Assembly (NCBI GenBank): GCA_963664395.2
Contig: OY761159.2
Location: 1,440,001-1,504,000, forward strand
Direction of reading: 5' to 3'
Length of the DNA stretch: 64,000 nucleotides
Source of the DNA: Candidatus Binatia bacterium
GTDB taxonomy: Bacteria > Desulfobacterota > Binatia > Bin18
Part shown: piece after piece, positions 1 through 64,000 of the stretch
How positions within the stretch are numbered: the first letter of the stretch is position 1
Layout of the letters: every line of letters begins with the position of its first letter
Position numbers and translations under genes: made by a program
Notes under the pieces: generated by a model
Databases searched by the model: none
What the model saw: the letters and a program-made list of their open reading frames with translations, nothing else
What the model was told of the DNA's origin: nothing

Positions 1-71
1 GAGCAAACACCCACATCAATAATATGCTCCACCCTCCTGGCGGGCGTACGTGAAACTGTCACTTGGGGTCG

Positions 72-99
72 TTGACACCTTGTCGGGCCTCTGTATCTT
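72..99 (+). promoter_or_regulatory. Possible sigma70-type promoter for the nuo operon
   Basis: TTGACA at 72-77, 16-bp spacer, TATCTT at 94-99, upstream of the nuoA ATG at 156. Confidence 0.3.
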
Positions 100-155
100 G
101 TGCATCCTGTGCCGAGGACGTTCAGTTGCATCTGCTATAGTGAGAATGCCTTTCT

Positions 156-509
156 ATGGATCAATACGTTCCCGTCCTTATTGCGCTGATCCTGGGTGGG
201 GTCGTGGCCTTGGTCATGACCTTTGCGAGCACTCTGCTCGGCGTCAAAACACACTCAGCGGTCAAGGATGAAGCGTTCGAGTGCGGTAATCCATCCAGTG
301 GTTCTGCGCGGGGACGTTTTTCCGTTAAATTCTATCTCGCAGCTATCCTCTTCATCGTCTTTGATGTAGAAGTAGTCTTCCTCTATCCGTGGGCTGTCGT
401 CTTCCGCCAATTAGGATTGTTTGGATTCATGGCCATGCTGCTCTTCGTTCTGGTTCTGGTTGTGGGTTTGGTCTATGAGGTGAAAAAGGGGGGGCTGGAA
501 TCTACCTGA
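156..509 (+). CDS. nuoA: NADH-quinone oxidoreductase subunit A
   Basis: Three TM helices, FECG loop, RFSVKFYLAAILFIVFDVEVVFLYPWA signature. Confidence 0.97.
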   Translation: MDQYVPVLIALILGGVVALVMTFASTLLGVKTHSAVKDEAFECGNPSSGSARGRFSVKFYLAAILFIVFDVEVVFLYPWAVVFRQLGLFGFMAMLLFVLVLVVGLVYEVKKGGLEST

Positions 510-526
510 CCAGCACGTAAGAAGAG

Positions 527-1036
527 ATGGCCGAAGCAGACATTCTCTCTCAGATCGAAACGGCATTCCCCGGCACGATACAAGCGCATCACTCCTCGCA
601 TGGGAATGATACGATTGTCATTGACCGGGCAGACGTGCCGAACGTGTTGGGTCAACTCAAGGAGAACCCGGATTTTGCCTTCAACCTGCTGCTCGACATC
701 ACTGGGGTAGACTTTTTCGGGCAAGAGCCGCGCTTTGAGGTTGTCTACCACCTCTATTCACTGGTTCATAATCATCGCCTGCGGGTAAAGGTTCGACTCC
801 CGGAGGAGAGTGCCCACGTTCCATCGGCTTCTTCGGTGTGGCAGTCCGCGAATTGGCTTGAGCGCGAAGTCTGGGACATGTTCGGAATTACGTTTACGGA
901 CCATCCCGACCTGCGGCGCATCCTGATGTATGAAGAATTCCGCGGCCATCCGCTCCGCAAGGACTATCCGGTCAATAAACGTCAACCCCTGGTCGAAGAA
1001 CGCGACCCCATTACCAACCCATGGCATAAAGGGTAA
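527..1036 (+). CDS. nuoC: NADH-quinone oxidoreductase subunit C
   Basis: RFEVVYHLYSL and ANWLEREVWDMFGITF..HPDLRRILM...GHPLRKDYP motifs. Confidence 0.97.
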   Translation: MAEADILSQIETAFPGTIQAHHSSHGNDTIVIDRADVPNVLGQLKENPDFAFNLLLDITGVDFFGQEPRFEVVYHLYSLVHNHRLRVKVRLPEESAHVPSASSVWQSANWLEREVWDMFGITFTDHPDLRRILMYEEFRGHPLRKDYPVNKRQPLVEERDPITNPWHKG

Positions 1037-1042
1037 CAACCT

Positions 1043-2245
1043 ATGGCGGAAGCCGCTGCCCACGCTGAACACGACCCAACCTCTGAAATCATGGAGCTGC
1101 AGATGGGTCCGTCCCATCCGGCAACCCACGGGACAATCAAATTCAACCTCACCCTCGACGGAGAAAAAATACTCAACTGCGATGTCGAGATTGGCTATCT
1201 GCATCGCGGCTTCGAGAAGATGTGTGAGCAACGCACCTGGAATCACTGTATACCGTACACGGATCGCCTGAATTACTCCTCTCCGCTCATCAATAATGTG
1301 GCATTTGCCTTAACTGCCGAACAACTGCTCGGCGTTGAGGTCCCGGAACGCTGTCAATATATCCGGGTCATCATGAGTGAGATCTCCCGGATTACCGACC
1401 ATCTGACGTGTTTGGGCATGTCGGCCGCAGAAGCGGGTGCGATTTCCGTGGGGTTCTATCTTATGGAGTCACGGGAAACGCTGTACGATTTGATCTCAGC
1501 AGTGACGGGCGCACGTCTGACAGTCAGCTATGCCCGGGTCGGCGGCGTGACACACGACCTGCCGAATGACTTTGCCGCTCAAGTGCGGGCTGCGTTCGCT
1601 GACGTGCGTCGCCTCCTCGGTGACTGTGACAAGCTGCTGTCTAAAAATCGCATATTCATTGACCGCATGTCCGGGGTTGGAGCTATTTCGCAGGAAGAGG
1701 CGATTTCATACAGTCTCACCGGTCCTCTGCTGCGGGCCACCGGCGTCCCGTACGATGTCCGCAAGGCGCAGCCATATTCAGGCTACGAGCGTTTTGACTT
1801 TGACATCCCGACAGGCACTCAGGGTGACAATTACGACCGCTTTGCCGTGCGCCTTGAGGAAATCACCCAGAGCATGGCTATTATTGAGCAGGCGCTGAAC
1901 GGTATTCCGAGTGGCCCGATCCGCATTGACGATCCCAATATTACGCTGCCTGAAAAAAACCAGGTATACGGCAATATCGAGGGCCTCATGAACCATTTCA
2001 AGTTGGTCATTGAGGGCGTGAAAATTCCACGGGGAGAGGCGTTTCTGAGTGTTGAAGGCGCAAACGGTGAACTCGGCTTTTATCTGGTGAGTGATGGCAG
2101 CGGGCGTCCGTATCGAGTCCGGGTCCGGCCGCCCTGTTTTTTCGGGATGGCGGCCCTTGGCGAGATGTTACGGGGCTGTCAGATCTCCGATATTATTACG
2201 ACTTTTGGCATGATCAATATGATTGGCGGGGAGTGTGACCGATAA
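1043..2245 (+). CDS. nuoD: NADH-quinone oxidoreductase subunit D
   Basis: MGPSHPATHG, IGYLHRGFEK, DRLNY, C-terminal GECDR. Confidence 0.97.
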   Translation: MAEAAAHAEHDPTSEIMELQMGPSHPATHGTIKFNLTLDGEKILNCDVEIGYLHRGFEKMCEQRTWNHCIPYTDRLNYSSPLINNVAFALTAEQLLGVEVPERCQYIRVIMSEISRITDHLTCLGMSAAEAGAISVGFYLMESRETLYDLISAVTGARLTVSYARVGGVTHDLPNDFAAQVRAAFADVRRLLGDCDKLLSKNRIFIDRMSGVGAISQEEAISYSLTGPLLRATGVPYDVRKAQPYSGYERFDFDIPTGTQGDNYDRFAVRLEEITQSMAIIEQALNGIPSGPIRIDDPNITLPEKNQVYGNIEGLMNHFKLVIEGVKIPRGEAFLSVEGANGELGFYLVSDGSGRPYRVRVRPPCFFGMAALGEMLRGCQISDIITTFGMINMIGGECDR

Positions 2246-2249
2246 GGCG

Positions 2250-2300
2250 AGAGCGTCCAGAGCGCTCAAAGCGTCCAGGGCGTCCAGGGCGTTCAGAGCG
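2250..2300. repeat. Degenerate 9-bp tandem repeat, about 5.7 units, between nuoD and nuoE
   Basis: agagcgtcc agagcgctc aaagcgtcc agggcgtcc agggcgttc agagcg. Confidence 0.85.
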
Positions 2301-2316
2301 CAGCAGGATTGGTAAC

Positions 2317-2811
2317 ATGGCTGTCCAATTTTCAGAGGAAACGCAGCAACAGTTTGAAGAGGTGCTGACTCGCTATCCGACAAAGCAGGCCGCCATCCTG
2401 CCGACCCTCTGGTTGGCCCAAACAGAGTTCGGCTATCTGAGCCCCGAGGCCATGGAATATATTGCCGGCCTGCTTGACCTGTCTCCAGCCCATGTGGGTG
2501 GTGTCGCGACCTTTTACACCATGTTCTACATGGAGCCGATGGGGAAATGTCATGTGCAGGTCTGCACCAATCTGTCCTGCACCCTGGTTGGCGCTGAAAA
2601 AATTGTCCACTGTCTGGAAGAAAAGCTCGGCGTCAAAGTCGGTCAGACCACCAGCGATACGGTGTTTTCATTGAGTGAGGTTGAATGTCTGGGTTCGTGT
2701 GGCACAGCGCCGGTTGTCCAGGTCAACGACGACTATCACGAGAACCAGACCCCGGAGAGTATGCTCAGCCTTATCGATGAATTGGCAAAACAGGCCCAGT
2801 CGAGACTATGA
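2317..2811 (+). CDS. nuoE: NADH-quinone oxidoreductase subunit E ([2Fe-2S])
   Basis: VATFYTMF, VCTNLSC and VECLGSC..AP cysteine motifs. Confidence 0.96.
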   Translation: MAVQFSEETQQQFEEVLTRYPTKQAAILPTLWLAQTEFGYLSPEAMEYIAGLLDLSPAHVGGVATFYTMFYMEPMGKCHVQVCTNLSCTLVGAEKIVHCLEEKLGVKVGQTTSDTVFSLSEVECLGSCGTAPVVQVNDDYHENQTPESMLSLIDELAKQAQSRL

Positions 2812-3899
2812 TTGATTTCATCATCACTTTTACCCTTACCCTTCTGATGATCCTGATGGTGCTCAATCTCGGCGGGCTGCTGTTGTGGGTTGAGCGTAAA
2901 GGGAGCGCGCTCCTGCAGGATCGTATTGGAGCCAATCGAGCGGCCATCTTTGGCAAGCTTCCCTTTAATCTCGGCATCGTAAACACCTTGGTTGCCGACC
3001 CAATAAAGCTGTTTACAAAAGAGGACTTTATTCCTCTGGGGGCCGACAAGCTGCTGCATACGCTTGCCCCAGCCATTAGCTTGGTCCCCTTATTAGTCAC
3101 CTTTATTGTTATCCCATTCGGCGATGTGCTTATTGTTGGCGGACGGGAAATCACGCTCCAGGCCGCAAACCTGAATGTCGGTATTTTGTATGTCCTGGCT
3201 ATGGTCTCACTCAGTGTGTACGGGGTTGTCCTCGGGGGCTGGGCCTCCAATAACCGCTGGGCCATCCTGGGCGGGATTCGCGGCTCCGCCCAGATGATCT
3301 CGTATGAGATTCCCTTGGGGTTGGCGCTCATCGGCGTGGTCCTGACCTTTGGCTCGCTGGATTTACAAGAGATTACGCGCGCCCAGGGTGCTCTGATTGG
3401 CGGCTGGATTCCAGCCTGGGGCATTGTGTATCAGCCGGTCGCTTTTCTGATCTTCTTGGCCGCCGGGATAGCCGAGAGTAAACGGATTCCCTTTGATCTC
3501 CCCGAAGCGGAGTCCGAGTTGATAGCCGGCTACTTCACAGAGTATTCCGGCTCCAAGCAAGCCATGTTCATGCTGGGGGACTTTGTTGAAGTCATTATCG
3601 TCGCCGGGCTGATTACCACCCTCTTCTTCGGCGGTTGGCAAGTACCGTTTCTCCTGCGCGACGGATTCCACTTTCCGTGGGGAGGGACACTCGGCCTGCC
3701 CTCACTTCTGGTGACGCTGCTTCAGGTGGGGTCGTTTACGATCAAGGTGCTCTTCTTTTGCTGGTTCCAAATCATGATTCGCTGGACCCTGCCCCGCTTC
3801 CGCTATGACCAGCTCATAGGCCTGGGCTGGAAAATTCTCCTGCCGCTTGCGCTGGCCAACGTTATGCTGACGGCGCTGATTATTTTACTCTTCGAGTAG
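2808..3899 (+). CDS. nuoH: NADH-quinone oxidoreductase subunit H
   Basis: ERK...QDRIG, AQMISYE, RIPFDLPEAESELIAGYFTEYSG, RWTLPRFRYDQL; ATGA overlap with nuoE. Confidence 0.97.
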   Translation: MIDFIITFTLTLLMILMVLNLGGLLLWVERKGSALLQDRIGANRAAIFGKLPFNLGIVNTLVADPIKLFTKEDFIPLGADKLLHTLAPAISLVPLLVTFIVIPFGDVLIVGGREITLQAANLNVGILYVLAMVSLSVYGVVLGGWASNNRWAILGGIRGSAQMISYEIPLGLALIGVVLTFGSLDLQEITRAQGALIGGWIPAWGIVYQPVAFLIFLAAGIAESKRIPFDLPEAESELIAGYFTEYSGSKQAMFMLGDFVEVIIVAGLITTLFFGGWQVPFLLRDGFHFPWGGTLGLPSLLVTLLQVGSFTIKVLFFCWFQIMIRWTLPRFRYDQLIGLGWKILLPLALANVMLTALIILLFE

Positions 3900-3904
3900 A
3901 CACT

Positions 3905-4396
3905 ATGGATTTCGTGACATTCTTTGCCCTTGCCATTCCGTTGGTCGTTATCGCGGTCATGGTCATCGCCCATCCCAGTCCGGTCTATAGTGCCCTCTTC
4001 CTGGTCCTGACCCTCTTTCTTTTGGCGGTCTACTTTCTGTTTCTGGATGCCCATGTGGTCGCCGCGTTACAGATCATTGTCTATGCCGGGGCCATCATGG
4101 TCCTGTTCTTATTTGTGATCATGCTGCTCAATTTGCAGAGCGACACCCAGCGTTCACAGCAACGAGGCTTGGGCAGAGCGGCGATTATTGGCGGCGTCAT
4201 TCTGGTCGCAGAACTTGGCCTGCTGCTGCAACGCTCCTCGTCCGGGCAGGCCGAGAGGGCCGAGCTGCCCGAGAATTTCGGTACCGTCGAAGCCCTGGGC
4301 AGTCAGCTATTTACCACGTATTTGTTGCCCTTTGAAATCACCGGGATACTCCTTTTAGTCGCGGTTGTTGGAGCGGTGGTCTTAGCAAAACGATAG
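3905..4396 (+). CDS. nuoJ: NADH-quinone oxidoreductase subunit J
   Basis: QIIVYAGAIMVLFLFVIMLL and YLLPFE motifs. Confidence 0.96.
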   Translation: MDFVTFFALAIPLVVIAVMVIAHPSPVYSALFLVLTLFLLAVYFLFLDAHVVAALQIIVYAGAIMVLFLFVIMLLNLQSDTQRSQQRGLGRAAIIGGVILVAELGLLLQRSSSGQAERAELPENFGTVEALGSQLFTTYLLPFEITGILLLVAVVGAVVLAKR

Positions 4397-4414
4397 AGAG
4401 CGAAATAGCGAGCT

Positions 4415-4717
4415 ATGGTCCCAATAAGTTACCATCTGATTCTCAGCGCCATCCTGTTCACCATCGGTGTGACTGGCGTGCTCTTGCGACGCAATATCAT
4501 CATCATTTTCATGGCGATTGAACTTATGCTCAATGCCGTCAATCTGTCTTTTGTTGCCTTGGCCCGGCATTTCGGAAATATGGACGGACAAATCATTGTC
4601 TTCTTTGTCATGTCTGTTGCGGCGGCAGAAGTTGCTGTTGGGCTGGCCATTATCCTGCTCGTTTTCCGCGGCAAGGAGACCGTCAATGCGGACGAATTCA
4701 ACCTGATGCGCTGGTAA
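4415..4717 (+). CDS. nuoK: NADH-quinone oxidoreductase subunit K
   Basis: [10 protein letters not shown] and [12 protein letters not shown] motifs. Confidence 0.97.
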
Positions 4718-4748
4718 ACGACCGAACCCAAAAACATATTCTCTGCAC

Positions 4749-4790
4749 TCACTGGGAATTCACTGGGAATTCACTGGGAACTCACTAGAT
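4749..4790. repeat. 11-bp tandem repeat (TCACTGGGAAT), three units plus a degenerate partial fourth, between nuoK and nuoL
   Basis: tcactgggaat tcactgggaat tcactgggaac tcactagat. Confidence 0.9.
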
Positions 4791-4803
4791 TGATGCTGTA
4801 ACT

Positions 4804-6696
4804 ATGGAACATCCGCACGCGGCTGAAGTTGCCGTTCAGACAGTCTCGTATCTCCGCTATATCGTTCTCTTTCCCCTGCTGGGGGTGGTGTTCAACCTCT
4901 TCCTGGGCCCCCGATATGGCAGACAGGTCGTGAACTGGGTGTCGCCCGGCATGATCTTCCTGGCCTTCTGTTTTGCGTTTGCGGCCTTTGTCCAACTGCC
5001 GGACGGCGGCGCACTGGTCGATAGTGTCTACCCCTGGATTTACTCAGGGGCGCTGCACGTTGATATTGCGCTCCGGGTTGATCCCCTGTCCGGCACAATG
5101 ATCATGGTCATCACCGGCGTCGGCTTTCTCATCCATGTCTATTCCGTTGGCTATATGGCCCACGACGACGACGTGGTGCGCTACTTTGCCTATCTCAACC
5201 TCTTCACCACCGCCATGCTGCTGCTGGTGCTGGGCGATAATATCCTGCTGCTCTTTGTGGGCTGGGAAGGCGTTGGCCTGTGCTCCTATTTACTCATTGG
5301 CTTTTGGTACACAGACGATGAAAAAGCCAGTGCCGGGAAAAAAGCCTTTATCGTCAACCGGATTGGTGATGCCGGTTTTCTACTGGGTCTGTTCCTCTTA
5401 TTTTGGAGCCTGGCTGCACACGACGTGTGGACGGTGTCGTTCAGCGAAATCGAAGCCCACGCCGCAGTGCTGCCAGTTGCGACTGTCACCATCATCTGCC
5501 TGCTCTTCTTTGTTGGCGCGGCTGGCAAGTCTGCCCAAATTCCGCTCTATGTGTGGCTGCCGGACGCCATGGCCGGCCCCACGCCGGTGAGTGCCCTCAT
5601 CCATGCCGCCACCATGGTGACGGCCGGCATCTATCTGATTGCGCGGCTGCATTTCCTGTATTCAATGTCCCAAACAGCATTAGCCGTTGTTGCCGTGGTC
5701 GGAGCCGCCACGGCCCTGTTTGCCGCCACGATTGCCCTGGTGCAAACCGATATCAAAAAGGTCCTGGCTTACTCAACGGTCAGTCAGTTGGGCTATATGT
5801 TTCTTGGGCTTGGGGTCGGCGCGTATGCGGCGGGGGTGTTTCATGTGATGACCCATGCGTTCTTCAAAGCCCTCCTTTTTCTCGGCGCCGGCAGTGTCAT
5901 CCACGGCATGAGCGAAGAGCAGGACATCCGTAAAATGGGCGGGCTTAAAAGTCGGATGCCCACCACCTATGGGACGTTTGCCATTGGCTGTCTGGCGATC
6001 GCCGGTTTTCCATTTCTGTCCGGCTTTTTCAGTAAAGATCTCATCCTGGAACACGCGTTTGGGAGTCCGCATGGCTCTCCCCTGTTGTGGCTGATGGGGA
6101 CCATCGGAGCAGGCTTGACCGCCTTCTATATGTTCCGCTTATTCTTTGTCACGTTTTGGGGAGAGAACCGTTCTGACCCTGAGGTCGCCCGCCATATTCA
6201 TGAATCGCCCCAAGTCATGACCATGCCCCTGGTGGTTCTCGCCATCCTGTCTTTGATAGGCGGCTATTTTACTGTGCCCGAACTGCTCAGTCCGCTGTAC
6301 GGCCATGCGCATCCCCAGGTGTCGCCACTCGTGAAATATCTGCCAACACTGCTTGGGCTTGGAGGTATTGGGCTGGCGTATCGGCTGTATGTGCAAGACC
6401 CCGGTATGGCCGACCGCCTCAGCCGGCAGTTCTCCGGCCTGCATCGGTTGCTGCTGAATAAATATTATATTGATGAATTCTACGAAGCGGCGATTGTCCG
6501 GCCTCTTCTGGCCGCCTCGGAGTGGCTGTGGAAGGTGTGGGATACGATCGTCATTGACGGCCTGGTCAACGGCACGGCGCAGGTGATGCAGGCCAACGGC
6601 TCGGTCCTGCGCCTGTGGCAAACCGGCAATGTCCAGACCTACGCCCTGTCGTTCTGTTGCGGCGCGATCGTGATTCTGGGGTATTATCTGTGGTAA
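4804..6696 (+). CDS. nuoL: NADH-quinone oxidoreductase subunit L
   Basis: GWEGVGLCSYLLIGFWY, GKSAQIPLYVWLPDAMAGPTPVSALIHAATMVTAG, THAFFKALLFL. Confidence 0.97.
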   Translation: MEHPHAAEVAVQTVSYLRYIVLFPLLGVVFNLFLGPRYGRQVVNWVSPGMIFLAFCFAFAAFVQLPDGGALVDSVYPWIYSGALHVDIALRVDPLSGTMIMVITGVGFLIHVYSVGYMAHDDDVVRYFAYLNLFTTAMLLLVLGDNILLLFVGWEGVGLCSYLLIGFWYTDDEKASAGKKAFIVNRIGDAGFLLGLFLLFWSLAAHDVWTVSFSEIEAHAAVLPVATVTIICLLFFVGAAGKSAQIPLYVWLPDAMAGPTPVSALIHAATMVTAGIYLIARLHFLYSMSQTALAVVAVVGAATALFAATIALVQTDIKKVLAYSTVSQLGYMFLGLGVGAYAAGVFHVMTHAFFKALLFLGAGSVIHGMSEEQDIRKMGGLKSRMPTTYGTFAIGCLAIAGFPFLSGFFSKDLILEHAFGSPHGSPLLWLMGTIGAGLTAFYMFRLFFVTFWGENRSDPEVARHIHESPQVMTMPLVVLAILSLIGGYFTVPELLSPLYGHAHPQVSPLVKYLPTLLGLGGIGLAYRLYVQDPGMADRLSRQFSGLHRLLLNKYYIDEFYEAAIVRPLLAASEWLWKVWDTIVIDGLVNGTAQVMQANGSVLRLWQTGNVQTYALSFCCGAIVILGYYLW

Positions 6697-8249
6697 GCCT
6701 GATCGTTTTCATTCCGCTGCTGACGGCGTTCTTCCTGTTGACCCTCAACAAGGATGCGGTGGAGTTGGCCCGTCGGACCGCCTTTGGCGCTTCGCTGCTC
6801 ACCTTCTTCATCTCGCTCGGCCTGTTCACCGGCTTTGATAGTGAGACCGCCGCGTTTCAATTCGTGGAGCGCTATTCCTGGATCAGCGACTTTGGGATCG
6901 AATACTACGTTGGCGTCGATGGCATCAGCCTGTTCCTCGTCCTGCTGACGACGTTTCTTTCGCCGCTGGTCATTCTGTCCACCTGGAGCAGTGTCGAGCG
7001 GCGGGTCAGAGAGTATCTCTTTTTCTTTCTCATCCTTGAGACCGGCATGATCGGGACGTTTGTCGCGGTTGATGTCTTTCTCTTTTACGTCTTCTGGGAA
7101 GTCATGCTCATTCCCATGTATTTTCTGATCGGCGTCTGGGGTGGTGAACGCCGCATCTATGCCGCCCTCAAATTCCTGCTGTATACCATGGTCGGCAGTC
7201 TCTTGATGCTGGTGGCCATCCTGTATTTGGCGTATTTGCACACTGCCCAACACGGGACCATCACTTTTGACCTGCTGCGCTTGTATAGCCTTGATATTCC
7301 AGTCAACGCCCAAATGTGGCTGTTCGCCGCGTTTGCTTTGTCCTTTGCCATTAAAGTTCCGCTCTTCCCCTTTCATACCTGGCTCCCGGATGCGCACGTT
7401 GAAGCCCCAACCGGGGGGTCTGTCATCCTGGCCGGCGTGCTCCTCAAAATGGGCACCTATGGCTTTCTGCGCTTTGCCCTGCCCCTCTTCCCCGATGCCG
7501 CTCATGCGGCAGTCCCGCTCATCATGACACTCTCAGTGATCGGCATCGTGTATGGTGCGCTGGTCGCCCTGGTGCAGCCGGACATGAAAAAGCTGATTGC
7601 CTACTCGTCCGTCAGCCACCTCGGCTTTATCATGCTCGGGCTGTTTGCGTTCAACATACAGGGCGCTGAAGGCGCGCTGTATCAGATGCTCGGTCATGGC
7701 TTATCAACCGGTGCGCTCTTCCTGTTAGTCGGTGTGGTGTATGAACGCCGTCATACTCGCCTCATCAGTGAGTACGGCGGGTTGTGGAAACAACTGCCGC
7801 TGTTTGCCTCAGTCTTTCTGATTGCCATGCTGTCGTCGATCGGTCTGCCGGGCTTGAACGGATTTGTCGGAGAGTTCCTCATCCTCTTGGGGACCTTTCA
7901 GGCAAACCCGCTCGCTGGTGCGATCGCGGTTTCGGGCATTGTCCTGGGTGCAGTCTATATGCTGCGCATGTATCAGCGTGTTATCTTCGGACCGCTGACG
8001 AACCCGGAGAACGCCAAGCTCGCCGACCTGTCACGGCGTGAGCTGGCCATATTTGTTCCGTTGATCGCCTTGATGCTGCTGATGGGCCTCTACCCCAAGC
8101 CGTTCCTCAGCCGTATGGAGAAGTCAGTGGAAGCCACCTTGGCCCGGATTAACAAAACCTACGAAGAGGCACCGAATACGCATGCTGTGGCACAGACAAA
8201 ACTACGCCTTACCTTTGCTTCTCCGTCTGAAGCCGCAACGCCTGAGTAG
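6690..8249 (+). CDS. nuoM: NADH-quinone oxidoreductase subunit M
   Basis: FYVFWEVMLIPMY, KVPLFPFHTWLPDAHVEAPTGGSVILAGVLLKMG; start placed at GTG 6690 overlapping the nuoL stop, because the ORF-track extension lies inside nuoL. Confidence 0.95.
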   Translation: MVSLIVFIPLLTAFFLLTLNKDAVELARRTAFGASLLTFFISLGLFTGFDSETAAFQFVERYSWISDFGIEYYVGVDGISLFLVLLTTFLSPLVILSTWSSVERRVREYLFFFLILETGMIGTFVAVDVFLFYVFWEVMLIPMYFLIGVWGGERRIYAALKFLLYTMVGSLLMLVAILYLAYLHTAQHGTITFDLLRLYSLDIPVNAQMWLFAAFALSFAIKVPLFPFHTWLPDAHVEAPTGGSVILAGVLLKMGTYGFLRFALPLFPDAAHAAVPLIMTLSVIGIVYGALVALVQPDMKKLIAYSSVSHLGFIMLGLFAFNIQGAEGALYQMLGHGLSTGALFLLVGVVYERRHTRLISEYGGLWKQLPLFASVFLIAMLSSIGLPGLNGFVGEFLILLGTFQANPLAGAIAVSGIVLGAVYMLRMYQRVIFGPLTNPENAKLADLSRRELAIFVPLIALMLLMGLYPKPFLSRMEKSVEATLARINKTYEEAPNTHAVAQTKLRLTFASPSEAATPE

Positions 8250-8269
8250 TACGCGCGAGTGAGTTGAGT

Positions 8270-9730
8270 ATGGATGTCACACTACCTGCCATTAATTGGC
8301 TCTCGATCCTGCCGACCCTGCTCCTTTCCGCGACAGGCATGCTGGCCTTGTTCTGGGATATCTGGATCAAAGACGAGGAGCGATCTTTACTCGGCTGGCT
8401 GAGCCTGACCGGCATCGTCCTCACTGCGCTGTGTTCCTTTCTGTTGTGGGGCCAGAGTGACGGTACGTCTTTCAGCGGCATGTTCGCCCTCGATGGGTAT
8501 GCCTTGTTCTTTAATATTGTCTTTTGCTTCGTCGCGGGTCTGACGGTGTTGATGTCTTTGACCTATCTCGAAACCGCAGAGATTCGGCACGGAGAGTACT
8601 ACGCCCTCATTCTTTTTGCCACGGTTGGCATGGTGGTCATGGCGGCTGCCACCGACCTCATTCTGATCTTTCTGGGTCTGGAAACCATGTCGATTGCCGT
8701 GTACGTCCTGGCTGGGATCTGGCGGCAACATCTCACCTCGCATGAAGCCGCACTCAAATATTTTCTCCTCGGCGCGTTTGCGAGTGGATTCCTGCTGTAT
8801 GGCATTGCCCTGATTTATGGAGCGACGGGCAGTGTGCAGCTTGGAGCCATTGCCGAACACGTCGGCGCCCACGGCTCTTCGCCCTTACTGTTGATCGGCA
8901 TTGGTCTCTTAATCGTCGGCTTTGGTTTTAAGGTTGCGGCTGTCCCGTTCCACGTCTGGGCCCCGGATGTGTATCAAGGCGCACCAACAACCGTCACCGC
9001 CTTTATGGCTGTGGGTGTCAAAGCCGCCGCCTTTGCCGCCTTTGCCCGTGTGTTCCTGCACACGTTGGGTGCGGTCCATGCAGATTGGCAAGGCATTCTG
9101 TGGGTCGTGGCAGCACTCACCATGACTGTGGGGAACATCACAGCGCTTGTCCAGCCCAACATCAAACGCATGCTGGCCTATTCAAGCATTGCCCATGCGG
9201 GCTATCTCCTGGTGGCCATGGTCGCGGGCAAGGACTTGGGCGGCGCGGCCCTCATGTATTACCTGGTGGCCTATGGGCTGATGAATCTGGGCGCATTTGG
9301 GGTGATGATCGCGGTTGGGCGTAAGGGTGAGCCAAACGAAGAGCTGGACGATTATGCCGGCCTCGGTTTTCGCCATCCGGCCTTGGGCATGGCCATGACC
9401 GTGTTCATGCTCTCTCTTACGGGCGTCCCTCCACTGGTTGGATTCACCGGCAAGTTCTATATCTTCAGTGCGGCGGTGCAGGCCGGATATATCTGGCTGG
9501 CTGTGATCGGCGTGCTGAATAGCGCGGTATCAGCCTATTACTACATTCGCGTCGTAGTCAATATGTATATGCGCGAGGGCGACGCTACTGTCGGACTGAG
9601 CGAATTCCCCTCACTCCGCTCCTCCTTAGGAGCCGCCATCCTGATAGCCGCCATCGGCACAGTGCTCATGGGTATCTTCCCGTCCGCGTCAATGTCTTTG
9701 GCCAGAGAGTCGTTTTTGTCGTTGGGATAA
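8270..9730 (+). CDS. nuoN: NADH-quinone oxidoreductase subunit N
   Basis: EAALKYFLLG, FKVAAVPFHVWAPDVYQGAPT, KRMLAYSSIAHAGY; start at ATG 8270 or TTG 8264. Confidence 0.96.
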   Translation: MDVTLPAINWLSILPTLLLSATGMLALFWDIWIKDEERSLLGWLSLTGIVLTALCSFLLWGQSDGTSFSGMFALDGYALFFNIVFCFVAGLTVLMSLTYLETAEIRHGEYYALILFATVGMVVMAAATDLILIFLGLETMSIAVYVLAGIWRQHLTSHEAALKYFLLGAFASGFLLYGIALIYGATGSVQLGAIAEHVGAHGSSPLLLIGIGLLIVGFGFKVAAVPFHVWAPDVYQGAPTTVTAFMAVGVKAAAFAAFARVFLHTLGAVHADWQGILWVVAALTMTVGNITALVQPNIKRMLAYSSIAHAGYLLVAMVAGKDLGGAALMYYLVAYGLMNLGAFGVMIAVGRKGEPNEELDDYAGLGFRHPALGMAMTVFMLSLTGVPPLVGFTGKFYIFSAAVQAGYIWLAVIGVLNSAVSAYYYIRVVVNMYMREGDATVGLSEFPSLRSSLGAAILIAAIGTVLMGIFPSASMSLARESFLSLG

Positions 9731-9870
9731 TCGGTCAAGCCTCAACCGAAATCTGCTTTGGTGTCTGAACCACTTACAGCTCCGCGCCCGCTTCCGTTTC
9801 GCCGCTTTTTGTCGGCTTGCAACGACTTTGGCCATTTGCGTGCAGTCGGGGAAGTGGTATACGAGCCAGG

Positions 9871-10632
9871 ATGCTGACCAACTTCCTGACGGCTTTACAG
9901 CTTCTGACCATCATACGCATTAAAAAATATCTGCCTTTTGAGGAAACGGCTGTGGGGCGATCCGCGATATTTTTTCCGCTTATTGGCCTCCTCATCGGCG
10001 CTCTGGTCTGGGGGGCAGACTGGGTGCTCCGTCCGGTATTTCCAACCACAATCCTCAGCATCATTCTCGTTGGACTGCTGGCAGCCTTGAGTCGGGGCTT
10101 TCATCTTGACGGGGTCGCTGATAGCGCAGACGGGCTGTTTGGCAGCCGCAGTCCGGCCATTATGAAAGACGGTACGCATGCTACGCTTGGAACGTATGGC
10201 GTCTTGGCTCTTTTTTTCATCCTCATGTTCAAAGTACGCGCATTGGATCTTTTACTCGGCGGCTATCGAGACATCGCCCTCCTGCTCGGACCTATGCTCG
10301 GTCGGTGGGCGTGCGTGGTCATGGCCTATAGCTCACGTCCTGCCAGAGATGAGGGACTGGGCACCCTATTTGTGCACGGCGTCCAGTTCAATGAATTTGC
10401 CCTCTCCAGCCTCATCGCTCTGGGTGTCCTGTTTACGCTGATTGAAATTGTTGGTATTGCGCTCGTTCTTCCCCTGGGCGGACTCATTATAGGCTTCACC
10501 CTGTTTTGTAATCGCCGCCTGGGAGGAGTCACTGGAGAGAATTGGGCTGCAGTGGGAGAACTCGTTGAGACAGCTGCGCTCTGCCTCTTCGTCCTCCTCG
10601 CAGGAGGGGGTGCGGTCACCGCCTCATCGTAG
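9871..10632 (+). CDS. cobS: Adenosylcobinamide-GDP ribazoletransferase (cobalamin synthase) family membrane protein
   Basis: ALQLLT N-terminus, FFPLIGLLIG, GFHLDGVADSADGL, IMKD, GGVTG motifs; ATG 9871 preferred. Confidence 0.85.
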   Translation: MLTNFLTALQLLTIIRIKKYLPFEETAVGRSAIFFPLIGLLIGALVWGADWVLRPVFPTTILSIILVGLLAALSRGFHLDGVADSADGLFGSRSPAIMKDGTHATLGTYGVLALFFILMFKVRALDLLLGGYRDIALLLGPMLGRWACVVMAYSSRPARDEGLGTLFVHGVQFNEFALSSLIALGVLFTLIEIVGIALVLPLGGLIIGFTLFCNRRLGGVTGENWAAVGELVETAALCLFVLLAGGGAVTASS

Positions 10633-10662
10633 GGGGCCGAGGAAATGGGGGGGGGGCTTGCG

Positions 10663-10689
10663 GGGAAAGCGTACGCCTGACGCTTTCCC
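10663..10689. terminator. Stem-loop between convergent cobS and the hypothetical gene
   Basis: GGGAAAGCGT, 7-nt loop, ACGCTTTCCC: perfect 10-bp inverted repeat; no clear U-tract. Confidence 0.5.
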
Positions 10690-10717
10690 GGTCCGCTCAT
10701 GAGTCAGGAAGGGGAAG

Positions 10718-11089
10718 TTAGATGTCGGCGCGGACAGGAATCTCTACGCTGAGAGCGACATCAACCAGCGCTTCGCCGTGCCGTGCATAGAGGAGCGTTT
10801 GTTCCTCTTTCCACGTTTTGAGCGCTTCACGCATTCTGCCCGGATTGATTCCCAGCACGTCGCAAACATTTTCAAAAGAGAAGAACCAGAGTCCATCAGA
10901 GGACACAATCCATTCTTCGGCTTCTTGAAAGAGTCGCCGTTCGTGAGGTTTTTTTGCCAACAGATAGGTCTGGAAACAATGGACTGCGTCCTCTAGCATG
11001 GCTAGCAGGAGCCGTTTCTCACCCTGCAGGGGTTTACGCCCGAGCAAGGTAAAATACTGCTCCGGCAAGAGAGTGTCTGGTTCAAACAT
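10718..11089 (-). CDS. Conserved-looking hypothetical protein (FEPDTLLPEQY / EKRLLLAMLEDA type)
   Basis: Clean 123-aa ORF with GGAG RBS, divergent from LysR; mostly helical with a W...FSFENVC..L motif. Confidence 0.8.
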   Translation of the reverse strand: MFEPDTLLPEQYFTLLGRKPLQGEKRLLLAMLEDAVHCFQTYLLAKKPHERRLFQEAEEWIVSSDGLWFFSFENVCDVLGINPGRMREALKTWKEEQTLLYARHGEALVDVALSVEIPVRADI

Positions 11090-11200
11090 AGAGCCGCTCC
11101 TCTACAAAAAAGTAATACGCGTCGCCGTGTGAGGGTGGCAGAGTAGCGAAATTCCATCTATAAGTAAAGTAAAAAAATCTTCTTTCAATTATTAGCAACC

Positions 11201-12130
11201 ATGCATATTGAAACGCTTAAGGTCTTTTGTGATCTTGCTGAGACAGGGAGTTTTTCCCTTGCCTCTTCGAAAAATTTTATTACGCAATCTGCGGTCAGCC
11301 AGCAGATTCGTGGCTTGGAAGAACGCTACGGCAGAGAACTTGTTGAACGCTCGAAGGGGAACGTACGCCTGACACAAGCAGGCCAGGTCTTGTATGAGAC
11401 TGGCAAGGAGATCGTTCAGAAATATCGTGAAATCGAAGACAGTATCCAGAGCCTGTCGCGCTCAGTTGCAGGAACCGTTCGGGTTGCCACGGTGTATAGT
11501 GTCGGACTCTATGAGCTCTCTTCGCCACTCAAGCGCTATCTGCAGACATTTCCCGATGTCAACATCCACTTGGAATATACCCGCGCCAACAAAATCTACG
11601 AAGAGGTGAGTCGTGGGGATATTGATTTGGGTATTGTCGCCTATCCGAGTAAGCGGCCCCAGATTCAAATCACCCCGTTTCGGGAAGATAGGCTGGTCTT
11701 GATTTGCACCCCGCAACATCGGTTCGCTTCGCTCCGGCGCATACAAATCAAGAAGCTCGACGGAGAGAAATTTGTCGGCTTCGAACGCGACATTCCGACT
11801 CGTCGGGCGCTTGATCGTCTTTTCCGTCGGCATGGGGTAAAAGTCCAATACATGATGGAAATGGATAATGTCGAAACTATCAAACGGGCAGTCGAAATAG
11901 GGGCTGGAATCGCTATTGTACCAGAGCCCTCTGTTGCTCTTGAGGTGAAGAATGAGACCCTCAAGGTTGTCCATTTTTCCGGCGAAGTCCTTATGCGCCC
12001 CCTCGGCATTATTTCCAAGCGGGGCCGCCGTTTTACCCAGGCCATGCAAAAATTTATTGATTTTCTTGAAGAAAAGCCGACGCAACAGGCCGCAGAGCCC
12101 TCGAACCGTGTGCGCCAAGCTAGTGCCTAG
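11201..12130 (+). CDS. LysR family transcriptional regulator
   Basis: N-terminal HTH (GSFS..S...FITQSAVSQQIRGLE), LTQAG, substrate-binding domain with ETIKRAVEIGAGIAIVP. Confidence 0.95.
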   Translation: MHIETLKVFCDLAETGSFSLASSKNFITQSAVSQQIRGLEERYGRELVERSKGNVRLTQAGQVLYETGKEIVQKYREIEDSIQSLSRSVAGTVRVATVYSVGLYELSSPLKRYLQTFPDVNIHLEYTRANKIYEEVSRGDIDLGIVAYPSKRPQIQITPFREDRLVLICTPQHRFASLRRIQIKKLDGEKFVGFERDIPTRRALDRLFRRHGVKVQYMMEMDNVETIKRAVEIGAGIAIVPEPSVALEVKNETLKVVHFSGEVLMRPLGIISKRGRRFTQAMQKFIDFLEEKPTQQAAEPSNRVRQASA

Positions 12131-12292
12131 GAGGCCAGGCTATATTGACAGCGGCGGCGCATTGGAAACAGTCGGGGAGAAGAGCGCCAAGGGAGCGCGC
12201 ACCCTACTGCCCGTTTTCCATATGCCAGCAGTCCTCTTGTCACCCTTCTTATCCAGAGTGTCACTCACAGTGCTCAGACCGTGCATTTGGAC

Positions 12293-13669
12293 TTACGCCG
12301 AACTTTTTGGCGTGTCAAAAAAGTCGCGCGTCACGCGGAATACCATCGGTGCCAGGAGGAGGAGGCCGACCAGGTTAGGCACGGCCATCAGGCCGTTGAG
12401 GGTGTCGGATAAATTCCAGACGAAATCCACCTTGACGTTGGCAAAGCCAAACGCCGCCACGACCCACCCCACGCGATACACGATCAAGCTGTTTTCGTTG
12501 AACACGTATTGCCAGCAGCGCTCGCCGTAATACGACCAACCCAGGATGGTCGTAAACGCAAAGACGACCAGCGCAACGGTAACGATATAGTGTCCACCGA
12601 CCAGAGTACTCTGAAAGGCCGTAGCGGTGAGGACCGCCCCGGTCAGACCACTCCCATCCGGGCCCAGAACCGTCCACGCACCCGAGGTGAGGATTACCAG
12701 CGCAGTCATAGTGCATACGATGAGAGTATCGATAAGCGTCCCCAGCATGGCAATCATGCCCTGTCGCACCGGACTGGTTGTTTTGGCGGCGGCATGCGCA
12801 ATCGCGGCGGAACCCAGGCCGGACTCGTTGGAGAACACCCCGCGGGCCACCCCAAAACGAACCGCCGCAGCCACCGCGGCCCCGGCAAAGCCGCCGGTTG
12901 CAGCCGCAGGCGTAAAGGCATGGGTGAAAATCAGGCCAATCGCTTCGGGCACAGCGCTAATATTCAGACTGATGACCAGCAGAGCACTCCCAAGGTAGAG
13001 CACGATCATGGCCGGGACCAGCTTACCGGCCACCTCGGCTATGCGTCTGATACCACCGACGAGGACAAATCCAACCAGCCCGGCCACAACGACTCCGGTC
13101 AACACGGCTGGAACGCCGAAGCTGTCCGCTAAAACGGCGGCCATTGAGTTAACCTGTACCGCGTTCCCGATCCCAAAAGCGGCAATCGCACCGAATATGG
13201 CAAAGGCCAGTCCCAACCACCTGCCCAGTTCGGGCGCGGAGTCACCCACGCCCTTGTGCAGGTAATACATGGGGCCACCCACATACCTGCCCACGGCGTC
13301 TACCTCGCGGTAGGTCACTGCACACACGGCCTCGGCGTATTTGGTCGCCATGCCAAACAGAGCGATCAGCCACATGTAAAAGATCGCACCCGGCCCGCCC
13401 AAGGCAATGGCGGTCGCGACACCGGCAATATTCCCGGTTCCAACCGTCGCCGAGAGTGCCGTCATGAGGGCGTTGAAGGGCCTCACCTCGCCTTCGCCGT
13501 CGGGGTTGTGTTTTTCAAACAGCAGCCGAAAGCCGTAGCCAACTTTTCGCCAAGGTATAAAAACCAGCCCCAGGGTCAGGACAACGCCCGTGAAGCCCAG
13601 CAGAACCAGCATCGGCGGTCCCCACACCAAGGCATTGACGCTATCTATAAAGGAGTTGAGTTGCTCCAT
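12293..13669 (-). CDS. Sodium:alanine/glycine symporter (AGCS family)
   Basis: ALSATVGTGNIAGVATAI..GGPGAIFYMW, GGPMYY, RGVFSNESGLGS, LMAVPNL; start MEQLNSF at 13669. Confidence 0.95.
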   Translation of the reverse strand: MEQLNSFIDSVNALVWGPPMLVLLGFTGVVLTLGLVFIPWRKVGYGFRLLFEKHNPDGEGEVRPFNALMTALSATVGTGNIAGVATAIALGGPGAIFYMWLIALFGMATKYAEAVCAVTYREVDAVGRYVGGPMYYLHKGVGDSAPELGRWLGLAFAIFGAIAAFGIGNAVQVNSMAAVLADSFGVPAVLTGVVVAGLVGFVLVGGIRRIAEVAGKLVPAMIVLYLGSALLVISLNISAVPEAIGLIFTHAFTPAAATGGFAGAAVAAAVRFGVARGVFSNESGLGSAAIAHAAAKTTSPVRQGMIAMLGTLIDTLIVCTMTALVILTSGAWTVLGPDGSGLTGAVLTATAFQSTLVGGHYIVTVALVVFAFTTILGWSYYGERCWQYVFNENSLIVYRVGWVVAAFGFANVKVDFVWNLSDTLNGLMAVPNLVGLLLLAPMVFRVTRDFFDTPKSSA

Positions 13670-13689
13670 CGTATTGCTTCCCAGGGGCA

Positions 13690-15429
13690 TCAAGGTCCGG
13701 CTGACCCGGTCCGGGCTGAAGCATCCTTCAGGTATTCGGAGAATTCGTAGATACCATACGCCTCTCGTCCCTGCCACACTGTTCGGGACAGCCCAAATGT
13801 CACAGCCAAGGCAGGCCCTTTGTGTGTATGGCGTACAATGGGAATCGCCGTCAAGGTTTCTCCCTGGCACTCAAGCGACAGTGGAGCAGAAGAAGAGAAT
13901 GCGACAGAGAATTGTGTGGGCCGACCATGCGTAAAGGCGTATTCGAGCTGCCAGTCTACGGGGTCCAGCGGATGTGGGCGGCCGTTCTGATAGACAATGC
14001 CGGAAGAACGCGGCCCTTCAGGAGTTTCGGACCGAGCCAGGAAAATCCCCAGATCAGATCCAAAGGGCAATGACAACAAGCGGCGCGGCAGGAGGCGGTC
14101 CGTTTCATCCGGCCTGAGTACGTCAACAAAGCCCCAGGCGCTGACCGTATATTCGCGGTCCGGAAAGGCCACGCTCCCCTGGAGTTGGCAGAGCTGAATA
14201 AGAGCCGGACGGCTGGCACTCAACGCAGGAAACACCAGATGCAGGTCTACTTCAGCCGGCTCTATCCATGAAGCTGCCAATCCATCTTCGAGCCGAATAA
14301 ACGCCTGGGGATGGGCAAAGCGCATTATCGTTCCCCGGTAGTTGATGGAGAGTCCACTCGGCTGCCGCCGCCACACACATTGCCCGACCTGAACGTGACC
14401 GCGGTCCAGCCCACTCGTATCTTCACCGGTAAAGAGAACCATCTCAGTCCCGCCAAGAGAAAGGAGCAAGCGTCCGGCGTGGACAGACGCACCAGGATCA
14501 AATTCTACGCCTCCCATCACACCTAAACCACTCATCGGGTCATGGAAGTGTAAGGCCAAACGGGTGGGGGCGCGTTCCCACGTCCAAGGCAGCAAAGAAT
14601 CGTACGGTGTTTCGTCCGCTTCGGCCCCCCCCCTCACTGGGGGGTTGAAAGAAAAAACAGAAAAGTCACGGTCCCGGTCAGGCGCGGCTGCATTCTGCAC
14701 AGAGTTGCCCAAGGTATGACAAAAGACGTGGACAAAGCGATCGCGCTCTTGTCCGGGCCAACGCAGGCCCACGCCAAGTTCCAACTGGGCGGCGTTAATT
14801 TTTCCCTGTACGCTCAGCTCAGCCAGCGTTCGTATCTGCGCAGAGTCATCGTGCAGGAAGCGCGCACTAAAGACCTGCATAAAATTATTTTGGGCAGCCG
14901 CGGCGTAGCGCCGTCCAATCGCCACGTCAATGTTCTGTTGCTGCGCTGCTTCACAAAAAGGGATCATAACATCAGAAAAGAAAGACACCTCAAGCGTCGG
15001 CTCCCCTTTGCCAGCTCTCAGCAGTTTTCCCGCTCGTTGGCGGAGTCCGATACCAACATCGCACACGGGCTGCACCACGTTCCAGCCATGAATGAAAAAG
15101 ACGCGCACCGAGTCATGCTGGGCCGTCAGCGCAGACAGAAGTTCGACCAGGGCGCGCAGAAACCACGGCGCCTCGTGTTTGACCTGACTCACGCGGTTCA
15201 AGTCCAGCTCGTTGCGGTCATGCGAGCGGTTGATCAGCGCATAGCTGCGGGTGTGCTCGGCTAAGTCGTGGGTGAGCTCGGCCGTATACAGATCGTTGAC
15301 CTTGATACTATCGGTAATCGGGGCGTCAGCCGGGCGGCGGCCCCCGTGCGGAGCGACTAAGACAATGGGGACCTCACCAGCGGTGAATGTCATCCACGCG
15401 GGCAGGGTCGGCTCAAACGAAAACGGCAT
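13690..15429 (-). CDS. Two-domain hypothetical protein: N-terminal zinc-exopeptidase-like (N-formylglutamate amidohydrolase-like) domain plus beta-rich C-terminal domain
   Basis: LVAPHGG, NDLYT, DLNR, FFIHGW, QLE in the first half; aromatic/glycine-rich strand pattern in the second half. Confidence 0.6.
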   Translation of the reverse strand: MPFSFEPTLPAWMTFTAGEVPIVLVAPHGGRRPADAPITDSIKVNDLYTAELTHDLAEHTRSYALINRSHDRNELDLNRVSQVKHEAPWFLRALVELLSALTAQHDSVRVFFIHGWNVVQPVCDVGIGLRQRAGKLLRAGKGEPTLEVSFFSDVMIPFCEAAQQQNIDVAIGRRYAAAAQNNFMQVFSARFLHDDSAQIRTLAELSVQGKINAAQLELGVGLRWPGQERDRFVHVFCHTLGNSVQNAAAPDRDRDFSVFSFNPPVRGGAEADETPYDSLLPWTWERAPTRLALHFHDPMSGLGVMGGVEFDPGASVHAGRLLLSLGGTEMVLFTGEDTSGLDRGHVQVGQCVWRRQPSGLSINYRGTIMRFAHPQAFIRLEDGLAASWIEPAEVDLHLVFPALSASRPALIQLCQLQGSVAFPDREYTVSAWGFVDVLRPDETDRLLPRRLLSLPFGSDLGIFLARSETPEGPRSSGIVYQNGRPHPLDPVDWQLEYAFTHGRPTQFSVAFSSSAPLSLECQGETLTAIPIVRHTHKGPALAVTFGLSRTVWQGREAYGIYEFSEYLKDASARTGSAGP

Positions 15430-15491
15430 GGCGTTACTATACTCGATATATCCGAAAGACAGAACGTCTCCCAAAGAGAGACACAGAAAGC

Positions 15492-16469
15492 CTATCTACT
15501 CGCCTCGTCAAGCTGGCGTTCCAGGTCTTCAACAGGAATGCTGCCCGGCTGTTGGCCGGTGCGCGCCATACGATTGGCAACGTGTTGCAGCAGGGCGTTA
15601 CAGGGGGTGAGAATCCCGTGGAGTCTACCCAGCATGACAATCTCCCCGTTCAAAAAGTCAGCCTCGATCGTAGGTAAACTGCGCATCAGACTTTGCCACG
15701 ACGAACCGCCAGCCCGCGGGTGGCCTTCAATATCAGCGAGCTTGATCTGAGATCGTACCCGCGCTTGTAATTCATCCTCGGGCACAAACTCAATACCCGC
15801 AGCCTGGTAGCAGGCGAGGGCTTCGGCGCGCAGCGCTCGAATAATTTTTTGCGAGCGCGCCTCAAATCCGCACGCCGCCTGAAAGGCGTTACGCACATTA
15901 CTCAGCAGCTTGGTGTATTTCCAGCGCATAATATTGTGGTCAGGCGCGGCACTAAAGCCACAGGTGGTCAGATCCTGCGTCACTTGGCTAATGAGCGGAT
16001 CAACCCCGTCGGGATAGCGACCGGCATCCAGAATACCGCCAACGGGCTCGGCATGATTCAGAACCAGGCCGGGCTCCAAATAGGTGGCCGGCATCCAGAC
16101 AACCATGCCGTAGACACGCCCAAATCTGCGAACGGCCAGGCGTTCATTGTCCACCCCGTTCTGCCCGCAGATGAGGGTCAGGTCTCGACCCCCCGCGCGC
16201 TCAAGGTCGCGCAGCGCCATTTCCGTGTCCTGGGACTTCATCGTCAGCAACACGACATCATCTGGAGTAAATGCGATCTCTTCGGGATGGCTGACCGCAC
16301 GGATTGTGAGGGTGAGGGTTTCCTTGGGGGTCTTCAAGGTCAGGCCTGTGGATTGGATGGTGTGTAAGTGCTCACCACGGCAGATAAGGATAACTTCATG
16401 CCCGTGCTGAAACAGCCGTGCCCCAATGGCCCCACCGATACCACCGGCTCCGTAGACGATGTAGCGCAT
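15492..16469 (-). CDS. Ketopantoate reductase (ApbA/PanE) family oxidoreductase
   Basis: GAGGIG Rossmann motif, LTMKSQD, QNGV, WKYTKLLSN, SSWQS, EADFLNGEIV. Confidence 0.9.
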   Translation of the reverse strand: MRYIVYGAGGIGGAIGARLFQHGHEVILICRGEHLHTIQSTGLTLKTPKETLTLTIRAVSHPEEIAFTPDDVVLLTMKSQDTEMALRDLERAGGRDLTLICGQNGVDNERLAVRRFGRVYGMVVWMPATYLEPGLVLNHAEPVGGILDAGRYPDGVDPLISQVTQDLTTCGFSAAPDHNIMRWKYTKLLSNVRNAFQAACGFEARSQKIIRALRAEALACYQAAGIEFVPEDELQARVRSQIKLADIEGHPRAGGSSWQSLMRSLPTIEADFLNGEIVMLGRLHGILTPCNALLQHVANRMARTGQQPGSIPVEDLERQLDEASR

Positions 16470-16582
16470 GCGAATCTCCTACACTGTCAATACAGTCAGG
16501 GTCGGATTCTACCCCTCGCCCGCGCGTCTATACACCCCACTCGACAGGACGAACGGAATAAACCCTGAACGGTTCGGTCGGA

Positions 16583-16612
16583 TTGACATTGCCAAGCCAA
16601 CCGCAGGATAAT
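16583..16612 (+). promoter_or_regulatory. Possible sigma70-type promoter for the amidohydrolase gene
   Basis: TTGACA 16583-16588, 18-bp spacer, GATAAT 16607-16612, followed by a GGGGGA RBS and ATG 16639. Confidence 0.4.
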
Positions 16613-16638
16613 CACAGCCACAAAGGAAGGGGGACAAC

Positions 16639-17748
16639 ATGGCACAAGGTTCAATACCAAGCACGATTTTTTCTGCCGACTCGCACACCATAGAGCCTGC
16701 GGATTTGTGGGTACAACGGGTGGACCGAGGCTTTCGAGACCGGGCGCCGCGCGTCATCAAAGACTATCAGGACAAAAAGGGCAGCTTCTTTGTTGCGGAA
16801 GGACTTATGCCATTTCCCGTTGGCGGCGGATTTGCCGCCGGCAAGGACCCCAAAGATCTGGCGACCAATCAGAACGTCGGCTACGAGCAGGCGCGGCCGA
16901 GCGGCTGGGACCCGGTCGAACGGCTCAAGGATCAGGATATCGACGGGGTCGAGGGAGAGGTGCTGTACACGACCCTCGGCATGTTCCTCTTCCACCTCAA
17001 AGACGCCAACCTTCAGTGGGCGTGTTTCCGGGCCTATAACGATTGGATCGCCGAATTTACCAGTCACGCCCCCCAGCGCCTTGTTGGTTTGGGGCTGATT
17101 GCCATGCAGGATGTTGAGCAGGCCGTAGGCGAGTTGCAACGCGTGGCCAATAAAGGCTTGCGCGGGATCATGATTAACGCAGCCTCCCCCCGAGATGTGC
17201 CCTACAGCGACACCTATTTTGATGCGTTCTGGGCGGCCGCTCAGGATCTGAACCTGCCGGTGAGCCTGCATATTCTGACCGGCAAGCAAAACATCCGGCT
17301 CAAAAAGGGACGGGTTGCCTCAAACATGTCTATTATTCACGAAGTCCAAAACTCGCTGACCGATCTGATTTATAACGGTGTGTGCGAACGCTTTCCCCGG
17401 CTGAAGCTGGTTTCCGCAGAAAACGATATTGGCTGGATTGCCCATTATCTGAGTCGTTTGGACATCTCGTCCGAAACGCTCAAGTATGTGGACCCAACCC
17501 CGAATACCCTCCTGCCCAGCGAGTATTTCAAGCGGCAGATCTATGCCACCTTTCAAGACGACCGAGCCGGGGTTGTGACCTACGACCTGAGCGGTGAAGA
17601 CAACCTCATGTGGGCGTCAGACTTCCCCCACCGCGCCTCAACCTGGCCGCGCTCGCACGCAGTGGTGGAGCAAAATTTTGCTGGCATTCCAGCCGAGGTC
17701 AGGCGCAAGATTACCTATGAGAATGCGCGGCGTTTATACGGATTATAA
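16639..17748 (+). CDS. Amidohydrolase family protein (Amidohydro_2)
   Basis: SADSH metal motif, RAYNDW, SLHI, ERFPRLKLVSAENDIGW, MWASDFPH, ENARRLYG. Confidence 0.93.
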   Translation: MAQGSIPSTIFSADSHTIEPADLWVQRVDRGFRDRAPRVIKDYQDKKGSFFVAEGLMPFPVGGGFAAGKDPKDLATNQNVGYEQARPSGWDPVERLKDQDIDGVEGEVLYTTLGMFLFHLKDANLQWACFRAYNDWIAEFTSHAPQRLVGLGLIAMQDVEQAVGELQRVANKGLRGIMINAASPRDVPYSDTYFDAFWAAAQDLNLPVSLHILTGKQNIRLKKGRVASNMSIIHEVQNSLTDLIYNGVCERFPRLKLVSAENDIGWIAHYLSRLDISSETLKYVDPTPNTLLPSEYFKRQIYATFQDDRAGVVTYDLSGEDNLMWASDFPHRASTWPRSHAVVEQNFAGIPAEVRRKITYENARRLYGL

Positions 17749-17802
17749 GACGGGCGACGAATCGGATGACGCTCCGCGCAGCCGGTCCGCCATCCTCCCT
17801 GT

Positions 17803-19017
17803 CTACGTCAGGATGTCCTTCTCGCGGAGCGTAGCTATCTCATCCTGACTCAAGCCAACTATTTCGGCGAGGACGGCATCTGTGTCCTGGCCTAAGCAGG
17901 GCGCCGGACGCCGTATCTCACACGGTGTGCGGGGCATAGTCCAGGGTATGCCCATATGCCGGCGGGTGCCGACTTCCGGATGTTCCAGTTCAACAAAATA
18001 GTCCCGCGCGCCAACATGCGGGCTGTTGACCATGTCGATCGCATCAAGCGACGGATAGGCGGGAATGCCGACCTGCTGTAGATTCTGCGTCGCTTCAGCC
18101 GCGCTGATTTCTTGGGTCCAGGCCGTGACGATCTCTTCCAACGCCGCCTCATTTTCCTTCCGCGCGGTGAGGGTGGCAAAACGCGCGTCTGAACCGAGCT
18201 CGGGTTGGCCCATGACCTCACACAAGCGCTGCCATTCCGTCTCGTCCCGGACCGACAGGCTGACCCAGCGGTCGTCACCTTTGGAGCGAAACACGCCGTG
18301 GGGTGCCATATGGGGGTCACGATTGCCCATGCGTTCGGGTTGGGTGCCGTTCATGCTGTAGTCCATGAGCGCTTCAGGCAATAACATGATTGCCGCCTCC
18401 CACTGGGAGAGATCGATATACTGGCCCTGGCCGGTTTTTTCACGGTGGAGCAAGGCGCTCATGACGGCAAAGGTGGCATGGACACCGCCGTTGGGATCTC
18501 CGTAGGAAAAACCGGCCATCATGGGCGGGCCGCCCACATAGCCGGTCAGGGCTGACAAGCCGCTTTGGGCGACCTGCGGCGGACCATAGGACACAAAGTC
18601 TTTTTCCGGCCCGCTCGTTCCATAGCCCGGTAGAGAGACCATGATGATGTCGGGCTTGATGTGGCGTAGTACGTCATAGCCCACACCAAGTTTTTCCATC
18701 ACGCCCGAGGCAAAATTATTCATCACAATATCACTCTTTGAGACAAGTGTCTTGGCGATAGCGATGGCTTCCGGGGCTTTCAGGTCCAGGGTGAGGGAGC
18801 GTTTGCCCTGGTTGTACTGGTTAAAATAGCCTGCCCGGTTTACGCCCGATTCGTTGTCCGGCCAGGGCGGAATAAGGCGTGACGGACATAAGCGCTTGGC
18901 ACTCTCGATCCGAATGACGTCCGCGCCCAGGTGGGCCAGTTGCAGGGCGCCATACGGGCCGGCCCAAGCCCAGCAAAAGTCAACAACGCGGATTCCATCC
19001 AACGGCGGTCGGCTCAT
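17803..19017 (-). CDS. CaiB/BaiF (class III) CoA-transferase, catalytic Asp retained
   Basis: PLDGIRVVDF..AWAGP, LGADVIRIE, NQGKRSLTLDLK, SYGDPNGG, APCLGQDT. Confidence 0.93.
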   Translation of the reverse strand: MSRPPLDGIRVVDFCWAWAGPYGALQLAHLGADVIRIESAKRLCPSRLIPPWPDNESGVNRAGYFNQYNQGKRSLTLDLKAPEAIAIAKTLVSKSDIVMNNFASGVMEKLGVGYDVLRHIKPDIIMVSLPGYGTSGPEKDFVSYGPPQVAQSGLSALTGYVGGPPMMAGFSYGDPNGGVHATFAVMSALLHREKTGQGQYIDLSQWEAAIMLLPEALMDYSMNGTQPERMGNRDPHMAPHGVFRSKGDDRWVSLSVRDETEWQRLCEVMGQPELGSDARFATLTARKENEAALEEIVTAWTQEISAAEATQNLQQVGIPAYPSLDAIDMVNSPHVGARDYFVELEHPEVGTRRHMGIPWTMPRTPCEIRRPAPCLGQDTDAVLAEIVGLSQDEIATLREKDILT

Positions 19018-19039
19018 GATCTTCTCCTTTTGCTTTCCC

Positions 19040-20245
19040 CTAGACAATGCCGGTTCGCTGAAGCGCAGCCAGGTCCTGGGCGGTCACGCCGAGTTCGGTA
19101 TAGACCTCGGTGTTATGCTGTCCCAAACACGGGGCTGGACGGCGCAGTTCCCACGGCGTTTCCGAGCAGATATAGGGCGCGCCGGGATAGGTCAGCGGGC
19201 CGGCTTCGGGATGATCGAGCTGCACAAAAAAGCCGCGCGCGTTGAGATGTTCGGAGTTCAGCAAATAGCCCATGGTTGAGACTGGCGCAAACGGAATCCG
19301 CCGCGCCTGCGCCTTGAGGTATAAGTCCTGGACCGTGAAATCCTTGACCCATTCTTGAATGAGCAGTTTGAGCGCGTCCCAACTCTCGCCCCGTTTCAGG
19401 CGATCTCCGAAAATAGGCTCGGCGGCCCACTCCGGATTGTCCATCAGGTCAACAAACGAGTGCCAGTGATGCTCCTCCACGCAGCAAATAAAGATCCAGC
19501 CGTCTTTGCACTCCAACAGATCCAGCGGTTGAATCGGTTTATGTCCCAGCCGCGTCACCGCCATACCGGCATAGGAGGCCATCATGGTGCCGAACTCGGA
19601 TATGCCCATCAGGCATTCCTGGACGGAGAACTCGACGTGCTGGCCCTGCCCGTCACGCAGGCCGGCAAACAACGCGCCCAGCGACGCAACCGCGGCATGC
19701 ACCCCAGCCGTAAACCCGGACTGCTGGCCAAAGGCTTTGAGCGGCGGGAGATGGTCGCTGCCCGGCCCCCCACCGTTCAGAAAACACAGTCCACCGGCAT
19801 TCCATAGGGTGAGGTCAGACGCCTCATAATCTTTGTGCGGCCCCTGTAAACCGAACGGCGTAATTGAGGTCATGACCAAGCCAGGGTTGATGTCCGCCAG
19901 TTGGTCATAGTCCAAACCGACGGCCGACATCTGCTTGGGATGGATATTATGGATAAGCAGGTCCGCGTCTTTGACGAGACGCTGAAAGACGGCTTGACCC
20001 TGTGTCTGTTCCAGGTCGAGCGTGATACCGCGTTTATTGGTGTTCAGGAAAAGATACAGCCCGCTCTTTTCAGCGTGCGGCGTTCCGCCTGGAAACGGCC
20101 CGCGCTGACGGGTCGCGTCTCCCCCCTGCGGCGATTCAATTTTAATCACCTCTGCGCCCATGTCGGCCATAAGCTTGCTTGCGTAGGCGGCAGAGACCAT
20201 CTCGCCGCATTCAATGATCCGAAAACCTGATAAGGCACCCGGCAT
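19040..20245 (-). CDS. CaiB/BaiF (class III) CoA-transferase subunit, apparently lacking the catalytic Asp
   Basis: ALSGFRIIE, MGAEVIKIE, NTNKRGITLDL, SITPFG, APCLGQHN; QQSGFTAG at the catalytic position. Confidence 0.9.
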   Translation of the reverse strand: MPGALSGFRIIECGEMVSAAYASKLMADMGAEVIKIESPQGGDATRQRGPFPGGTPHAEKSGLYLFLNTNKRGITLDLEQTQGQAVFQRLVKDADLLIHNIHPKQMSAVGLDYDQLADINPGLVMTSITPFGLQGPHKDYEASDLTLWNAGGLCFLNGGGPGSDHLPPLKAFGQQSGFTAGVHAAVASLGALFAGLRDGQGQHVEFSVQECLMGISEFGTMMASYAGMAVTRLGHKPIQPLDLLECKDGWIFICCVEEHHWHSFVDLMDNPEWAAEPIFGDRLKRGESWDALKLLIQEWVKDFTVQDLYLKAQARRIPFAPVSTMGYLLNSEHLNARGFFVQLDHPEAGPLTYPGAPYICSETPWELRRPAPCLGQHNTEVYTELGVTAQDLAALQRTGIV

Positions 20246-20326
20246 ACTCCCTCCTTCTTTCCGGTCGGATAGCTCCAGCGTAATAGAGTCAGACTCTAGT
20301 AGGCCGCTTGTGCCACGTCAAGCTTG

Positions 20327-20359
20327 ACTCCAGACCGTGCACGCAGTACTCCAGACCGT
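20327..20359. repeat. 12-bp direct repeat with 21-bp period in a divergent intergenic region
   Basis: ACTCCAGACCGT at 20327-20338 and 20348-20359. Confidence 0.75.
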
Positions 20360-20374
20360 ACTTGTGGTGCGGAC

Positions 20375-20650
20375 ATGGAGCTGAGCGACATTTACTTGCG
20401 GGTTGAGCGGGCCGATATTGCGCTCATCAAATGTGTCATCGAGTCCTACGAAGAGTTCGGCATTGTGCGCACGATTGATAATAAAAAGGCCATTATCGTG
20501 CTCCTGATCGTGCCGGACTTTATTGAGCATACCTGGGCCGCGCTCGAATCACTCCGCCAGCACATGGACTGGCATCAAGTCCCTCGTCCAACAGAACATG
20601 ACGACTGGTTGATGGAGAAGATGCATCCGGAGAATAAGGGCTCAGCGTAG
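20375..20650 (+). CDS. DUF4911-like small protein
   Basis: YLRV.RADIALIKCVIESYEEFGIVRTID pattern; ATG 20375. Confidence 0.75.
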   Translation: MELSDIYLRVERADIALIKCVIESYEEFGIVRTIDNKKAIIVLLIVPDFIEHTWAALESLRQHMDWHQVPRPTEHDDWLMEKMHPENKGSA

Positions 20651-20693
20651 GTCCGAGGGCCCACGAACTCACTTCCACCACACACAATCGACT

Positions 20694-20939
20694 ATGGCCA
20701 AACACTCCGATTGGGTCACAGCAAGTGAAATTGGAACCTACGTCTATTGCGAGGAAGCGTGGCGGCTGACGCATGGACTCAAAATCCCGCCGGGCAATGT
20801 GCGGGCGCTCCGCCGCGGAACGGAAACGCACGCCGCGTGGCAACGGGTTGAACGCCGGACTGCCCGGCTCATGCGACTCGCTCTCATTGTGGCGGCTATC
20901 GCCCTGGCCTGTATCCTGCTCCGTGTCTACCTGTCGTGA
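20694..20939 (+). CDS. N-terminal half of a split Cas4-like nuclease with C-terminal transmembrane helix
   Basis: VTASEIGTYVYCEEAW (Cas4/RecB N-terminal helix with first Fe-S Cys), RRGTETH (G-x3-H motif), hydrophobic tail LALIVAAIALACILL. Confidence 0.8.
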   Translation: MAKHSDWVTASEIGTYVYCEEAWRLTHGLKIPPGNVRALRRGTETHAAWQRVERRTARLMRLALIVAAIALACILLRVYLS

Positions 20940-21424
20940 TGGCCATCCTGACGCTGCTGCTCAGCCTGTCCGTCCTGCTCTTTGTGGTTGCCCTCATAGG
21001 CCGTCGCCGGGCCGGCTTTGGCTCCGGCAGGACCATCAGCCACGATGACGTGCGGCTGTCTTCCGAGCGCTATATGCTCCGCGGGCAACCGGATCGGATT
21101 GTCCAACGCGGGCGATATTTTATTCCGGAAGAAAAGAAGTCCGGACGACAGATGAACGAGAGCTATCAAGCCCAACTCGGGGTGTATCTGGTGTTAGTCG
21201 AAGAAGAGTACGGCGTCCGGCCCCCCTACGGCTTCATCATTTTGAGAGACGGTGAGCGGGTCAAGGTGAAAAACACGCGCAGGCTGCGTTCGCGGGTGAT
21301 TGGTATTGCGGAACGCATTCGAGCGCATCGTCAGCAGCTCGACAAATCCCTCTCCCCACCCTCTACGCCAGCCAAGTGCCAAAACTGTAGCCAGCGTCAG
21401 AACTGCGAGCAGCGGTTGGTGTGA
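20939..21424 (+). CDS. C-terminal half of a split Cas4-like PD-(D/E)xK nuclease with N-terminal transmembrane helix
   Basis: TM AILTLLLSLSVLLFVVALIG, LRGQPDRIV, IPEEKKS, QLGVY, CQNCSQRQNC; TGATG overlap with the upstream gene (GTG 20936 is an alternative start). Confidence 0.88.
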   Translation: MAILTLLLSLSVLLFVVALIGRRRAGFGSGRTISHDDVRLSSERYMLRGQPDRIVQRGRYFIPEEKKSGRQMNESYQAQLGVYLVLVEEEYGVRPPYGFIILRDGERVKVKNTRRLRSRVIGIAERIRAHRQQLDKSLSPPSTPAKCQNCSQRQNCEQRLV

Positions 21425-21437
21425 AAGGACGCGGAAA

Positions 21438-21791
21438 ATGACACGAACAAAGAGCGCGACGAACCCCATTGAATATGAAGAGAATAGCGGCAATATCTTT
21501 GCGGACATTGGACTGCCCAACCCAGAGGAACATCTGGCCAAGGCGGAGCTTGCCTTTCAAATCTGCCAGATAATCCGGGCACGGAAGCTCACTCAGGTCA
21601 AAGCAGCTAAGCTGCTCGGTCTCAAGCAGCCGAATGTCTCTGCACTCATGAAAGGCCATTTGGACGGGTTCTCGGCTGAACGCTTGTTTCGCTTTCTCAA
21701 TAAGCTGGATAAGTCCATCGAAATTGTTATCAGGGACAAACCGCGTCAGTCCAAGCATGCTGATGTACGGGTTGTCGTGGATGCCGTGTAG
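21438..21791 (+). CDS. HigA-like XRE/HTH antitoxin-type regulator
   Basis: SGNIFADIGLPNPEEHLAKAEL, LTQVKAAKLLGLKQPNVSAL, FSAERLFRFL. Confidence 0.9.
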   Translation: MTRTKSATNPIEYEENSGNIFADIGLPNPEEHLAKAELAFQICQIIRARKLTQVKAAKLLGLKQPNVSALMKGHLDGFSAERLFRFLNKLDKSIEIVIRDKPRQSKHADVRVVVDAV

Positions 21792-21838
21792 CGGTTTCGT
21801 TCACCGTCATTTATTCGGCAATAATCCCAAGAGGTGAG

Positions 21839-22180
21839 CTAGGCTGGCAGGGGTGCTCCCTTGACATGTATTGTGGCCTCATTGCGGGACTTGGGCTTGG
21901 GCTTAAAACTGATAGTGACATCATAGTCGAGCTTCCGCATGTAGCGGAGCAGCCGGTCGATTGTGAACTTCTCCAGTTTGCCCCGAACCAGGTTCGAGAC
22001 GCTCGGTTGTGGCAACCCAAGAATAGCCCCTGCTTCCTCTTAGGTGAGGCCCCGTTTCTCAATCAGCTCTCCAATGCTCAAGGCGATGGTCGCTTTCACT
22101 AAGCGCTCCTCTGGATTTGGCAGATTGAGGTCAGCGAACACATTTCCGCTTGAAAGCGTTACTTTGATATCTGTACTCAT
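21839..22180 (-). pseudogene. HigA-like XRE antitoxin pseudogene with in-frame TAA
   Basis: MSTDIKVTLSSGNVFADLNLPNPEERLVKA...KRGLT*EEAGAILGLPQPSVSNLVRGKLEKFTIDRLLRYM...PLPA*; the TAA at 22040-22042 replaces the Q of the LTQ motif seen in the intact neighbour. Confidence 0.9.
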
Positions 22181-22254
22181 GGCTTTGCTTTTCTCCTCAG
22201 AGCGTACTGCTCCCGATAATGCTGCTCGGCAGCCCTCAAACGTTGTCGTACCAG
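22177..22254 (-). pseudogene. 3' remnant of a Gp49-like/HigB (RelE superfamily) toxin gene
   Basis: Frame reads LVRQRLRAAEQHYREQYALRRKAKP*, with its TGA overlapping the antitoxin ATG (ATGA); resembles the C-terminal helix of these toxins; only about 40 bp separate it from the tatC stop. Confidence 0.65.
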
Positions 22255-22296
22255 ACATCTTCGCGCGCTCGGAAACGCCGGCCCATCAAAAGGCCA

Positions 22297-23064
22297 TTAC
22301 TCGTCAGTAGACTCCAAGTCAGTCCCCTCACTTGCCTCCTTCTTTTTTCCAAACACATAGGCCACCCCGATGCTGAGCACATACAGCAAGAGCAGCGGGA
22401 CGGCGAGGAGCATTTGGGAGATAGCGTCGGGTGGGGTGAGGATGGCGGCCAGGATAAATACGCCGACCGCAGCGTACCGGAATGCGCCTATGAGGGTATG
22501 GTGGGTGATGAGCCCAACGCGGGCAAAGAAAAAGGCGAGTACGGGAAGTTCAAACGTCACCCCAAAGGCGAGCAGCGTTCTGGCCGTGAAGGTCAGATAT
22601 TCGCTGATTTTTAGGGTGGCCTGTACTCCGATGCTGCGGAACTCTCCCAGGAAAAACGCATACGCAATCGGCAGGACGACGGTATAACAAAAGCCGGCCC
22701 CGAGCACGAAAAAGAATGAACAGAAGAGGACAAACGGCCAGACGTAGCGGCGTTCCTGCGGGTATAGGCCTGGAGCCACGAACTGCCAGAGCTGGTAGAA
22801 AATAGCGGGACTGGCGCCAAAGAGCGCGGCAATAAAAGCCACCTTGATTTTTGTAAAGAATGCTTCGGTCGGGCTGGTACCAATCAGAGAATGGGGATCG
22901 GTGGTTATGTGACGGAGGGGCTGAGCGAGAAAATCAAACAGCACATTGGCAAAGAAATAGGCCGGGAGAAAGACAATGAAAATGGCGAGCAAGGACCGAA
23001 TGAGACAGCTGCGCAACTCATCCAGATGGCCGGTGAGCGGCATGGACCGGTCGTCATAGGCCAT
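22297..23064 (-). CDS. tatC: Twin-arginine translocase subunit TatC
   Basis: HLDELR, PTEAF, YQLWQFVAPGLYPQE, FGVTFELP, AAILTPPD. Confidence 0.97.
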   Translation of the reverse strand: MAYDDRSMPLTGHLDELRSCLIRSLLAIFIVFLPAYFFANVLFDFLAQPLRHITTDPHSLIGTSPTEAFFTKIKVAFIAALFGASPAIFYQLWQFVAPGLYPQERRYVWPFVLFCSFFFVLGAGFCYTVVLPIAYAFFLGEFRSIGVQATLKISEYLTFTARTLLAFGVTFELPVLAFFFARVGLITHHTLIGAFRYAAVGVFILAAILTPPDAISQMLLAVPLLLLYVLSIGVAYVFGKKKEASEGTDLESTDE

Positions 23065-23067
23065 GTC

Positions 23068-23370
23068 CTAATTGTCCCCTCCGGTGCTCCCTTTCTTTTC
23101 TGTTGCCTCTGAAGACTGTGTCGAGGCGGAAGGGGGAGCAGGCGGCATGGCCGTAGGGTTCGTCCGCACGTTGCGTTCGGTGGCGCGCACCTCTTCGTCC
23201 AGCATGATCTGGGCGTTATCGAGCTCTTCGGTGATGCCACTCGTTGCCCGGCGCAATTCGGCAAAGGCTTTGCCCAAACCACGCGCCGCCTCGGGCAGGC
23301 GCTTGGGGCCGAGTACGATCAGCGCCACAACCATAATAATCACCAACTCCGGCATCCCGATTCCAAACAT
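23068..23370 (-). CDS. tatB: Twin-arginine translocase TatB (TatA/B family)
   Basis: MFGIGMPELVIIMVVALIVLGPKRLPEAARGLG; directly upstream of tatC. Confidence 0.9.
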   Translation of the reverse strand: MFGIGMPELVIIMVVALIVLGPKRLPEAARGLGKAFAELRRATSGITEELDNAQIMLDEEVRATERNVRTNPTAMPPAPPSASTQSSEATEKKGSTGGDN

Positions 23371-23450
23371 ATTTGCCTCTTGGGTTACGGTAGTATAATC
23401 GAAAAACCGGCGCAAGTTATGGCCGGGGCGCAGTGGGAAAGGAGCGATCA

Positions 23451-24485
23451 ATGTTACAGACAGGCATCGTGCTGGACGCACGCTATCAAGACCACAACCC
23501 AGGTCAGGGCCATCCGGAACGTGCGGAGCGGATCGGCACCTTACTCAGCCGCTTCGCGTCCTATAAGCGCGACGGTTTGAAACGTTTTGACCCCAGACAC
23601 GCGACGCATGAAGAGATCGCTTTGGTGCACGACACCAGCCTGATTGGCCGCGTCGCTGCCTCTGCCGGCCTCGAAGCCGCAGCCTTTGACGCGGATACGC
23701 GCGTGTCCGCGCAGTCGTATGAGACGGCACTCCTCGCCACCGGAGGCCTTTTGACTATTCTGGATGCGGTCATGGAACGCGAAGTGGACAATGGCTTTGC
23801 CTTGGTGCGACCGCCCGGTCATCACGCCGAACGCAACCGAGCCATGGGCTTTTGTCTGTTCAACAGCGTTGCGGTTGGTGCGCAATATCTGAGGGAACGA
23901 TTTGGGCTAAGCCGGATTCTGGTGATGGACTGGGACCTGCACCACGGCAATGGCACCCAGCACAGTTTCTACGACGACCCTGGCGTGCTGTATCTCTCGA
24001 CCCATCAATATCCGTACTACCCCGGCACGGGTGCCGCCGAAGAGGCCGGCCACGGCAGCGGCGAGGGGTATACTGTCAACCTGCCTCTCAGCGCCGGCTG
24101 GGGAGATGCCGCCTTTCTGCCTCTCTTTGAAGAGGTGATTGATCCCATTTGTCGCCAGTTTCAGCCCGAGTTCGTGTTGATCTCTGCCGGCTTTGATGCC
24201 CACGCCCGCGACCCACTCGGTGGTCTGACCGTCACAGCAGAAGGCTTTACGGCCCTGGCACGTATTCTCCTGCGCGTGGCGCGGGATCAGGCCCAGGGCC
24301 GTTGTGCCGCCATTCTCGAAGGCGGCTACGATCTGGAAGGGCTTGAAACCTCAGTGATCCACGTTCTGGACGAAATGGGCGGCGACCGGCTCGACCATCC
24401 GCTCCCCACATATGAACGACAGGGTTTGCTTCCCAACGTCCGGGCCGTGCAGCAGCGCCATTGGGAGTTGCCGGCGACGGCCTAA
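23451..24485 (+). CDS. Histone deacetylase family (AcuC/AphA-like) zinc deacetylase
   Basis: HPE, RPPGHHA, GFC, DWDLHHGNGTQ, SAGFDAH, LEGGY all intact. Confidence 0.95.
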   Translation: MLQTGIVLDARYQDHNPGQGHPERAERIGTLLSRFASYKRDGLKRFDPRHATHEEIALVHDTSLIGRVAASAGLEAAAFDADTRVSAQSYETALLATGGLLTILDAVMEREVDNGFALVRPPGHHAERNRAMGFCLFNSVAVGAQYLRERFGLSRILVMDWDLHHGNGTQHSFYDDPGVLYLSTHQYPYYPGTGAAEEAGHGSGEGYTVNLPLSAGWGDAAFLPLFEEVIDPICRQFQPEFVLISAGFDAHARDPLGGLTVTAEGFTALARILLRVARDQAQGRCAAILEGGYDLEGLETSVIHVLDEMGGDRLDHPLPTYERQGLLPNVRAVQQRHWELPATA

Positions 24486-24497
24486 TTGAGCGACGGG

Positions 24498-24746
24498 TTA
24501 GGCGGCCTGATGGAATCTTGCCACGGACACTGGTCTTGTCTGTGCGAACCCTTGCCGATGCAGTTTTATGCGTTCGACCTCGTGAAGCGTCTCAGCGGTA
24601 AAATAGCTTTCACTACAGCTTGAGCACGAGATCAGGGGAATCCCTTCAATCACCAGCAGCTCCTCGCCAGAACCATAGCTACGGGAGACGTGGCGGATTC
24701 GGGCGGCTTGCTCTCCACAAGTGTCACATTTCAGTCTGCTCATCAT
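24498..24746 (-). CDS. YgiT/MqsA-type zinc-finger protein without HTH
   Basis: CDTCG...LLVIEGIPLISCSSCSESYF. Confidence 0.85.
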   Translation of the reverse strand: MMSRLKCDTCGEQAARIRHVSRSYGSGEELLVIEGIPLISCSSCSESYFTAETLHEVERIKLHRQGFAQTRPVSVARFHQAA

Positions 24747-24939
24747 CAATCCACGCGGCGGGCTGGTCGCGGTGCTGCTCAGTACTCTTTGCGGTCTCAA
24801 TCAGTCGGTCCTGGTATTGCTTCTGCATCTCCATGTAGAAGGCCACCAGTTGTGTAGGATCATGCTCGAAGCGCGCCGATATGCGGTATCGCACTTCGCG
24901 GATCTCGTCGATTACCGGATCACTTAGGTTCTGTTTCAT
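24724..24939 (-). CDS. Small helical protein, probable antitoxin partner of the upstream PIN toxin
   Basis: DPVIDEIREVR..ISARFEHD pattern; overlaps the 3' end of the PIN gene. Confidence 0.7.
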   Translation of the reverse strand: MKQNLSDPVIDEIREVRYRISARFEHDPTQLVAFYMEMQKQYQDRLIETAKSTEQHRDQPAAWIDDEQTEM

Positions 24940-25414
24940 CGATCCCTCCCAGGAGTTCCAGGGGTGTCACCAAAGCCGGCACGAAAAGCCCGAGCATGGC
25001 ATTCACACGACGGATGTGTCCAAACTTGTTTGCGTTTGCAAGGTGCCGACAATTCCAGGTTACCAGAAAGTCACACTTGTGATAGGAGGCGAGCGCTAGG
25101 TGCAGCGCGTCCCCACCAGGATCAGCCGGCATCAGTTTGTGCCGGATATACGCCTGGACAATCTCGGCGATGGCCGGCTCGACGGGCAGAAGCGGCAGAT
25201 CACGAACCAGAGCCAATCGTTTCGTGCTGCGCTCCGGTATACCTCCGGCTAGTTCGTCTAGCACGGCTGGACTGGTGACCATCTCGTGGCGATCAGGCGC
25301 ATTGTCCCACCACCGTCGGGTCCACTCCCGACGCGCCACGATGTCGGGGGCGGTGCGTTCCTCATGATAGAAGCTGGGGATCGTGGTCTCAACATACACA
25401 CGCGGTTTGGCCAT
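24920..25414 (-). CDS. PIN-domain (VapC-like) ribonuclease toxin
   Basis: VYVETTIPS, S.AVLDEL, DALHLALA, DFLVTWNCRHLAN, LVTPLEL. Confidence 0.9.
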   Translation of the reverse strand: MAKPRVYVETTIPSFYHEERTAPDIVARREWTRRWWDNAPDRHEMVTSPAVLDELAGGIPERSTKRLALVRDLPLLPVEPAIAEIVQAYIRHKLMPADPGGDALHLALASYHKCDFLVTWNCRHLANANKFGHIRRVNAMLGLFVPALVTPLELLGGIDETEPK

Positions 25415-25477
25415 ACCGGCAAGATACCGCACCTAGCTTCCGAGGAATAGCTCGAATAAGGCGAGCCGCGTTAGTGG

Positions 25478-25807
25478 TCATTCGGGGTGAGTCCAGGAAG
25501 CGAAGTCTGCCATTTTGACTGCACGGCGTTTCATAATGTAAGCGCGAACTACCTCAATGTATTTTCGCCGAGATTCGAGATCATTCAAATTCAGGGACAT
25601 CTCGGGTTTAAACTTTCCCTTGAGGCGATTACATACGGCGCACGCTATGACAATGTTCTGTGGTTCGTCGGGTCCGCCGGCCGCCGCGGGAATCAGGTGG
25701 TCTTCCTCGGCGATCATGAACGCTTCAAAATCGCTCATGAGGTCGCGACAGCAGTAGACGCAACGTCCATTATCGCGTTTGAAGATTTCCTTGAAGTATT
25801 TGGACAT
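25478..25807 (-). CDS. HNH endonuclease (McrA-like)
   Basis: RDNGRCVYC, EDHLIP..AGG, NIVIACAVCNRLKG. Confidence 0.9.
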   Translation of the reverse strand: MSKYFKEIFKRDNGRCVYCCRDLMSDFEAFMIAEEDHLIPAAAGGPDEPQNIVIACAVCNRLKGKFKPEMSLNLNDLESRRKYIEVVRAYIMKRRAVKMADFASWTHPE

Positions 25808-25814
25808 CTGCACC

Positions 25815-27062
25815 CTAGTCCCGTACCGTCCGCTCGGCATGAATCTCGGCGTGCGAGGCGATGACCTTCTCTGCTTTGAGTTGAGCGATCTGCTGGTCGG
25901 AATAGTTGAGTAAGCGGCGCAGCACGCTATCCGTATGCTCGCCTAGCAGCGGGCCTGGGGCGGCGACGTAGCCTGGCGTCTGAGAGAGTTTGAACGGCGG
26001 CCCGTCAAGTATGACCTCCTCCGTTTTCCCGTTTTCCTGGGCCGGCAGCCGTGCCCAATACCCCCGCGCCCGCAGTTGCGGGTCGCGGTCCAAGTCTTCC
26101 CCATTGGCAACCACGCCGGCGGCGACGTCGGCTTCTTGCAGGCGGGTCATGACTTCTTCAGCCGTATGCTGCTGCGTCCAGGCTTCAATATACCCGTCCA
26201 AGGCGTCTTGATGGTGGAGCCGGTCTGCGAGGCTGGCAAAGCGCGCCTCGCGCGTCCAGGCCGGCTGCCCCAAGACGCGGCACAGACTCTGCCATTCTGC
26301 GTCGGTGAAGACGGCAATCGCGCACCAGCGGTCGTCACCCTTGCAGCGATACACCCCGTGCGGCGCCGCCGGTGCTTCTTGGGAACGATTACCGACCGGC
26401 TGACTGGGCGTCTGATTATTCAAGATGTCGAGCAAGCCCGGCCCGACCAGGCTGGAAATAGCCTCAAACTGCGACAGGTCAACGAATTGTCCTTGGCCGG
26501 TTTGTTTGCGATGCCACAGGGCCATCAATACTGCCAGCGCGCCGCTATAGCCGCCGGTCATGTCTGCATATGAATAGCCCCAGCCGGCCGGCGCTTTGCC
26601 GGGATGACGCATCTGGAGCGTATAGCCGGACAAGGCCTGGAGCGTCGGCCCATAGCTGACATAATCCTTGTGCGGCCCGGTATGTCCAAAGCCGGACATG
26701 GAGACCGCAATAATATCGGGCTTTATTTTTTTGAGGCTGTCATAGTCGAGCCCCCAGTTGTGCATGACCCGCGCGCTGAAATTATCGATCACGACATCTG
26801 ATAGGGCCGCGAGTTGTTGGGCGATCTCGATCCCACGCGGGTCGGCCATATTGATAACCGTACTCTCTTTGCCCCGATGCAGATTGCCGGAAAAGCCGCC
26901 CCGACGCGTCCCCAGGTCAAGCGTATCGCGCCGCTCGATTTTAATGATCTCAGCGCCCTGGTCGGCCAGGATGCGCACTGCGACCGGACCGGCAACCACC
27001 CAAGTGAAATCAAGAATCCGGACGCCTTCGAGCGTACGACGGCCTGTTCGTTGGGATGTCAT
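25815..27062 (-). CDS. CaiB/BaiF CoA-transferase, catalytic Asp retained
   Basis: LEGVRILDFTWVVAGP, GAEIIKIE, SYGPTLQALSG, SYADMTGG, PLLGEHT. Confidence 0.93.
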   Translation of the reverse strand: MTSQRTGRRTLEGVRILDFTWVVAGPVAVRILADQGAEIIKIERRDTLDLGTRRGGFSGNLHRGKESTVINMADPRGIEIAQQLAALSDVVIDNFSARVMHNWGLDYDSLKKIKPDIIAVSMSGFGHTGPHKDYVSYGPTLQALSGYTLQMRHPGKAPAGWGYSYADMTGGYSGALAVLMALWHRKQTGQGQFVDLSQFEAISSLVGPGLLDILNNQTPSQPVGNRSQEAPAAPHGVYRCKGDDRWCAIAVFTDAEWQSLCRVLGQPAWTREARFASLADRLHHQDALDGYIEAWTQQHTAEEVMTRLQEADVAAGVVANGEDLDRDPQLRARGYWARLPAQENGKTEEVILDGPPFKLSQTPGYVAAPGPLLGEHTDSVLRRLLNYSDQQIAQLKAEKVIASHAEIHAERTVRD

Positions 27063-27071
27063 TGCGGCAAC

Positions 27072-28025
27072 CTACCCTACCTCAGAAACATCCTCTTTGG
27101 ACTGAGCGGAGCCCTCTGTGGGCGGAAAGACCAGCGAGGCGACAATCGTAACGGTCAGGACCAGCGCGATTACGCCCAGGGAAAGGCCAATGGGAATATG
27201 ATACACGTCAACCAATACCATTTTGACGCCAACAAAGCTGAGCACCACGCCCAGGCCGTAGCGCAGATAGACAAACAGATCGAGCACACCGGCAACCAGG
27301 AAATATAACGCGCGTAAGCCCAAAATGGCCAGGACGTTTGAGGTGTAGACAATGAAGGGGTCGTCGGTGACAGCAAAAATGGCGGGAATCGAGTCAATCG
27401 CAAAGATCAGGTCCGTACTTTCTACAGAAACGAGGACGACTAAGAGGGGAGTGGCAAAGAGCTGACCCTGATGACGGACGAAGAAATGTTGGCCCTCGTA
27501 TTTGTCCGTGACCGGTATAAAACGCCGTAAGAGTTGAATCGCAGGATTATCCTCCGGATTGGATTCAGCGTCCTTAGAGGCAGCAATCTTGACGCCGGTG
27601 AAGATCAGGAAGGCCCCAAAGACATACATGACCCAGTGGAAATAGTGCAGCAGCGTCGCCCCGACGGCAATGAAAATACCGCGCATGACGAGCGCACCGA
27701 GAATCCCCCAGAACAGAATACGGTGCTGATACACCAGGGGAACGGAAAAGTAGGAGAAGATCAGCAAAAAGACAAAGATATTGTCAACGCTGAGCGATTT
27801 TTCAATCAAATAACCGGCAAGAAATTCCAAGGCCGGTTCAGACCCACTGGTGTAATAAATCCCGGCGTTAAAGACCAGGGACAGGCCGATCCAGACAAGA
27901 CTCCATATACCGGCCTCTTTGCGTGACACCTCGCGGGCTTCACGATGGAAAACCCCCAGGTCCAGAATCAGCAAGACGAGAACGATAGCAGTGAAACCGA
28001 CCCAGAGACCGATGCTGGATGACAT
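27072..28025 (-). CDS. TerC/Alx family metal-homeostasis membrane protein
   Basis: GYLIEKSLSVDNIFVF, QHRILFWGILGALVMR, DLIFAIDSIPAI, SNVLAILGLRALYF. Confidence 0.95.
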   Translation of the reverse strand: MSSSIGLWVGFTAIVLVLLILDLGVFHREAREVSRKEAGIWSLVWIGLSLVFNAGIYYTSGSEPALEFLAGYLIEKSLSVDNIFVFLLIFSYFSVPLVYQHRILFWGILGALVMRGIFIAVGATLLHYFHWVMYVFGAFLIFTGVKIAASKDAESNPEDNPAIQLLRRFIPVTDKYEGQHFFVRHQGQLFATPLLVVLVSVESTDLIFAIDSIPAIFAVTDDPFIVYTSNVLAILGLRALYFLVAGVLDLFVYLRYGLGVVLSFVGVKMVLVDVYHIPIGLSLGVIALVLTVTIVASLVFPPTEGSAQSKEDVSEVG

Positions 28026-28058
28026 GCGTACGCTCGTGAGTTTGGCGGTCTGCGGTGG

Positions 28059-28949
28059 TTACATTTCCCCGGTTAAATTCTGATAAATTTCCTGGTAGCG
28101 GGAGGCAGCCTGATCGATAATATCCTGCGGCAAATGCGGGGCGGGCGGTCTGCGGTCCCAGCCCAGGGAAATCAGATAATTACGAATAATCTGTTTGTCG
28201 TAGCTGTCCTGGGATTTACCGGGCTGGTAGCTTGCGATCCGCCAAAAGCGCGACGAGTCCGGCGTAAAGGCTTCATCAATAAGAATGAGTTGGCCGTCGC
28301 ACTGACCGAACTCGAATTTCGTATCCGCTAAGAAAAAGCCTTTGGTTTCCGCATAGGCGTGGGCGCTCTGGTACAGGGCCAAGCTAAGGTCCCGCACTTG
28401 AGCGGCCAGGTCCGAGCCAATTAAGCGTTCGACTTCCGCAAAGGCAATATTCTCGTCATGCGCGCCTTCCGGGGCCTTTGTTGAGGGCGTAAAAATAGGT
28501 TCCGGCAGCCGCTCACTCTCCCGTAATCCTTGGGGCAATGAGATACCACACACGGTTCCACTCGCACGATATTCCTGCCAACCGGACCCGGCTAAATACC
28601 CGCGGACTATACATTCTACGGGCAAGGGCTCAGCTTTTTTGACCAACATGGAGCGACCGGCCAGACTGTCACGAGCGGACTGAAAAACAGCCGGAAACGC
28701 ATCAACGTCAACAGCAATGAGATGGTGCGGCATAATGTCGGCTAAGCGCTCAAACCAAAAACGCGACACTTGGGTCAGGACCCGTCCCTTGCCTGATATG
28801 CCCTCGTGCAGTACGACATCGAAGGCCGAGACGCGGTCGGTTGCCACGATCAACAGATGTTCGTCGGTTTCGTAAATATCGCGGACTTTTCCGCGTCGGG
28901 GTGGCGGGAGTCCCTCTATACTCGTTGTTAATATAATGGGTTCACTCAT
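28059..28949 (-). CDS. purC: Phosphoribosylaminoimidazole-succinocarboxamide (SAICAR) synthase
   Basis: GKVRDIY, TDRVSAFD, ECIVRGYLAGSG, FTPSTKA, ADTKFEFG, TPDSSRFW, SYDKQ. Confidence 0.97.
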   Translation of the reverse strand: MSEPIILTTSIEGLPPPRRGKVRDIYETDEHLLIVATDRVSAFDVVLHEGISGKGRVLTQVSRFWFERLADIMPHHLIAVDVDAFPAVFQSARDSLAGRSMLVKKAEPLPVECIVRGYLAGSGWQEYRASGTVCGISLPQGLRESERLPEPIFTPSTKAPEGAHDENIAFAEVERLIGSDLAAQVRDLSLALYQSAHAYAETKGFFLADTKFEFGQCDGQLILIDEAFTPDSSRFWRIASYQPGKSQDSYDKQIIRNYLISLGWDRRPPAPHLPQDIIDQAASRYQEIYQNLTGEM

Positions 28950-29104
28950 GACCGTGTTTTCTCTCCCCTGGACAAATTCAATACTATCATAATGAACAAT
29001 GTCGCGATTCTAGCAGACTCACGATTCTTCTCTACCGGCCTCAGGCTCCAGCCATCCTTTTTCCTCCAGATAGCTCCACACCATTCGGATATCGGCATCA
29101 TATC

Positions 29105-30301
29105 TCAGATCACGCTAGCCTGCTTCAAGGCTGAGAGACGGTCTTCATCAAGCCCGAGTTCGTCACCATACACTTCGGCATTGTGCTCGCCCAGGAGGGG
29201 CGGACGGCGTGCAATGCGCCACGGCGTGGCGGTGAAGTGGATGGGACCGCCAGGGTATGGCAGCGTACGGCCTAACTCCGGATGCTCAATATCGGAGAAA
29301 AAGCCTCGGTCGTTCAACTGGGGATCATCTACCAAGGCTTCGGGCGGTCGGACCATGGCATACGGGATACGCCGGAGCTGGGCGCCTTCCATGAGTTCAG
29401 CCACACTGTAGTCTTTGGCCCAGTCATCGAGCATATCAAACAGGTGTTCGGCATGCTCTTTTCGATAGGTCAGATCTTCCCATTGCGGGTCTTCCAGGTC
29501 GTGTCCCTGTTCATCGCCCTTGACCCATTCGACCAGCGAGGTCCAGTCCCCAAGCGAGCAGTGCATGACATAGCCATCACGACATTCAGCCACGCGAAAA
29601 TAGCGACTCCAGTGCAGGCTGCCGCGGCGTTTCTCAATGCCCAGCCCCTGGTGATAAAACGGCGCCACATGTTCCACTGCCCCGGCGACGGCTTCCTGCA
29701 TGCTCACGTCTACCCACTGGCCTTCGCCTATGGCATCCCGCGCCCATAGGGCCGACAGCGTGCCGATCGCGGCAAAAAAAGAGGCGCTGTGGTAGGCTTG
29801 CAGGCCCATGCCCTGCAGCGGTGGCTCATCTGGAAAACCGTTGGTCCACAGCATGCCGCCAAGGGCCTCGGCCACCATGTCTGAGGAGCGGTACTCTTTA
29901 TATGGCCCAGTTTGGCCAAAGGGCGTAATGGAGGTGAACACCAGATTGGGCTGTACCTGCTTCAGATCCGCATAGCCCAAACCGAGCTGGGCGAGGGTCC
30001 CCGGTGCGGCTGATTCAACCAGAATGTCCGTCTTTGCGACCAGTTGTTTGAGAAGCTCCTGTCCGGCTTTCTGGTTCAGGTCAAGGGTAATGCCACGTTT
30101 GCTCGTATTATAGAACCAGAACAGCAGGCTCCGGTCACAGTGCGGTTTGCCGTCGAGAAATGGTCCAATGCGACGCATGGCGTCCCCATCTGGTGGCTCG
30201 ATCTTGATGACATCCGCCCCCATATCGCCAAAGAGTTTGGCGCACAGGGCGCCTTTGAGGTCGGTCAGGTCAAGAATCCGAAGTCCAGCCAAGGCAGTCA
30301 T
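29105..30301 (-). CDS. CaiB/BaiF CoA-transferase subunit, apparently lacking the catalytic Asp
   Basis: ALAGLRILDL, MGADVIKIEPP, NTSKRGITLDL, SITPFGQTGP, PLLGEHN; LQAYHSAS at the catalytic position. Confidence 0.9.
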   Translation of the reverse strand: MTALAGLRILDLTDLKGALCAKLFGDMGADVIKIEPPDGDAMRRIGPFLDGKPHCDRSLLFWFYNTSKRGITLDLNQKAGQELLKQLVAKTDILVESAAPGTLAQLGLGYADLKQVQPNLVFTSITPFGQTGPYKEYRSSDMVAEALGGMLWTNGFPDEPPLQGMGLQAYHSASFFAAIGTLSALWARDAIGEGQWVDVSMQEAVAGAVEHVAPFYHQGLGIEKRRGSLHWSRYFRVAECRDGYVMHCSLGDWTSLVEWVKGDEQGHDLEDPQWEDLTYRKEHAEHLFDMLDDWAKDYSVAELMEGAQLRRIPYAMVRPPEALVDDPQLNDRGFFSDIEHPELGRTLPYPGGPIHFTATPWRIARRPPLLGEHNAEVYGDELGLDEDRLSALKQASVI

Positions 30302-30323
30302 GCAGGAGCACTCCCTCTTCTTG

Positions 30324-31919
30324 CTACAATTTGACAAACACGTCTCTGGCCTCTTCGCTAGTCAGTTGGGAGACGCTCGTAATTCTATCGCTGAAAGGTG
30401 TGAGAGAACCAAGCGAACTGGTGCCAACGTCGATCAGAATTGAGAAGAGCGAGAAGCCGAGCGCGTTCTTTTGTGTGGCAAAGCGTTCGGCCCAGTCGGC
30501 GTGGACCCGGCATTCGCCGTCGGTAATAAACACGATATCACCGCGCTGAAAACGGGACTCCTGGATACACGCCAGGGCCGCGTCGAGAGGTTTTTCAAAA
30601 TCAGTCCCACCGCCAGGGAAGTATTCCGCCAGCTCCATGACCTTGTCCATTGCCGCTTCATGCCGCACACGAGCGTTGAGATCGACACTATACAGGGGAG
30701 CATCCGCAGACGAGAAACAAATCGCCCGAAACAGGCGCCGTTCGCGTCGGGCAATTTCAAGGAGCGTTAACGTCAGCGCTTTGGCCCAGATTTCTTTGTC
30801 ACCCAGCATGGAGGAGCTCCCGTCGAGACAGACGATAAGCGGGCCTTTGCCTTGCTCCTCCACCCCGCGCAAGTCGTACTGTAAGAGTTCGTTATCCACA
30901 AAGCGCCGGATAAAGTCTTTGCGGAGCAGCGGATGCCGGAGGCCTGCCAACTCGGACGGGAGTAAGCGACTCAACTCGGCACCAACCCCGACTTCAAAGA
31001 CCTCGTCATTGGTGCGTTCAAAGCTCTTCCGCCGCAAGGCGAGGGCATGGTGCTTCATCCGCCCGACCATCTTGGCCAACTTTTTCAGCTTGTCATTCCC
31101 AGCCAGACGCTTGCCCAGTTCAATCTGGCGGCCGGGTGAAGATTGGTGGCCCCCACCAACGACCATGCCCCATGACTCGGCCTCCTGGGTCGCGTCGTCG
31201 AGATTTTGCGCAACCGTAATCGCTTCTTTGAGAAAACGATTGTGGGTCTCCGTGTGTACCCGGGACAGGTCTTGGTCGAGCTGTTTGGCCAGGCGTCGCA
31301 GCCGGGTGTCTTCGGCCCGCGCCTGGCTGGCCATACGCTCGGCCGTTTGTTCGAGCAGCGCTTTGACTTCTTGTGAGATATCCTCCGCAGTATCCGCTTG
31401 TTCAGCCAGGTCTTTTGCATTCCGGGCTTCGTCGATGCGTTCCTGTACCAGCGCTTCTTGCTTCTCTACGTTCCAGACATCAAGCAAGTCGCGCCGGGTC
31501 AGTGGCTTTTCAGATTTCAGCACGCGGAGGGCACCTTCGCCCAAGAGCACGGTGGCCAGTCCGGCCTGCCCCTCATCCAGGACGGTGGCTTCTCGCAGCA
31601 GGTTCGCCAACTCGCCGGTATGCAGCGCGGTGAGTAATTCTCGGTTCACGGCTGCGCTGGGGAGCACGTTGTCAGCCTTGAAAAAGACGACATTATATTT
31701 GAACAGCGCACAAAAAAGATCGCGCAGGAGCGCCTCAAAGTGAGGCAGGAGAGGCGCGCCGCTTTCTTCCAAGGTACGTAAAGAGGGGGATGCAGCGCGG
31801 AGCTTCTGATAGACCGCCCGGTCATACGAGTCGCTCTCAACCCAGGATACATTATCTGGAAGCGGCTCCGGTGGAGGGAGGGCGAATGTGGATTTTTTCT
31901 TGGCGCGCCGGCGCGGCAT
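30324..31919 (-). CDS. ViaA-like von Willebrand factor A domain protein
   Basis: SRLLPSEL, GKGPLIVCLDGSSSM (MIDAS), GGTDFEKPL, DIVFITDG. Confidence 0.9.
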   Translation of the reverse strand: MPRRRAKKKSTFALPPPEPLPDNVSWVESDSYDRAVYQKLRAASPSLRTLEESGAPLLPHFEALLRDLFCALFKYNVVFFKADNVLPSAAVNRELLTALHTGELANLLREATVLDEGQAGLATVLLGEGALRVLKSEKPLTRRDLLDVWNVEKQEALVQERIDEARNAKDLAEQADTAEDISQEVKALLEQTAERMASQARAEDTRLRRLAKQLDQDLSRVHTETHNRFLKEAITVAQNLDDATQEAESWGMVVGGGHQSSPGRQIELGKRLAGNDKLKKLAKMVGRMKHHALALRRKSFERTNDEVFEVGVGAELSRLLPSELAGLRHPLLRKDFIRRFVDNELLQYDLRGVEEQGKGPLIVCLDGSSSMLGDKEIWAKALTLTLLEIARRERRLFRAICFSSADAPLYSVDLNARVRHEAAMDKVMELAEYFPGGGTDFEKPLDAALACIQESRFQRGDIVFITDGECRVHADWAERFATQKNALGFSLFSILIDVGTSSLGSLTPFSDRITSVSQLTSEEARDVFVKL

Positions 31920-31948
31920 AGTGATCCTATGGTGATATTGCGGACGTC

Positions 31949-33070
31949 TCAGAGCCTTTCCAATAACTGGCCCTGAATGGCTTGAATCTCCCGTTTCGCA
32001 CTTTCAACCTTCTCGACTGCGCGCCCGACCTCCCGGACGTGTTGGTGGATTTCCTCCACCTTGGTCAGAATATGCCGAATCTTGGTATGCGCTTCGATAA
32101 CGGCCCGGGCGCGCTGTTCGGCATCGTCCCAGGACCGCTCGGCATAGTCGCGCAACTCCCTGGTCTGAAACAGGAGCTCTTGGACCTCGTCCTCATAGCC
32201 ATGAATCAGACCATGGATAACAGTATGCACGGCGGGCTGCTCTGACGGCTCCTTCCATAAAACGTGTTCGAGAAAGAAGACATCAGTTTCGGTGACGATA
32301 TGGCGTCCATCCAAACAGGCCACGGCTTGCATCAGACCGACACTTTGGCGGTAGCGACGGTCAGACGCGAGAATATCTTTTGTCCGCAGCTCTCGGCGCA
32401 CCTCAGCCATGATCCCAAGAACCGCGTCAGGGACGGTAACGGCTTGGGCCTCGGTCTGCAACTGGCGCAACTCGTCGAGGGTCAGCGTCGTTCGTTCAGC
32501 CGGTCGCCGCGCCTGGAGCATGTGCAGAAAGCGAAAGTCCTCCTGGATATAATCCACGGCGAAGCGCAGCAGGAAACGGTCGTACAGCGCGACGAGTTCA
32601 TCGTCCTCGGGGAGTTCATTGCTGGCCCCGAAGAGCGTCAGGAGCGGCACCGCCGCCGCCTCTTTGCCGTTGTGAAAGACCCGCTCGTTGATAATGCTGA
32701 GGATCGCGTTCAATATCGATGAACTGGACTTGAAGACCTCGTCCAAAAAAGCGATGTGCGCCTCGGGCAGTTTGTGATCCGTGACCCGGCGGTAGTCGTC
32801 GGCTTCGAGCGCTTTGAGGCTGACCGCTCCAAAGAGTTCTTCCGGCGTCGTGAATTTCGTCAACAACCACTGGAAATAGTGCGCGCCGGTAATACGCCGA
32901 CACAGCTCATCCGCCAGCATCGACTTGGCCGTCCCCGGAGGGCCGATAATAAGGACGTGCTGCGAGGCTAACAAGGCTGCGAGCGCACCGTCTATGAGGG
33001 CTTGGCGTTCGAGAAAACTATGTTGGAGCTCTGCGCGTATTTTTTGCAGTTTTTCTTGCGGAGTCACCAA
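31949..33070 (-). CDS. RavA-like MoxR AAA+ ATPase
   Basis: GPPGTAKS, LLTKFTTPEELFG, FLDEVFKSSSSILN, GASNELP, LYDRFLLR, SDRR. Confidence 0.93.
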   Translation of the reverse strand: MVTPQEKLQKIRAELQHSFLERQALIDGALAALLASQHVLIIGPPGTAKSMLADELCRRITGAHYFQWLLTKFTTPEELFGAVSLKALEADDYRRVTDHKLPEAHIAFLDEVFKSSSSILNAILSIINERVFHNGKEAAAVPLLTLFGASNELPEDDELVALYDRFLLRFAVDYIQEDFRFLHMLQARRPAERTTLTLDELRQLQTEAQAVTVPDAVLGIMAEVRRELRTKDILASDRRYRQSVGLMQAVACLDGRHIVTETDVFFLEHVLWKEPSEQPAVHTVIHGLIHGYEDEVQELLFQTRELRDYAERSWDDAEQRARAVIEAHTKIRHILTKVEEIHQHVREVGRAVEKVESAKREIQAIQGQLLERL

Positions 33071-33236
33071 TATTATCCTTCACATCTCTATGGATAAGAC
33101 AAACTATCAGATAGGCAGGAGTGCGACAATTTGGCTCTGACGCACCTTTTCACAGGCATATACCTCTAGCATCCCTATAGATAGATCGTTTATAACAATC
33201 CCCGACGATACTCTTCATTCTCGTAAGGAGGGAAGC

Positions 33237-34448
33237 ATGGCATTAGCTCTGGATGGCATAAAAGTTCTGGAACTCACTCGGGTCGGGCCAGGTGCATTCT
33301 GTACCATGATGTTGGCGGACATGGGCGCTGAGGTGTTGAAAATCGAGCCGCCCCCAACTGGAAAGCTGGCCGGCTCGGGAGCATCACCCAAGCTGGATGA
33401 GGCGCGTAAACTTGCCACCAGCTTTACGAATCGGAACAAAAAGAGTCTCACCCTGAATTTGAAAGACCCGGCCGGGCAGGACATCTTGCACACCTTAGCC
33501 AAGGAGTACGACGTATTGGTCGAAGGCTTCCGGCCTGGCGTGATGCAGCGGCTGGGCGGTGACTATGAGACTCTGCGGGCAATCAACCCCGGCATCGTCT
33601 ACTGCTCTTTGAGCGGCTATGGCCAAGACGGCCCGTACCGGAATTTCCCGGCCCACGACCTGAATTATCTCTCTTTGAGCGGTGTCCTGGACCTGATTGG
33701 ACCAGCCGAGGGGCCGCCCTCCATTCCGCTGAATATTATTGCCGACTATGCCGGCGCCTCCATGCACGGCGCCTTAGGTATCATGTTTGCCCTGTTTGCC
33801 AGACAACAGACCGGCCAGGGTCAGTTGGTTGATATCTCCTATCTGGACACCACGATTTCACTGCTGGCGGCCACGCCGAATGTCCGTGATTATTTTGCCG
33901 ACGGGATCATGCCGGGCCGGGCCAAGGGGGTCTTTGGCGGCGGGTATGCCTATTACAGTGTGTATCAGACCAAAGACGGCAAACAGCTCTCCATCGGCTG
34001 TACCGAGCCCTGGCTGTGGAATAATGTCTGTGACGCGCTGGACCGCCCGGATTGGAAGGACTGCGGCATGAAGATGGGAGATTTCTCCCAGCACTCAACC
34101 GAACGACATCAGCAGGTGAAAAGAGAATTCCAAGAAATTCTCCTCACCAAAACACGCGACGAGTGGTACGATTTTTTCACGCAAGCCGATGTGTGTGTCG
34201 GAAAAGTCTACGCTGTGCCTGAAGTCTTTGAAGACCCACAAGTGAGGCATCGCCAGATGGCGGTTGAGCTCGATCACCCCCAAGCCGGAAAAGTGACCCA
34301 GGCCGGTGTGGCCATCAAGCTGTCGGAGACACCGGGCTCGATCCGTTCCTTTGCACCCGCGCTCGGGCAGCATACGGACGAAGTCCTGGGCGACGTGGGC
34401 CTGAGCACAGAGAAAATTGCACAGCTACGCGAGAAACACGTGGTGTAG
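33237..34448 (+). CDS. CaiB/BaiF CoA-transferase / alpha-methylacyl-CoA racemase-like protein
   Basis: NRNKKSL, EGFRPGVM.RLG, HDLNY and ADYAG motifs (His/Asp pair as in Mcr/AMACR). Confidence 0.92.
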   Translation: MALALDGIKVLELTRVGPGAFCTMMLADMGAEVLKIEPPPTGKLAGSGASPKLDEARKLATSFTNRNKKSLTLNLKDPAGQDILHTLAKEYDVLVEGFRPGVMQRLGGDYETLRAINPGIVYCSLSGYGQDGPYRNFPAHDLNYLSLSGVLDLIGPAEGPPSIPLNIIADYAGASMHGALGIMFALFARQQTGQGQLVDISYLDTTISLLAATPNVRDYFADGIMPGRAKGVFGGGYAYYSVYQTKDGKQLSIGCTEPWLWNNVCDALDRPDWKDCGMKMGDFSQHSTERHQQVKREFQEILLTKTRDEWYDFFTQADVCVGKVYAVPEVFEDPQVRHRQMAVELDHPQAGKVTQAGVAIKLSETPGSIRSFAPALGQHTDEVLGDVGLSTEKIAQLREKHVV

Positions 34449-34453
34449 AACCA

Positions 34454-34484
34454 GGGGATTGGGGGCTGGACTTCCCCAATCCCC
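34454..34484. terminator. Stem-loop built from CCCCAAT heptamers downstream of the CoA-transferase
   Basis: GGGGATTGGGG, 9-nt loop, CCCCAATCCCC, followed by aatccctttt. Confidence 0.55.
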
Positions 34485-34497
34485 AATCCCTTTTCCC

Positions 34498-35859
34498 ATG
34501 CGCTTGTCATTCGACCTTGGGACGCTTGTGCTCTACGACCCGCCCGAAGGGTTTATCCCTCCTGCCTGCTTTCAGTGGGATGGCCGGGTCGATCGTTGGC
34601 GGACCCAGGCTCATCACTATCGCCAGGTAGTTGAGACCTTGAGGCGGCACGACAGCGCCTATACGAACGCCGCGCCAGCTTACCGCACACTGACCCTGTC
34701 CAGCCGTTTGACCCAAGCGCCGCGGCCGTTTCAGAGCGACGCGCTTGAGGCCTGGGCCAACGCGGGACGGCGCGGCACGGTCATTCTGCCGACCGGCGCC
34801 GGGAAGAGCTATGTCGGCCAAAAGGCTATAGAAATTGTCCAGCGAAGCACTCTCGTTGTTGCACCAACTATCGATCTCATGAACCAGTGGTACGACCTGC
34901 TGTGCGCGGCGTTTGGTGAAACCATCGGGCTTATTGGCGGGGGATATTATGAAATTGAAGACCTGACCGTTACCACCTATAGCAGCGCGTATCGGCATAT
35001 GGACCGGCTGGGCAACCGGTGGGGCCTCGTCATATTTGACGAATGCCATCACCTGCCGGGCGCAACGTATAGCCATGCCGCGGAAATGTGCCTCGCGCCT
35101 TACCGCTTAGGCTTAACGGCGACGCCGGAACGGGCCGACGGGCGTGAGGCGCTGCTCGATACCCTCATTGGCCCGCAGGTGTATGCCCAAGGGATTACCG
35201 AGCTGGCCGGGGAGTATTTGGCCGACTACGTCGTTGAACGCCTCAAAGTTACGCTCACGCCGGAGGAGGAAGAGGAATACCGTCAGGCCCGTAGTACGTT
35301 CTATGATTTTATAGTGGACCACGGCATCGTCCTGGACGGCTTAGCTGGCTGGCACCGCTTTATTCGTGAGAGCGCGACGAGTCGGAAGGGTCGGAGTGCC
35401 TTGCTCGCCCACCAGCGGGCAAAAAAACTGGCGTTGGGAACCCACGCCAAGCTGCGCACCCTTGATTTCCTGCTGAAAAAACACGCCCGTGACCTGACCC
35501 TTATTTTCACCAGTGATAATGATACGGTCCACGCGATCTCCGCTGCGTTTTTGATTCCAGCCCTCACCCACCAAACGCCGACCAAGGAACGCAAAGCCAT
35601 ACTCGAAGCGTTTAACCACGGGGAGTATCTGGCCCTGGCCACGTCAAAAGTGTTGAACGAAGGCGTGAATATCCCGGAAGCCAGTGTCGCCATTATTCTG
35701 TCCGGTTCCGGCTCAACCCGCGAGCACGTGCAACGTCTGGGCCGGATTCTGCGCAAACGGGAAGGTAAGCAGGCGATTTTGTACGAAGTCGTTACCGCGG
35801 GAACGGTGGAAGAACGCATCAGTGAGCGGCGACGTCAACACGCTGCCTATCAAGTCTGA
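34498..35859 (+). CDS. XPB/Rad25(Ssl2)-like superfamily II helicase
   Basis: PRPFQ, LPTGAGKS, IFDECHHLP, LGLTATPER, VLNEGVNIP, QRLGRILR. Confidence 0.93.
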   Translation: MRLSFDLGTLVLYDPPEGFIPPACFQWDGRVDRWRTQAHHYRQVVETLRRHDSAYTNAAPAYRTLTLSSRLTQAPRPFQSDALEAWANAGRRGTVILPTGAGKSYVGQKAIEIVQRSTLVVAPTIDLMNQWYDLLCAAFGETIGLIGGGYYEIEDLTVTTYSSAYRHMDRLGNRWGLVIFDECHHLPGATYSHAAEMCLAPYRLGLTATPERADGREALLDTLIGPQVYAQGITELAGEYLADYVVERLKVTLTPEEEEEYRQARSTFYDFIVDHGIVLDGLAGWHRFIRESATSRKGRSALLAHQRAKKLALGTHAKLRTLDFLLKKHARDLTLIFTSDNDTVHAISAAFLIPALTHQTPTKERKAILEAFNHGEYLALATSKVLNEGVNIPEASVAIILSGSGSTREHVQRLGRILRKREGKQAILYEVVTAGTVEERISERRRQHAAYQV

Positions 35860-35900
35860 AAAACGGGCAAGGCTGAAAAAACGGAGAAGAGAGAAACGTA

Positions 35901-36950
35901 ATGGTTCAGGAAAACAGCTCGCTCATTCACCTACCGAATCTTATTGGTTTTCTGCGTGACAGACTCTCCCTGACGGAGGGCGACATCAGGATAGAAAGAC
36001 ACCAAGCCGGCTACTCAAACGAAACGTTTTTTGTCTCCTGGGGAGACAAACGCTGGGTCCTGCGGCGTCCGCCGAGCGGCGACCTGCTGCCGACCGCCCA
36101 CGATATGCTGCGCGAATACCGGGTGCTGTCGGCCCTGTCCGGCTTTGACGTGCGGACTCCACAGCCGGTGATTGCGTGTGAAGATCGGGACGTTCTCGGC
36201 GTTCCCTTTTATCTGATGCAGCGTGTGGACGGCGTAGTCATCCGTGAAACGCTCCCGGAAGTTTTTGATGAGCAGGAAGAGCGCCAACGACTCGGAGAAG
36301 AATTAATTGACGCCCTCGCCGAACTCCACGCCGTGCACTGGCAGGGCACGGACCTCGAAGGCATCGGCCGGCCGCAGGGCTATCTTGAGCGCCAACTCAA
36401 ACGCTGGACCAAACAGTGTGCGCTGACCGTGCCGCATACCCGGCCATTGCCCAGCCTCAAGGAAGTCGGCGACTGGCTGCAACAGCGGCTGCCGCCGGCG
36501 AGCGAAGCCACGCTTGTGCATGGGGATTATAAGGTCGATAACGTGATGTTTCGGGCATCCGCCCCGGCCCGCCTGGTCGCCATATTCGACTGGGAAATGG
36601 CGACCCTCGGCGACCCGCTGACCGACCTCGGTTGGCTGCTCAGCTTCTGGGGACCCACCGGTGATGAGCGAGACACCCCGGACCTGATTGACAGCAATGC
36701 CATGACCCAGTTGCCGGGCTTTTTATCCCGCGAAGAGATGGCCGCGCGCTATGCGCAGCGAACCGGCCGGACCATGGAGCACTTTCCCTTCTATCGCTGC
36801 CTCGCAGTCTGGAAGTATGCCATCATTCTGGAGGGCCTGTATCGGCACTATCTCGAAGGAACCGCGGCCAATCCGAAAGCCGCCGAGTTTGCGTGGAAGG
36901 TGCCTCAGCTCGTGCAGCGCGCCCAGCGGATTATGGCCGAGGCCGGCTGA
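35901..36950 (+). CDS. APH-family phosphotransferase (ACAD10/11 N-terminal-like)
   Basis: GYSNET, VLRRPP, AHDMLREY, HGDYKVDN, FDWEMATLGDPLTDLG. Confidence 0.92.
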   Translation: MVQENSSLIHLPNLIGFLRDRLSLTEGDIRIERHQAGYSNETFFVSWGDKRWVLRRPPSGDLLPTAHDMLREYRVLSALSGFDVRTPQPVIACEDRDVLGVPFYLMQRVDGVVIRETLPEVFDEQEERQRLGEELIDALAELHAVHWQGTDLEGIGRPQGYLERQLKRWTKQCALTVPHTRPLPSLKEVGDWLQQRLPPASEATLVHGDYKVDNVMFRASAPARLVAIFDWEMATLGDPLTDLGWLLSFWGPTGDERDTPDLIDSNAMTQLPGFLSREEMAARYAQRTGRTMEHFPFYRCLAVWKYAIILEGLYRHYLEGTAANPKAAEFAWKVPQLVQRAQRIMAEAG

Positions 36951-36960
36951 CCCCTTACAG

Positions 36961-37995
36961 TCATGAACCAAGCAGCAACTCCTTGGCCCGGCCGAAAAGC
37001 GTCTTGACCGACGGGGCGATCAGGTCCCATTCGGGGTCGTGGCGCTTGCCGCGACGGTGCAGCATCACGTTAAAGCAACTGATCGCCCCAAAGCGATAGC
37101 CGGCCAAGGCACGATACCAATTGATATCGGGGACTTTGCGTTGCATGCCCTCTTCGTATAACGCCACGAGTTCATCAATCGGCGGGGTGGTTGAGATTGG
37201 ACGGCGTTCGGCATCCCAGCTTTCCGGGTCAATAAAGACCAGCAGCCAGCCGAGGTCGAGCAGATGCCCACTGATGCCGGAAATCTCCCAATCCAGGAGC
37301 GCCACAAGTTTCTCGCCGGCTGGCTGTTTGTCAAAGAGCAGGTTGGTCCCCTGATAGTCGCCATGAAAGAGGCCGATTGGAGGAGTAGCGGGTTGGTGGG
37401 TGAGCAGCAGTTCTCGCACCTCTTCGCCCCAGGTCACCCATTCCGGTTCAGCCGCTTTCGCCAGAATCGGGTCCCAGAAGCGAATTTCCTGTTCGAGTGA
37501 GCGGGGCGCTTCCCAGCCGGCCAGTTCGATTTTCCAATCAAGCCGATGGACCTGGACTAAAGCCTGCACCCCTTTTTGGTAGAGCAGCGCGACGGCCTCG
37601 GCGTTTCGGTCAAACGACGCATCCGGTTCCCAGACGTGGAAGGTGCGGCCGGGCAGGCGTTCGGCCATCAGGTAGGGCACCTCAAACCAGCGCAGGTCGT
37701 CACCGGCCCACCGCACTTCCGGGACAGGGACGCCATTCTTCTTGAGTGCGCGCAGTAAAGGCGCTTGGCGCAGGACATCCGTATTTCCGCTTTGGCGAAC
37801 GCCTTTGGGGGGCAGACGCATGACCAGAGATTCGTACGCAGGCTGTCCATCTTTTTGGTACGCAACCGTAAAACCAAAACTCAGCCCGGCATGGCCGGGC
37901 ATGGCCTCGACCTGGCGTACGAGCGCGTCTTTTCCGTAATGGCTCAGACAGAATGCTTGTAATTGTTGAGTGAGGACCGGTATCTCAACGGCCAT
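36961..37995 (-). CDS. APH-family phosphotransferase
   Basis: GHAG, LVMRLPP, DVLRQ, HGDYQGTN, LDWE; start MAVEIP with GGAG RBS. Confidence 0.9.
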   Translation of the reverse strand: MAVEIPVLTQQLQAFCLSHYGKDALVRQVEAMPGHAGLSFGFTVAYQKDGQPAYESLVMRLPPKGVRQSGNTDVLRQAPLLRALKKNGVPVPEVRWAGDDLRWFEVPYLMAERLPGRTFHVWEPDASFDRNAEAVALLYQKGVQALVQVHRLDWKIELAGWEAPRSLEQEIRFWDPILAKAAEPEWVTWGEEVRELLLTHQPATPPIGLFHGDYQGTNLLFDKQPAGEKLVALLDWEISGISGHLLDLGWLLVFIDPESWDAERRPISTTPPIDELVALYEEGMQRKVPDINWYRALAGYRFGAISCFNVMLHRRGKRHDPEWDLIAPSVKTLFGRAKELLLGS

Positions 37996-38136
37996 ACGAC
38001 TCTCCTTGTGTAGACGAAAACGCGAGCCCGCACATGTAACCATATTCCCCCTCAAGTGCCTAGCAGAGCCGGGAGCTTTTCCGGCAGGCTCAGAAAGCGT
38101 ACAGAGGAAGCAGTCCCTTTTGAGGGAAACCATTCA

Positions 38137-39753
38137 GTGACGGAGGCGTGGCAATTGGCGACTCAGCAGTACGCATTGACGGATGAGGACCGCGTGGCCC
38201 TTCGAGAACGCCACATCACCCCTGAGGCGATTGCTGCCTACATTCAGCAGTTTCAGCAGGGCTTCCCTCCCATTCAGTTGGAGCGAGCGTGTACGCTTGG
38301 TGATGGTATTATCCGCATACCGGCCGAGACTGCTCGCTTAGCGCAGTTGTATGCCGAGGCTGCGGCAGCAGGACGAATGACAAAGTTTGTCCCCGCCTCG
38401 GGTGCGGCCAGTCGGATGTTTCAATTGCCCCTCTCTTTTTTCCAGCAGCCGGAGTTGCTCTCGAACCAGGCGCTTGCCAGGAGAGCGGCCGAGGGAGATG
38501 TCGACTGTCAGACCTTCCAGCGCTTTCTCGACCAGCTTGACCACTTTGCTTTTGCCCAGGAACTGCGGACAGTCTTGCTTAGAGACGGCCACACGCTGGA
38601 GGGATTACTGAGTCAAGAGCAGTATTACACGCTTCTCACCTATCTCCTCACACCAACGGGATTGAACTACGCCAACCTGCCCAAAGGACTCGTGCCGTTT
38701 CACGCCTACGGAGACCATAGCCGGACTGCTTTTGAGGAACATCTGGTTGAAGCGCTGGAGTATGTCCGGGATGCCGCAGCCATCGCGCGGCTGCACTTCA
38801 CGGTTGCTGCGTCCCACCAGCAGGCCATCCAGACGTATCTTGACCGCGTGCGTCACCGCTACGCCCAGCAGGGCGCTCACCTCAACATTTCGTATTCCAT
38901 TCAGAAGCCCTCTACAGACACCATCGCCGTGGACTCGGACAACATCCCCTTCAGGGATAGCAGTGGGGCCCTTGTTTTTCGTCCCGGCGGACACGGCGCC
39001 TTATTAGAAAACCTGGCCGACCTGCAAGGCGATATTATTTTTGTAAAGAATATCGATAATGTGCTGCCCGACCGGCTGAAGCCCGATACCTATCGATACA
39101 AAAAATTATTGAGCGGCTATCTGCTGCATCTCCAACAGCAAACGTTTTCGCATCTCACCCGCCTTGAAGCCTGCGGTCAGCATGAGTCAGAGAGCACCCA
39201 AGCAACCGACGCGGCGCGTGTCTTTGCGCAGGACCGGCTCTCCCTCCTTTTGCCACAAGACTTCGAGAGCCGCCTACTATCCGAACAACGCACCCTCCTC
39301 ATTGGCTGTCTCAATCGGCCCTTGCGCGTGTGTGGGGTTGTGAAAAATACTGGGGAGCCGGGTGGCGGACCCTTCTGGGTCAGACAGGCCAACGGCACCA
39401 CCTCGCTTCAAATTGTCGAGTCTTCCCAAGTTGATATGACACACGCGGAGCAACGAGCAATCTGGCAAGCGGCCACCCATTTCAATCCGGTTGATCTCGT
39501 GTGTGGCGTGCGTGACTATCGGGGCCGACCCTTTGATTTACAGCGGTTTACCGATCCCGCGACCGGATTTATCTCTGAGAAATCAAAAGACGGACGTTCC
39601 CTGCGGGCACTCGAATTACCGGGGTTGTGGAACGGGGCTATGGCGCACTGGAATACTGCCTTTGTGGAAGTACCGGGGAGTACGTTTCATCCGGTCAAGA
39701 CCGTTATGGACCTTTTACGTCCCGAGCATCAGCCTGTCCCCGCTCCCCATTGA
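38137..39753 (+). CDS. DUF4301 family protein (predicted nucleotide-diphospho-sugar transferase fold)
   Basis: KFVPASGAASRMF, LPKGL..FH.Y, QKPSTDTIAV, FRPGGHGALL, VKNIDNV, GEPGGGPFW, THFNPVD, ELPGLWNGAMA; start uncertain. Confidence 0.88.
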   Translation: MTEAWQLATQQYALTDEDRVALRERHITPEAIAAYIQQFQQGFPPIQLERACTLGDGIIRIPAETARLAQLYAEAAAAGRMTKFVPASGAASRMFQLPLSFFQQPELLSNQALARRAAEGDVDCQTFQRFLDQLDHFAFAQELRTVLLRDGHTLEGLLSQEQYYTLLTYLLTPTGLNYANLPKGLVPFHAYGDHSRTAFEEHLVEALEYVRDAAAIARLHFTVAASHQQAIQTYLDRVRHRYAQQGAHLNISYSIQKPSTDTIAVDSDNIPFRDSSGALVFRPGGHGALLENLADLQGDIIFVKNIDNVLPDRLKPDTYRYKKLLSGYLLHLQQQTFSHLTRLEACGQHESESTQATDAARVFAQDRLSLLLPQDFESRLLSEQRTLLIGCLNRPLRVCGVVKNTGEPGGGPFWVRQANGTTSLQIVESSQVDMTHAEQRAIWQAATHFNPVDLVCGVRDYRGRPFDLQRFTDPATGFISEKSKDGRSLRALELPGLWNGAMAHWNTAFVEVPGSTFHPVKTVMDLLRPEHQPVPAPH

Positions 39754-39935
39754 CAACCTGTCTCGATTGATACTCTCTATAGCGCCATATTCTTTGACCG
39801 ACTCTCGTTTCAGATGGGCCATGAGCATCATTCACGCGCAAGAATGCAGAAGAATTCTTGCTGCTGAACCGCAGGTTCTCATAGCAAAAGACGGGGGCGG
39901 CCATAAGGACGGATACCCTGAGTGAGACGCATGAC

Positions 39936-41282
39936 ATGCTGGAAGAATATCAGTCGGAAACCATCCTGACACTGGACGAATACGAACCCTATATCGGACG
40001 GGAACGAGTCGATACCCTCACCCGCCTGGCCGCTTCCGTCGCCGGCAAAGGCTGGGCAAACATCAATGCCACGTTCGTGGGCGGTGGGGTGGCAGAAATG
40101 CTGCGGAGCGTGATTCCGCTTGCCCGCTCACTCGGTGTCCACGCCCGTTGGTATACCATCCAGGGTCATGATGCGTTCTTTCAGGTCACCAAGAAGTTTC
40201 ACAATACGCTCCAGGGCGTGGATCAACCGATTGCTCTTCAGAAACTTTTTGAAACGTATCTGGACAATCTGGAAACAAACGCCACAAATGTTTCTCTGGA
40301 ATCCGATTTGATCGTGGTCCATGATCCCCAACCCGCGGCGCTGATTATGCACGGCGGGCTGATGGGCAACGTGCTGTGGCGGTGTCATATCGATACCTCA
40401 ACCCCGAATCCGACTGTGTGGCGTTTCCTGGCTCCGTATATCAACCAGTATGCGGGGGCGATTTTTACTATGCCCGAGTTTGTCGGGCCGGGGCTGCAGA
40501 TTCCCCGGTACCAGATTACCCCGTGTATTGACCCGCGTGCGGAAAAGAATGTTCAGTACACCGAAGAACGTGCCAAAGAGATTCTCACTCCTCTGTTCCG
40601 GCAGCACGCGGTTGACCCGGACCGTCCGATTCTGGCCGCCATTTCCCGCTACGATATCCATAAAAATCAGGCCTCTATCCTGCGGGCGTTCACACGCCTG
40701 CGTGCAGAGCGGCGGTATGACCCGGCCCCCTATCTCATTTTCCTCGGCAATACGGCCACCGACGACCCCGAAGGCGAGGCCAGGCTGGAGCAACTCAAAG
40801 CGCTCGCCGACGATGACCCGGATGTTCGCTTCTGGGTCAACGTCGAAAACAACGACCAAGTCGTCGGCTCACTGATGCGTCTGGCCCGCGGCTTTGTCCA
40901 CGTCTCAACCCGCGAGGGCTTCGGGCTCGTCGTCTCCGAGGCGTTATGGCAAGGCACCCCGGTCATTGGCTCTCGCGTGGGCGGGATTGTGCAGCAGGTG
41001 ATTGACGGGGAGACCGGCTATCTGGTCGAACCCCTGGATGTTGACGCTATTGCGACGAAAATGGCTCGCATTCTGGACGCCCCGGAGCAAACCGCCCAAC
41101 TCGGACGGCAGGCCCAAGAGCATGTCCGCCAAAACTTCCTGCTGCCGGAATTGGTCCGCCGCTACCTGACCCTGCTCCGCTACTACACTGGGATCGATCC
41201 GGATTACCCGTCGTTCCGCATGAATCCAATAAGTTATCGTGAGAGGCTGGCCCGCCTCCTGCCGCCTCTTGCTCACCCGTAA
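39936..41282 (+). CDS. treT: TreT-like trehalose glycosyltransferring synthase (GT4)
   Basis: NATFVGGGVAEML, FFQVTKKFHN.LQG, HDPQP, WRCHID, DDPEG, STREGFGLVVSEALW. Confidence 0.85.
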   Translation: MLEEYQSETILTLDEYEPYIGRERVDTLTRLAASVAGKGWANINATFVGGGVAEMLRSVIPLARSLGVHARWYTIQGHDAFFQVTKKFHNTLQGVDQPIALQKLFETYLDNLETNATNVSLESDLIVVHDPQPAALIMHGGLMGNVLWRCHIDTSTPNPTVWRFLAPYINQYAGAIFTMPEFVGPGLQIPRYQITPCIDPRAEKNVQYTEERAKEILTPLFRQHAVDPDRPILAAISRYDIHKNQASILRAFTRLRAERRYDPAPYLIFLGNTATDDPEGEARLEQLKALADDDPDVRFWVNVENNDQVVGSLMRLARGFVHVSTREGFGLVVSEALWQGTPVIGSRVGGIVQQVIDGETGYLVEPLDVDAIATKMARILDAPEQTAQLGRQAQEHVRQNFLLPELVRRYLTLLRYYTGIDPDYPSFRMNPISYRERLARLLPPLAHP

Positions 41283-41404
41283 CCGGCCCGGTATCAAGCC
41301 GGACCGCCTGACGGGCAGACGGACTGTGAACAATCTGTCCGCTCGTCTAAAATGAGTCCTGTCGGCCAAGCGGCGGAAGCTGACAGCGAAAGGTAGGAGC
41401 GCAT

Positions 41405-42517
41405 ATGGAGACCATGCTGATTACCGGCGGCGCGGGGTTTATCGGCAGTAATTTTGTCCGGCTTGCCTTGGCCGAAACGACCGACGCCCTCGTTATCGTT
41501 GATAAGTTGACGTATGCCGGCAGTCTGAAAAATGTCGAAGATGTCCTTCACAATCCGCGCGTGACCTTTTCCCGAACCGATATTGCGGAACAGGCGGCAG
41601 TTACGGCATTATTCCGGACGTATCAACCGGATTCCGTGGTGAACTGTGCCGCGGAGACCCATGTTGATCGCTCAATTGACAGTCCGTGGCCCTTTGTTGA
41701 GACGAATCTTGTTGGAACGTTTTATTTGCTTGAAGAATCCCGGAAATATGTAGCCTCCCTGAGGGCAAAGGAGCAGTTTCGATTTCTGCACGTCTCGACG
41801 GACGAGGTCTACGGCAGCCTCGGACCTGTGGGCAGCTTTTCCGAAACCACTCCATACGCGCCCAATTCTCCGTATTCTGCCTCAAAAGCGAGCGCCGATC
41901 ATTTTGTCCTGGCCTATTACGCGACCTATGGTCTTCACACCCTGATCACCAACTGTTCGAATAACTATGGTCCGTATCAGTTTCCCGAAAAGCTCATTCC
42001 CCTCATGATTCTCAACGCCGTTGAGGGCAAACCCTTACCACTCTACGGCGATGGACAACACGTCCGTGACTGGCTGCATGTCGAAGACCATTGTCGGGGG
42101 ATCTTGCTTGCTTTGCGTCAGGGGAAGAGTGGCGAAAAATATAATATCGGGGGTGGCCATGAACGGACCAATCGTGAGATTGTGTATCAGATATGCACTA
42201 TGCTTGAAGAACTGCTTCCCGCAGCCAAAAACGCGGCTCTCAAGAAGCGAGGCATTGCCGCTTACTCCGACCTGATGACATTTGTGAAAGATCGTCCTGG
42301 CCACGACCGGCGCTATGCAATCGATGCAACAAAAATCAGAACCACTCTCGGCTGGCGGACACAATACACCTTCGAGCGCGGCCTCGCACAGACGGTCCGT
42401 TGGTATGTGGACAACAGGCAGTGGTGCGACGCTATTGTTGCCGGCACGTATGATCGAGCGCGACTTGGATTAGGTGCTCCCCCATCTTCAGCATCAGGGT
42501 CGGAAACGCCTACATAA
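41405..42517 (+). CDS. rfbB: dTDP-glucose 4,6-dehydratase
   Basis: TGGAGFIG, DKLTYAG, AAETHVDRSI, HVSTDEVYG, YSASKA, DRPGHDRRYAID. Confidence 0.97.
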   Translation: METMLITGGAGFIGSNFVRLALAETTDALVIVDKLTYAGSLKNVEDVLHNPRVTFSRTDIAEQAAVTALFRTYQPDSVVNCAAETHVDRSIDSPWPFVETNLVGTFYLLEESRKYVASLRAKEQFRFLHVSTDEVYGSLGPVGSFSETTPYAPNSPYSASKASADHFVLAYYATYGLHTLITNCSNNYGPYQFPEKLIPLMILNAVEGKPLPLYGDGQHVRDWLHVEDHCRGILLALRQGKSGEKYNIGGGHERTNREIVYQICTMLEELLPAAKNAALKKRGIAAYSDLMTFVKDRPGHDRRYAIDATKIRTTLGWRTQYTFERGLAQTVRWYVDNRQWCDAIVAGTYDRARLGLGAPPSSASGSETPT

Positions 42518-42581
42518 ATATGGGGCAATCTGGTATTGAGAGCTTACCGATTGGGCCGGACGGGAGGATAAAGGATATATC

Positions 42582-43451
42582 ATGAAAGGCATTATTCTCG
42601 CGGGTGGTTCTGGTACCCGGCTGTATCCCATTACCCGGGCAATCAGCAAACAGCTCATGCCAATCTACGATAAACCCATGATCTATTACCCGCTCTCCAC
42701 GCTCATGCTGGCAGGGATTCGTCAGGTCCTGGTCATTACCACACCCCATGAGCAGGAGGGCTTTCGGCGTCTCTTGAAAGACGGTCAGTGGCTTGGAATA
42801 GACATCAGCTACGCGACGCAACCCCGCCCCGAGGGCATTGCCCAAGCTTTTCTGATTGGCCGTGATTTCATTGGCAGCGACGCGGTTGCGCTTGTCCTTG
42901 GCGATAACATCTTCTATGGACACGGCTTTCCGGACTCGCTGCGTGTAGCGACTCAGCGTACGAGTGGGGCAACTATTTTTGCCTATCAAGTCCGTGACCC
43001 GGAACGGTACGGCGTGGTTGAATTCGATGCCCAAGGACGGGCCATCAGTCTCGAAGAGAAGCCGTCCAAACCACGCTCGAGCTATGCTATCACCGGTCTC
43101 TATTTCTACGACAACCAGATTGTCTCTCTCGCCTCAGACCTCATACCCTCCAACCGGGAAGAATTGGAAATCACTGATGTGAATCGGGCCTATCTTCGTC
43201 TGGGAGGTCTGCATGTTGAAAAACTCGGTCGAGGAATCGCCTGGTTGGACACCGGGACACATGAGTCGCTGCTCCACGCCTCGAATTTTATTCAAGCCCT
43301 GCAAGACCGACAGGGCTTGATGGTCGCCTGTGTCGAAGAGATAGCCTATAGCATGGGCTATATTTCCGAAACCGAGGTGATCCAGCAGGCCGATAGCATG
43401 AAGGGAAATGCCTACGGCCAATATCTCTTACGTTTGATTCAGACTGACTAG
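42582..43451 (+). CDS. rfbA: Glucose-1-phosphate thymidylyltransferase
   Basis: [44 protein letters not shown]. Confidence 0.97.
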
Positions 43452-43458
43452 ATAAGAC

Positions 43459-44013
43459 ATGCGATTTCTCCCGACCGGACTGCCCGGCGTTATTGTGGTT
43501 GAACCAGACGTGTACCACGATGCACGCGGTTTCTTCCTCGAAACCTACCATGCTCGTACATATCAGGAGGGTGGGATCAAGGCGACTTTTGTCCAGGATA
43601 ACCATTCACAATCATCCCACGGCACGCTCCGAGGACTCCACGCCCAGCTCCGACACCCGCAAGGAAAACTGATACGGGCCTTGGAAGGCGAAATTTTTGA
43701 CGTTGCGGTGGATATTCGGCGAGGATCGGCAACATTTACGCAATGGATAAGCGTTGTCCTATCAGCCAAGAATTTTCGCCAGTTATATATTCCACCTGGC
43801 TTTGCCCATGGCTTTGCTGTCCTCAGTGAACGCGCTCAAATTGCCTATAAGTGTACGAATTTCTATGATCCAACCGATGAAATCAGTCTGGCCTGGAATG
43901 ATCCGGATATAGGCGTTGAGTGGCCACTGAGGACGCCCATGCTCTCGGAAAAGGACCTTGCTGCTTCCTTCATTCGAGATATTGAAGAATCCTTACCACT
44001 ATTTCAGCCATAA
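43459..44013 (+). CDS. rfbC: dTDP-4-dehydrorhamnose 3,5-epimerase
   Basis: [37 protein letters not shown]. Confidence 0.97.
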
Positions 44014-44016
44014 CCA

Positions 44017-44045
44017 AGACCGGAGTAGACCGGAGTAGACCGGAA
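44017..44045. repeat. 10-bp tandem repeat (AGACCGGAGT), about 3 units, after the rfbC stop
   Basis: agaccggagt agaccggagt agaccggaa. Confidence 0.85.
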
Positions 44046-44099
44046 CAGAGGCTCCATCTCCGCCGACCTCCCGAAGCTGGTAATCGTGTCAACCGTATT

Positions 44100-44912
44100 A
44101 TGGGATATTTTGATGCCTTTCTGCTCGCTGTCCTGCAAGGTTTAACCGAGTTTCTTCCTGTTTCTTCTTCCGGCCACCTCGTCCTTGCCCAATATTTCTT
44201 TGGCAGTTCAGGAGAAATTGACCTCCTGTATAACATCGCCCTTCATGCGGCGACTGCAGTCGCTCTCCTGACCTATTTCCGTCAAGACATTTACATGCTG
44301 TGTACCGGCCTCAGCCGCACCACGCAGCCTTCGTCGAGCGTATTCTCTGGGCACGAAAGACAAACCGTTATCTATATCATTCTGGCCTTGATTCCGACTG
44401 CACTCATAGGACTCTGCATCGACACAATCTTTATTTCATTTTTTACCCGACCCGATGTCGTCGGCTGTATGTTCCTCCTGACGGGTTTCTTCCTCTGGTG
44501 GGGCAAAGGACAAGAACCCTATCCTGCGACGGCACAAATGCGCGCGGTCCACGCTCTCGTGATCGGCATCCTTCAGGGTCTTGCCGTTATCCCAGGGATA
44601 TCTCGTTCCGGGGCGACGATTACAGGAGGCATCTTACTTGGTCTGAATAGAGAACTTGCAGCACGCTTTTCCTTGCTCATATCCGTTCCGGCTATTCTTG
44701 GGGCAAGCCTGCTTGAAGTCTCAAAGCTGGAGGAACAGACCCTCCCGCCACTCGGCCCCTACTTCACAGGTATGGTTGTTGCCGGTGGCGTCGGCTATGC
44801 TGCAATTACCCTTATTCTACGCCTCGTCCGACAAGATCGATTTTACCTTTTTGTGTGGTATTTATGGCCCCTCGGTGGTCTCGTGAGCATAGGATTCCAC
44901 CTGCTGAGGTAA
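44100..44912 (+). CDS. uppP: Undecaprenyl-diphosphate phosphatase
   Basis: QGLTEFLPVSSSGH and PGISRSGATI motifs. Confidence 0.96.
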   Translation: MGYFDAFLLAVLQGLTEFLPVSSSGHLVLAQYFFGSSGEIDLLYNIALHAATAVALLTYFRQDIYMLCTGLSRTTQPSSSVFSGHERQTVIYIILALIPTALIGLCIDTIFISFFTRPDVVGCMFLLTGFFLWWGKGQEPYPATAQMRAVHALVIGILQGLAVIPGISRSGATITGGILLGLNRELAARFSLLISVPAILGASLLEVSKLEEQTLPPLGPYFTGMVVAGGVGYAAITLILRLVRQDRFYLFVWYLWPLGGLVSIGFHLLR

Positions 44913-44996
44913 CGCTATTCCCGTTTTGCCAAGCAGAGTAGCGTCCCGCTCTCTTGTCAGACTCGCCAGAAGAACCGTGTCCGGAGAAGAGCCAGA

Positions 44997-45485
44997 TTAT
45001 TCTTCCGGCTTGATTATTGTGGGGGGGAGAGTGTCAGCCGACGCGCCGATACGAATGATGAGCGTCCCACCTTGGTGTTTGCGACCACCAACAAAGAGCA
45101 TACCACGATTCGGAATTGATAAGAGCGTACTCATAAGTGGAGAAGGAGATATTCCTTCCATAAGCATCACGTGAAGAGCAATCTGTTCATTCACATACTC
45201 TTTTGGAACAACCTGGAGAAACCGTCCGCCGGGCAGAGAAAAATTCGCCTGTTTGCCAAAACCAACTTTGCGGTGTTCCTCCTGAACCAAGCGATAGGCA
45301 GAATAGCGAAAAGCTAAAAGCTGAGAGCGCATCCCGGTCAGGCGCGTATCAAATTCTTGTGAGGTGTCGGTTGCCAGGACGGTCTCAACACGGAGATGCA
45401 CCATGTCCCCCGCGTCGGCTGAGGCAGTACAAAGGAAAAGTCCGAGAACGGCCGGAACGGGAAAGGTCAGGCGACACATATTCAT
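44997..45485 (-). CDS. Exported hypothetical protein, third gene of the ECF module
   Basis: Signal peptide ending ASADA; ATGA overlap with the anti-sigma gene. Confidence 0.75.
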   Translation of the reverse strand: MNMCRLTFPVPAVLGLFLCTASADAGDMVHLRVETVLATDTSQEFDTRLTGMRSQLLAFRYSAYRLVQEEHRKVGFGKQANFSLPGGRFLQVVPKEYVNEQIALHVMLMEGISPSPLMSTLLSIPNRGMLFVGGRKHQGGTLIIRIGASADTLPPTIIKPEE

Positions 45486-46036
45486 GGCAGCTCTTCCCCC
45501 AGTGCATCATCGACCCAGATAACTGTGGCATTACTCGTCGGCTCATTCCAGACCAGGACGGTCGAGGTCACAGATAAGGATTCGATCTGGGCTTGATTGT
45601 TGAAGGCAAGCATCATGGGCTTCCGTTCCACAGGGATGCTCACAGTTTCTCTCGAAGTTGGGAGTTGGGTGAAGACAACCGCGGCAAACAGACACAGCAC
45701 AACAGCCGTTGCCCACACAGGAATACTCCACGAAAAGGGAGCATTCCACTGCATGCGCCAGAGTCGAAAACGACTCGACCACTGGCTCGCTCGAGGTGGA
45801 GATTGATCCTCTATCCCCCGCTCAATACGAGCCCATAAATCTGAAAAATCAATACAAGAGACTTCCTCGCCGAGCATCTGACACAGAGTCTCGTGCGTGC
45901 GTTCAAGCATCCGCATCCGGCGGGTACACGCTGGACAATCAGCAATCTGAAAAGCCACTTCGCGCCGCCGGGCCTCATCAAGCTCGCCGTCGTACACAAG
46001 AGGGATAAGACGCGCGGGGTGAGAACAGCTCATCAT
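45482..46036 (-). CDS. Putative zinc-finger (ZAS/zf-HC2-like) transmembrane anti-sigma factor
   Basis: C...YDGEL......QIADCPAC, then one TM helix; directly downstream of the ECF sigma. Confidence 0.8.
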   Translation of the reverse strand: MMSCSHPARLIPLVYDGELDEARRREVAFQIADCPACTRRMRMLERTHETLCQMLGEEVSCIDFSDLWARIERGIEDQSPPRASQWSSRFRLWRMQWNAPFSWSIPVWATAVVLCLFAAVVFTQLPTSRETVSIPVERKPMMLAFNNQAQIESLSVTSTVLVWNEPTSNATVIWVDDALGEELP

Positions 46037-46143
46037 AGGTTGCTCTACCCTGATCTTAACGAGCTTCCCATCGGGCAGAGCGGGGGAAGGAGGGTGATGG
46101 TGCATTACAACAGGGATGAATCATACGTAGGAAACAGTCTTGA

Positions 46144-46710
46144 TTAGAGGTCCTGCCCCAGGCGTGCCTGAAGCCTTTTTCTTGCATAGTGCAGACGGCT
46201 CATCACAGTTCCCCTGGAACACTGTAACACGTGACTGATCTCTTCGTAGGACAGTCCTTCGACTGCCCTCAGTAATATGACCGCTTTGTGGATGGGCGTC
46301 AACTCGTCAATGGCGGCCCAAATATGCTGTCCAAGCTCTCTATCGGCAACTTGATCTGAAGGATCAAGTCCCTGCGTATCTGGAATACTCTCAATCCAAT
46401 CGTCATCTCCCCTTGACTGATGTCGCTCGAATAGTGATCTGCGGCTACGTTGGCGTTGTCGGTCAATAGAGAGATTTACAACGATTCGATATAACCATGT
46501 GTAAAAACTGGATTCCTCCTTAAACTTGCGGATACTCACAAAAACCTTGGCAAACGCCTCTTGGGCGACATCGAGTGCATCGTCACGGTCGTTGAGCATG
46601 CCCAGCGCAATTGCCACGGCCTTTCGCTGATACCGCTCGACCAGTTCTTGAAACGCCTGTCGGTCATCCTGCTTACAACGCCGGACGAGTTCCCAATCGC
46701 TTACTTCCAC
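46144..46710 (-). CDS. ECF RNA polymerase sigma factor (RpoE-like)
   Basis: AFQELVERYQ, DALDVAQEAF, SSFYTWLYRIVVN, GLSYEEIS, GTVMSRLHYAR. Confidence 0.95.
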   Translation of the reverse strand: MEVSDWELVRRCKQDDRQAFQELVERYQRKAVAIALGMLNDRDDALDVAQEAFAKVFVSIRKFKEESSFYTWLYRIVVNLSIDRQRQRSRRSLFERHQSRGDDDWIESIPDTQGLDPSDQVADRELGQHIWAAIDELTPIHKAVILLRAVEGLSYEEISHVLQCSRGTVMSRLHYARKRLQARLGQDL

Positions 46711-47026
46711 CGTTTTCCAGCATCCTTAGGGTGAGACGTGAGGGCAGCTATTCTATTCAGCAGAACATAGCCAAAAGATACGGAGGCATGCCACAGACCA
46801 TGGCAGTCTATAATATCGAGCAATCGTCTTTCCTCATAGGCCCTTACCGACTGGGAGAACAAATGAAAGGCGCATGAATGTCTCGGGAGTTTTCACGTCC
46901 AACAGCAGCAGATAAAACACTATTCCTTTGAGCAACTTGACAAGAAGGGAAACCGGTCTTAAAGATTCCTGCCAAAAGCAGATTTTTGTTATCCACACAT
47001 TGCCCAGTCCGAGGCGCAAAAAGACC

Positions 47027-47785
47027 ATGATAGAAGTACAAAATCTTACCAAACGCTATGGTGACTTGACCGCGGTGTCTGACATTTCATTCCAGGCTGC
47101 GTCCGGTCAGATTCTTGGGCTTTTAGGACCTAACGGTTCTGGGAAAACCACGACCATGCGCATTATTACGGGCTATATGCCAGCAACAGCGGGAACCGTC
47201 AAAGTGGCCGGCTTCGACATCTTTGATGAGTCCTTTGAGGCCCGCAAACGGATTGGGTATCTCCCGGAAACCCCACCGCTCTATAACGATATGACGGTCA
47301 CCGCCTATTTGCGTTTTGTCGCACGCATCAAAGGCATGGCTCGCTCGGATATCCCGGACGCCCTAGACCGTGCCCTTGAACGCTGTGGACTGACTGAGGT
47401 CGCTCAGCGTGTCACAGGCTATCTTTCAAAAGGCTATCGGCAACGGGTGGGACTTGCCCAGGCGATTATCCATAACCCTGCCGTACTGATTCTCGATGAG
47501 CCAACGATCGGCCTCGACCCGCAGCAGATTATTGGCATCCGGTCCTTGATTAAAGAGCTGGCTGGTGAACATACCGTTGTCCTGTCCACTCATATCCTGC
47601 CCGAAGTCGCCCAGGTGTGTGAGAAAGTCGTGATCATTAATGCCGGAAAAGTAGTGGCCGAGGATATGATAGCGAACCTCGCCCAAGACCAGACGCTCGA
47701 AGACGTGTTTCTCAAAGCCATTGCACACGAAGAGCCGGGAGCGGAGGAACAGGTGGAGGAGGCTACGGAATGCGAAACGTATTAA
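47027..47785 (+). CDS. ABC transporter ATP-binding protein (GldA-like)
   Basis: GPNGSGKT, LSKGYRQRVGLAQA, ILDEPTIGLDP, STHILPEV. Confidence 0.95.
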   Translation: MIEVQNLTKRYGDLTAVSDISFQAASGQILGLLGPNGSGKTTTMRIITGYMPATAGTVKVAGFDIFDESFEARKRIGYLPETPPLYNDMTVTAYLRFVARIKGMARSDIPDALDRALERCGLTEVAQRVTGYLSKGYRQRVGLAQAIIHNPAVLILDEPTIGLDPQQIIGIRSLIKELAGEHTVVLSTHILPEVAQVCEKVVIINAGKVVAEDMIANLAQDQTLEDVFLKAIAHEEPGAEEQVEEATECETY

Positions 47786-48540
47786 CAATCATTCGCAAAG
47801 AGCTGCGCGCGTATTTTGTCTCGCCCATCGCCTACGTCGTCCTGACTGGATTCCTCCTATTAGGCGGCTGGTTTTTCTTTAACCTCCTCTCCCGCTTTAA
47901 CGTGTTGCTCAGTATTTATACCCAGTTACAGCAGGGCGCAGCGGATCAGCTGAATCTGAACGATTTTGTCATTGCCCCGCTGATGCACAACCTGGCTATT
48001 ATCCTCGTCATTCTCGTTCCCATGATCACTATGCGCGCCTATGCGGAAGAAAAAAAAGGTGGCACCTACGAACTCTTACTGACCTCTCCGCTCCGAGCCG
48101 GCGAAATTGTGTTAGGTAAATTCCTGGCTTCGTTTCTGTTCATCTGCATCATGCTTGGCATGACAGGGGTATACCCGGCGGTGCTGATTGCGTTTGGCAA
48201 TCCGGAGCTTGGAGTCCTGCTGGCCGGCTATCTCGGGTTGCTCCTATTGGCGACTTCCTTTGTCGCAGTAGGCCTCCTCACCTCGTCGTTTACCGAAAAC
48301 CAAATCATTGCCGCAGTGAGCGGGCTGGTGGCCACCCTGCTGCTGTATATTATCGGGTGGCCGGCAGATACCGCCGGCGATGTACTTGGACCCCTCCTGC
48401 GCTATTTATCCATCACCGAACACTTTGCTGAAATGGTCAACGGCCTCATTGACACGCAAGATTTAGTGTATTTTGTCAGCCTTATCCTACTGTCTTTATT
48501 CTTAACCCAGCGTTCGATTGAATCGCTGCGCTGGAGGTAA
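47770..48540 (+). CDS. ABC-2 permease (GldF-like)
   Basis: KELRAYFVSPIAYVV, EEKKGGTYELLLTSP, GKFLA, ENQIIAA. Confidence 0.92.
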   Translation: MRNVLTIIRKELRAYFVSPIAYVVLTGFLLLGGWFFFNLLSRFNVLLSIYTQLQQGAADQLNLNDFVIAPLMHNLAIILVILVPMITMRAYAEEKKGGTYELLLTSPLRAGEIVLGKFLASFLFICIMLGMTGVYPAVLIAFGNPELGVLLAGYLGLLLLATSFVAVGLLTSSFTENQIIAAVSGLVATLLLYIIGWPADTAGDVLGPLLRYLSITEHFAEMVNGLIDTQDLVYFVSLILLSLFLTQRSIESLRWR

Positions 48541-48544
48541 TCAC

Positions 48545-50095
48545 ATGGCGCGTCTTGGTTCGTTTTACGGGATGGTCGGGGTCATTCTGTTGCTATTTGC
48601 AGGAGTGGCATATTTTCTGACCCGCCAGTTTTCGGTGTATGTTCTCGTTCACACGCTGACCGGCTTCGTTGCTGTTATTACTGCCTTGGTCTCGTCCAAA
48701 GGGTCGATCAAAATCTTTCTTGGCGCGCGTTCGACCAAATACGGAGCCAGCGCCGCAGCCTATTCCCTGCTCTTTATCGGTATTCTCATCCTGGTGAATT
48801 ATCTGTCCACCCGTCATCACCATCGCTTCGACTTGACTGAGGCCAATATCTATAGTCTTTCTCAACAGTCAGAGAACGTGCTCCGCCAGTTGGATAAAAA
48901 ACTTGAAATTGACGCCTTTGTCCAGGCCGGCTCGGACCCTCAGCTGCGCGAGCTGCTGAGTAGCTATGAGTATGATTCGGACAACGTTGCCTCCCGGATT
49001 ATCGATCCTGACCAACGGCCCGATCTGGCCGAGCGATTTCAGGTCACAACAATGCCGACCATTGTGTTACGGTATGGAGACCGGACCAATCTGATTAGCA
49101 AAACAACAGAAGAAGACCTGACCAACGGCATCATCAAAATCTCCCGTCCGGACAAGAAAACCATTTACTTTCTCGAAGGTCACGGAGAGCCAAGCACCAA
49201 GGACCTCCAGGATTCCGGGAGTTACGGGCAACTCAGGACCGCGCTTGAAAACGAGGGCTATGCAGTCAACACGCTTGTCCTCTCGCCGGATACATCCGTA
49301 CCAGAAGAAGCCAATCTTCTGATCGTTGCCGGGGCGCAGCGTTCATTACTCGTACATGAGACCCAGTTGATTGACGCTTATTTGAAAAAAGCCGGAGCGG
49401 CGCTCTTTTTACTCAACCCACGGGCAACGCCGGAGTTGGTTCCGTATCTTGCCCAGTGGGGTGTTCAGGTTGGCAATGATGTCATTGTAGATGAACAACT
49501 CCAACTGTTACGCGGTCGGACGTTTACCCTTACCCCATTGGCTCAGACCTATGGTGAACATCCGATTACTACAGACCTGAGTCGACGCGGCTCGGCGGCT
49601 CTGACTGCATACGGAATTTCCCGCTCGGTTGAAGCGGACGCAGCCGGCCTGACTGGAATCACACCAACCAGCTTGGTCAAAACCGGGCCGAGCGCGTGGG
49701 CGGAAACCGACCTTGAGGAAGTATTCCAAAAACAAAGCGTCCGCCTCGACGATCATGATCGTAAAGGTCCCATCTCGCTGGCCACCGCGGTCACAGTCAA
49801 TCTGAAAGAAATGGATAAGGAGCTTGAGGACTCAGCCCGGATGGTTGTATTCGGCAATGCCGGCTTTGCAAACAACCAGTTTATCGGCCAGTATTTTAAT
49901 CGGGACTTGTTACTGAACACCGTGAGTTGGCTCGTCGGGGAGGAAGAGCTTATTTCTATCCGCCCCCGGACCATTCGCGCTTCACGCGTTCAGCTGACTG
50001 CCGATCAAGGGACGACGGTCTTTTATCTGTCCGTCCTGATCCTGCCCGAGATATTGCTCATTGCCGGGCTCGCCACGTGGTGGCGGCGGCGTTAA
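48545..50095 (+). CDS. GldG-like ABC transporter auxiliary component
   Basis: RFDLTE...YSLS, IYFLEGHGE, NRDLLLN...WL......ISIRP, C-terminal TM ending WWRRR. Confidence 0.9.
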   Translation: MARLGSFYGMVGVILLLFAGVAYFLTRQFSVYVLVHTLTGFVAVITALVSSKGSIKIFLGARSTKYGASAAAYSLLFIGILILVNYLSTRHHHRFDLTEANIYSLSQQSENVLRQLDKKLEIDAFVQAGSDPQLRELLSSYEYDSDNVASRIIDPDQRPDLAERFQVTTMPTIVLRYGDRTNLISKTTEEDLTNGIIKISRPDKKTIYFLEGHGEPSTKDLQDSGSYGQLRTALENEGYAVNTLVLSPDTSVPEEANLLIVAGAQRSLLVHETQLIDAYLKKAGAALFLLNPRATPELVPYLAQWGVQVGNDVIVDEQLQLLRGRTFTLTPLAQTYGEHPITTDLSRRGSAALTAYGISRSVEADAAGLTGITPTSLVKTGPSAWAETDLEEVFQKQSVRLDDHDRKGPISLATAVTVNLKEMDKELEDSARMVVFGNAGFANNQFIGQYFNRDLLLNTVSWLVGEEELISIRPRTIRASRVQLTADQGTTVFYLSVLILPEILLIAGLATWWRRR

Positions 50096-50122
50096 CCCGC
50101 CCGTGTCTCTTGTACTCTGCTT

Positions 50123-51559
50123 ATGAGTGTACCACGAACTATTCTCATGCTGCTCGTCCTGCTTGGCTTGGGGACGTATGTCTATTTTGTTGAGCTGCCA
50201 AAAGCCAAGCAGGATGCGGAGAAACCGACGGTTCTGGCATTTGAGAAGGAGGCGGTTGATACGCTGAGCCTGACCTATCCTGAGCGAGAAATTCGCCTGC
50301 AACAGACCGCACCGGGCGAGTGGGACATCACCGCTCCTATCCAGACGAAAGCCGACGATACGACGGTGAATAATATGTTGACCACCATAGTAGACGAAGA
50401 GGTCACACGCAGCCTTCTCCCCGAAGAGCCGGTCGATCTCGCCTTGTACGGCTTAGCTCAGCCGCCAGTCATTATGCAAATTAGCCTGCAGGACGGCACG
50501 CCGCTGCCGAAAGTGTCAATCGGCAAAGACACGCCAGTAGGGTTTTCCGTCTATGTTCAAAAAGAAGGCGACCCGCAGCTCCATCTCACCCGCCAGGCAT
50601 TTCGCTTGGGACTCACGAAAGAAGTCAAAGAACTGCGGGACAAAACGGTGCTGCCGTTTGATACAGCCCGTGTCACCCGGATAGCAATCAAGACCTCTGA
50701 GACGAGTATTATTTTGGCCAAGGCGGATACTGGATGGACATTTGAACACCTCGCTCCACACGCAGTCGACGCGCCCGTCGTCCAAACCTATCTTTCGACC
50801 TTGGAGGGCATGCGGGCGGAAGATTTCGTTGAGCAACCGCTGCTCGAAATGTCAGCCCTCGGCCTCGACCCGGCTCAACTGACAGTGTCGCTCCACCTTG
50901 GGGAAGACACGACCCGTACGCTCTCTGTTGGAGACGAGAAAAGTGCGGACGCTGGGGCAACCCAACGCTACCTCAAACGTGACGATGGAGAAACGCTCTA
51001 TCTTGTGCGCGCGGATCTTCTGAAAGATCTGAGTAAGTCCGTCGCTGACTTTCGAGATAAGACCGTTGTCAGCATACCGGAAGAGGACATCACACAAGTG
51101 GTGGTGACGCGCCAAGGGGGAGACGGGTTTACTATTGCGCGGGGAAAAGAGAACACATGGGGAATTGACACAAAGTCTGAGGGTACGCTCATGACGGCAA
51201 CCCTCAGTCAATTTGTGGCTGACCTGCGCGAATTGCGTGGATTTGAAATCGCCGCCGATAACCCAGAAGACTTGAGTCTCTACGGGCTCGCTCTGCCGAC
51301 GATCACCCTTGTCGCCGCAGATGAGTCCGGCGAAAAACTGGCGACTGTTTTTCTCGGTCAGGCAACACAGGATGGAACGGAGAAGCGCTTTGCCATGCGG
51401 GAAGGGGGAGAGACGGTCTTTACCCTGCGGGATTATGTTTTCTTTCGGTTCGATAAAAATCCGGAAGATTTTTGGGAAAAGCCGGAAGAAGAAATCTCTC
51501 CTGTCTCAAAAACGGACGGTGGAGAAGAGTCTCCTCTTGAAGAAGAGTCGCTAGAATAA
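50123..51559 (+). CDS. DUF4340 domain protein with three repeated domains
   Basis: N-terminal anchor; repeated W.I..P/ YGL..P / L(F)RDKTV units. Confidence 0.85.
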   Translation: MSVPRTILMLLVLLGLGTYVYFVELPKAKQDAEKPTVLAFEKEAVDTLSLTYPEREIRLQQTAPGEWDITAPIQTKADDTTVNNMLTTIVDEEVTRSLLPEEPVDLALYGLAQPPVIMQISLQDGTPLPKVSIGKDTPVGFSVYVQKEGDPQLHLTRQAFRLGLTKEVKELRDKTVLPFDTARVTRIAIKTSETSIILAKADTGWTFEHLAPHAVDAPVVQTYLSTLEGMRAEDFVEQPLLEMSALGLDPAQLTVSLHLGEDTTRTLSVGDEKSADAGATQRYLKRDDGETLYLVRADLLKDLSKSVADFRDKTVVSIPEEDITQVVVTRQGGDGFTIARGKENTWGIDTKSEGTLMTATLSQFVADLRELRGFEIAADNPEDLSLYGLALPTITLVAADESGEKLATVFLGQATQDGTEKRFAMREGGETVFTLRDYVFFRFDKNPEDFWEKPEEEISPVSKTDGGEESPLEEESLE

Positions 51560-51628
51560 GGAGTTCTCCTGTCCTGCTGCGCACATGAATGAGACGAATG
51601 AGGCGCAGGTTGCTTAATAAAAAAGAGA

Positions 51629-51650
51629 GGGGTGTCTTTTCAGACACCCC
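51629..51650 (-). terminator. Rho-independent terminator for the OmpA-domain gene
   Basis: GGGGTGTCT, 4-nt loop, AGACACCCC stem; followed on the minus strand by TCTCTTTTTT. Confidence 0.7.
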
Positions 51651-51686
51651 AAGAAAAACCTCGTACCCACCGCGGATCACGTCTTA

Positions 51687-52397
51687 CTAATTTTCAATCA
51701 CCACTTCGACCCGACGGTTTTTGGCTCGGCCGGCTGTGTTATCCGACCCATCGGGGGTCGTATTTGGCGCAACAGGATAACGCTCACCATACCCCGTTGT
51801 CGTAATACGCGCCTGATCGACACCAGATGTCGCCAAGGTACTGGTGACACTCCCGGCCCGTCTTTCAGACAAGCGTTGGTTCGCTGCTTCGCCGCCAATA
51901 GCGTCGGTGTGACCTTCAATCGATACCCGTCGCCCACGAGCCTGATTATTCAGCACGTCAGCAATGCCCTGGACTCGACTTTGAGCATCACCGGTCAAAT
52001 CAGACTGACCGAATTCAAACAACACATCCGGAAGATTGACCACCACGCCGCGCTCAGTCTCACGTGCCTCAAGATTGCGTCGCTTGAGTTCTTCAAGCAG
52101 TTGGCGGTTGCGCGATATTTCTTGGCGTTGGTGATCAATTTGCTGCTCGTTCGCTGCCATTTCATTATCGCGCTTTTGAAATTGATTCCCGACGACTGCG
52201 CCGGTGATGCCACCCAGCGCCCCGCCGATGGCTGCCCCGGCGCCAGGATTCCCAAGCGCGGCCCCGATAATCGCTCCGGCGCCAGCCCCGAGACCTGCAC
52301 CACCCAGCGTCGCCTTCTCTCGGGTTGACAAGGGCTGCGCACAGCCCATCACGAAGACGAGCATGAACGTCAGCAGATATAGAACCGTCTTTTTCAT
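51687..52397 (-). CDS. Glycine-zipper plus OmpA/Pal peptidoglycan-binding domain lipoprotein (YiaD-like)
   Basis: Lipobox VMGC, GAGLGAGAGAIIG zipper, VLFEFGQSDL, IEGHTD, LSERRA, NRRVEV. Confidence 0.92.
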   Translation of the reverse strand: MKKTVLYLLTFMLVFVMGCAQPLSTREKATLGGAGLGAGAGAIIGAALGNPGAGAAIGGALGGITGAVVGNQFQKRDNEMAANEQQIDHQRQEISRNRQLLEELKRRNLEARETERGVVVNLPDVLFEFGQSDLTGDAQSRVQGIADVLNNQARGRRVSIEGHTDAIGGEAANQRLSERRAGSVTSTLATSGVDQARITTTGYGERYPVAPNTTPDGSDNTAGRAKNRRVEVVIEN

Positions 52398-52417
52398 AGC
52401 CAACACTGTACCCCCGT

Positions 52418-52756
52418 CTAGTATTCTTGCTGCCGCTTGAGGTCTTCGAGTTCACGCCGTTGCTGTTCAATTTCGCGACGCTGCTGCTCAAGCTCAAGCT
52501 GCTGTATATTCTGTTGGTTTTCCTGATTCTGCATTTTGTTACCAACGACTGCGCCGGTGACGCCACCCAGCGCCCCACCGATGGCTGCCCCAGCCCCTGG
52601 ATTTCCAACCACGGCACCGATAATCGCGCCTGTGGCGGCACCGAGACCTGCACCCCCCAGCGTTCCCTTCTCTCGGGTTGAGAGTGGTTGAGAGCACGCA
52701 CTCAGAAAAAATACCGATAGCACCAGGACGCCACCCCATCGTATTCCGCTCTTCAT
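52418..52756 (-). CDS. Glycine-zipper lipoprotein with coiled-coil tail
   Basis: Lipobox LSAC, QPLSTREK.TLGGAGLGA zipper nearly identical to the downstream gene; ATG 52756 or 52762. Confidence 0.88.
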   Translation of the reverse strand: MKSGIRWGGVLVLSVFFLSACSQPLSTREKGTLGGAGLGAATGAIIGAVVGNPGAGAAIGGALGGVTGAVVGNKMQNQENQQNIQQLELEQQRREIEQQRRELEDLKRQQEY

Positions 52757-52862
52757 GAACATCCCACACCTCCCAGACTATGACCTTCCAAAATTCCGCT
52801 CCGATATGCAGAGCAAGCCCTAACTTTTTCTACTTTAATCGGCTCCCGGTATCGGGTCAATA

Positions 52863-52985
52863 TCAAGGGGACTCATCATTTGACTCGGCAGAGTAATGAC
52901 GCAACGAAGCCCATACCAGGCCCATAACGCCAAGGAGGAGAATGCTGCCTATCACCAAGAGGACAACGCGCACTCGTTGACTCAT
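52863..52985 (-). CDS. Putative 40-aa single-pass membrane protein
   Basis: Hand translation MSQRVRVVLLVIGSILLLGVMGLVWASLRHYSAESNDESP*; starts 6 bp after the ileS stop; below the ORF-track size cutoff. Confidence 0.45.
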   Translation of the reverse strand: MSQRVRVVLLVIGSILLLGVMGLVWASLRHYSAESNDESP

Positions 52986-52991
52986 TGGCCG

Positions 52992-55900
52992 TTATGCAGA
53001 TGCACGCTGTACGCCAACCATCAGGTCTGCTCCGTCAATCTTTACGCTATGGACTGTATCTCCAGCCGGCTGGCTCTGCACCAGAGTGCGTGCCAAGGTC
53101 TCTTGCTGGATATAGGTCTTGTGTTGCGTGATGGCATCACGCAAGCGGCTCTCGGCCTCATAGGTCACGGCAATGCGGTCTTCGACATGATAGCCAGCTT
53201 CCTTGCGGAGTTGTTGGATGTGATGCACGACTTCGCGCGCAAGTCCTTCCGCGATCAGGTCATCGTTCAGTTCGCAGGGAAAATCGATAGAGATAAACCG
53301 GTCTGAACGAACATCGGGGATTCCTTCTCGCGCGTGGCGGAGGATAAGAATCTCCTCGGACTGGAACGTCTCACCATTAATGTGAATTGGCTCTCCGGCC
53401 TCAAGCCTGAGCATTTGATCAATGGCCAGAGCAGCCACTTGTTTCCGAACCTGGCCGAATGCCTTCCCAAAGCGTGGGCCGAGGAGCGGCGCATTGGGCT
53501 GTGCAGTCAGGGCAATTTTTTCATCCTCGGCTGTGCTGTACACGATTTCCTTGACGTTCAATTCTTCCTGCATGTAGCCTTCCAATGGACGGAGTTCATC
53601 AAGAATCGGCTGCTGACGATGGAGGATAGTCAGAGTTTGAAGCGGAATGCGCACTTTGACTTTCCGTTCGTTACGCAGACTCCGGCCAAGCAATATCACT
53701 TGTTGCATACGGGTCACAGCATCTTCGAGCCGAGTGTCCACCTGGCTTTCATCGTAACCGGGAAAAGGTTCGAGGTGGACACTCTCTTCTGTCCCAGCCT
53801 CTTGGAGCGTGACCAGATTGGTATAAATGGCGTCCGCCAGAAACGGCGTAAACGGGGCCATGAGCTTGGAAAATGTCAGCAGGACATCGTACAGGGCCTG
53901 ATAGGCAAACTGCTTGTCAGCCACATCGTCCTCACTCCAAAAACGACGCCGGTTGAGACGAACATACCAATTGGTCAACTCGTTCAGAAAATCCAGCAGC
54001 GCGGGGACCACATTGTACAGCCGATACTGCTCCATCTCGGTACTGACCCGGCGAATGAGGGTCTGTTTGCGTGAAAGGATCCAGCGATCCAGAATATTCG
54101 GTGAAACCTCACCTAGCGTGTGGGACGGGCGCCACCCATCAACCAACGCATACGTGACAAAGAATTTGTAGGCGTTCCACCAGGGCAGGAGCAGGCGGCG
54201 GACCGTCTCCCGCACGCCGCGCTCACTAAAGCGGAGTTCTTCGGCCCGGACCAGGGGCGAGTTGATCAGATAGAGGCGCAGGGCATCGGCCCCATGCTCG
54301 TCCAAAATCTCCTCGGGCTCAGGATAGTTCTTGAGCCGCTTGCTCATCTTCTTGCCGTCTTCGGCCAACACCATCCCGTTGACAACCACGTTGTGGAAAG
54401 CCGGCTTGTCAAACAGCGCAGCAGCGACGACCACCAGGGTGTAAAACCAGCCTCGGGTCTGGTCCAGCCCTTCGGCAACAAAGTCTGCGGGAAACACCCG
54501 TGAGAACTGCTCCGCATTCTCAAACGGGTAGTGAATTTGCGCGTAGGGCATCGAACCGCTCTCGAACCAGCAGTCGAACACCTGCGGCACCCGTCGCATG
54601 ACGCCGGTCCCGGTTGAATCGGGAAATGTCAGGTCATCGACAAATTCACGGTGGAGATCGTCCACCCGCGTGCCGGTTCGCTCGGCGAGTTCATCAATGC
54701 TGCCCAGACACACGACTTCGGAGCCGTCGTCGTTTTTCCAAATCGGCAGTGGCGTCCCCCAGTACCGATTGCGGCTAATCGCCCAGTCCCGCGCGTTCTC
54801 AAGCCAGTTCCCAAAGCGCCCGTCACGCAGATGGTCCGGGACCCAGGTCGTCAGCTTATTATTTTTCACCAGTCGCTCACGAAAGGCTTCAACGCGGACA
54901 AACCAGGTATTGACGGCCTTGTAGATGAGCGGTGTCTCGCTCCGCCAACAAAATGGATAACTGTGCTGGATCGTGCCCTGATGAACGAGTTGTTTTGCCT
55001 GTTTGAGCCGCTGAATGATTTTGGGGTCGGCTTCTTTGACATGCATGCCCGCAAAATCACTCACTACTTGGGTAAATCGGCCGTCATCATCAACCGGGTT
55101 CACCAATGGGATATCCGCCTTCTGGCAGGCATAGAAGTCCTCTTCCCCAAAGGCTGGGGCCATATGGACGATGCCGGTCCCGTCTTCGGTTGTCACGTGC
55201 TCAGACTCGATAACCCGAAAAGCGCCGGCCTGCTTTTGATCGACAAAATAGGGGAAAAGCGGAGCAAATCTTCGTCCGGCCAGGTCTTTGCCTTGATAGC
55301 GGGCCTCAATGGTGTAGGCGTCTTCTTTGGGGAAGTACGTCTTGAGTCGGGCTTCGGCCATGATATAGCCCACGTTATCCGCGTGGTCGCGGACTTTCAC
55401 ATAGTCGATGTCAGAGCCGACGGCTAAGGCCATATTCGACGGCAGGGTCCAGGGTGTGGTGGTCCAGGCAATAAAAAAGACCTGCTCTTCGCCTTCGGCG
55501 GCAAAGCGAACCGTGATGGCCGGGTCCTGGACGTCTTTGTAGTTCAAGTTGGCTTCAAAATTTGACAGGACTGTTCCCAGCCGGGTTGAAAACGGGAGGA
55601 CCTTATATCCTTCATAGATCAAATCCTGGTCCCACATCTGCTGGAATATCCACCACACGGTCTCCATAAAGGAGGCATCCATAGTCCGGTAGTCATTACG
55701 GAAATCAACCCAGCGGCCCATCCGCCGAACGGTTTTTTCCCACTCCTGGGTGTAGCGCAGGACAATCTTCCGGCATTCGTTGTTAAAATTGGCAATCCCA
55801 AATTTTTCGATCGCGGCTTTGCCGGTTACCCCCAGGGCCTGTTCGATTTCCATCTCGACCGGCAGACCGTGACAGTCCCAGCCAAATCGGCGCTCCACAT

Positions 55901-56129
55901 ACCGCCCACGCATGGTCCAAAAACGGGGAATAATGTCTTTAATCGTCCCAGCCAATAAATGACCGTAGTGCGGCAATCCGGTCGCAAAGGGCGGGCCGTC
56001 ATAGAAAATAAAGGGCGGTTGCGCTTGGGTTTTGGCCAAGGTCTTCTTAAAAATATCGTTATCGTCCCACGCCTGTAGGACGGCAAGTTCGACCTCAGCC
56101 AGCTTCACGTTTTCCGCAACCGGTTTCAT
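52992..56129 (-). CDS. ileS: Isoleucine--tRNA ligase, type 2 (eukaryote/archaea-like)
   Basis: DGPPFATGLPHYGH, GWDCHGLP, AWTTTPWTLPSN, EGLDQTRGWFY, KMSKR, C-terminal EGLARE....IQ.LRK without a zinc finger. Confidence 0.97.
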   Translation of the reverse strand: MKPVAENVKLAEVELAVLQAWDDNDIFKKTLAKTQAQPPFIFYDGPPFATGLPHYGHLLAGTIKDIIPRFWTMRGRYVERRFGWDCHGLPVEMEIEQALGVTGKAAIEKFGIANFNNECRKIVLRYTQEWEKTVRRMGRWVDFRNDYRTMDASFMETVWWIFQQMWDQDLIYEGYKVLPFSTRLGTVLSNFEANLNYKDVQDPAITVRFAAEGEEQVFFIAWTTTPWTLPSNMALAVGSDIDYVKVRDHADNVGYIMAEARLKTYFPKEDAYTIEARYQGKDLAGRRFAPLFPYFVDQKQAGAFRVIESEHVTTEDGTGIVHMAPAFGEEDFYACQKADIPLVNPVDDDGRFTQVVSDFAGMHVKEADPKIIQRLKQAKQLVHQGTIQHSYPFCWRSETPLIYKAVNTWFVRVEAFRERLVKNNKLTTWVPDHLRDGRFGNWLENARDWAISRNRYWGTPLPIWKNDDGSEVVCLGSIDELAERTGTRVDDLHREFVDDLTFPDSTGTGVMRRVPQVFDCWFESGSMPYAQIHYPFENAEQFSRVFPADFVAEGLDQTRGWFYTLVVVAAALFDKPAFHNVVVNGMVLAEDGKKMSKRLKNYPEPEEILDEHGADALRLYLINSPLVRAEELRFSERGVRETVRRLLLPWWNAYKFFVTYALVDGWRPSHTLGEVSPNILDRWILSRKQTLIRRVSTEMEQYRLYNVVPALLDFLNELTNWYVRLNRRRFWSEDDVADKQFAYQALYDVLLTFSKLMAPFTPFLADAIYTNLVTLQEAGTEESVHLEPFPGYDESQVDTRLEDAVTRMQQVILLGRSLRNERKVKVRIPLQTLTILHRQQPILDELRPLEGYMQEELNVKEIVYSTAEDEKIALTAQPNAPLLGPRFGKAFGQVRKQVAALAIDQMLRLEAGEPIHINGETFQSEEILILRHAREGIPDVRSDRFISIDFPCELNDDLIAEGLAREVVHHIQQLRKEAGYHVEDRIAVTYEAESRLRDAITQHKTYIQQETLARTLVQSQPAGDTVHSVKIDGADLMVGVQRASA

Positions 56130-56330
56130 CGCGTAGTATCCCTCACCTGCATGCTAAATTTACAATCTAGGCTATCGATTGAAATACAATTTTACTAGAG
56201 GGTATTCAGCATGGCCAAGCGGACTTGACCCCATCTCACAGAAGAGCCAAGAATAAGATCAGCAAGGCACAAAGAACACTGAAATCACCACGAGATAAGA
56301 TGATATGAGAATTGATGGGAGAACACCGAG

Positions 56331-56555
56331 ATGGGCAAACGGATGATGATCAACTTCGGCAAGGAAGGCTTCCCGCAGTACGAAGAGGTTGAGGAAGAAG
56401 GCATGGCAAAGCCCTGTGCGATGGGTCTGCCGTGGGTGAATCTCGATACGGTCAGAACGCTTGAGTTGAGACAGGTCAAGCGGACCGGCCCTAAGGGCGA
56501 AACCCTTGAAACCGCCGAAACACAGCAGGAAGAAGCAGCTGACTCGAACACCTAG
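56331..56555 (+). CDS. Small acidic hypothetical protein
   Basis: GGGAGA RBS; fills the gap between ileS and DUF3553 without overlap. Confidence 0.6.
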   Translation: MGKRMMINFGKEGFPQYEEVEEEGMAKPCAMGLPWVNLDTVRTLELRQVKRTGPKGETLETAETQQEEAADSNT

Positions 56556-56560
56556 ACGGC

Positions 56561-56896
56561 TTAGCTGCGTGGGAGACGCTTGGCTGCACGCACGGTATGT
56601 TTGGCGTGTCGCTTTATGGGCCTTTTGGAAGAGACGGCTAAATCAGGGTCACCAGCCGGGTCAAATAAGGGGTGCTGATGGCGGCGCACCCCAAAAAAGT
56701 AACAACACGACTGACTATCGAGATTATTATCAAAGGTGCGCTGCTGACCATCCTCAAAATCCACTCGTACTAAGCAGGTCCCACCGTCCAGGACTGAGGT
56801 CATTTCCTCAGCAACCTCACCGGAACCCCATTCTTCATAGTGGCGATGGATCACATAATCTCCGACCCGGAGATACAAGCGGTGTTTGGCAGACAT
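56561..56896 (-). CDS. DUF3553-like (SH3/Tudor-like) small protein
   Basis: GDYVIH....EWGSGEV......VRVDFEDG...TF pattern. Confidence 0.75.
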   Translation of the reverse strand: MSAKHRLYLRVGDYVIHRHYEEWGSGEVAEEMTSVLDGGTCLVRVDFEDGQQRTFDNNLDSQSCCYFFGVRRHQHPLFDPAGDPDLAVSSKRPIKRHAKHTVRAAKRLPRS

Positions 56897-57005
56897 ACGG
56901 CAGCCTTACTGGCGAGTCAGATTTCTTTTTCAAATGTTGTAGCCGAAAACACACAGCGATGGAAGCAAGCGATCAAGAAGAGACAGAGGGACCTAGAGCG
57001 ACGCT

Positions 57006-57887
57006 TCACCTCGGCACCGAAAGCCCGCTGTCCCGCAGAATAGACGCATTCCTCCGATAAGGGACTCGTACTGAGATATCCTGAGCCCACTTCGAGAGTA
57101 GGAGAACGCTCTCAGATGCCTGCTCTGCACTACGTGCTTGGTTACGCATGGTCTTGGGGTTCAAGGCAACCGTGTCACTGCCTATCACAATGACATTCCC
57201 GCTCGGCACCGAGTAGGCCGTTGTGTGCATAAATGAGGCCGCAAACGTCTTCCGTGCGGCATCATATACGGGCGTGGAAGAGTGTAGATTAGAAACCACA
57301 AGTCCATGGGGATTCAAGTACGAACGGCATTCGGAGTAGAAGTCATATGTCAATAAATGAGTGGGAACCCCTGTAACTTGGTACGCATCAAGAAAAATGA
57401 GGTCATAGGCTGCACCGGACTCCGCTTCGCGTAAATACGACCTTCCATCGGCGAGGAAGATACGTTGGCGTTCGTCCGGTAGAAATCCAAAGAAGCGTTT
57501 AGCAACGTCAACAACGCAGGAGTCAAGTTCAACCGTATCAAGTTGCGCGGCTTCAAAAATATGGTGCAGCACCATTTGCAGCCGTCCCCCACCAAGGCCG
57601 ATAAACAGCATCCGCCGGGGTTGTGGACACCACATCAGCGCTAACAGCATCGCCCGTGTGTAAGGGGAAGGAAGGTCCAAGGGGTGGGAAGGGTCGAGCC
57701 GGGATTGGACTTCTTCAACGCGACTCTGCTGGTGTTGGTAGCACAGCAGAAGCTGCTCACGTCCTCTTCGGACGACAATATGGTTGTAGGGGGATCGTTC
57801 CTCAAACACGACGCCCGGCGGGGAGCGACGGAGTGGGGCAAGGCGACGGGTGATTTCCGTCAGGTTGTGTTCTTGCCACGGGGACAT
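57006..57887 (-). CDS. Spermidine synthase-like SAM-dependent methyltransferase
   Basis: PYTRAM, LFIGLGGG, VELD, DGRSYL, YDLIFLDAY, HLLT.DF. Confidence 0.88.
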   Translation of the reverse strand: MSPWQEHNLTEITRRLAPLRRSPPGVVFEERSPYNHIVVRRGREQLLLCYQHQQSRVEEVQSRLDPSHPLDLPSPYTRAMLLALMWCPQPRRMLFIGLGGGRLQMVLHHIFEAAQLDTVELDSCVVDVAKRFFGFLPDERQRIFLADGRSYLREAESGAAYDLIFLDAYQVTGVPTHLLTYDFYSECRSYLNPHGLVVSNLHSSTPVYDAARKTFAASFMHTTAYSVPSGNVIVIGSDTVALNPKTMRNQARSAEQASESVLLLSKWAQDISVRVPYRRNASILRDSGLSVPR

Positions 57888-57898
57888 GCCCCTTCGCC

Positions 57899-58318
57899 TT
57901 ATCGATTCTGGGTTGCGATCGCCAACCGATTGAGCCCTTCGGTGCGGGCGAGGTCCATGACCTGAACGACCCGATTATGGGTGACATCGCCGTCCGCCCG
58001 AATGACAAGCATCACGGCTGCGCCTTGGGCCTTTTCAACCTTAAAGCGGGCTTCGAGTTCTTCAATAGTCGTCGGGGTTTCACCGAGGAATAACTGGCCA
58101 TCCTTCTTCAAGCTCACACTCAGGCGCTTTTTTTCAACCGAGGGTTGTGCTGACGCGGCCTTGGGGAGGCTCACATCGACCTGGCCTTCACGCGTTTTCT
58201 GAAAGGTCGCCAGAAAACTGAACGTTATGAAGAAGAAGATGAACATATTGATGACGATATCGGTGAGCGCCAGCGGCTCCATACTCGTCAAAATCTTCGT
58301 CTCACGCTTAAACCGCAT
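57899..58318 (-). CDS. exbD: ExbD/TolR family biopolymer transport protein
   Basis: TM with conserved Asp (LTDIV), VSLPKA, IRAD, VVQVMD. Confidence 0.9.
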   Translation of the reverse strand: MRFKRETKILTSMEPLALTDIVINMFIFFFITFSFLATFQKTREGQVDVSLPKAASAQPSVEKKRLSVSLKKDGQLFLGETPTTIEELEARFKVEKAQGAAVMLVIRADGDVTHNRVVQVMDLARTEGLNRLAIATQNR

Positions 58319-59030
58319 GACGGGCTGGCTCCTGGGCTTGTAGTCGTACGGCCTCTGGGAGGGCTTCCTGCACGGTCGTGCCGGTCAGCGTATCGAGCAG
58401 TTCTTCGGTGCGCGCCTCGGTCAGACGGGTCAAATTCTGTACCCGCGAGGTCAGGTGGTTGTATAAAAGATAGTACGGGATCGCGACAGTCAGCCCTGCC
58501 GCGGTGGTCAACATGGCTTTATAAATACCACCAGCCAGAACACCAACAGTAATCTGGTCGCCCAATGTCTCCCAACTCATAAAGGCCTCAACCAGGCCAA
58601 TAATCGTGCCCAAGAAGCCCAGCATCGGCGCGACCCCGACCACACTTGCCAGGGCAGTCATATACGCCTCCAGCCCGACCACTACGTCGCCCCCAAACCG
58701 TTCCAGGCGTCGAGTCAGCTCCGCCCGCTTCTCAAAACGATACAGGAGGGCCGTCTCGAACAATCGGCCGAGCGGAGTGTTGTGCTCGCGGCAGACTTGG
58801 AGCGTAGCGTTCAGGGTCCCCGCTTGGTCAAGATTATTGCCAGAGCCCTGAATGAGGAGATTCAGTCGCTCGCACAGCCGATCAAGCTGAGATCGAAACC
58901 GCGCCAAGCCCCAAAACTTCGCAAGCACAATAGCCAGCGCAAAAATAGACAGGGCGATGATGATATACATCAAATTCCCACCCTGATCGATAAAATACAG
59001 TATTCCTGGTGAGTCCACCTGTGTTGGCAT
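58308..59030 (-). CDS. exbB: ExbB/TolQ/MotA proton-channel protein
   Basis: APMLGFLGTIIG, GGIYKAMLTTAAGLTVAIP. Confidence 0.9.
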   Translation of the reverse strand: MPTQVDSPGILYFIDQGGNLMYIIIALSIFALAIVLAKFWGLARFRSQLDRLCERLNLLIQGSGNNLDQAGTLNATLQVCREHNTPLGRLFETALLYRFEKRAELTRRLERFGGDVVVGLEAYMTALASVVGVAPMLGFLGTIIGLVEAFMSWETLGDQITVGVLAGGIYKAMLTTAAGLTVAIPYYLLYNHLTSRVQNLTRLTEARTEELLDTLTGTTVQEALPEAVRLQAQEPARHAV

Positions 59031-59135
59031 AGCGCGGTATATGTAGCGGAGTTCCCCTCTGAGGGGAAGGGTCTTGGGTCCGATACCCTGCTGAGACCTT
59101 TCCTTTAATGGTACGGGGAGGTAAAACTTTTTCGG

Positions 59136-59402
59136 ATGGGAAGAATAGTCGCAACAGTGGATGTCGAAAATTTCTCCGAAACCGACTCGGCCATGAAATT
59201 GGACGCCCTCGTTGATACAGGAGCAAGCTCCCTCACCTTACCCTCAGGCTGGAAGAGCCGGTTTGGCGCGTTTGCTTCGGAGGAGACAGTCGAACTGCAA
59301 ACAGCGACCCAAGAGGTCGTCCAAGGACCAATCTGTGGTCCGGTAAAAATAACCATAGAAGGGTTTCGGTCTATATATAATGATACCGAACGATTTGAAT
59401 GA
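59136..59402 (+). pseudogene. Retropepsin-like (clan AA) aspartyl protease, probably truncated at the C-terminus
   Basis: ALVDTGAS catalytic motif; ORF ends at 88 aa before the usual hydrophobic-hydrophobic-Gly psi-loop motif. Confidence 0.6.
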
Positions 59403-59466
59403 GAGAAGATCACCAAAGGACGCTGCCATGAGAGGCCACTTGAAAAGGTCCCACCCAATCACGGCC

Positions 59467-59991
59467 ATGCTTGCCCGCTGGCATTTTGTCCATCGCGCTT
59501 GTCTGGTTTTCCTTGGGGTCTGTGTTTTGTCTGTCTTTCCGGAGTCACTTCTTCGGGCTCAGCCGCAGAATGTGGACGTACAGGTCCGGCCATTAACCGC
59601 AATAGCCCCAGTGATCGCCGTCCCGCCGGGGAGAGGCTCCTCCGCTATACGCAGGACCACGGACGACATGCGCAGGGCCGCGGACGACAGGTGGGAGCGC
59701 GCCCGGGACAGTGAAAACTTTGTGGTGGAAGTGAAGATTAACAATGGGACCGACCGCGCCTATCTGCTCAAAGCCAATAAGGTCTCGTTACGCGCCGAGT
59801 CCGGCGAACGGGTGAGACCGCTGGAAGCAAGCGAAGAGAGTCCGACTCCTGTCCTCACGGACCAGACCATCGCGCCCGGCGCGGAAGTCCGTGGCTATCT
59901 CTCTTTCCCGCCTGGCTCCTATACAGGCGCACGGGGATTTCTCATTGAAGAGCAAACCCAGGCGAACGAGGGTTTTAGCGTAGACTTTTAG
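59467..59991 (+). CDS. Exported hypothetical protein with Ig-like beta-sandwich (DUF4352-like) C-terminus
   Basis: Hydrophobic signal segment, VVEVKINNGT, TIAPGAEVRGYLSF; start uncertain (59428 or 59467). Confidence 0.6.
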   Translation: MLARWHFVHRACLVFLGVCVLSVFPESLLRAQPQNVDVQVRPLTAIAPVIAVPPGRGSSAIRRTTDDMRRAADDRWERARDSENFVVEVKINNGTDRAYLLKANKVSLRAESGERVRPLEASEESPTPVLTDQTIAPGAEVRGYLSFPPGSYTGARGFLIEEQTQANEGFSVDF

Positions 59992-62329
59992 GCTTGGGCG
60001 CTGCGTCTACCTGTTCCTGGCGAATTGTCGGCGGCACAAACGCAGTCACGGGCGGCGGGTCGCCCTGGTAGCGTTCGACTTGAACCAAGGTGGTGTGCGC
60101 ACTGGGCCCCTGCCCCAGCTTTGAGGTGCCTTTGTCCAAAGTGAGAACATTCGGGTTGCCGTGTTTTTCCAATGACCCAGGCACCCCCGGTTCGAGCGGG
60201 TCATACCAGGCGCCCGTGGGAAGTTGGACAACACTCTTTTGGATGTTGGATGTCATGCGGACACCGGCCAGGCATTGCCCCCGGTCATTAAAGACCCGGA
60301 CAACATCGCCCTCGCTCAGTTCACGCGCTCGGGCATCGTCCGGGTGTATCCAGATGGGTTCACGCCCGGCGACTTTTAAGCTGCGACTGACCGATCCCTG
60401 ATCGAGTTGGCTGTGCAGACGTCCGACGGGTTGATTAGAAATCAGGTGGAGAGGGTACTCTGTAGCCTTGTCACTCCCCAGCCATTCGGCAGGCTCCATC
60501 CAGGTCGGGTGGGGTGGACAATCGTCGTAGTGATACGACGCAATCCGCTCTGACCAGATCTCGATTTTACCGGACGCAGTGTCCAACGGATGGGCGTTGG
60601 GGTCGGCCCGAAAAGCAGCCAGAAAGGGCGCGGGCTTGGATGGAGGAGGCAGTTCAAAATATCCGTCCGCCCAAAACTTCTCAAAGTCGGGCAAGGCAAA
60701 GCCACGTTCACTCGCGCGTTCGCGGGAGATAGCATAGAGATGGCGCAGCCAACCAGCTTCGTCTCGTCCTTCGGTAAACCCTTCTCGAAAGCCGAGGCGT
60801 TCGGCCAGATCCGCAAAAATAGCATGATCGTGCCGCGCCTCACCAACCGGTTCAATCGCCTGTTTATTGGCCACTACAAAGCCGTCGCGGGGCGTGCAAA
60901 CCAGGTCGTTGCGTTCGAGCGGTGTCGTCGCCGGGAAGATAATATCCGCGTGCCGCGCCATGGGCGTCCACCACGGCTCATGGACAATAATAGTTTCCGG
61001 CTTTTGCCAGGCCCGTAACAGGCGGTTCAAGTCTTGATGATGATGGAAGACGTTGCCCCCCACCCAGTAAACCAGGCGAATATCAGGGTATGTGGCTCTG
61101 CGTCCGTTATAGTCAAATTCCGCATTGGGATTCAGCAAAAGGTCGGCAATTCGGGCAACCGGGATGACATCCTCAACCGGATGGGCACAGCGGTCTAACG
61201 TGGCCCAGGGAATGCGGGAGGTCGAGTTTCCGACCGTTGCGACCGAAGAGTAGCCATAGCCGAAGCCGCCACCGGGTAAGCCGATTTGTCCCAAGATGGC
61301 GGCCAGCGTGATTGCCATCCAATAGGTCTGTTCACCGTGATCCGCGCGTTGCAGGGACCAGGCTATCGTGATCAGCGTTCGTCTGGCAGCCATACGCCGG
61401 GCAAGCGTGGTAATAGTCTCAGCCTTCAGGCCGGTTATACCAGCCGCCCAATGAGCGTCTTTGGGCTGTCCATCGGATTCGCCCGTCAGATACGGTCGAA
61501 ATCTCTCAAAGCCAACACAGTACCGCGCAAGAAAGTCGTCATCAGCCAAGCCCTCTGTGACCAGGGTATGCGCCAGACCGAGCATGAGCGCCACATCGGT
61601 GTTTGGCCGCGGGGTCAACCATTCGGCTTGCACAAAGTCGGCCGCGTCGTTTTTCAGCGGACCGATATTCAGAAATTCGACACCCGCCTGCCGACAAGCC
61701 GCAAGGCCCGCTCGGGTGCGATGCCGCGCCACTCCGCCGTAGGCTACCTGCGCGTTTTTGAGCGGCATCCCGCCAAACGCCACCACAAGTTCGGAATGCC
61801 GGGCGATGGTTTGCCATGAGGCTTGATCGACCAATAAGCGGAAAAAATTGCCCGCAATATAGGGCATGGCCACATCAGCCGCGGCGTGGCTGTAGGTGTT
61901 TATGGAACGCACAAAGCCGCCAAAGAGATTGAGGAAGCGATGCAGTTGTCCTTGGGGAAAATGAAACGAGCCAGCACTGCCCCAGCCGTATGAGCCGGCA
62001 TAGATCGCCCGGTTACTGAATGTGCTGCGGACGCGTTCGAGTTCGGCGGCAACAAGATCAAGCGCCCGCTCCCAACTCAGCGCGACAAAAGGCTCGCCGC
62101 CACGCCTGCCGCTTCCTGGCCCATTCTTGAGCCAGCCTTCTCGTGCCATAGGCTGGCGGATGCGCAGGTCGTCATTGACGGCTTCCACATACGAGCGCCC
62201 GAGCGGAGAAGGGTCCGGGTCTTCGGGCGTTGCATCCATGGCAACCAAGCGTCCCTCTTTGACCCGAGGCGCATAGCCACCCCAGTGGAAGGCGGAACGT
62301 GGATTTGCGGCGTTATCAGCGATTTTCAT
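59975..62329 (-). CDS. BisC/TorZ-type molybdopterin-guanine-dinucleotide S/N-oxide reductase, no Tat signal
   Basis: HWG, GSYGW.SAG, TYS (Ser ligand), QRADHGEQ, HHQDLNRL, RLHSQL, GNPNVLT.D.GTSKLGQG. Confidence 0.92.
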   Translation of the reverse strand: MKIADNAANPRSAFHWGGYAPRVKEGRLVAMDATPEDPDPSPLGRSYVEAVNDDLRIRQPMAREGWLKNGPGSGRRGGEPFVALSWERALDLVAAELERVRSTFSNRAIYAGSYGWGSAGSFHFPQGQLHRFLNLFGGFVRSINTYSHAAADVAMPYIAGNFFRLLVDQASWQTIARHSELVVAFGGMPLKNAQVAYGGVARHRTRAGLAACRQAGVEFLNIGPLKNDAADFVQAEWLTPRPNTDVALMLGLAHTLVTEGLADDDFLARYCVGFERFRPYLTGESDGQPKDAHWAAGITGLKAETITTLARRMAARRTLITIAWSLQRADHGEQTYWMAITLAAILGQIGLPGGGFGYGYSSVATVGNSTSRIPWATLDRCAHPVEDVIPVARIADLLLNPNAEFDYNGRRATYPDIRLVYWVGGNVFHHHQDLNRLLRAWQKPETIIVHEPWWTPMARHADIIFPATTPLERNDLVCTPRDGFVVANKQAIEPVGEARHDHAIFADLAERLGFREGFTEGRDEAGWLRHLYAISRERASERGFALPDFEKFWADGYFELPPPSKPAPFLAAFRADPNAHPLDTASGKIEIWSERIASYHYDDCPPHPTWMEPAEWLGSDKATEYPLHLISNQPVGRLHSQLDQGSVSRSLKVAGREPIWIHPDDARARELSEGDVVRVFNDRGQCLAGVRMTSNIQKSVVQLPTGAWYDPLEPGVPGSLEKHGNPNVLTLDKGTSKLGQGPSAHTTLVQVERYQGDPPPVTAFVPPTIRQEQVDAAPKPKSLR

Positions 62330-62409
62330 GAGCGATGACTTTTCCTCTGAGACACAATAAAGAAGGGGCACGATCCGCCGTACCCCTGACGGTGAGAACA
62401 AATAGAAGC

Positions 62410-63999
62410 TTATGTCCCACACGTTTGGCTGGCAAAGTCCTGAATTTTGGTCTTGAGACTTGTATCGCCAAGCCGTTTCAGCATTTTTTGGGCGCTACTG
62501 ACTGTCTTACACGCTTGGGTAGAGTTGCCGAGGGTGTCATTGAGCCGGGCGACTTCAAACGTCCCGCGAAACCAGAGCGGATCACCGACTTGGGTCCCCT
62601 TGAGCATCGCCTCCCACAGGGAGAGTGCACGTTTTTTGTTTCCCCGTACTTCAGAGATCTGGGCTAACCCGACAGTGGATACAATCGAATAGGCGCCCTG
62701 CTTTTGATCAAGGTCTTTATAGATAACCTCAGCCTTGTCGTATTGCTTGGTATCGAGATAGAGCTGGGCCAAGTCATAGTGGAAGCGATCCGGAGACTGA
62801 TCCTCCGCAAATTGGCCATCGCTCTTGAGCCATTCTTCATGCAGACGTGTCAGCGTCCGCTTGGCAACCAGTTCGTTGTCTGTATCATCCTGGCGGTGGA
62901 GTTTACGGATATCTCTTTCCAGGACGCCGGACAGTCCGGCGAGGAGTTCTTTTTGTTTTTCGGGCTGATAGCGCTCAAAAATAGTATCCACGTCTTTTGC
63001 GAGATCAGCATAGCGGCCGATTTTCTGCAACGCGACCAGCCGGGTCCGGACAACTGTTTCAAACGCATCAGGTTGCTTCGGGTATTTCTCTTCAAAGCCT
63101 TCGAGGAAAGAGACGATCTGTTCGGCGTGCGCGTCCATATCGTGACTCAGGTAGACCGCGTGCATCACGCTAACCTTGCCCGGATATTCACGATAGGGGT
63201 TCCGATTCACCAGTTTGGGACTGCTCTTGGCCAACGTCGCGCTGTTCTTCCAGTAGGCGTCCAGACTTGTGCCAATCCGCGTGCGGATATCGTCTTCACT
63301 CAGCCCACTACTCGTATCTCCATCTTCAAGAGCATGCAGGACCTCGAAGTACGACTGGAGCGTGGCATAGTCGGCTCGCACCCGGAACGCCGGCGCACCT
63401 CTCACCTTTTTATAGGCATCGGCTGCTTTCAAGTAATCCTCTTTGCCTTGATGATATTCACCCAGCCGGAAGTGCGCTTCGTAGATGGACCGATGCCTGG
63501 GGTATTGCCGCGTAAAGTCATGAATCGCCTTCACATACAGCGCGCCGTTCCGCTCACTTTGATTACTTGCGTATAACGACTCAGCCGACTTGAACTGAAA
63601 GTATTCCGCGTCAGACGCATGTGTGGTCTTTGCTCCTCCGTTGCTGAGGAAGGCGTCTAATTTATCTATGGCTTGTCGATACCGACGTTGTTCATACAGC
63701 CCCACGCCCAGGTAGTATTGAGCGTCTGTCTGATACACGGCAGCGTTGGGATCGTTTGAGGCGAGGACTTCCTCAAGAAAAGGAACCGCTTTGGCAAAGC
63801 GTCGTTTCTGCATGTGCTCTTTGGCTTTCAACCATGGCGGAAATGGATTTTCCTGCTCGGCGATGACGAGTTCTTCTTCCCGCGTCAGCTCCGCCTGCGT
63901 CAACGCCTCGGCCCGGTCCTTCCACTTGCCGCCGGCCTGTCGGAGTTCAAGAATCAATGCCATGAGTTGACCGCGCAACTGGCGGCGATTCTTGCCGCT
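62410..63999 (-). CDS. Large tetratricopeptide-repeat protein; 5' end lies outside the window
   Basis: Repeated TPR-like helices (AQYYLGVGLY, AHFRLGEYH, YDLAQLY); frame stays open to the window edge. Confidence 0.85.
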   Translation of the reverse strand, partial: SGKNRRQLRGQLMALILELRQAGGKWKDRAEALTQAELTREEELVIAEQENPFPPWLKAKEHMQKRRFAKAVPFLEEVLASNDPNAAVYQTDAQYYLGVGLYEQRRYRQAIDKLDAFLSNGGAKTTHASDAEYFQFKSAESLYASNQSERNGALYVKAIHDFTRQYPRHRSIYEAHFRLGEYHQGKEDYLKAADAYKKVRGAPAFRVRADYATLQSYFEVLHALEDGDTSSGLSEDDIRTRIGTSLDAYWKNSATLAKSSPKLVNRNPYREYPGKVSVMHAVYLSHDMDAHAEQIVSFLEGFEEKYPKQPDAFETVVRTRLVALQKIGRYADLAKDVDTIFERYQPEKQKELLAGLSGVLERDIRKLHRQDDTDNELVAKRTLTRLHEEWLKSDGQFAEDQSPDRFHYDLAQLYLDTKQYDKAEVIYKDLDQKQGAYSIVSTVGLAQISEVRGNKKRALSLWEAMLKGTQVGDPLWFRGTFEVARLNDTLGNSTQACKTVSSAQKMLKRLGDTSLKTKIQDFASQTCGT

Positions 64000-64000
64000 C

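Follow-up and report, generated by a model that had tools for sequence, protein, structure and literature searches.

The window analysed here, a 64,000-nt stretch of a Candidatus Binatia genome, contains two small overlapping genes, ORF1 and ORF2, that match Cas4 models and structures over complementary stretches, with a predicted membrane helix on each half at the point of division. The pair is best read as an obligate two-subunit Fe-S nuclease at the cytoplasmic face of the membrane. We consider it likely that it represents a two-subunit, membrane-tethered architecture within the Cas4 nuclease family, an estimate that applies to the architecture and not to the role.

A Cas4-type domain encoded in two halves

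The first-pass annotation had described two open reading frames in different frames, joined at TGATG. This arrangement was recovered together with every motif that had been listed for the two translations (Table 1). ORF2 comprises 161 aa when read from the ATG at 20939 and 162 aa when read from a GTG at 20936. Since the start region of the orthologue L010 reads TAATG, without the GTG, the ATG is the conserved start. Both genes are under purifying selection (dN/dS of 0.16 for ORF1 and 0.10 for ORF2).

Table 1. Features of the gene pair and its immediate neighbours (window positions)
Feature	Position	Strand	Remarks
DUF4911 gene	20324..20650	+	43 nt upstream of ORF1; Pfam E 6e-12
ORF1	20694..20939	+	81 aa; Cas4-type N-terminal piece, then C-terminal membrane helix (tail-anchor layout)
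Cys19 codon (ORF1)	20748..20750	+	within ASEIGTYVYC; predicted first [4Fe-4S] ligand; invariant in A2
His46 codon (ORF1)	20829..20831	+	G-x3-H (GTETH); predicted active-site metal ligand; invariant in A2
ORF1 membrane helix (predicted)	20877..20933	+	residues 62-80 of 81, one residue after; KD19 maximum 2.65
Junction GTGATGG	20936..20942	+	ORF1 stop TGA and ORF2 ATG share one base
ORF2	20939..21424	+	161 aa; N-terminal membrane helix, RRR, Cas4 catalytic core, three C-terminal cysteines
ORF2 membrane helix (predicted)	20942..20998	+	residues 2-20, GRRR after; KD19 maximum 2.95
Asp52 (GQPD) to Glu65-x-Lys67 (EEKK), catalytic (ORF2)	21092..21139	+	D52 and K67 invariant in A1
QxxxY, Gln79-Tyr83 (QLGVY; ORF2)	21173..21187	+	invariant in A1; in 68/72 loci
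Cys147-x2-Cys150-x5-Cys156 (CQNCSQRQNC; ORF2)	21377..21406	+	predicted other three cluster ligands; invariant in A1
HTH_37 (XRE-type) gene	21438..21791	+	13 nt after ORF2; Pfam E 4.9e-25

The proposal that the two products are complementary parts of one Cas4 was borne out by Pfam, PADLOC models, PDB structures, and hhalign alike. ORF2 matched Pfam Cas_Cas4 (PF01930) over positions 52-158 of 160 (E 1.7e-10; 41.7 bits, cut-off 22.7) and PDDEXK_1 over positions 110-246 of 247, and scored 62.7 bits against TIGR00372, below the cut-off of 65. ORF1 matched the opposite end of PDDEXK_1 (positions 3-51 of 247; E 0.0083) with 16.5 bits, which is below the 22-bit cut-off. On the PADLOC Cas4 model of 161 positions, ORF1 fell on 5-50 and ORF2 on 36-159; on a second model of 229 positions they fell on 15-71 and 71-195. 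Profile alignment placed ORF1 on residues 56-107 (E 0.043) and ORF2 on residues 120-214 of PDB 4r5q_A, and hhalign against the canonical Cas4 of related genomes placed them on columns 15-59 (probability 81.8%) and 74-196 (probability 99.2%), respectively. Taken by itself, ORF1 thus appears weakly similar to Cas4 in Pfam, PDB profile, and hhalign comparisons. Among 39 ORF1 relatives, 21 matched PDDEXK_1, 15 matched Cas_Cas4, and 3 matched Exo5 weakly. In a tree, the family with membrane helices fell on one side of a branch with 98/97 support and five canonical Cas4 proteins on the other. Names for the pair in a protein atlas are generic, and current annotation labels ORF1 a hypothetical protein and ORF2 "Cas4" or "PD-(D/E)XK nuclease," so that the pairing is invisible there.

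The residues expected of a Cas4 nuclease are divided accordingly, with one of the four predicted cluster cysteines in ORF1 and three in ORF2. Cys19 aligns with the YCPR cysteine of the Cas4 structures 4r5q_A and 8d3l_I and of the canonical Cas4 of related genomes, and His46 aligns with the RG..H histidine of both structures. According to the passages of PMC13621843 that deal with it, this upstream histidine helps to bind the active-site metal in Cas4. In A2, the alignment of 39 ORF1 family sequences, Cys19, Gly42, and His46 are invariant, and in A1, the alignment of 24 ORF2 sequences, the same holds for D36, D52, K67, Q79, Y83, E88, C147, C150, and C156. We further collected 72 loci that span archaea and six bacterial phyla. 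The Asp and ExK residues, which align with those of the Cas4 structures, were found in 70 of these, and the histidine was present in 68 of 69 ORF1 copies. The CxxCx5C motif aligns with that of 4r5q_A and 8d3l_I; it occurs in its exact form in 57/72 loci and as the variant CxxCxCx4C in 11 Clostridia loci. Individual copies deviate, with L024 and L036 lacking the third cysteine and L025 carrying Gln instead of His.

Membrane helices were called from Kyte-Doolittle hydropathy over 19 residues together with counts of flanking charges. As had been noted at first pass, a single segment of each ORF is strongly hydrophobic. In ORF1, RRTARLMR precedes the segment LALIVAAIALACILLRVYLS, and by hydropathy and charge the protein has a tail-anchored layout, with the helix at the extreme C terminus and positive charge on its N-terminal side. 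The N-terminal hydrophobic stretch of ORF2 is MAILTLLLSLSVLLFVVALIGRRR. Across the ORF1 family (n = 62), a median of 3 residues follows the helix, and K+R is 3.05 in the 12 aa before it versus 0.48 after it. The ORF2 family (n = 51) shows the mirror image, with a median of 5 residues before the helix and K+R of 0.14 before versus 3.75 in the 12 aa after it. This family-wide charge pattern fits a cytoplasmic location of both soluble parts, the orientation that had been proposed for the pair from the charge rule. The median ORF1 tail and ORF2 head, 3 and 5 aa, together approximate the loop of 8 to 10 aa that joins the two helices in fused forms.

ORF1 and ORF2 are real genes. We propose, as a working model, that they are co-translated and that their products would together form one Cas4-family PD-(D/E)XK domain at the cytoplasmic face of the membrane. 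The tail-anchored ORF1 would supply an N-terminal helix with Cys19 as the first cluster cysteine and the metal-binding His46. ORF2, predicted to insert through its N-terminal anchor with the N terminus outside and the C terminus inside, would supply Asp52, Glu65-x-Lys67, Gln79-x3-Tyr83, and the remaining three cysteines. The two antiparallel helices may pair in the manner of the hairpin that the few archaeal single-chain forms have, and so join the halves into a heterodimer, such that both active site and [4Fe-4S] site would span the two chains. Assembly could thereby gate the nuclease. Like Cas4-like nucleases in general, it would presumably cleave or trim DNA, but solely at sites of contact between DNA and membrane, possibly including DNA that is entering the cell, and it would have no part in CRISPR adaptation. 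A shared cluster need not confer activity, however, because cysteine mutants of the Methanosarcina mazei solo-Cas4 that lack the cluster retain nuclease activity, at least in the parts of PMC12501428 that describe them. The invariant His46 of ORF1 is a stronger argument than the cluster that ORF2 needs ORF1.

Distribution, gene neighbourhood, and possible role

In Anaerolineae and some Clostridia the pair is near-core; in Planctomycetia its distribution is patchy, with copies on plasmids. As a single copy in conserved housekeeping neighbourhoods, it was found in 89/121 genomes of the Chloroflexota class (Anaerolineae) and in 69/101 genomes of the Clostridia family, the ORF1 family being present in about 70% of the genomes sampled from these two large lineages. 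No partner gene conserved across phyla was found among the neighbours of the 72 loci. We regard it as plausible, if short of probable, that the pair has a housekeeping function close to the membrane or envelope, maintaining DNA through repair, recombination, or segregation.

A role as a barrier to, or in the processing of, DNA that enters by conjugation, phage, or transformation, as had been suggested at first pass, is possible but doubtful; in the present genome the pair would then be an accessory, horizontally acquired, defence-like module. Several features of the distribution point this way. In Planctomycetia, the pair occurs in 12/101 genomes, 4 of which hold 2 to 3 copies, and it is carried by three PLSDB plasmids and one Tundrisphaera plasmid, the plasmid copies lying near genes for a MobF relaxase, large DNA methyltransferases, UmuDC, and VapBC. 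One copy adjoins a TIR/SEFIR protein and a Piwi protein, and in one Clostridium McrBC lies 1.5 kb from the pair. Within the class of the window, the pair was seen in one genus only; these Binatia copies nest within the Planctomycetota clade (support 96/97), which suggests that Binatia probably acquired the pair from Planctomycetia, and they lie beside toxin-antitoxin-like genes at a strain-variable spot. Against this, the single-copy, widespread, housekeeping-context pattern in Chloroflexota and Clostridia would be unusual for a defence gene and disfavours a defence role. Moreover, PADLOC matched the pair with its Cas4 and generic PD-(D/E)XK models only, and no defence gene was a conserved neighbour in the 72 loci, defence neighbours being confined to single loci. 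As to a phage origin, a search of 50,697 phage records gave no match to the pair at E<=1e-5. A task of some other kind is unlikely, and an RNA-related one quite improbable.

Around the pair itself, the DUF4911 gene stands upstream in 13/13 loci of the Binatia type and in no other group, and it is probably part of the same transcription unit. Contigs from RNA libraries, which can also hold DNA, span DUF4911 into ORF1 and cover the pair. Downstream, the contigs of other runs diverge right behind 21424, and the HTH_37 gene belongs to these strain-variable surroundings and is not part of a conserved module. Scans of the window with Rfam and for tRNAs were negative, a promoter scan gave no promoter-like site on the + strand, and nothing resembling a terminator was detected at the ends of the pair.

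On a broader and still tentative reading, the pair may stand for a large, undescribed class of two-subunit nucleases in which the active site and the Fe-S cluster lie across two separately encoded, oppositely anchored proteins. Such an envelope-tied DNA-handling machine might, for example, clear or process DNA at the site of cell division or at the ports through which DNA enters, and would have spread to Planctomycetota and Binatia by mobile elements.

Co-occurrence of the halves and conservation of the split

It is very improbable that ORF2 works on its own as a nuclease anchored by its N terminus, with ORF1 being no more than a small membrane protein of unrelated origin that happens to be encoded upstream. 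The Asp, ExK, and QxxxY residues do all lie in ORF2, the M. mazei solo-Cas4 cuts DNA without a cluster, as the relevant part of PMC12501428 has it, and two loci lack an adjacent ORF1. Yet both of these have an ORF1 elsewhere in the same genome, ORF2 lacks the fourth cysteine and the histidine metal ligand, and ORF1 relatives repeatedly match N-terminal Cas4 or PDDEXK_1 with Cys19 and His46 invariant. In addition, fused forms constitute one continuous domain: the archaeal L041 protein gives a single PDDEXK_1 stretch (3-247 of 247) with the two helices as an insert. The two genes also co-occur, as had been expected at first pass. Among the 121 Anaerolineae genomes, for which two search results were cross-tabulated by hand, 87 have both halves, 2 only ORF1, 1 only ORF2, and 31 neither; among the 101 genomes of the Clostridia family the corresponding numbers are 68, 1, 0, and 32. 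Both halves are thus found in 87/90 and 68/69 genomes with either one, and presence or absence agrees in 118/121 and 100/101. This agreement holds even where the genes are unlinked, as they are in 15 of the 87 Anaerolineae genomes having both. In 33 others of these 87 the halves lie 0.65 to 1.06 kb apart, and a gene for a cell-wall L,D-transpeptidase occupied the intervening space in 10/10 loci fetched.

That the pair serves as a Cas4 for spacer acquisition by the CRISPR-Cas systems of its own genome, acting in trans, is hardly credible. ORF2 is the sole Cas_Cas4 match in this genome, which does have two cas loci, one of type I-F (Cas1, Cas2-3, Csy1, Csy2) and one of type I-E (Cas3, Cse2, Cas7, Cas5, Cas6e, Cas1). 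However, types I-E and I-F are not known to use Cas4, and these two loci, the only ones in the genome, are located some 1.9 to 2.0 Mb from the pair (Cas1 matches at C1:3.375 Mb and 3.498 Mb, the window being C1:1.440-1.504 Mb). The 64,000-nt window contains no cas1, no cas gene is a shared neighbour across the 72 loci, and a membrane tether is not a known feature of adaptation complexes. The independence from CRISPR that had been claimed for the pair therefore stands: it is a member of the Cas4 family outside cas loci, as solo-Cas4 proteins are, and not part of an adaptation module.

Finally, the reading that we find least tenable, in which the ORFs are remnants of a single-chain Cas4 with a membrane hairpin, broken by a frameshift or by an assembly indel, can draw on the single chains that exist (L041, L045, and L055, all archaeal, and P0068 and P0066 among protein matches) and on clearly decayed copies (L022 with an internal stop, L037 truncated, L038 frame-broken), but is opposed by the persistence of the split across phyla and junction types, by the separation of the halves in many Anaerolineae genomes, by low dN/dS on both halves, by gap-free independent contigs, and by the nesting of fused rows within split clades in the tree. 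Specifically, an ORF1-like frame lies directly upstream of ORF2 in 69/72 loci, so that the two-gene layout is conserved across genomes; it is split in 66 of these 69 and a single chain in 3, and homologues are therefore not normally one chain. The 69 junctions comprise 33 overlaps (of 1, 4, or 8 nt), 22 gaps of 1 to 60 nt, 8 gaps of more than 60 nt, 3 fusions, and 3 unclear cases. Loci of the same genus keep the split in 12/12 cases, with TGATG at the junction in 11 and TAATG in 1, and for two plasmids RefSeq enters the pair as separate genes that overlap by 4 nt. The ORF1 family amounts to 1,794 cluster representatives at 50% identity, and every one of the best 150 of these is 75 to 133 aa long.

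An indel that fuses the ORFs, which the first-pass annotation had named as a finding that would overturn its proposal, is absent: the junction is spanned without a single gap by DNA contigs from two other runs and by one contig from an RNA library. The split is likewise kept in contig C5 (12,991 bp), which is collinear over its whole length with window positions 13396-26410 at 97.4% identity. The ORF2 match in C5, a second one in the same genome, was considered as a paralogue and rejected, C5 being a haplotig. Programmed frameshifting into one chain was also rejected, because frame offset, overlap, and spacing vary among the junctions.

Relation to known systems and significance

The pair has in common with the available Cas4 structures (Pcal_0546, 4R5Q; SSO0001, 4IC1; Cas4-Cas1-Cas2, 8D3L; the Cas4/Cas1 fusion, 7MI4) the PD-(D/E)XK core, the Asp, ExK, QxxxY, and upstream His residues, and the arrangement of one N-terminal and three C-terminal cysteines. 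In line with this, a combined profile of the family aligned with residues 10-199 of 218 of 8d3l_I in one stretch (E 9.3e-11) and with 4r5q_A in two stretches. Those structures, however, are single soluble chains of about 200 to 220 aa, most of them acting beside Cas1 and Cas2. In the pair, by contrast, the cut through the domain falls after the His helix and before the first core strand, with a membrane helix on each half at the cut and no cas gene near, and the departure from the canonical single soluble chain that had been pointed out at first pass thus proved to be a conserved one. The single-chain relatives from Thermoplasmatota (L041, L045) and another archaeon (L055) belong to the same clade and have the same motifs, with a loop where the pair has a stop and a start, and they are rare (3/72 loci); L055 additionally has many helices and two TRAM domains.

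The iron-staple domains of AddB, Dna2, and Exo5 are likewise of the PD-(D/E)XK type, with N- and C-terminal parts pinned together by a four-cysteine [4Fe-4S] cluster. They are parts of large soluble helicase-nuclease proteins, whereas in the pair the staple would link two small, separately encoded membrane proteins, and the match of the family profile to Dna2 was weak (E 0.081).

Like the pair, solo-Cas4 proteins belong to the Cas4 family and lie away from CRISPR-cas loci (PMC5704561; PMC12501428). The M. mazei representative differs: according to PMC12501428, it is soluble and consists of one chain, which assembles into a large oligomer. In the main text of Hudaiberdiev et al. 2017 (PMC5704561), the words "transmembrane" and "split" do not occur, and the sole "membrane" there is unrelated; the supplements of that survey might list such sequences. 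In a literature search, we did not find the two-gene, membrane-anchored Cas4 layout described.

In summary, a whole family splits a Cas4-type domain into two genes, with both halves predicted to be tied to the membrane. Should the predicted assembly of the halves hold, the pair would exemplify in nature how a tail-anchored and a signal-anchored chain can share a catalytic site and an Fe-S cluster, and it would point to a so far unrecognised kind of transaction with DNA at the membrane of bacteria. Carriers of the pair include the culturable bacteria Clostridium sp. ASF356, Singulisphaera acidiphila, Paludisphaera borealis, and Tautonia sociabilis.

Genes and motifs of a divided Cas4-like nuclease

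The first-pass annotation had described a split, doubly membrane-anchored, CRISPR-independent Cas4-like nuclease, and the two-ORF architecture is confirmed as an observation. The reading frames of the two genes differ, and their junction reads GTGATGG. ORF1 carries, in order, ASEIGTYVYC (with Cys19), GTETH (His46) and RRTARLMR, after which a hydrophobic stretch runs up to the C terminus. ORF2 opens with a hydrophobic N-terminal stretch followed by GRRR, GQPD, EEKK, QLGVY and CQNCSQRQNC, and every motif listed earlier is found in the two translations. A 19-residue Kyte-Doolittle scan peaks at 2.65 in ORF1 (residues 62-80) and at 2.95 in ORF2 (residues 2-20), with no second hydrophobic segment in either.

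Coordinates of the two halves in the window
Gene	Position	Strand	Product
ORF1	20694-20939	+	81 aa
ORF2	20939-21424	+	161 aa from ATG; GTG 3 nt upstream

The halves occupy complementary regions of Cas4, as had been expected. In Pfam, ORF1 matches PDDEXK_1 at positions 3-51 of 247, under the cut-off (E 0.0083), and ORF2 covers positions 110-246 of the same model and matches Cas_Cas4 at 52-158 of 160, over the cut-off (E 1.7e-10); the ORF2 match to NCBIfam TIGR00372 (cas4, positions 55-179 of 180) reaches 62.7 bits, the cut-off being 65 bits. On two PADLOC Cas4 models, ORF1 and ORF2 fall at 5-50 and 36-159 of 161 positions and at 15-71 and 71-195 of 229 positions. The ORF1 family profile aligns with residues 56-107 of 4r5q_A (E 0.043) and 13-51 of 8d3l_I, the ORF2 family profile with 120-214 (E 2.9e-6) and 103-199, respectively, and the combined profile forms one stretch on 8d3l_I (residues 10-199, E 9.3e-11). 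Likewise, hhalign against 212 columns of canonical Cas4, represented by six single-chain proteins from related genomes, places ORF1 on 15-59 (probability 81.8%) and ORF2 on 74-196 (99.2%). At E ≤ 0.1, 21 of 39 ORF1 relatives hit PDDEXK_1, 15 hit Cas_Cas4 and 3 hit Exo5, and a fused Thermoplasmata protein of 266 aa yields a single PDDEXK_1 stretch (3-247 of 247) with two helices inserted.

Cys19, Gly42 and His46 are invariant in 39 ORF1 sequences, as are Asp36, Asp52, Lys67, Gln79, Tyr83, Glu88, Cys147, Cys150 and Cys156 in 24 ORF2 sequences. Of the 72 loci, 69 have the ORF1 Cys and 68 have GxxxH; the counts for ORF2 are 70 for GxPD, 70 for ExK, 68 for QxxxY and 57 for CxxCx5C, with a CxxCxCx4C variant in 11 Clostridia loci. 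According to PMC13621843, the Cas4 metal site is formed by Asp, Glu and Lys together with a histidine that lies upstream, and four cysteines bind the cluster. Given these roles, ORF2 alone would be one ligand short at the cluster and one short at the metal site; ORF1 has both and would supply them. The pair is a variant of the Cas4-family nucleases, and the computational tests support the structural interpretation first given to it, in which assembly and membrane insertion are predicted. Full-text literature searches returned no description of a membrane-anchored or split Cas4; in the main text of PMC5704561, a phylogenomic study of Cas4, the words 'transmembrane' and 'split' do not occur, and the single match to 'membrane' is unrelated.

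Reality, breadth and predicted topology of the split

The split is not the product of an indel. The junction is crossed without gaps by DNA contigs of two other public sequencing runs (X3 record 10, X4 record 11) and by one RNA-library contig (X15 record 2, 20457-21157). The two-ORF layout is kept in all 12 same-genus loci, namely the window's own and eleven others with an ORF2 that is 91-95% identical; the junction reads TGATG in 11 and TAATG in one, so conservation extends to the stop and to the ATG but not to the GTG. It is also retained in C5 (L085), a 12,991-bp contig of the same genome that is collinear end to end with window positions 13396-26410 at 97.4% identity. We take C5 for a strain-variant haplotig and reject a duplication; its ORF2 has Val at the nearly invariant Gly92. 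Excluding L010 for its length difference leaves 11 of the 12 loci and 55 pairs, which come from kindred genomes and are not independent; over these pairs, dN/dS equals 0.16 (ORF1) and 0.10 (ORF2). In RefSeq, two Isosphaeraceae plasmids are annotated with two genes overlapping by 4 nt, a hypothetical protein of 88-91 aa (ORF1) and a 169-aa 'PD-(D/E)XK nuclease family protein' (ORF2).

The two-chain state is also the normal one among homologues. ORF2 homologues made up 74 of 205 candidates, with identity down to about 30%; most have 150-196 aa and a hydrophobic helix at the start. A wider scan, with each species represented by one genome, yielded 72 loci, classed from their record titles as 30 Chloroflexota, 13 Binatia-type, 13 Planctomycetota, 11 Clostridia, 3 archaea, 1 Alphaproteobacteria and 1 Bacteroidota. 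Iterative searches of plus-strand reading frames located an ORF1-like frame immediately 5' of ORF2 in 69; in the others, ORF2 is truncated (L037) or preceded by other genes, with an ORF1-like protein encoded elsewhere in the genome (L043, L048). The 69 junctions overlap by 1 nt (17 loci), 4 nt (14) or 8 nt (2), or have gaps of 1-60 nt (22; in Clostridia a GGA-rich stretch after TAA) or more (8); in 3 the junction is unclear, and a single reading frame occurs in just 3 loci, all of them archaeal. Such diversity of overlaps and gaps rules out a sequencing artefact common to the loci, and likewise a conserved signal for recoding. A profile of the 39 ORF1 relatives, run against 1.84 billion cluster representatives, matched 1,794 at E ≤ 0.001, of which 760 also pass E ≤ 1e-10; among the 1,794, the top 150 are all 75-133 aa long, with alignments that extend to the C-terminal end. 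Neither Pfam nor NCBIfam has a model for the ORF1 family. The pair is a big, unnamed two-gene family, a larger finding than the one originally noted.

A midpoint-rooted tree was built from five canonical Cas4 proteins and 37 of the 72 loci, a selection that represents each group but leaves out near-identical Binatia rows and others; in it, a 98/97 branch sets the helix-bearing family apart. The Binatia rows fall inside a Planctomycetota clade (96/97), and the three fused archaeal rows (L041, L045, L055) branch at two weakly supported positions within the Chloroflexota. With this sampling, most members are split, and fusion looks like a secondary state. One of them (L055:3768-5831, at least 688 aa) comprises a Cas4 N-terminal piece and then the core, with a long run of hydrophobic helices replacing the hairpin and two C-terminal TRAM domains; the gene immediately 3' of the pair in Clostridia likewise begins with a TRAM domain.

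The helix lies at the extreme C terminus in 62 ORF1 relatives (median of 3 residues beyond it), with 3.05 Lys+Arg over the preceding 12 residues versus 0.48 after, and at the extreme N terminus in 51 ORF2 relatives (median of 5 residues ahead), with 0.14 Lys+Arg before it versus 3.75 in the 12 residues after. The positive-inside rule would place the soluble parts of both ORFs in the cytoplasm, in agreement across the family with what had been proposed from the window; this is the side that an Fe-S nuclease needs. The tails of 3 and 5 residues sum to the 8-10 residue inter-helix loop of the fused forms, which suggests that the cut between ORF1 and ORF2 coincides exactly with the outer loop of a predicted hairpin.

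Co-occurrence and independence from CRISPR

Homologues of the two halves co-occur, as the original proposal demands. Of 121 genomes sampled from the class to which one Anaerolineae MAG belongs, 89 match the ORF1 profile. The ORF2 profile is bimodal, with strong matches that include the helix in 88 (E ≤ 6.1e-34) and weaker ones to canonical Cas4 (E ≥ 2e-20). A manual cross-tabulation gives 87 genomes with both halves, 2 with ORF1 alone, 1 with ORF2 alone and 31 that lack the two; the gene is at a contig edge in one ORF1-only genome and in the single ORF2-only genome. Similarly, among 101 genomes of the Clostridium sp. ASF356 family, ORF1 occurs in 69 and ORF2 in 68, with both in 68, neither in 32 and the lone ORF1-only case at a contig edge. 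The halves are directly adjacent in 39 of the 87 genomes, separated by 0.65-1.06 kb in 33 and unlinked in 15, being on different contigs or, in one genome (G055), 2.8 Mb apart on one contig. Unless the two halves function jointly, their shared retention when unlinked is difficult to account for. In all 10 spaced loci fetched from this class (L103-L112), the intervening gene encodes a membrane-anchored, Pro/Thr-rich L,D-transpeptidase (Pfam YkuD in 5 of 5 tested), which might act as a third partner or connect the pair with the cell envelope.

In line with the first-pass annotation, the pair is not a CRISPR component. The genome has a type I-F locus (L091, C1:3.488-3.507 Mb; Cas1, Cas2-3, Csy1, Csy2) and a type I-E locus (L092, C1:3.365-3.384 Mb; Cas3, Cse2, Cas7, Cas5, Cas6e, Cas1), both 1.9-2.0 Mb from the pair; neither type is known to use Cas4. 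Apart from ORF2, the genome has no Cas_Cas4 match, and clustering of all neighbouring ORFs of the 72 loci gave no family common across phyla except the pair itself. In the I-E locus, the Cse2-bearing ORF (316 aa) has a weak N-terminal VRR_NUC match (22.2 bits, below the cut-off) that may only reflect an over-long ORF call.

Genomic setting and possible role

The pair shows two patterns of distribution, and the one seen in Planctomycetota and Binatia is patchy and mobile. Within Planctomycetia, the pair is present in 12 of 101 genomes, with 2-3 copies in 4 of them. Plasmid copies lie near MobF relaxase, large DNA methyltransferases, UmuDC and VapBC. On plasmid pTA3_3 of Tundrisphaera sp. TA3, the pair is convergent with a tyrosine integrase and with TIR/SEFIR-domain and Piwi-domain proteins, the latter two making up a defence pair of the short-Argonaute kind; the whole stretch occurs twice (L034, L039). 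In the window's class, the pair is confined to one genus (18 of 24 genomes), and 3 of 16 genomes from other families have weak matches only, to open frames of 212-237 aa resembling single-chain Cas4. Binatia copies adjoin toxin-antitoxin-like HTH_37 genes. Contigs of X4 and X15 track the window to the ORF2 stop (21424) and then continue into unlike sequence, so the stretch downstream is strain-variable; same-genus loci likewise differ there. An HTH_37-like gene in this stretch (21839-22258, minus strand) is broken into two ORFs, 22040-22258 and 21839-22015, which resemble residues 3-52 and 62-103 of an intact paralogue at 21438-21791, and is probably a pseudogene. Decayed or deviant Binatia-type and Planctomycetota copies, with an internal stop (L022), a truncation (L037), a broken frame (L038), a missing third cysteine (L024, L036) or, in one of three Tautonia copies (L025), Gln for His, fit an accessory status in these lineages. 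Window positions 20300-21800 are present in public runs that carry the label sponge metagenome, and in several coded organisms; four metatranscriptome runs contain 23-40% of the sampled words of this stretch.

Elsewhere, the pair is single-copy and near-core (89 of 121 genomes of the Anaerolineae-type class, 69 of 101 of the Clostridia family), in conserved, housekeeping neighbourhoods. The order in Clostridia is gdpP-rplI-dnaB, an OB+HD (YhaM-like) gene, ORF1-ORF2 and a TRAM/U5 RNA methyltransferase; in Chloroflexota it is BrkB/YihY, ORF1-ORF2, hisS and nadK, with recN next in one locus. Phage records gave no match to the pair. A barrier to entering DNA better fits the mobile copies, the window's included; as an account of the pair in general we consider it rather doubtful and rank it second. 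For the family as a whole, we lean, tentatively, toward a role in DNA maintenance near the membrane.
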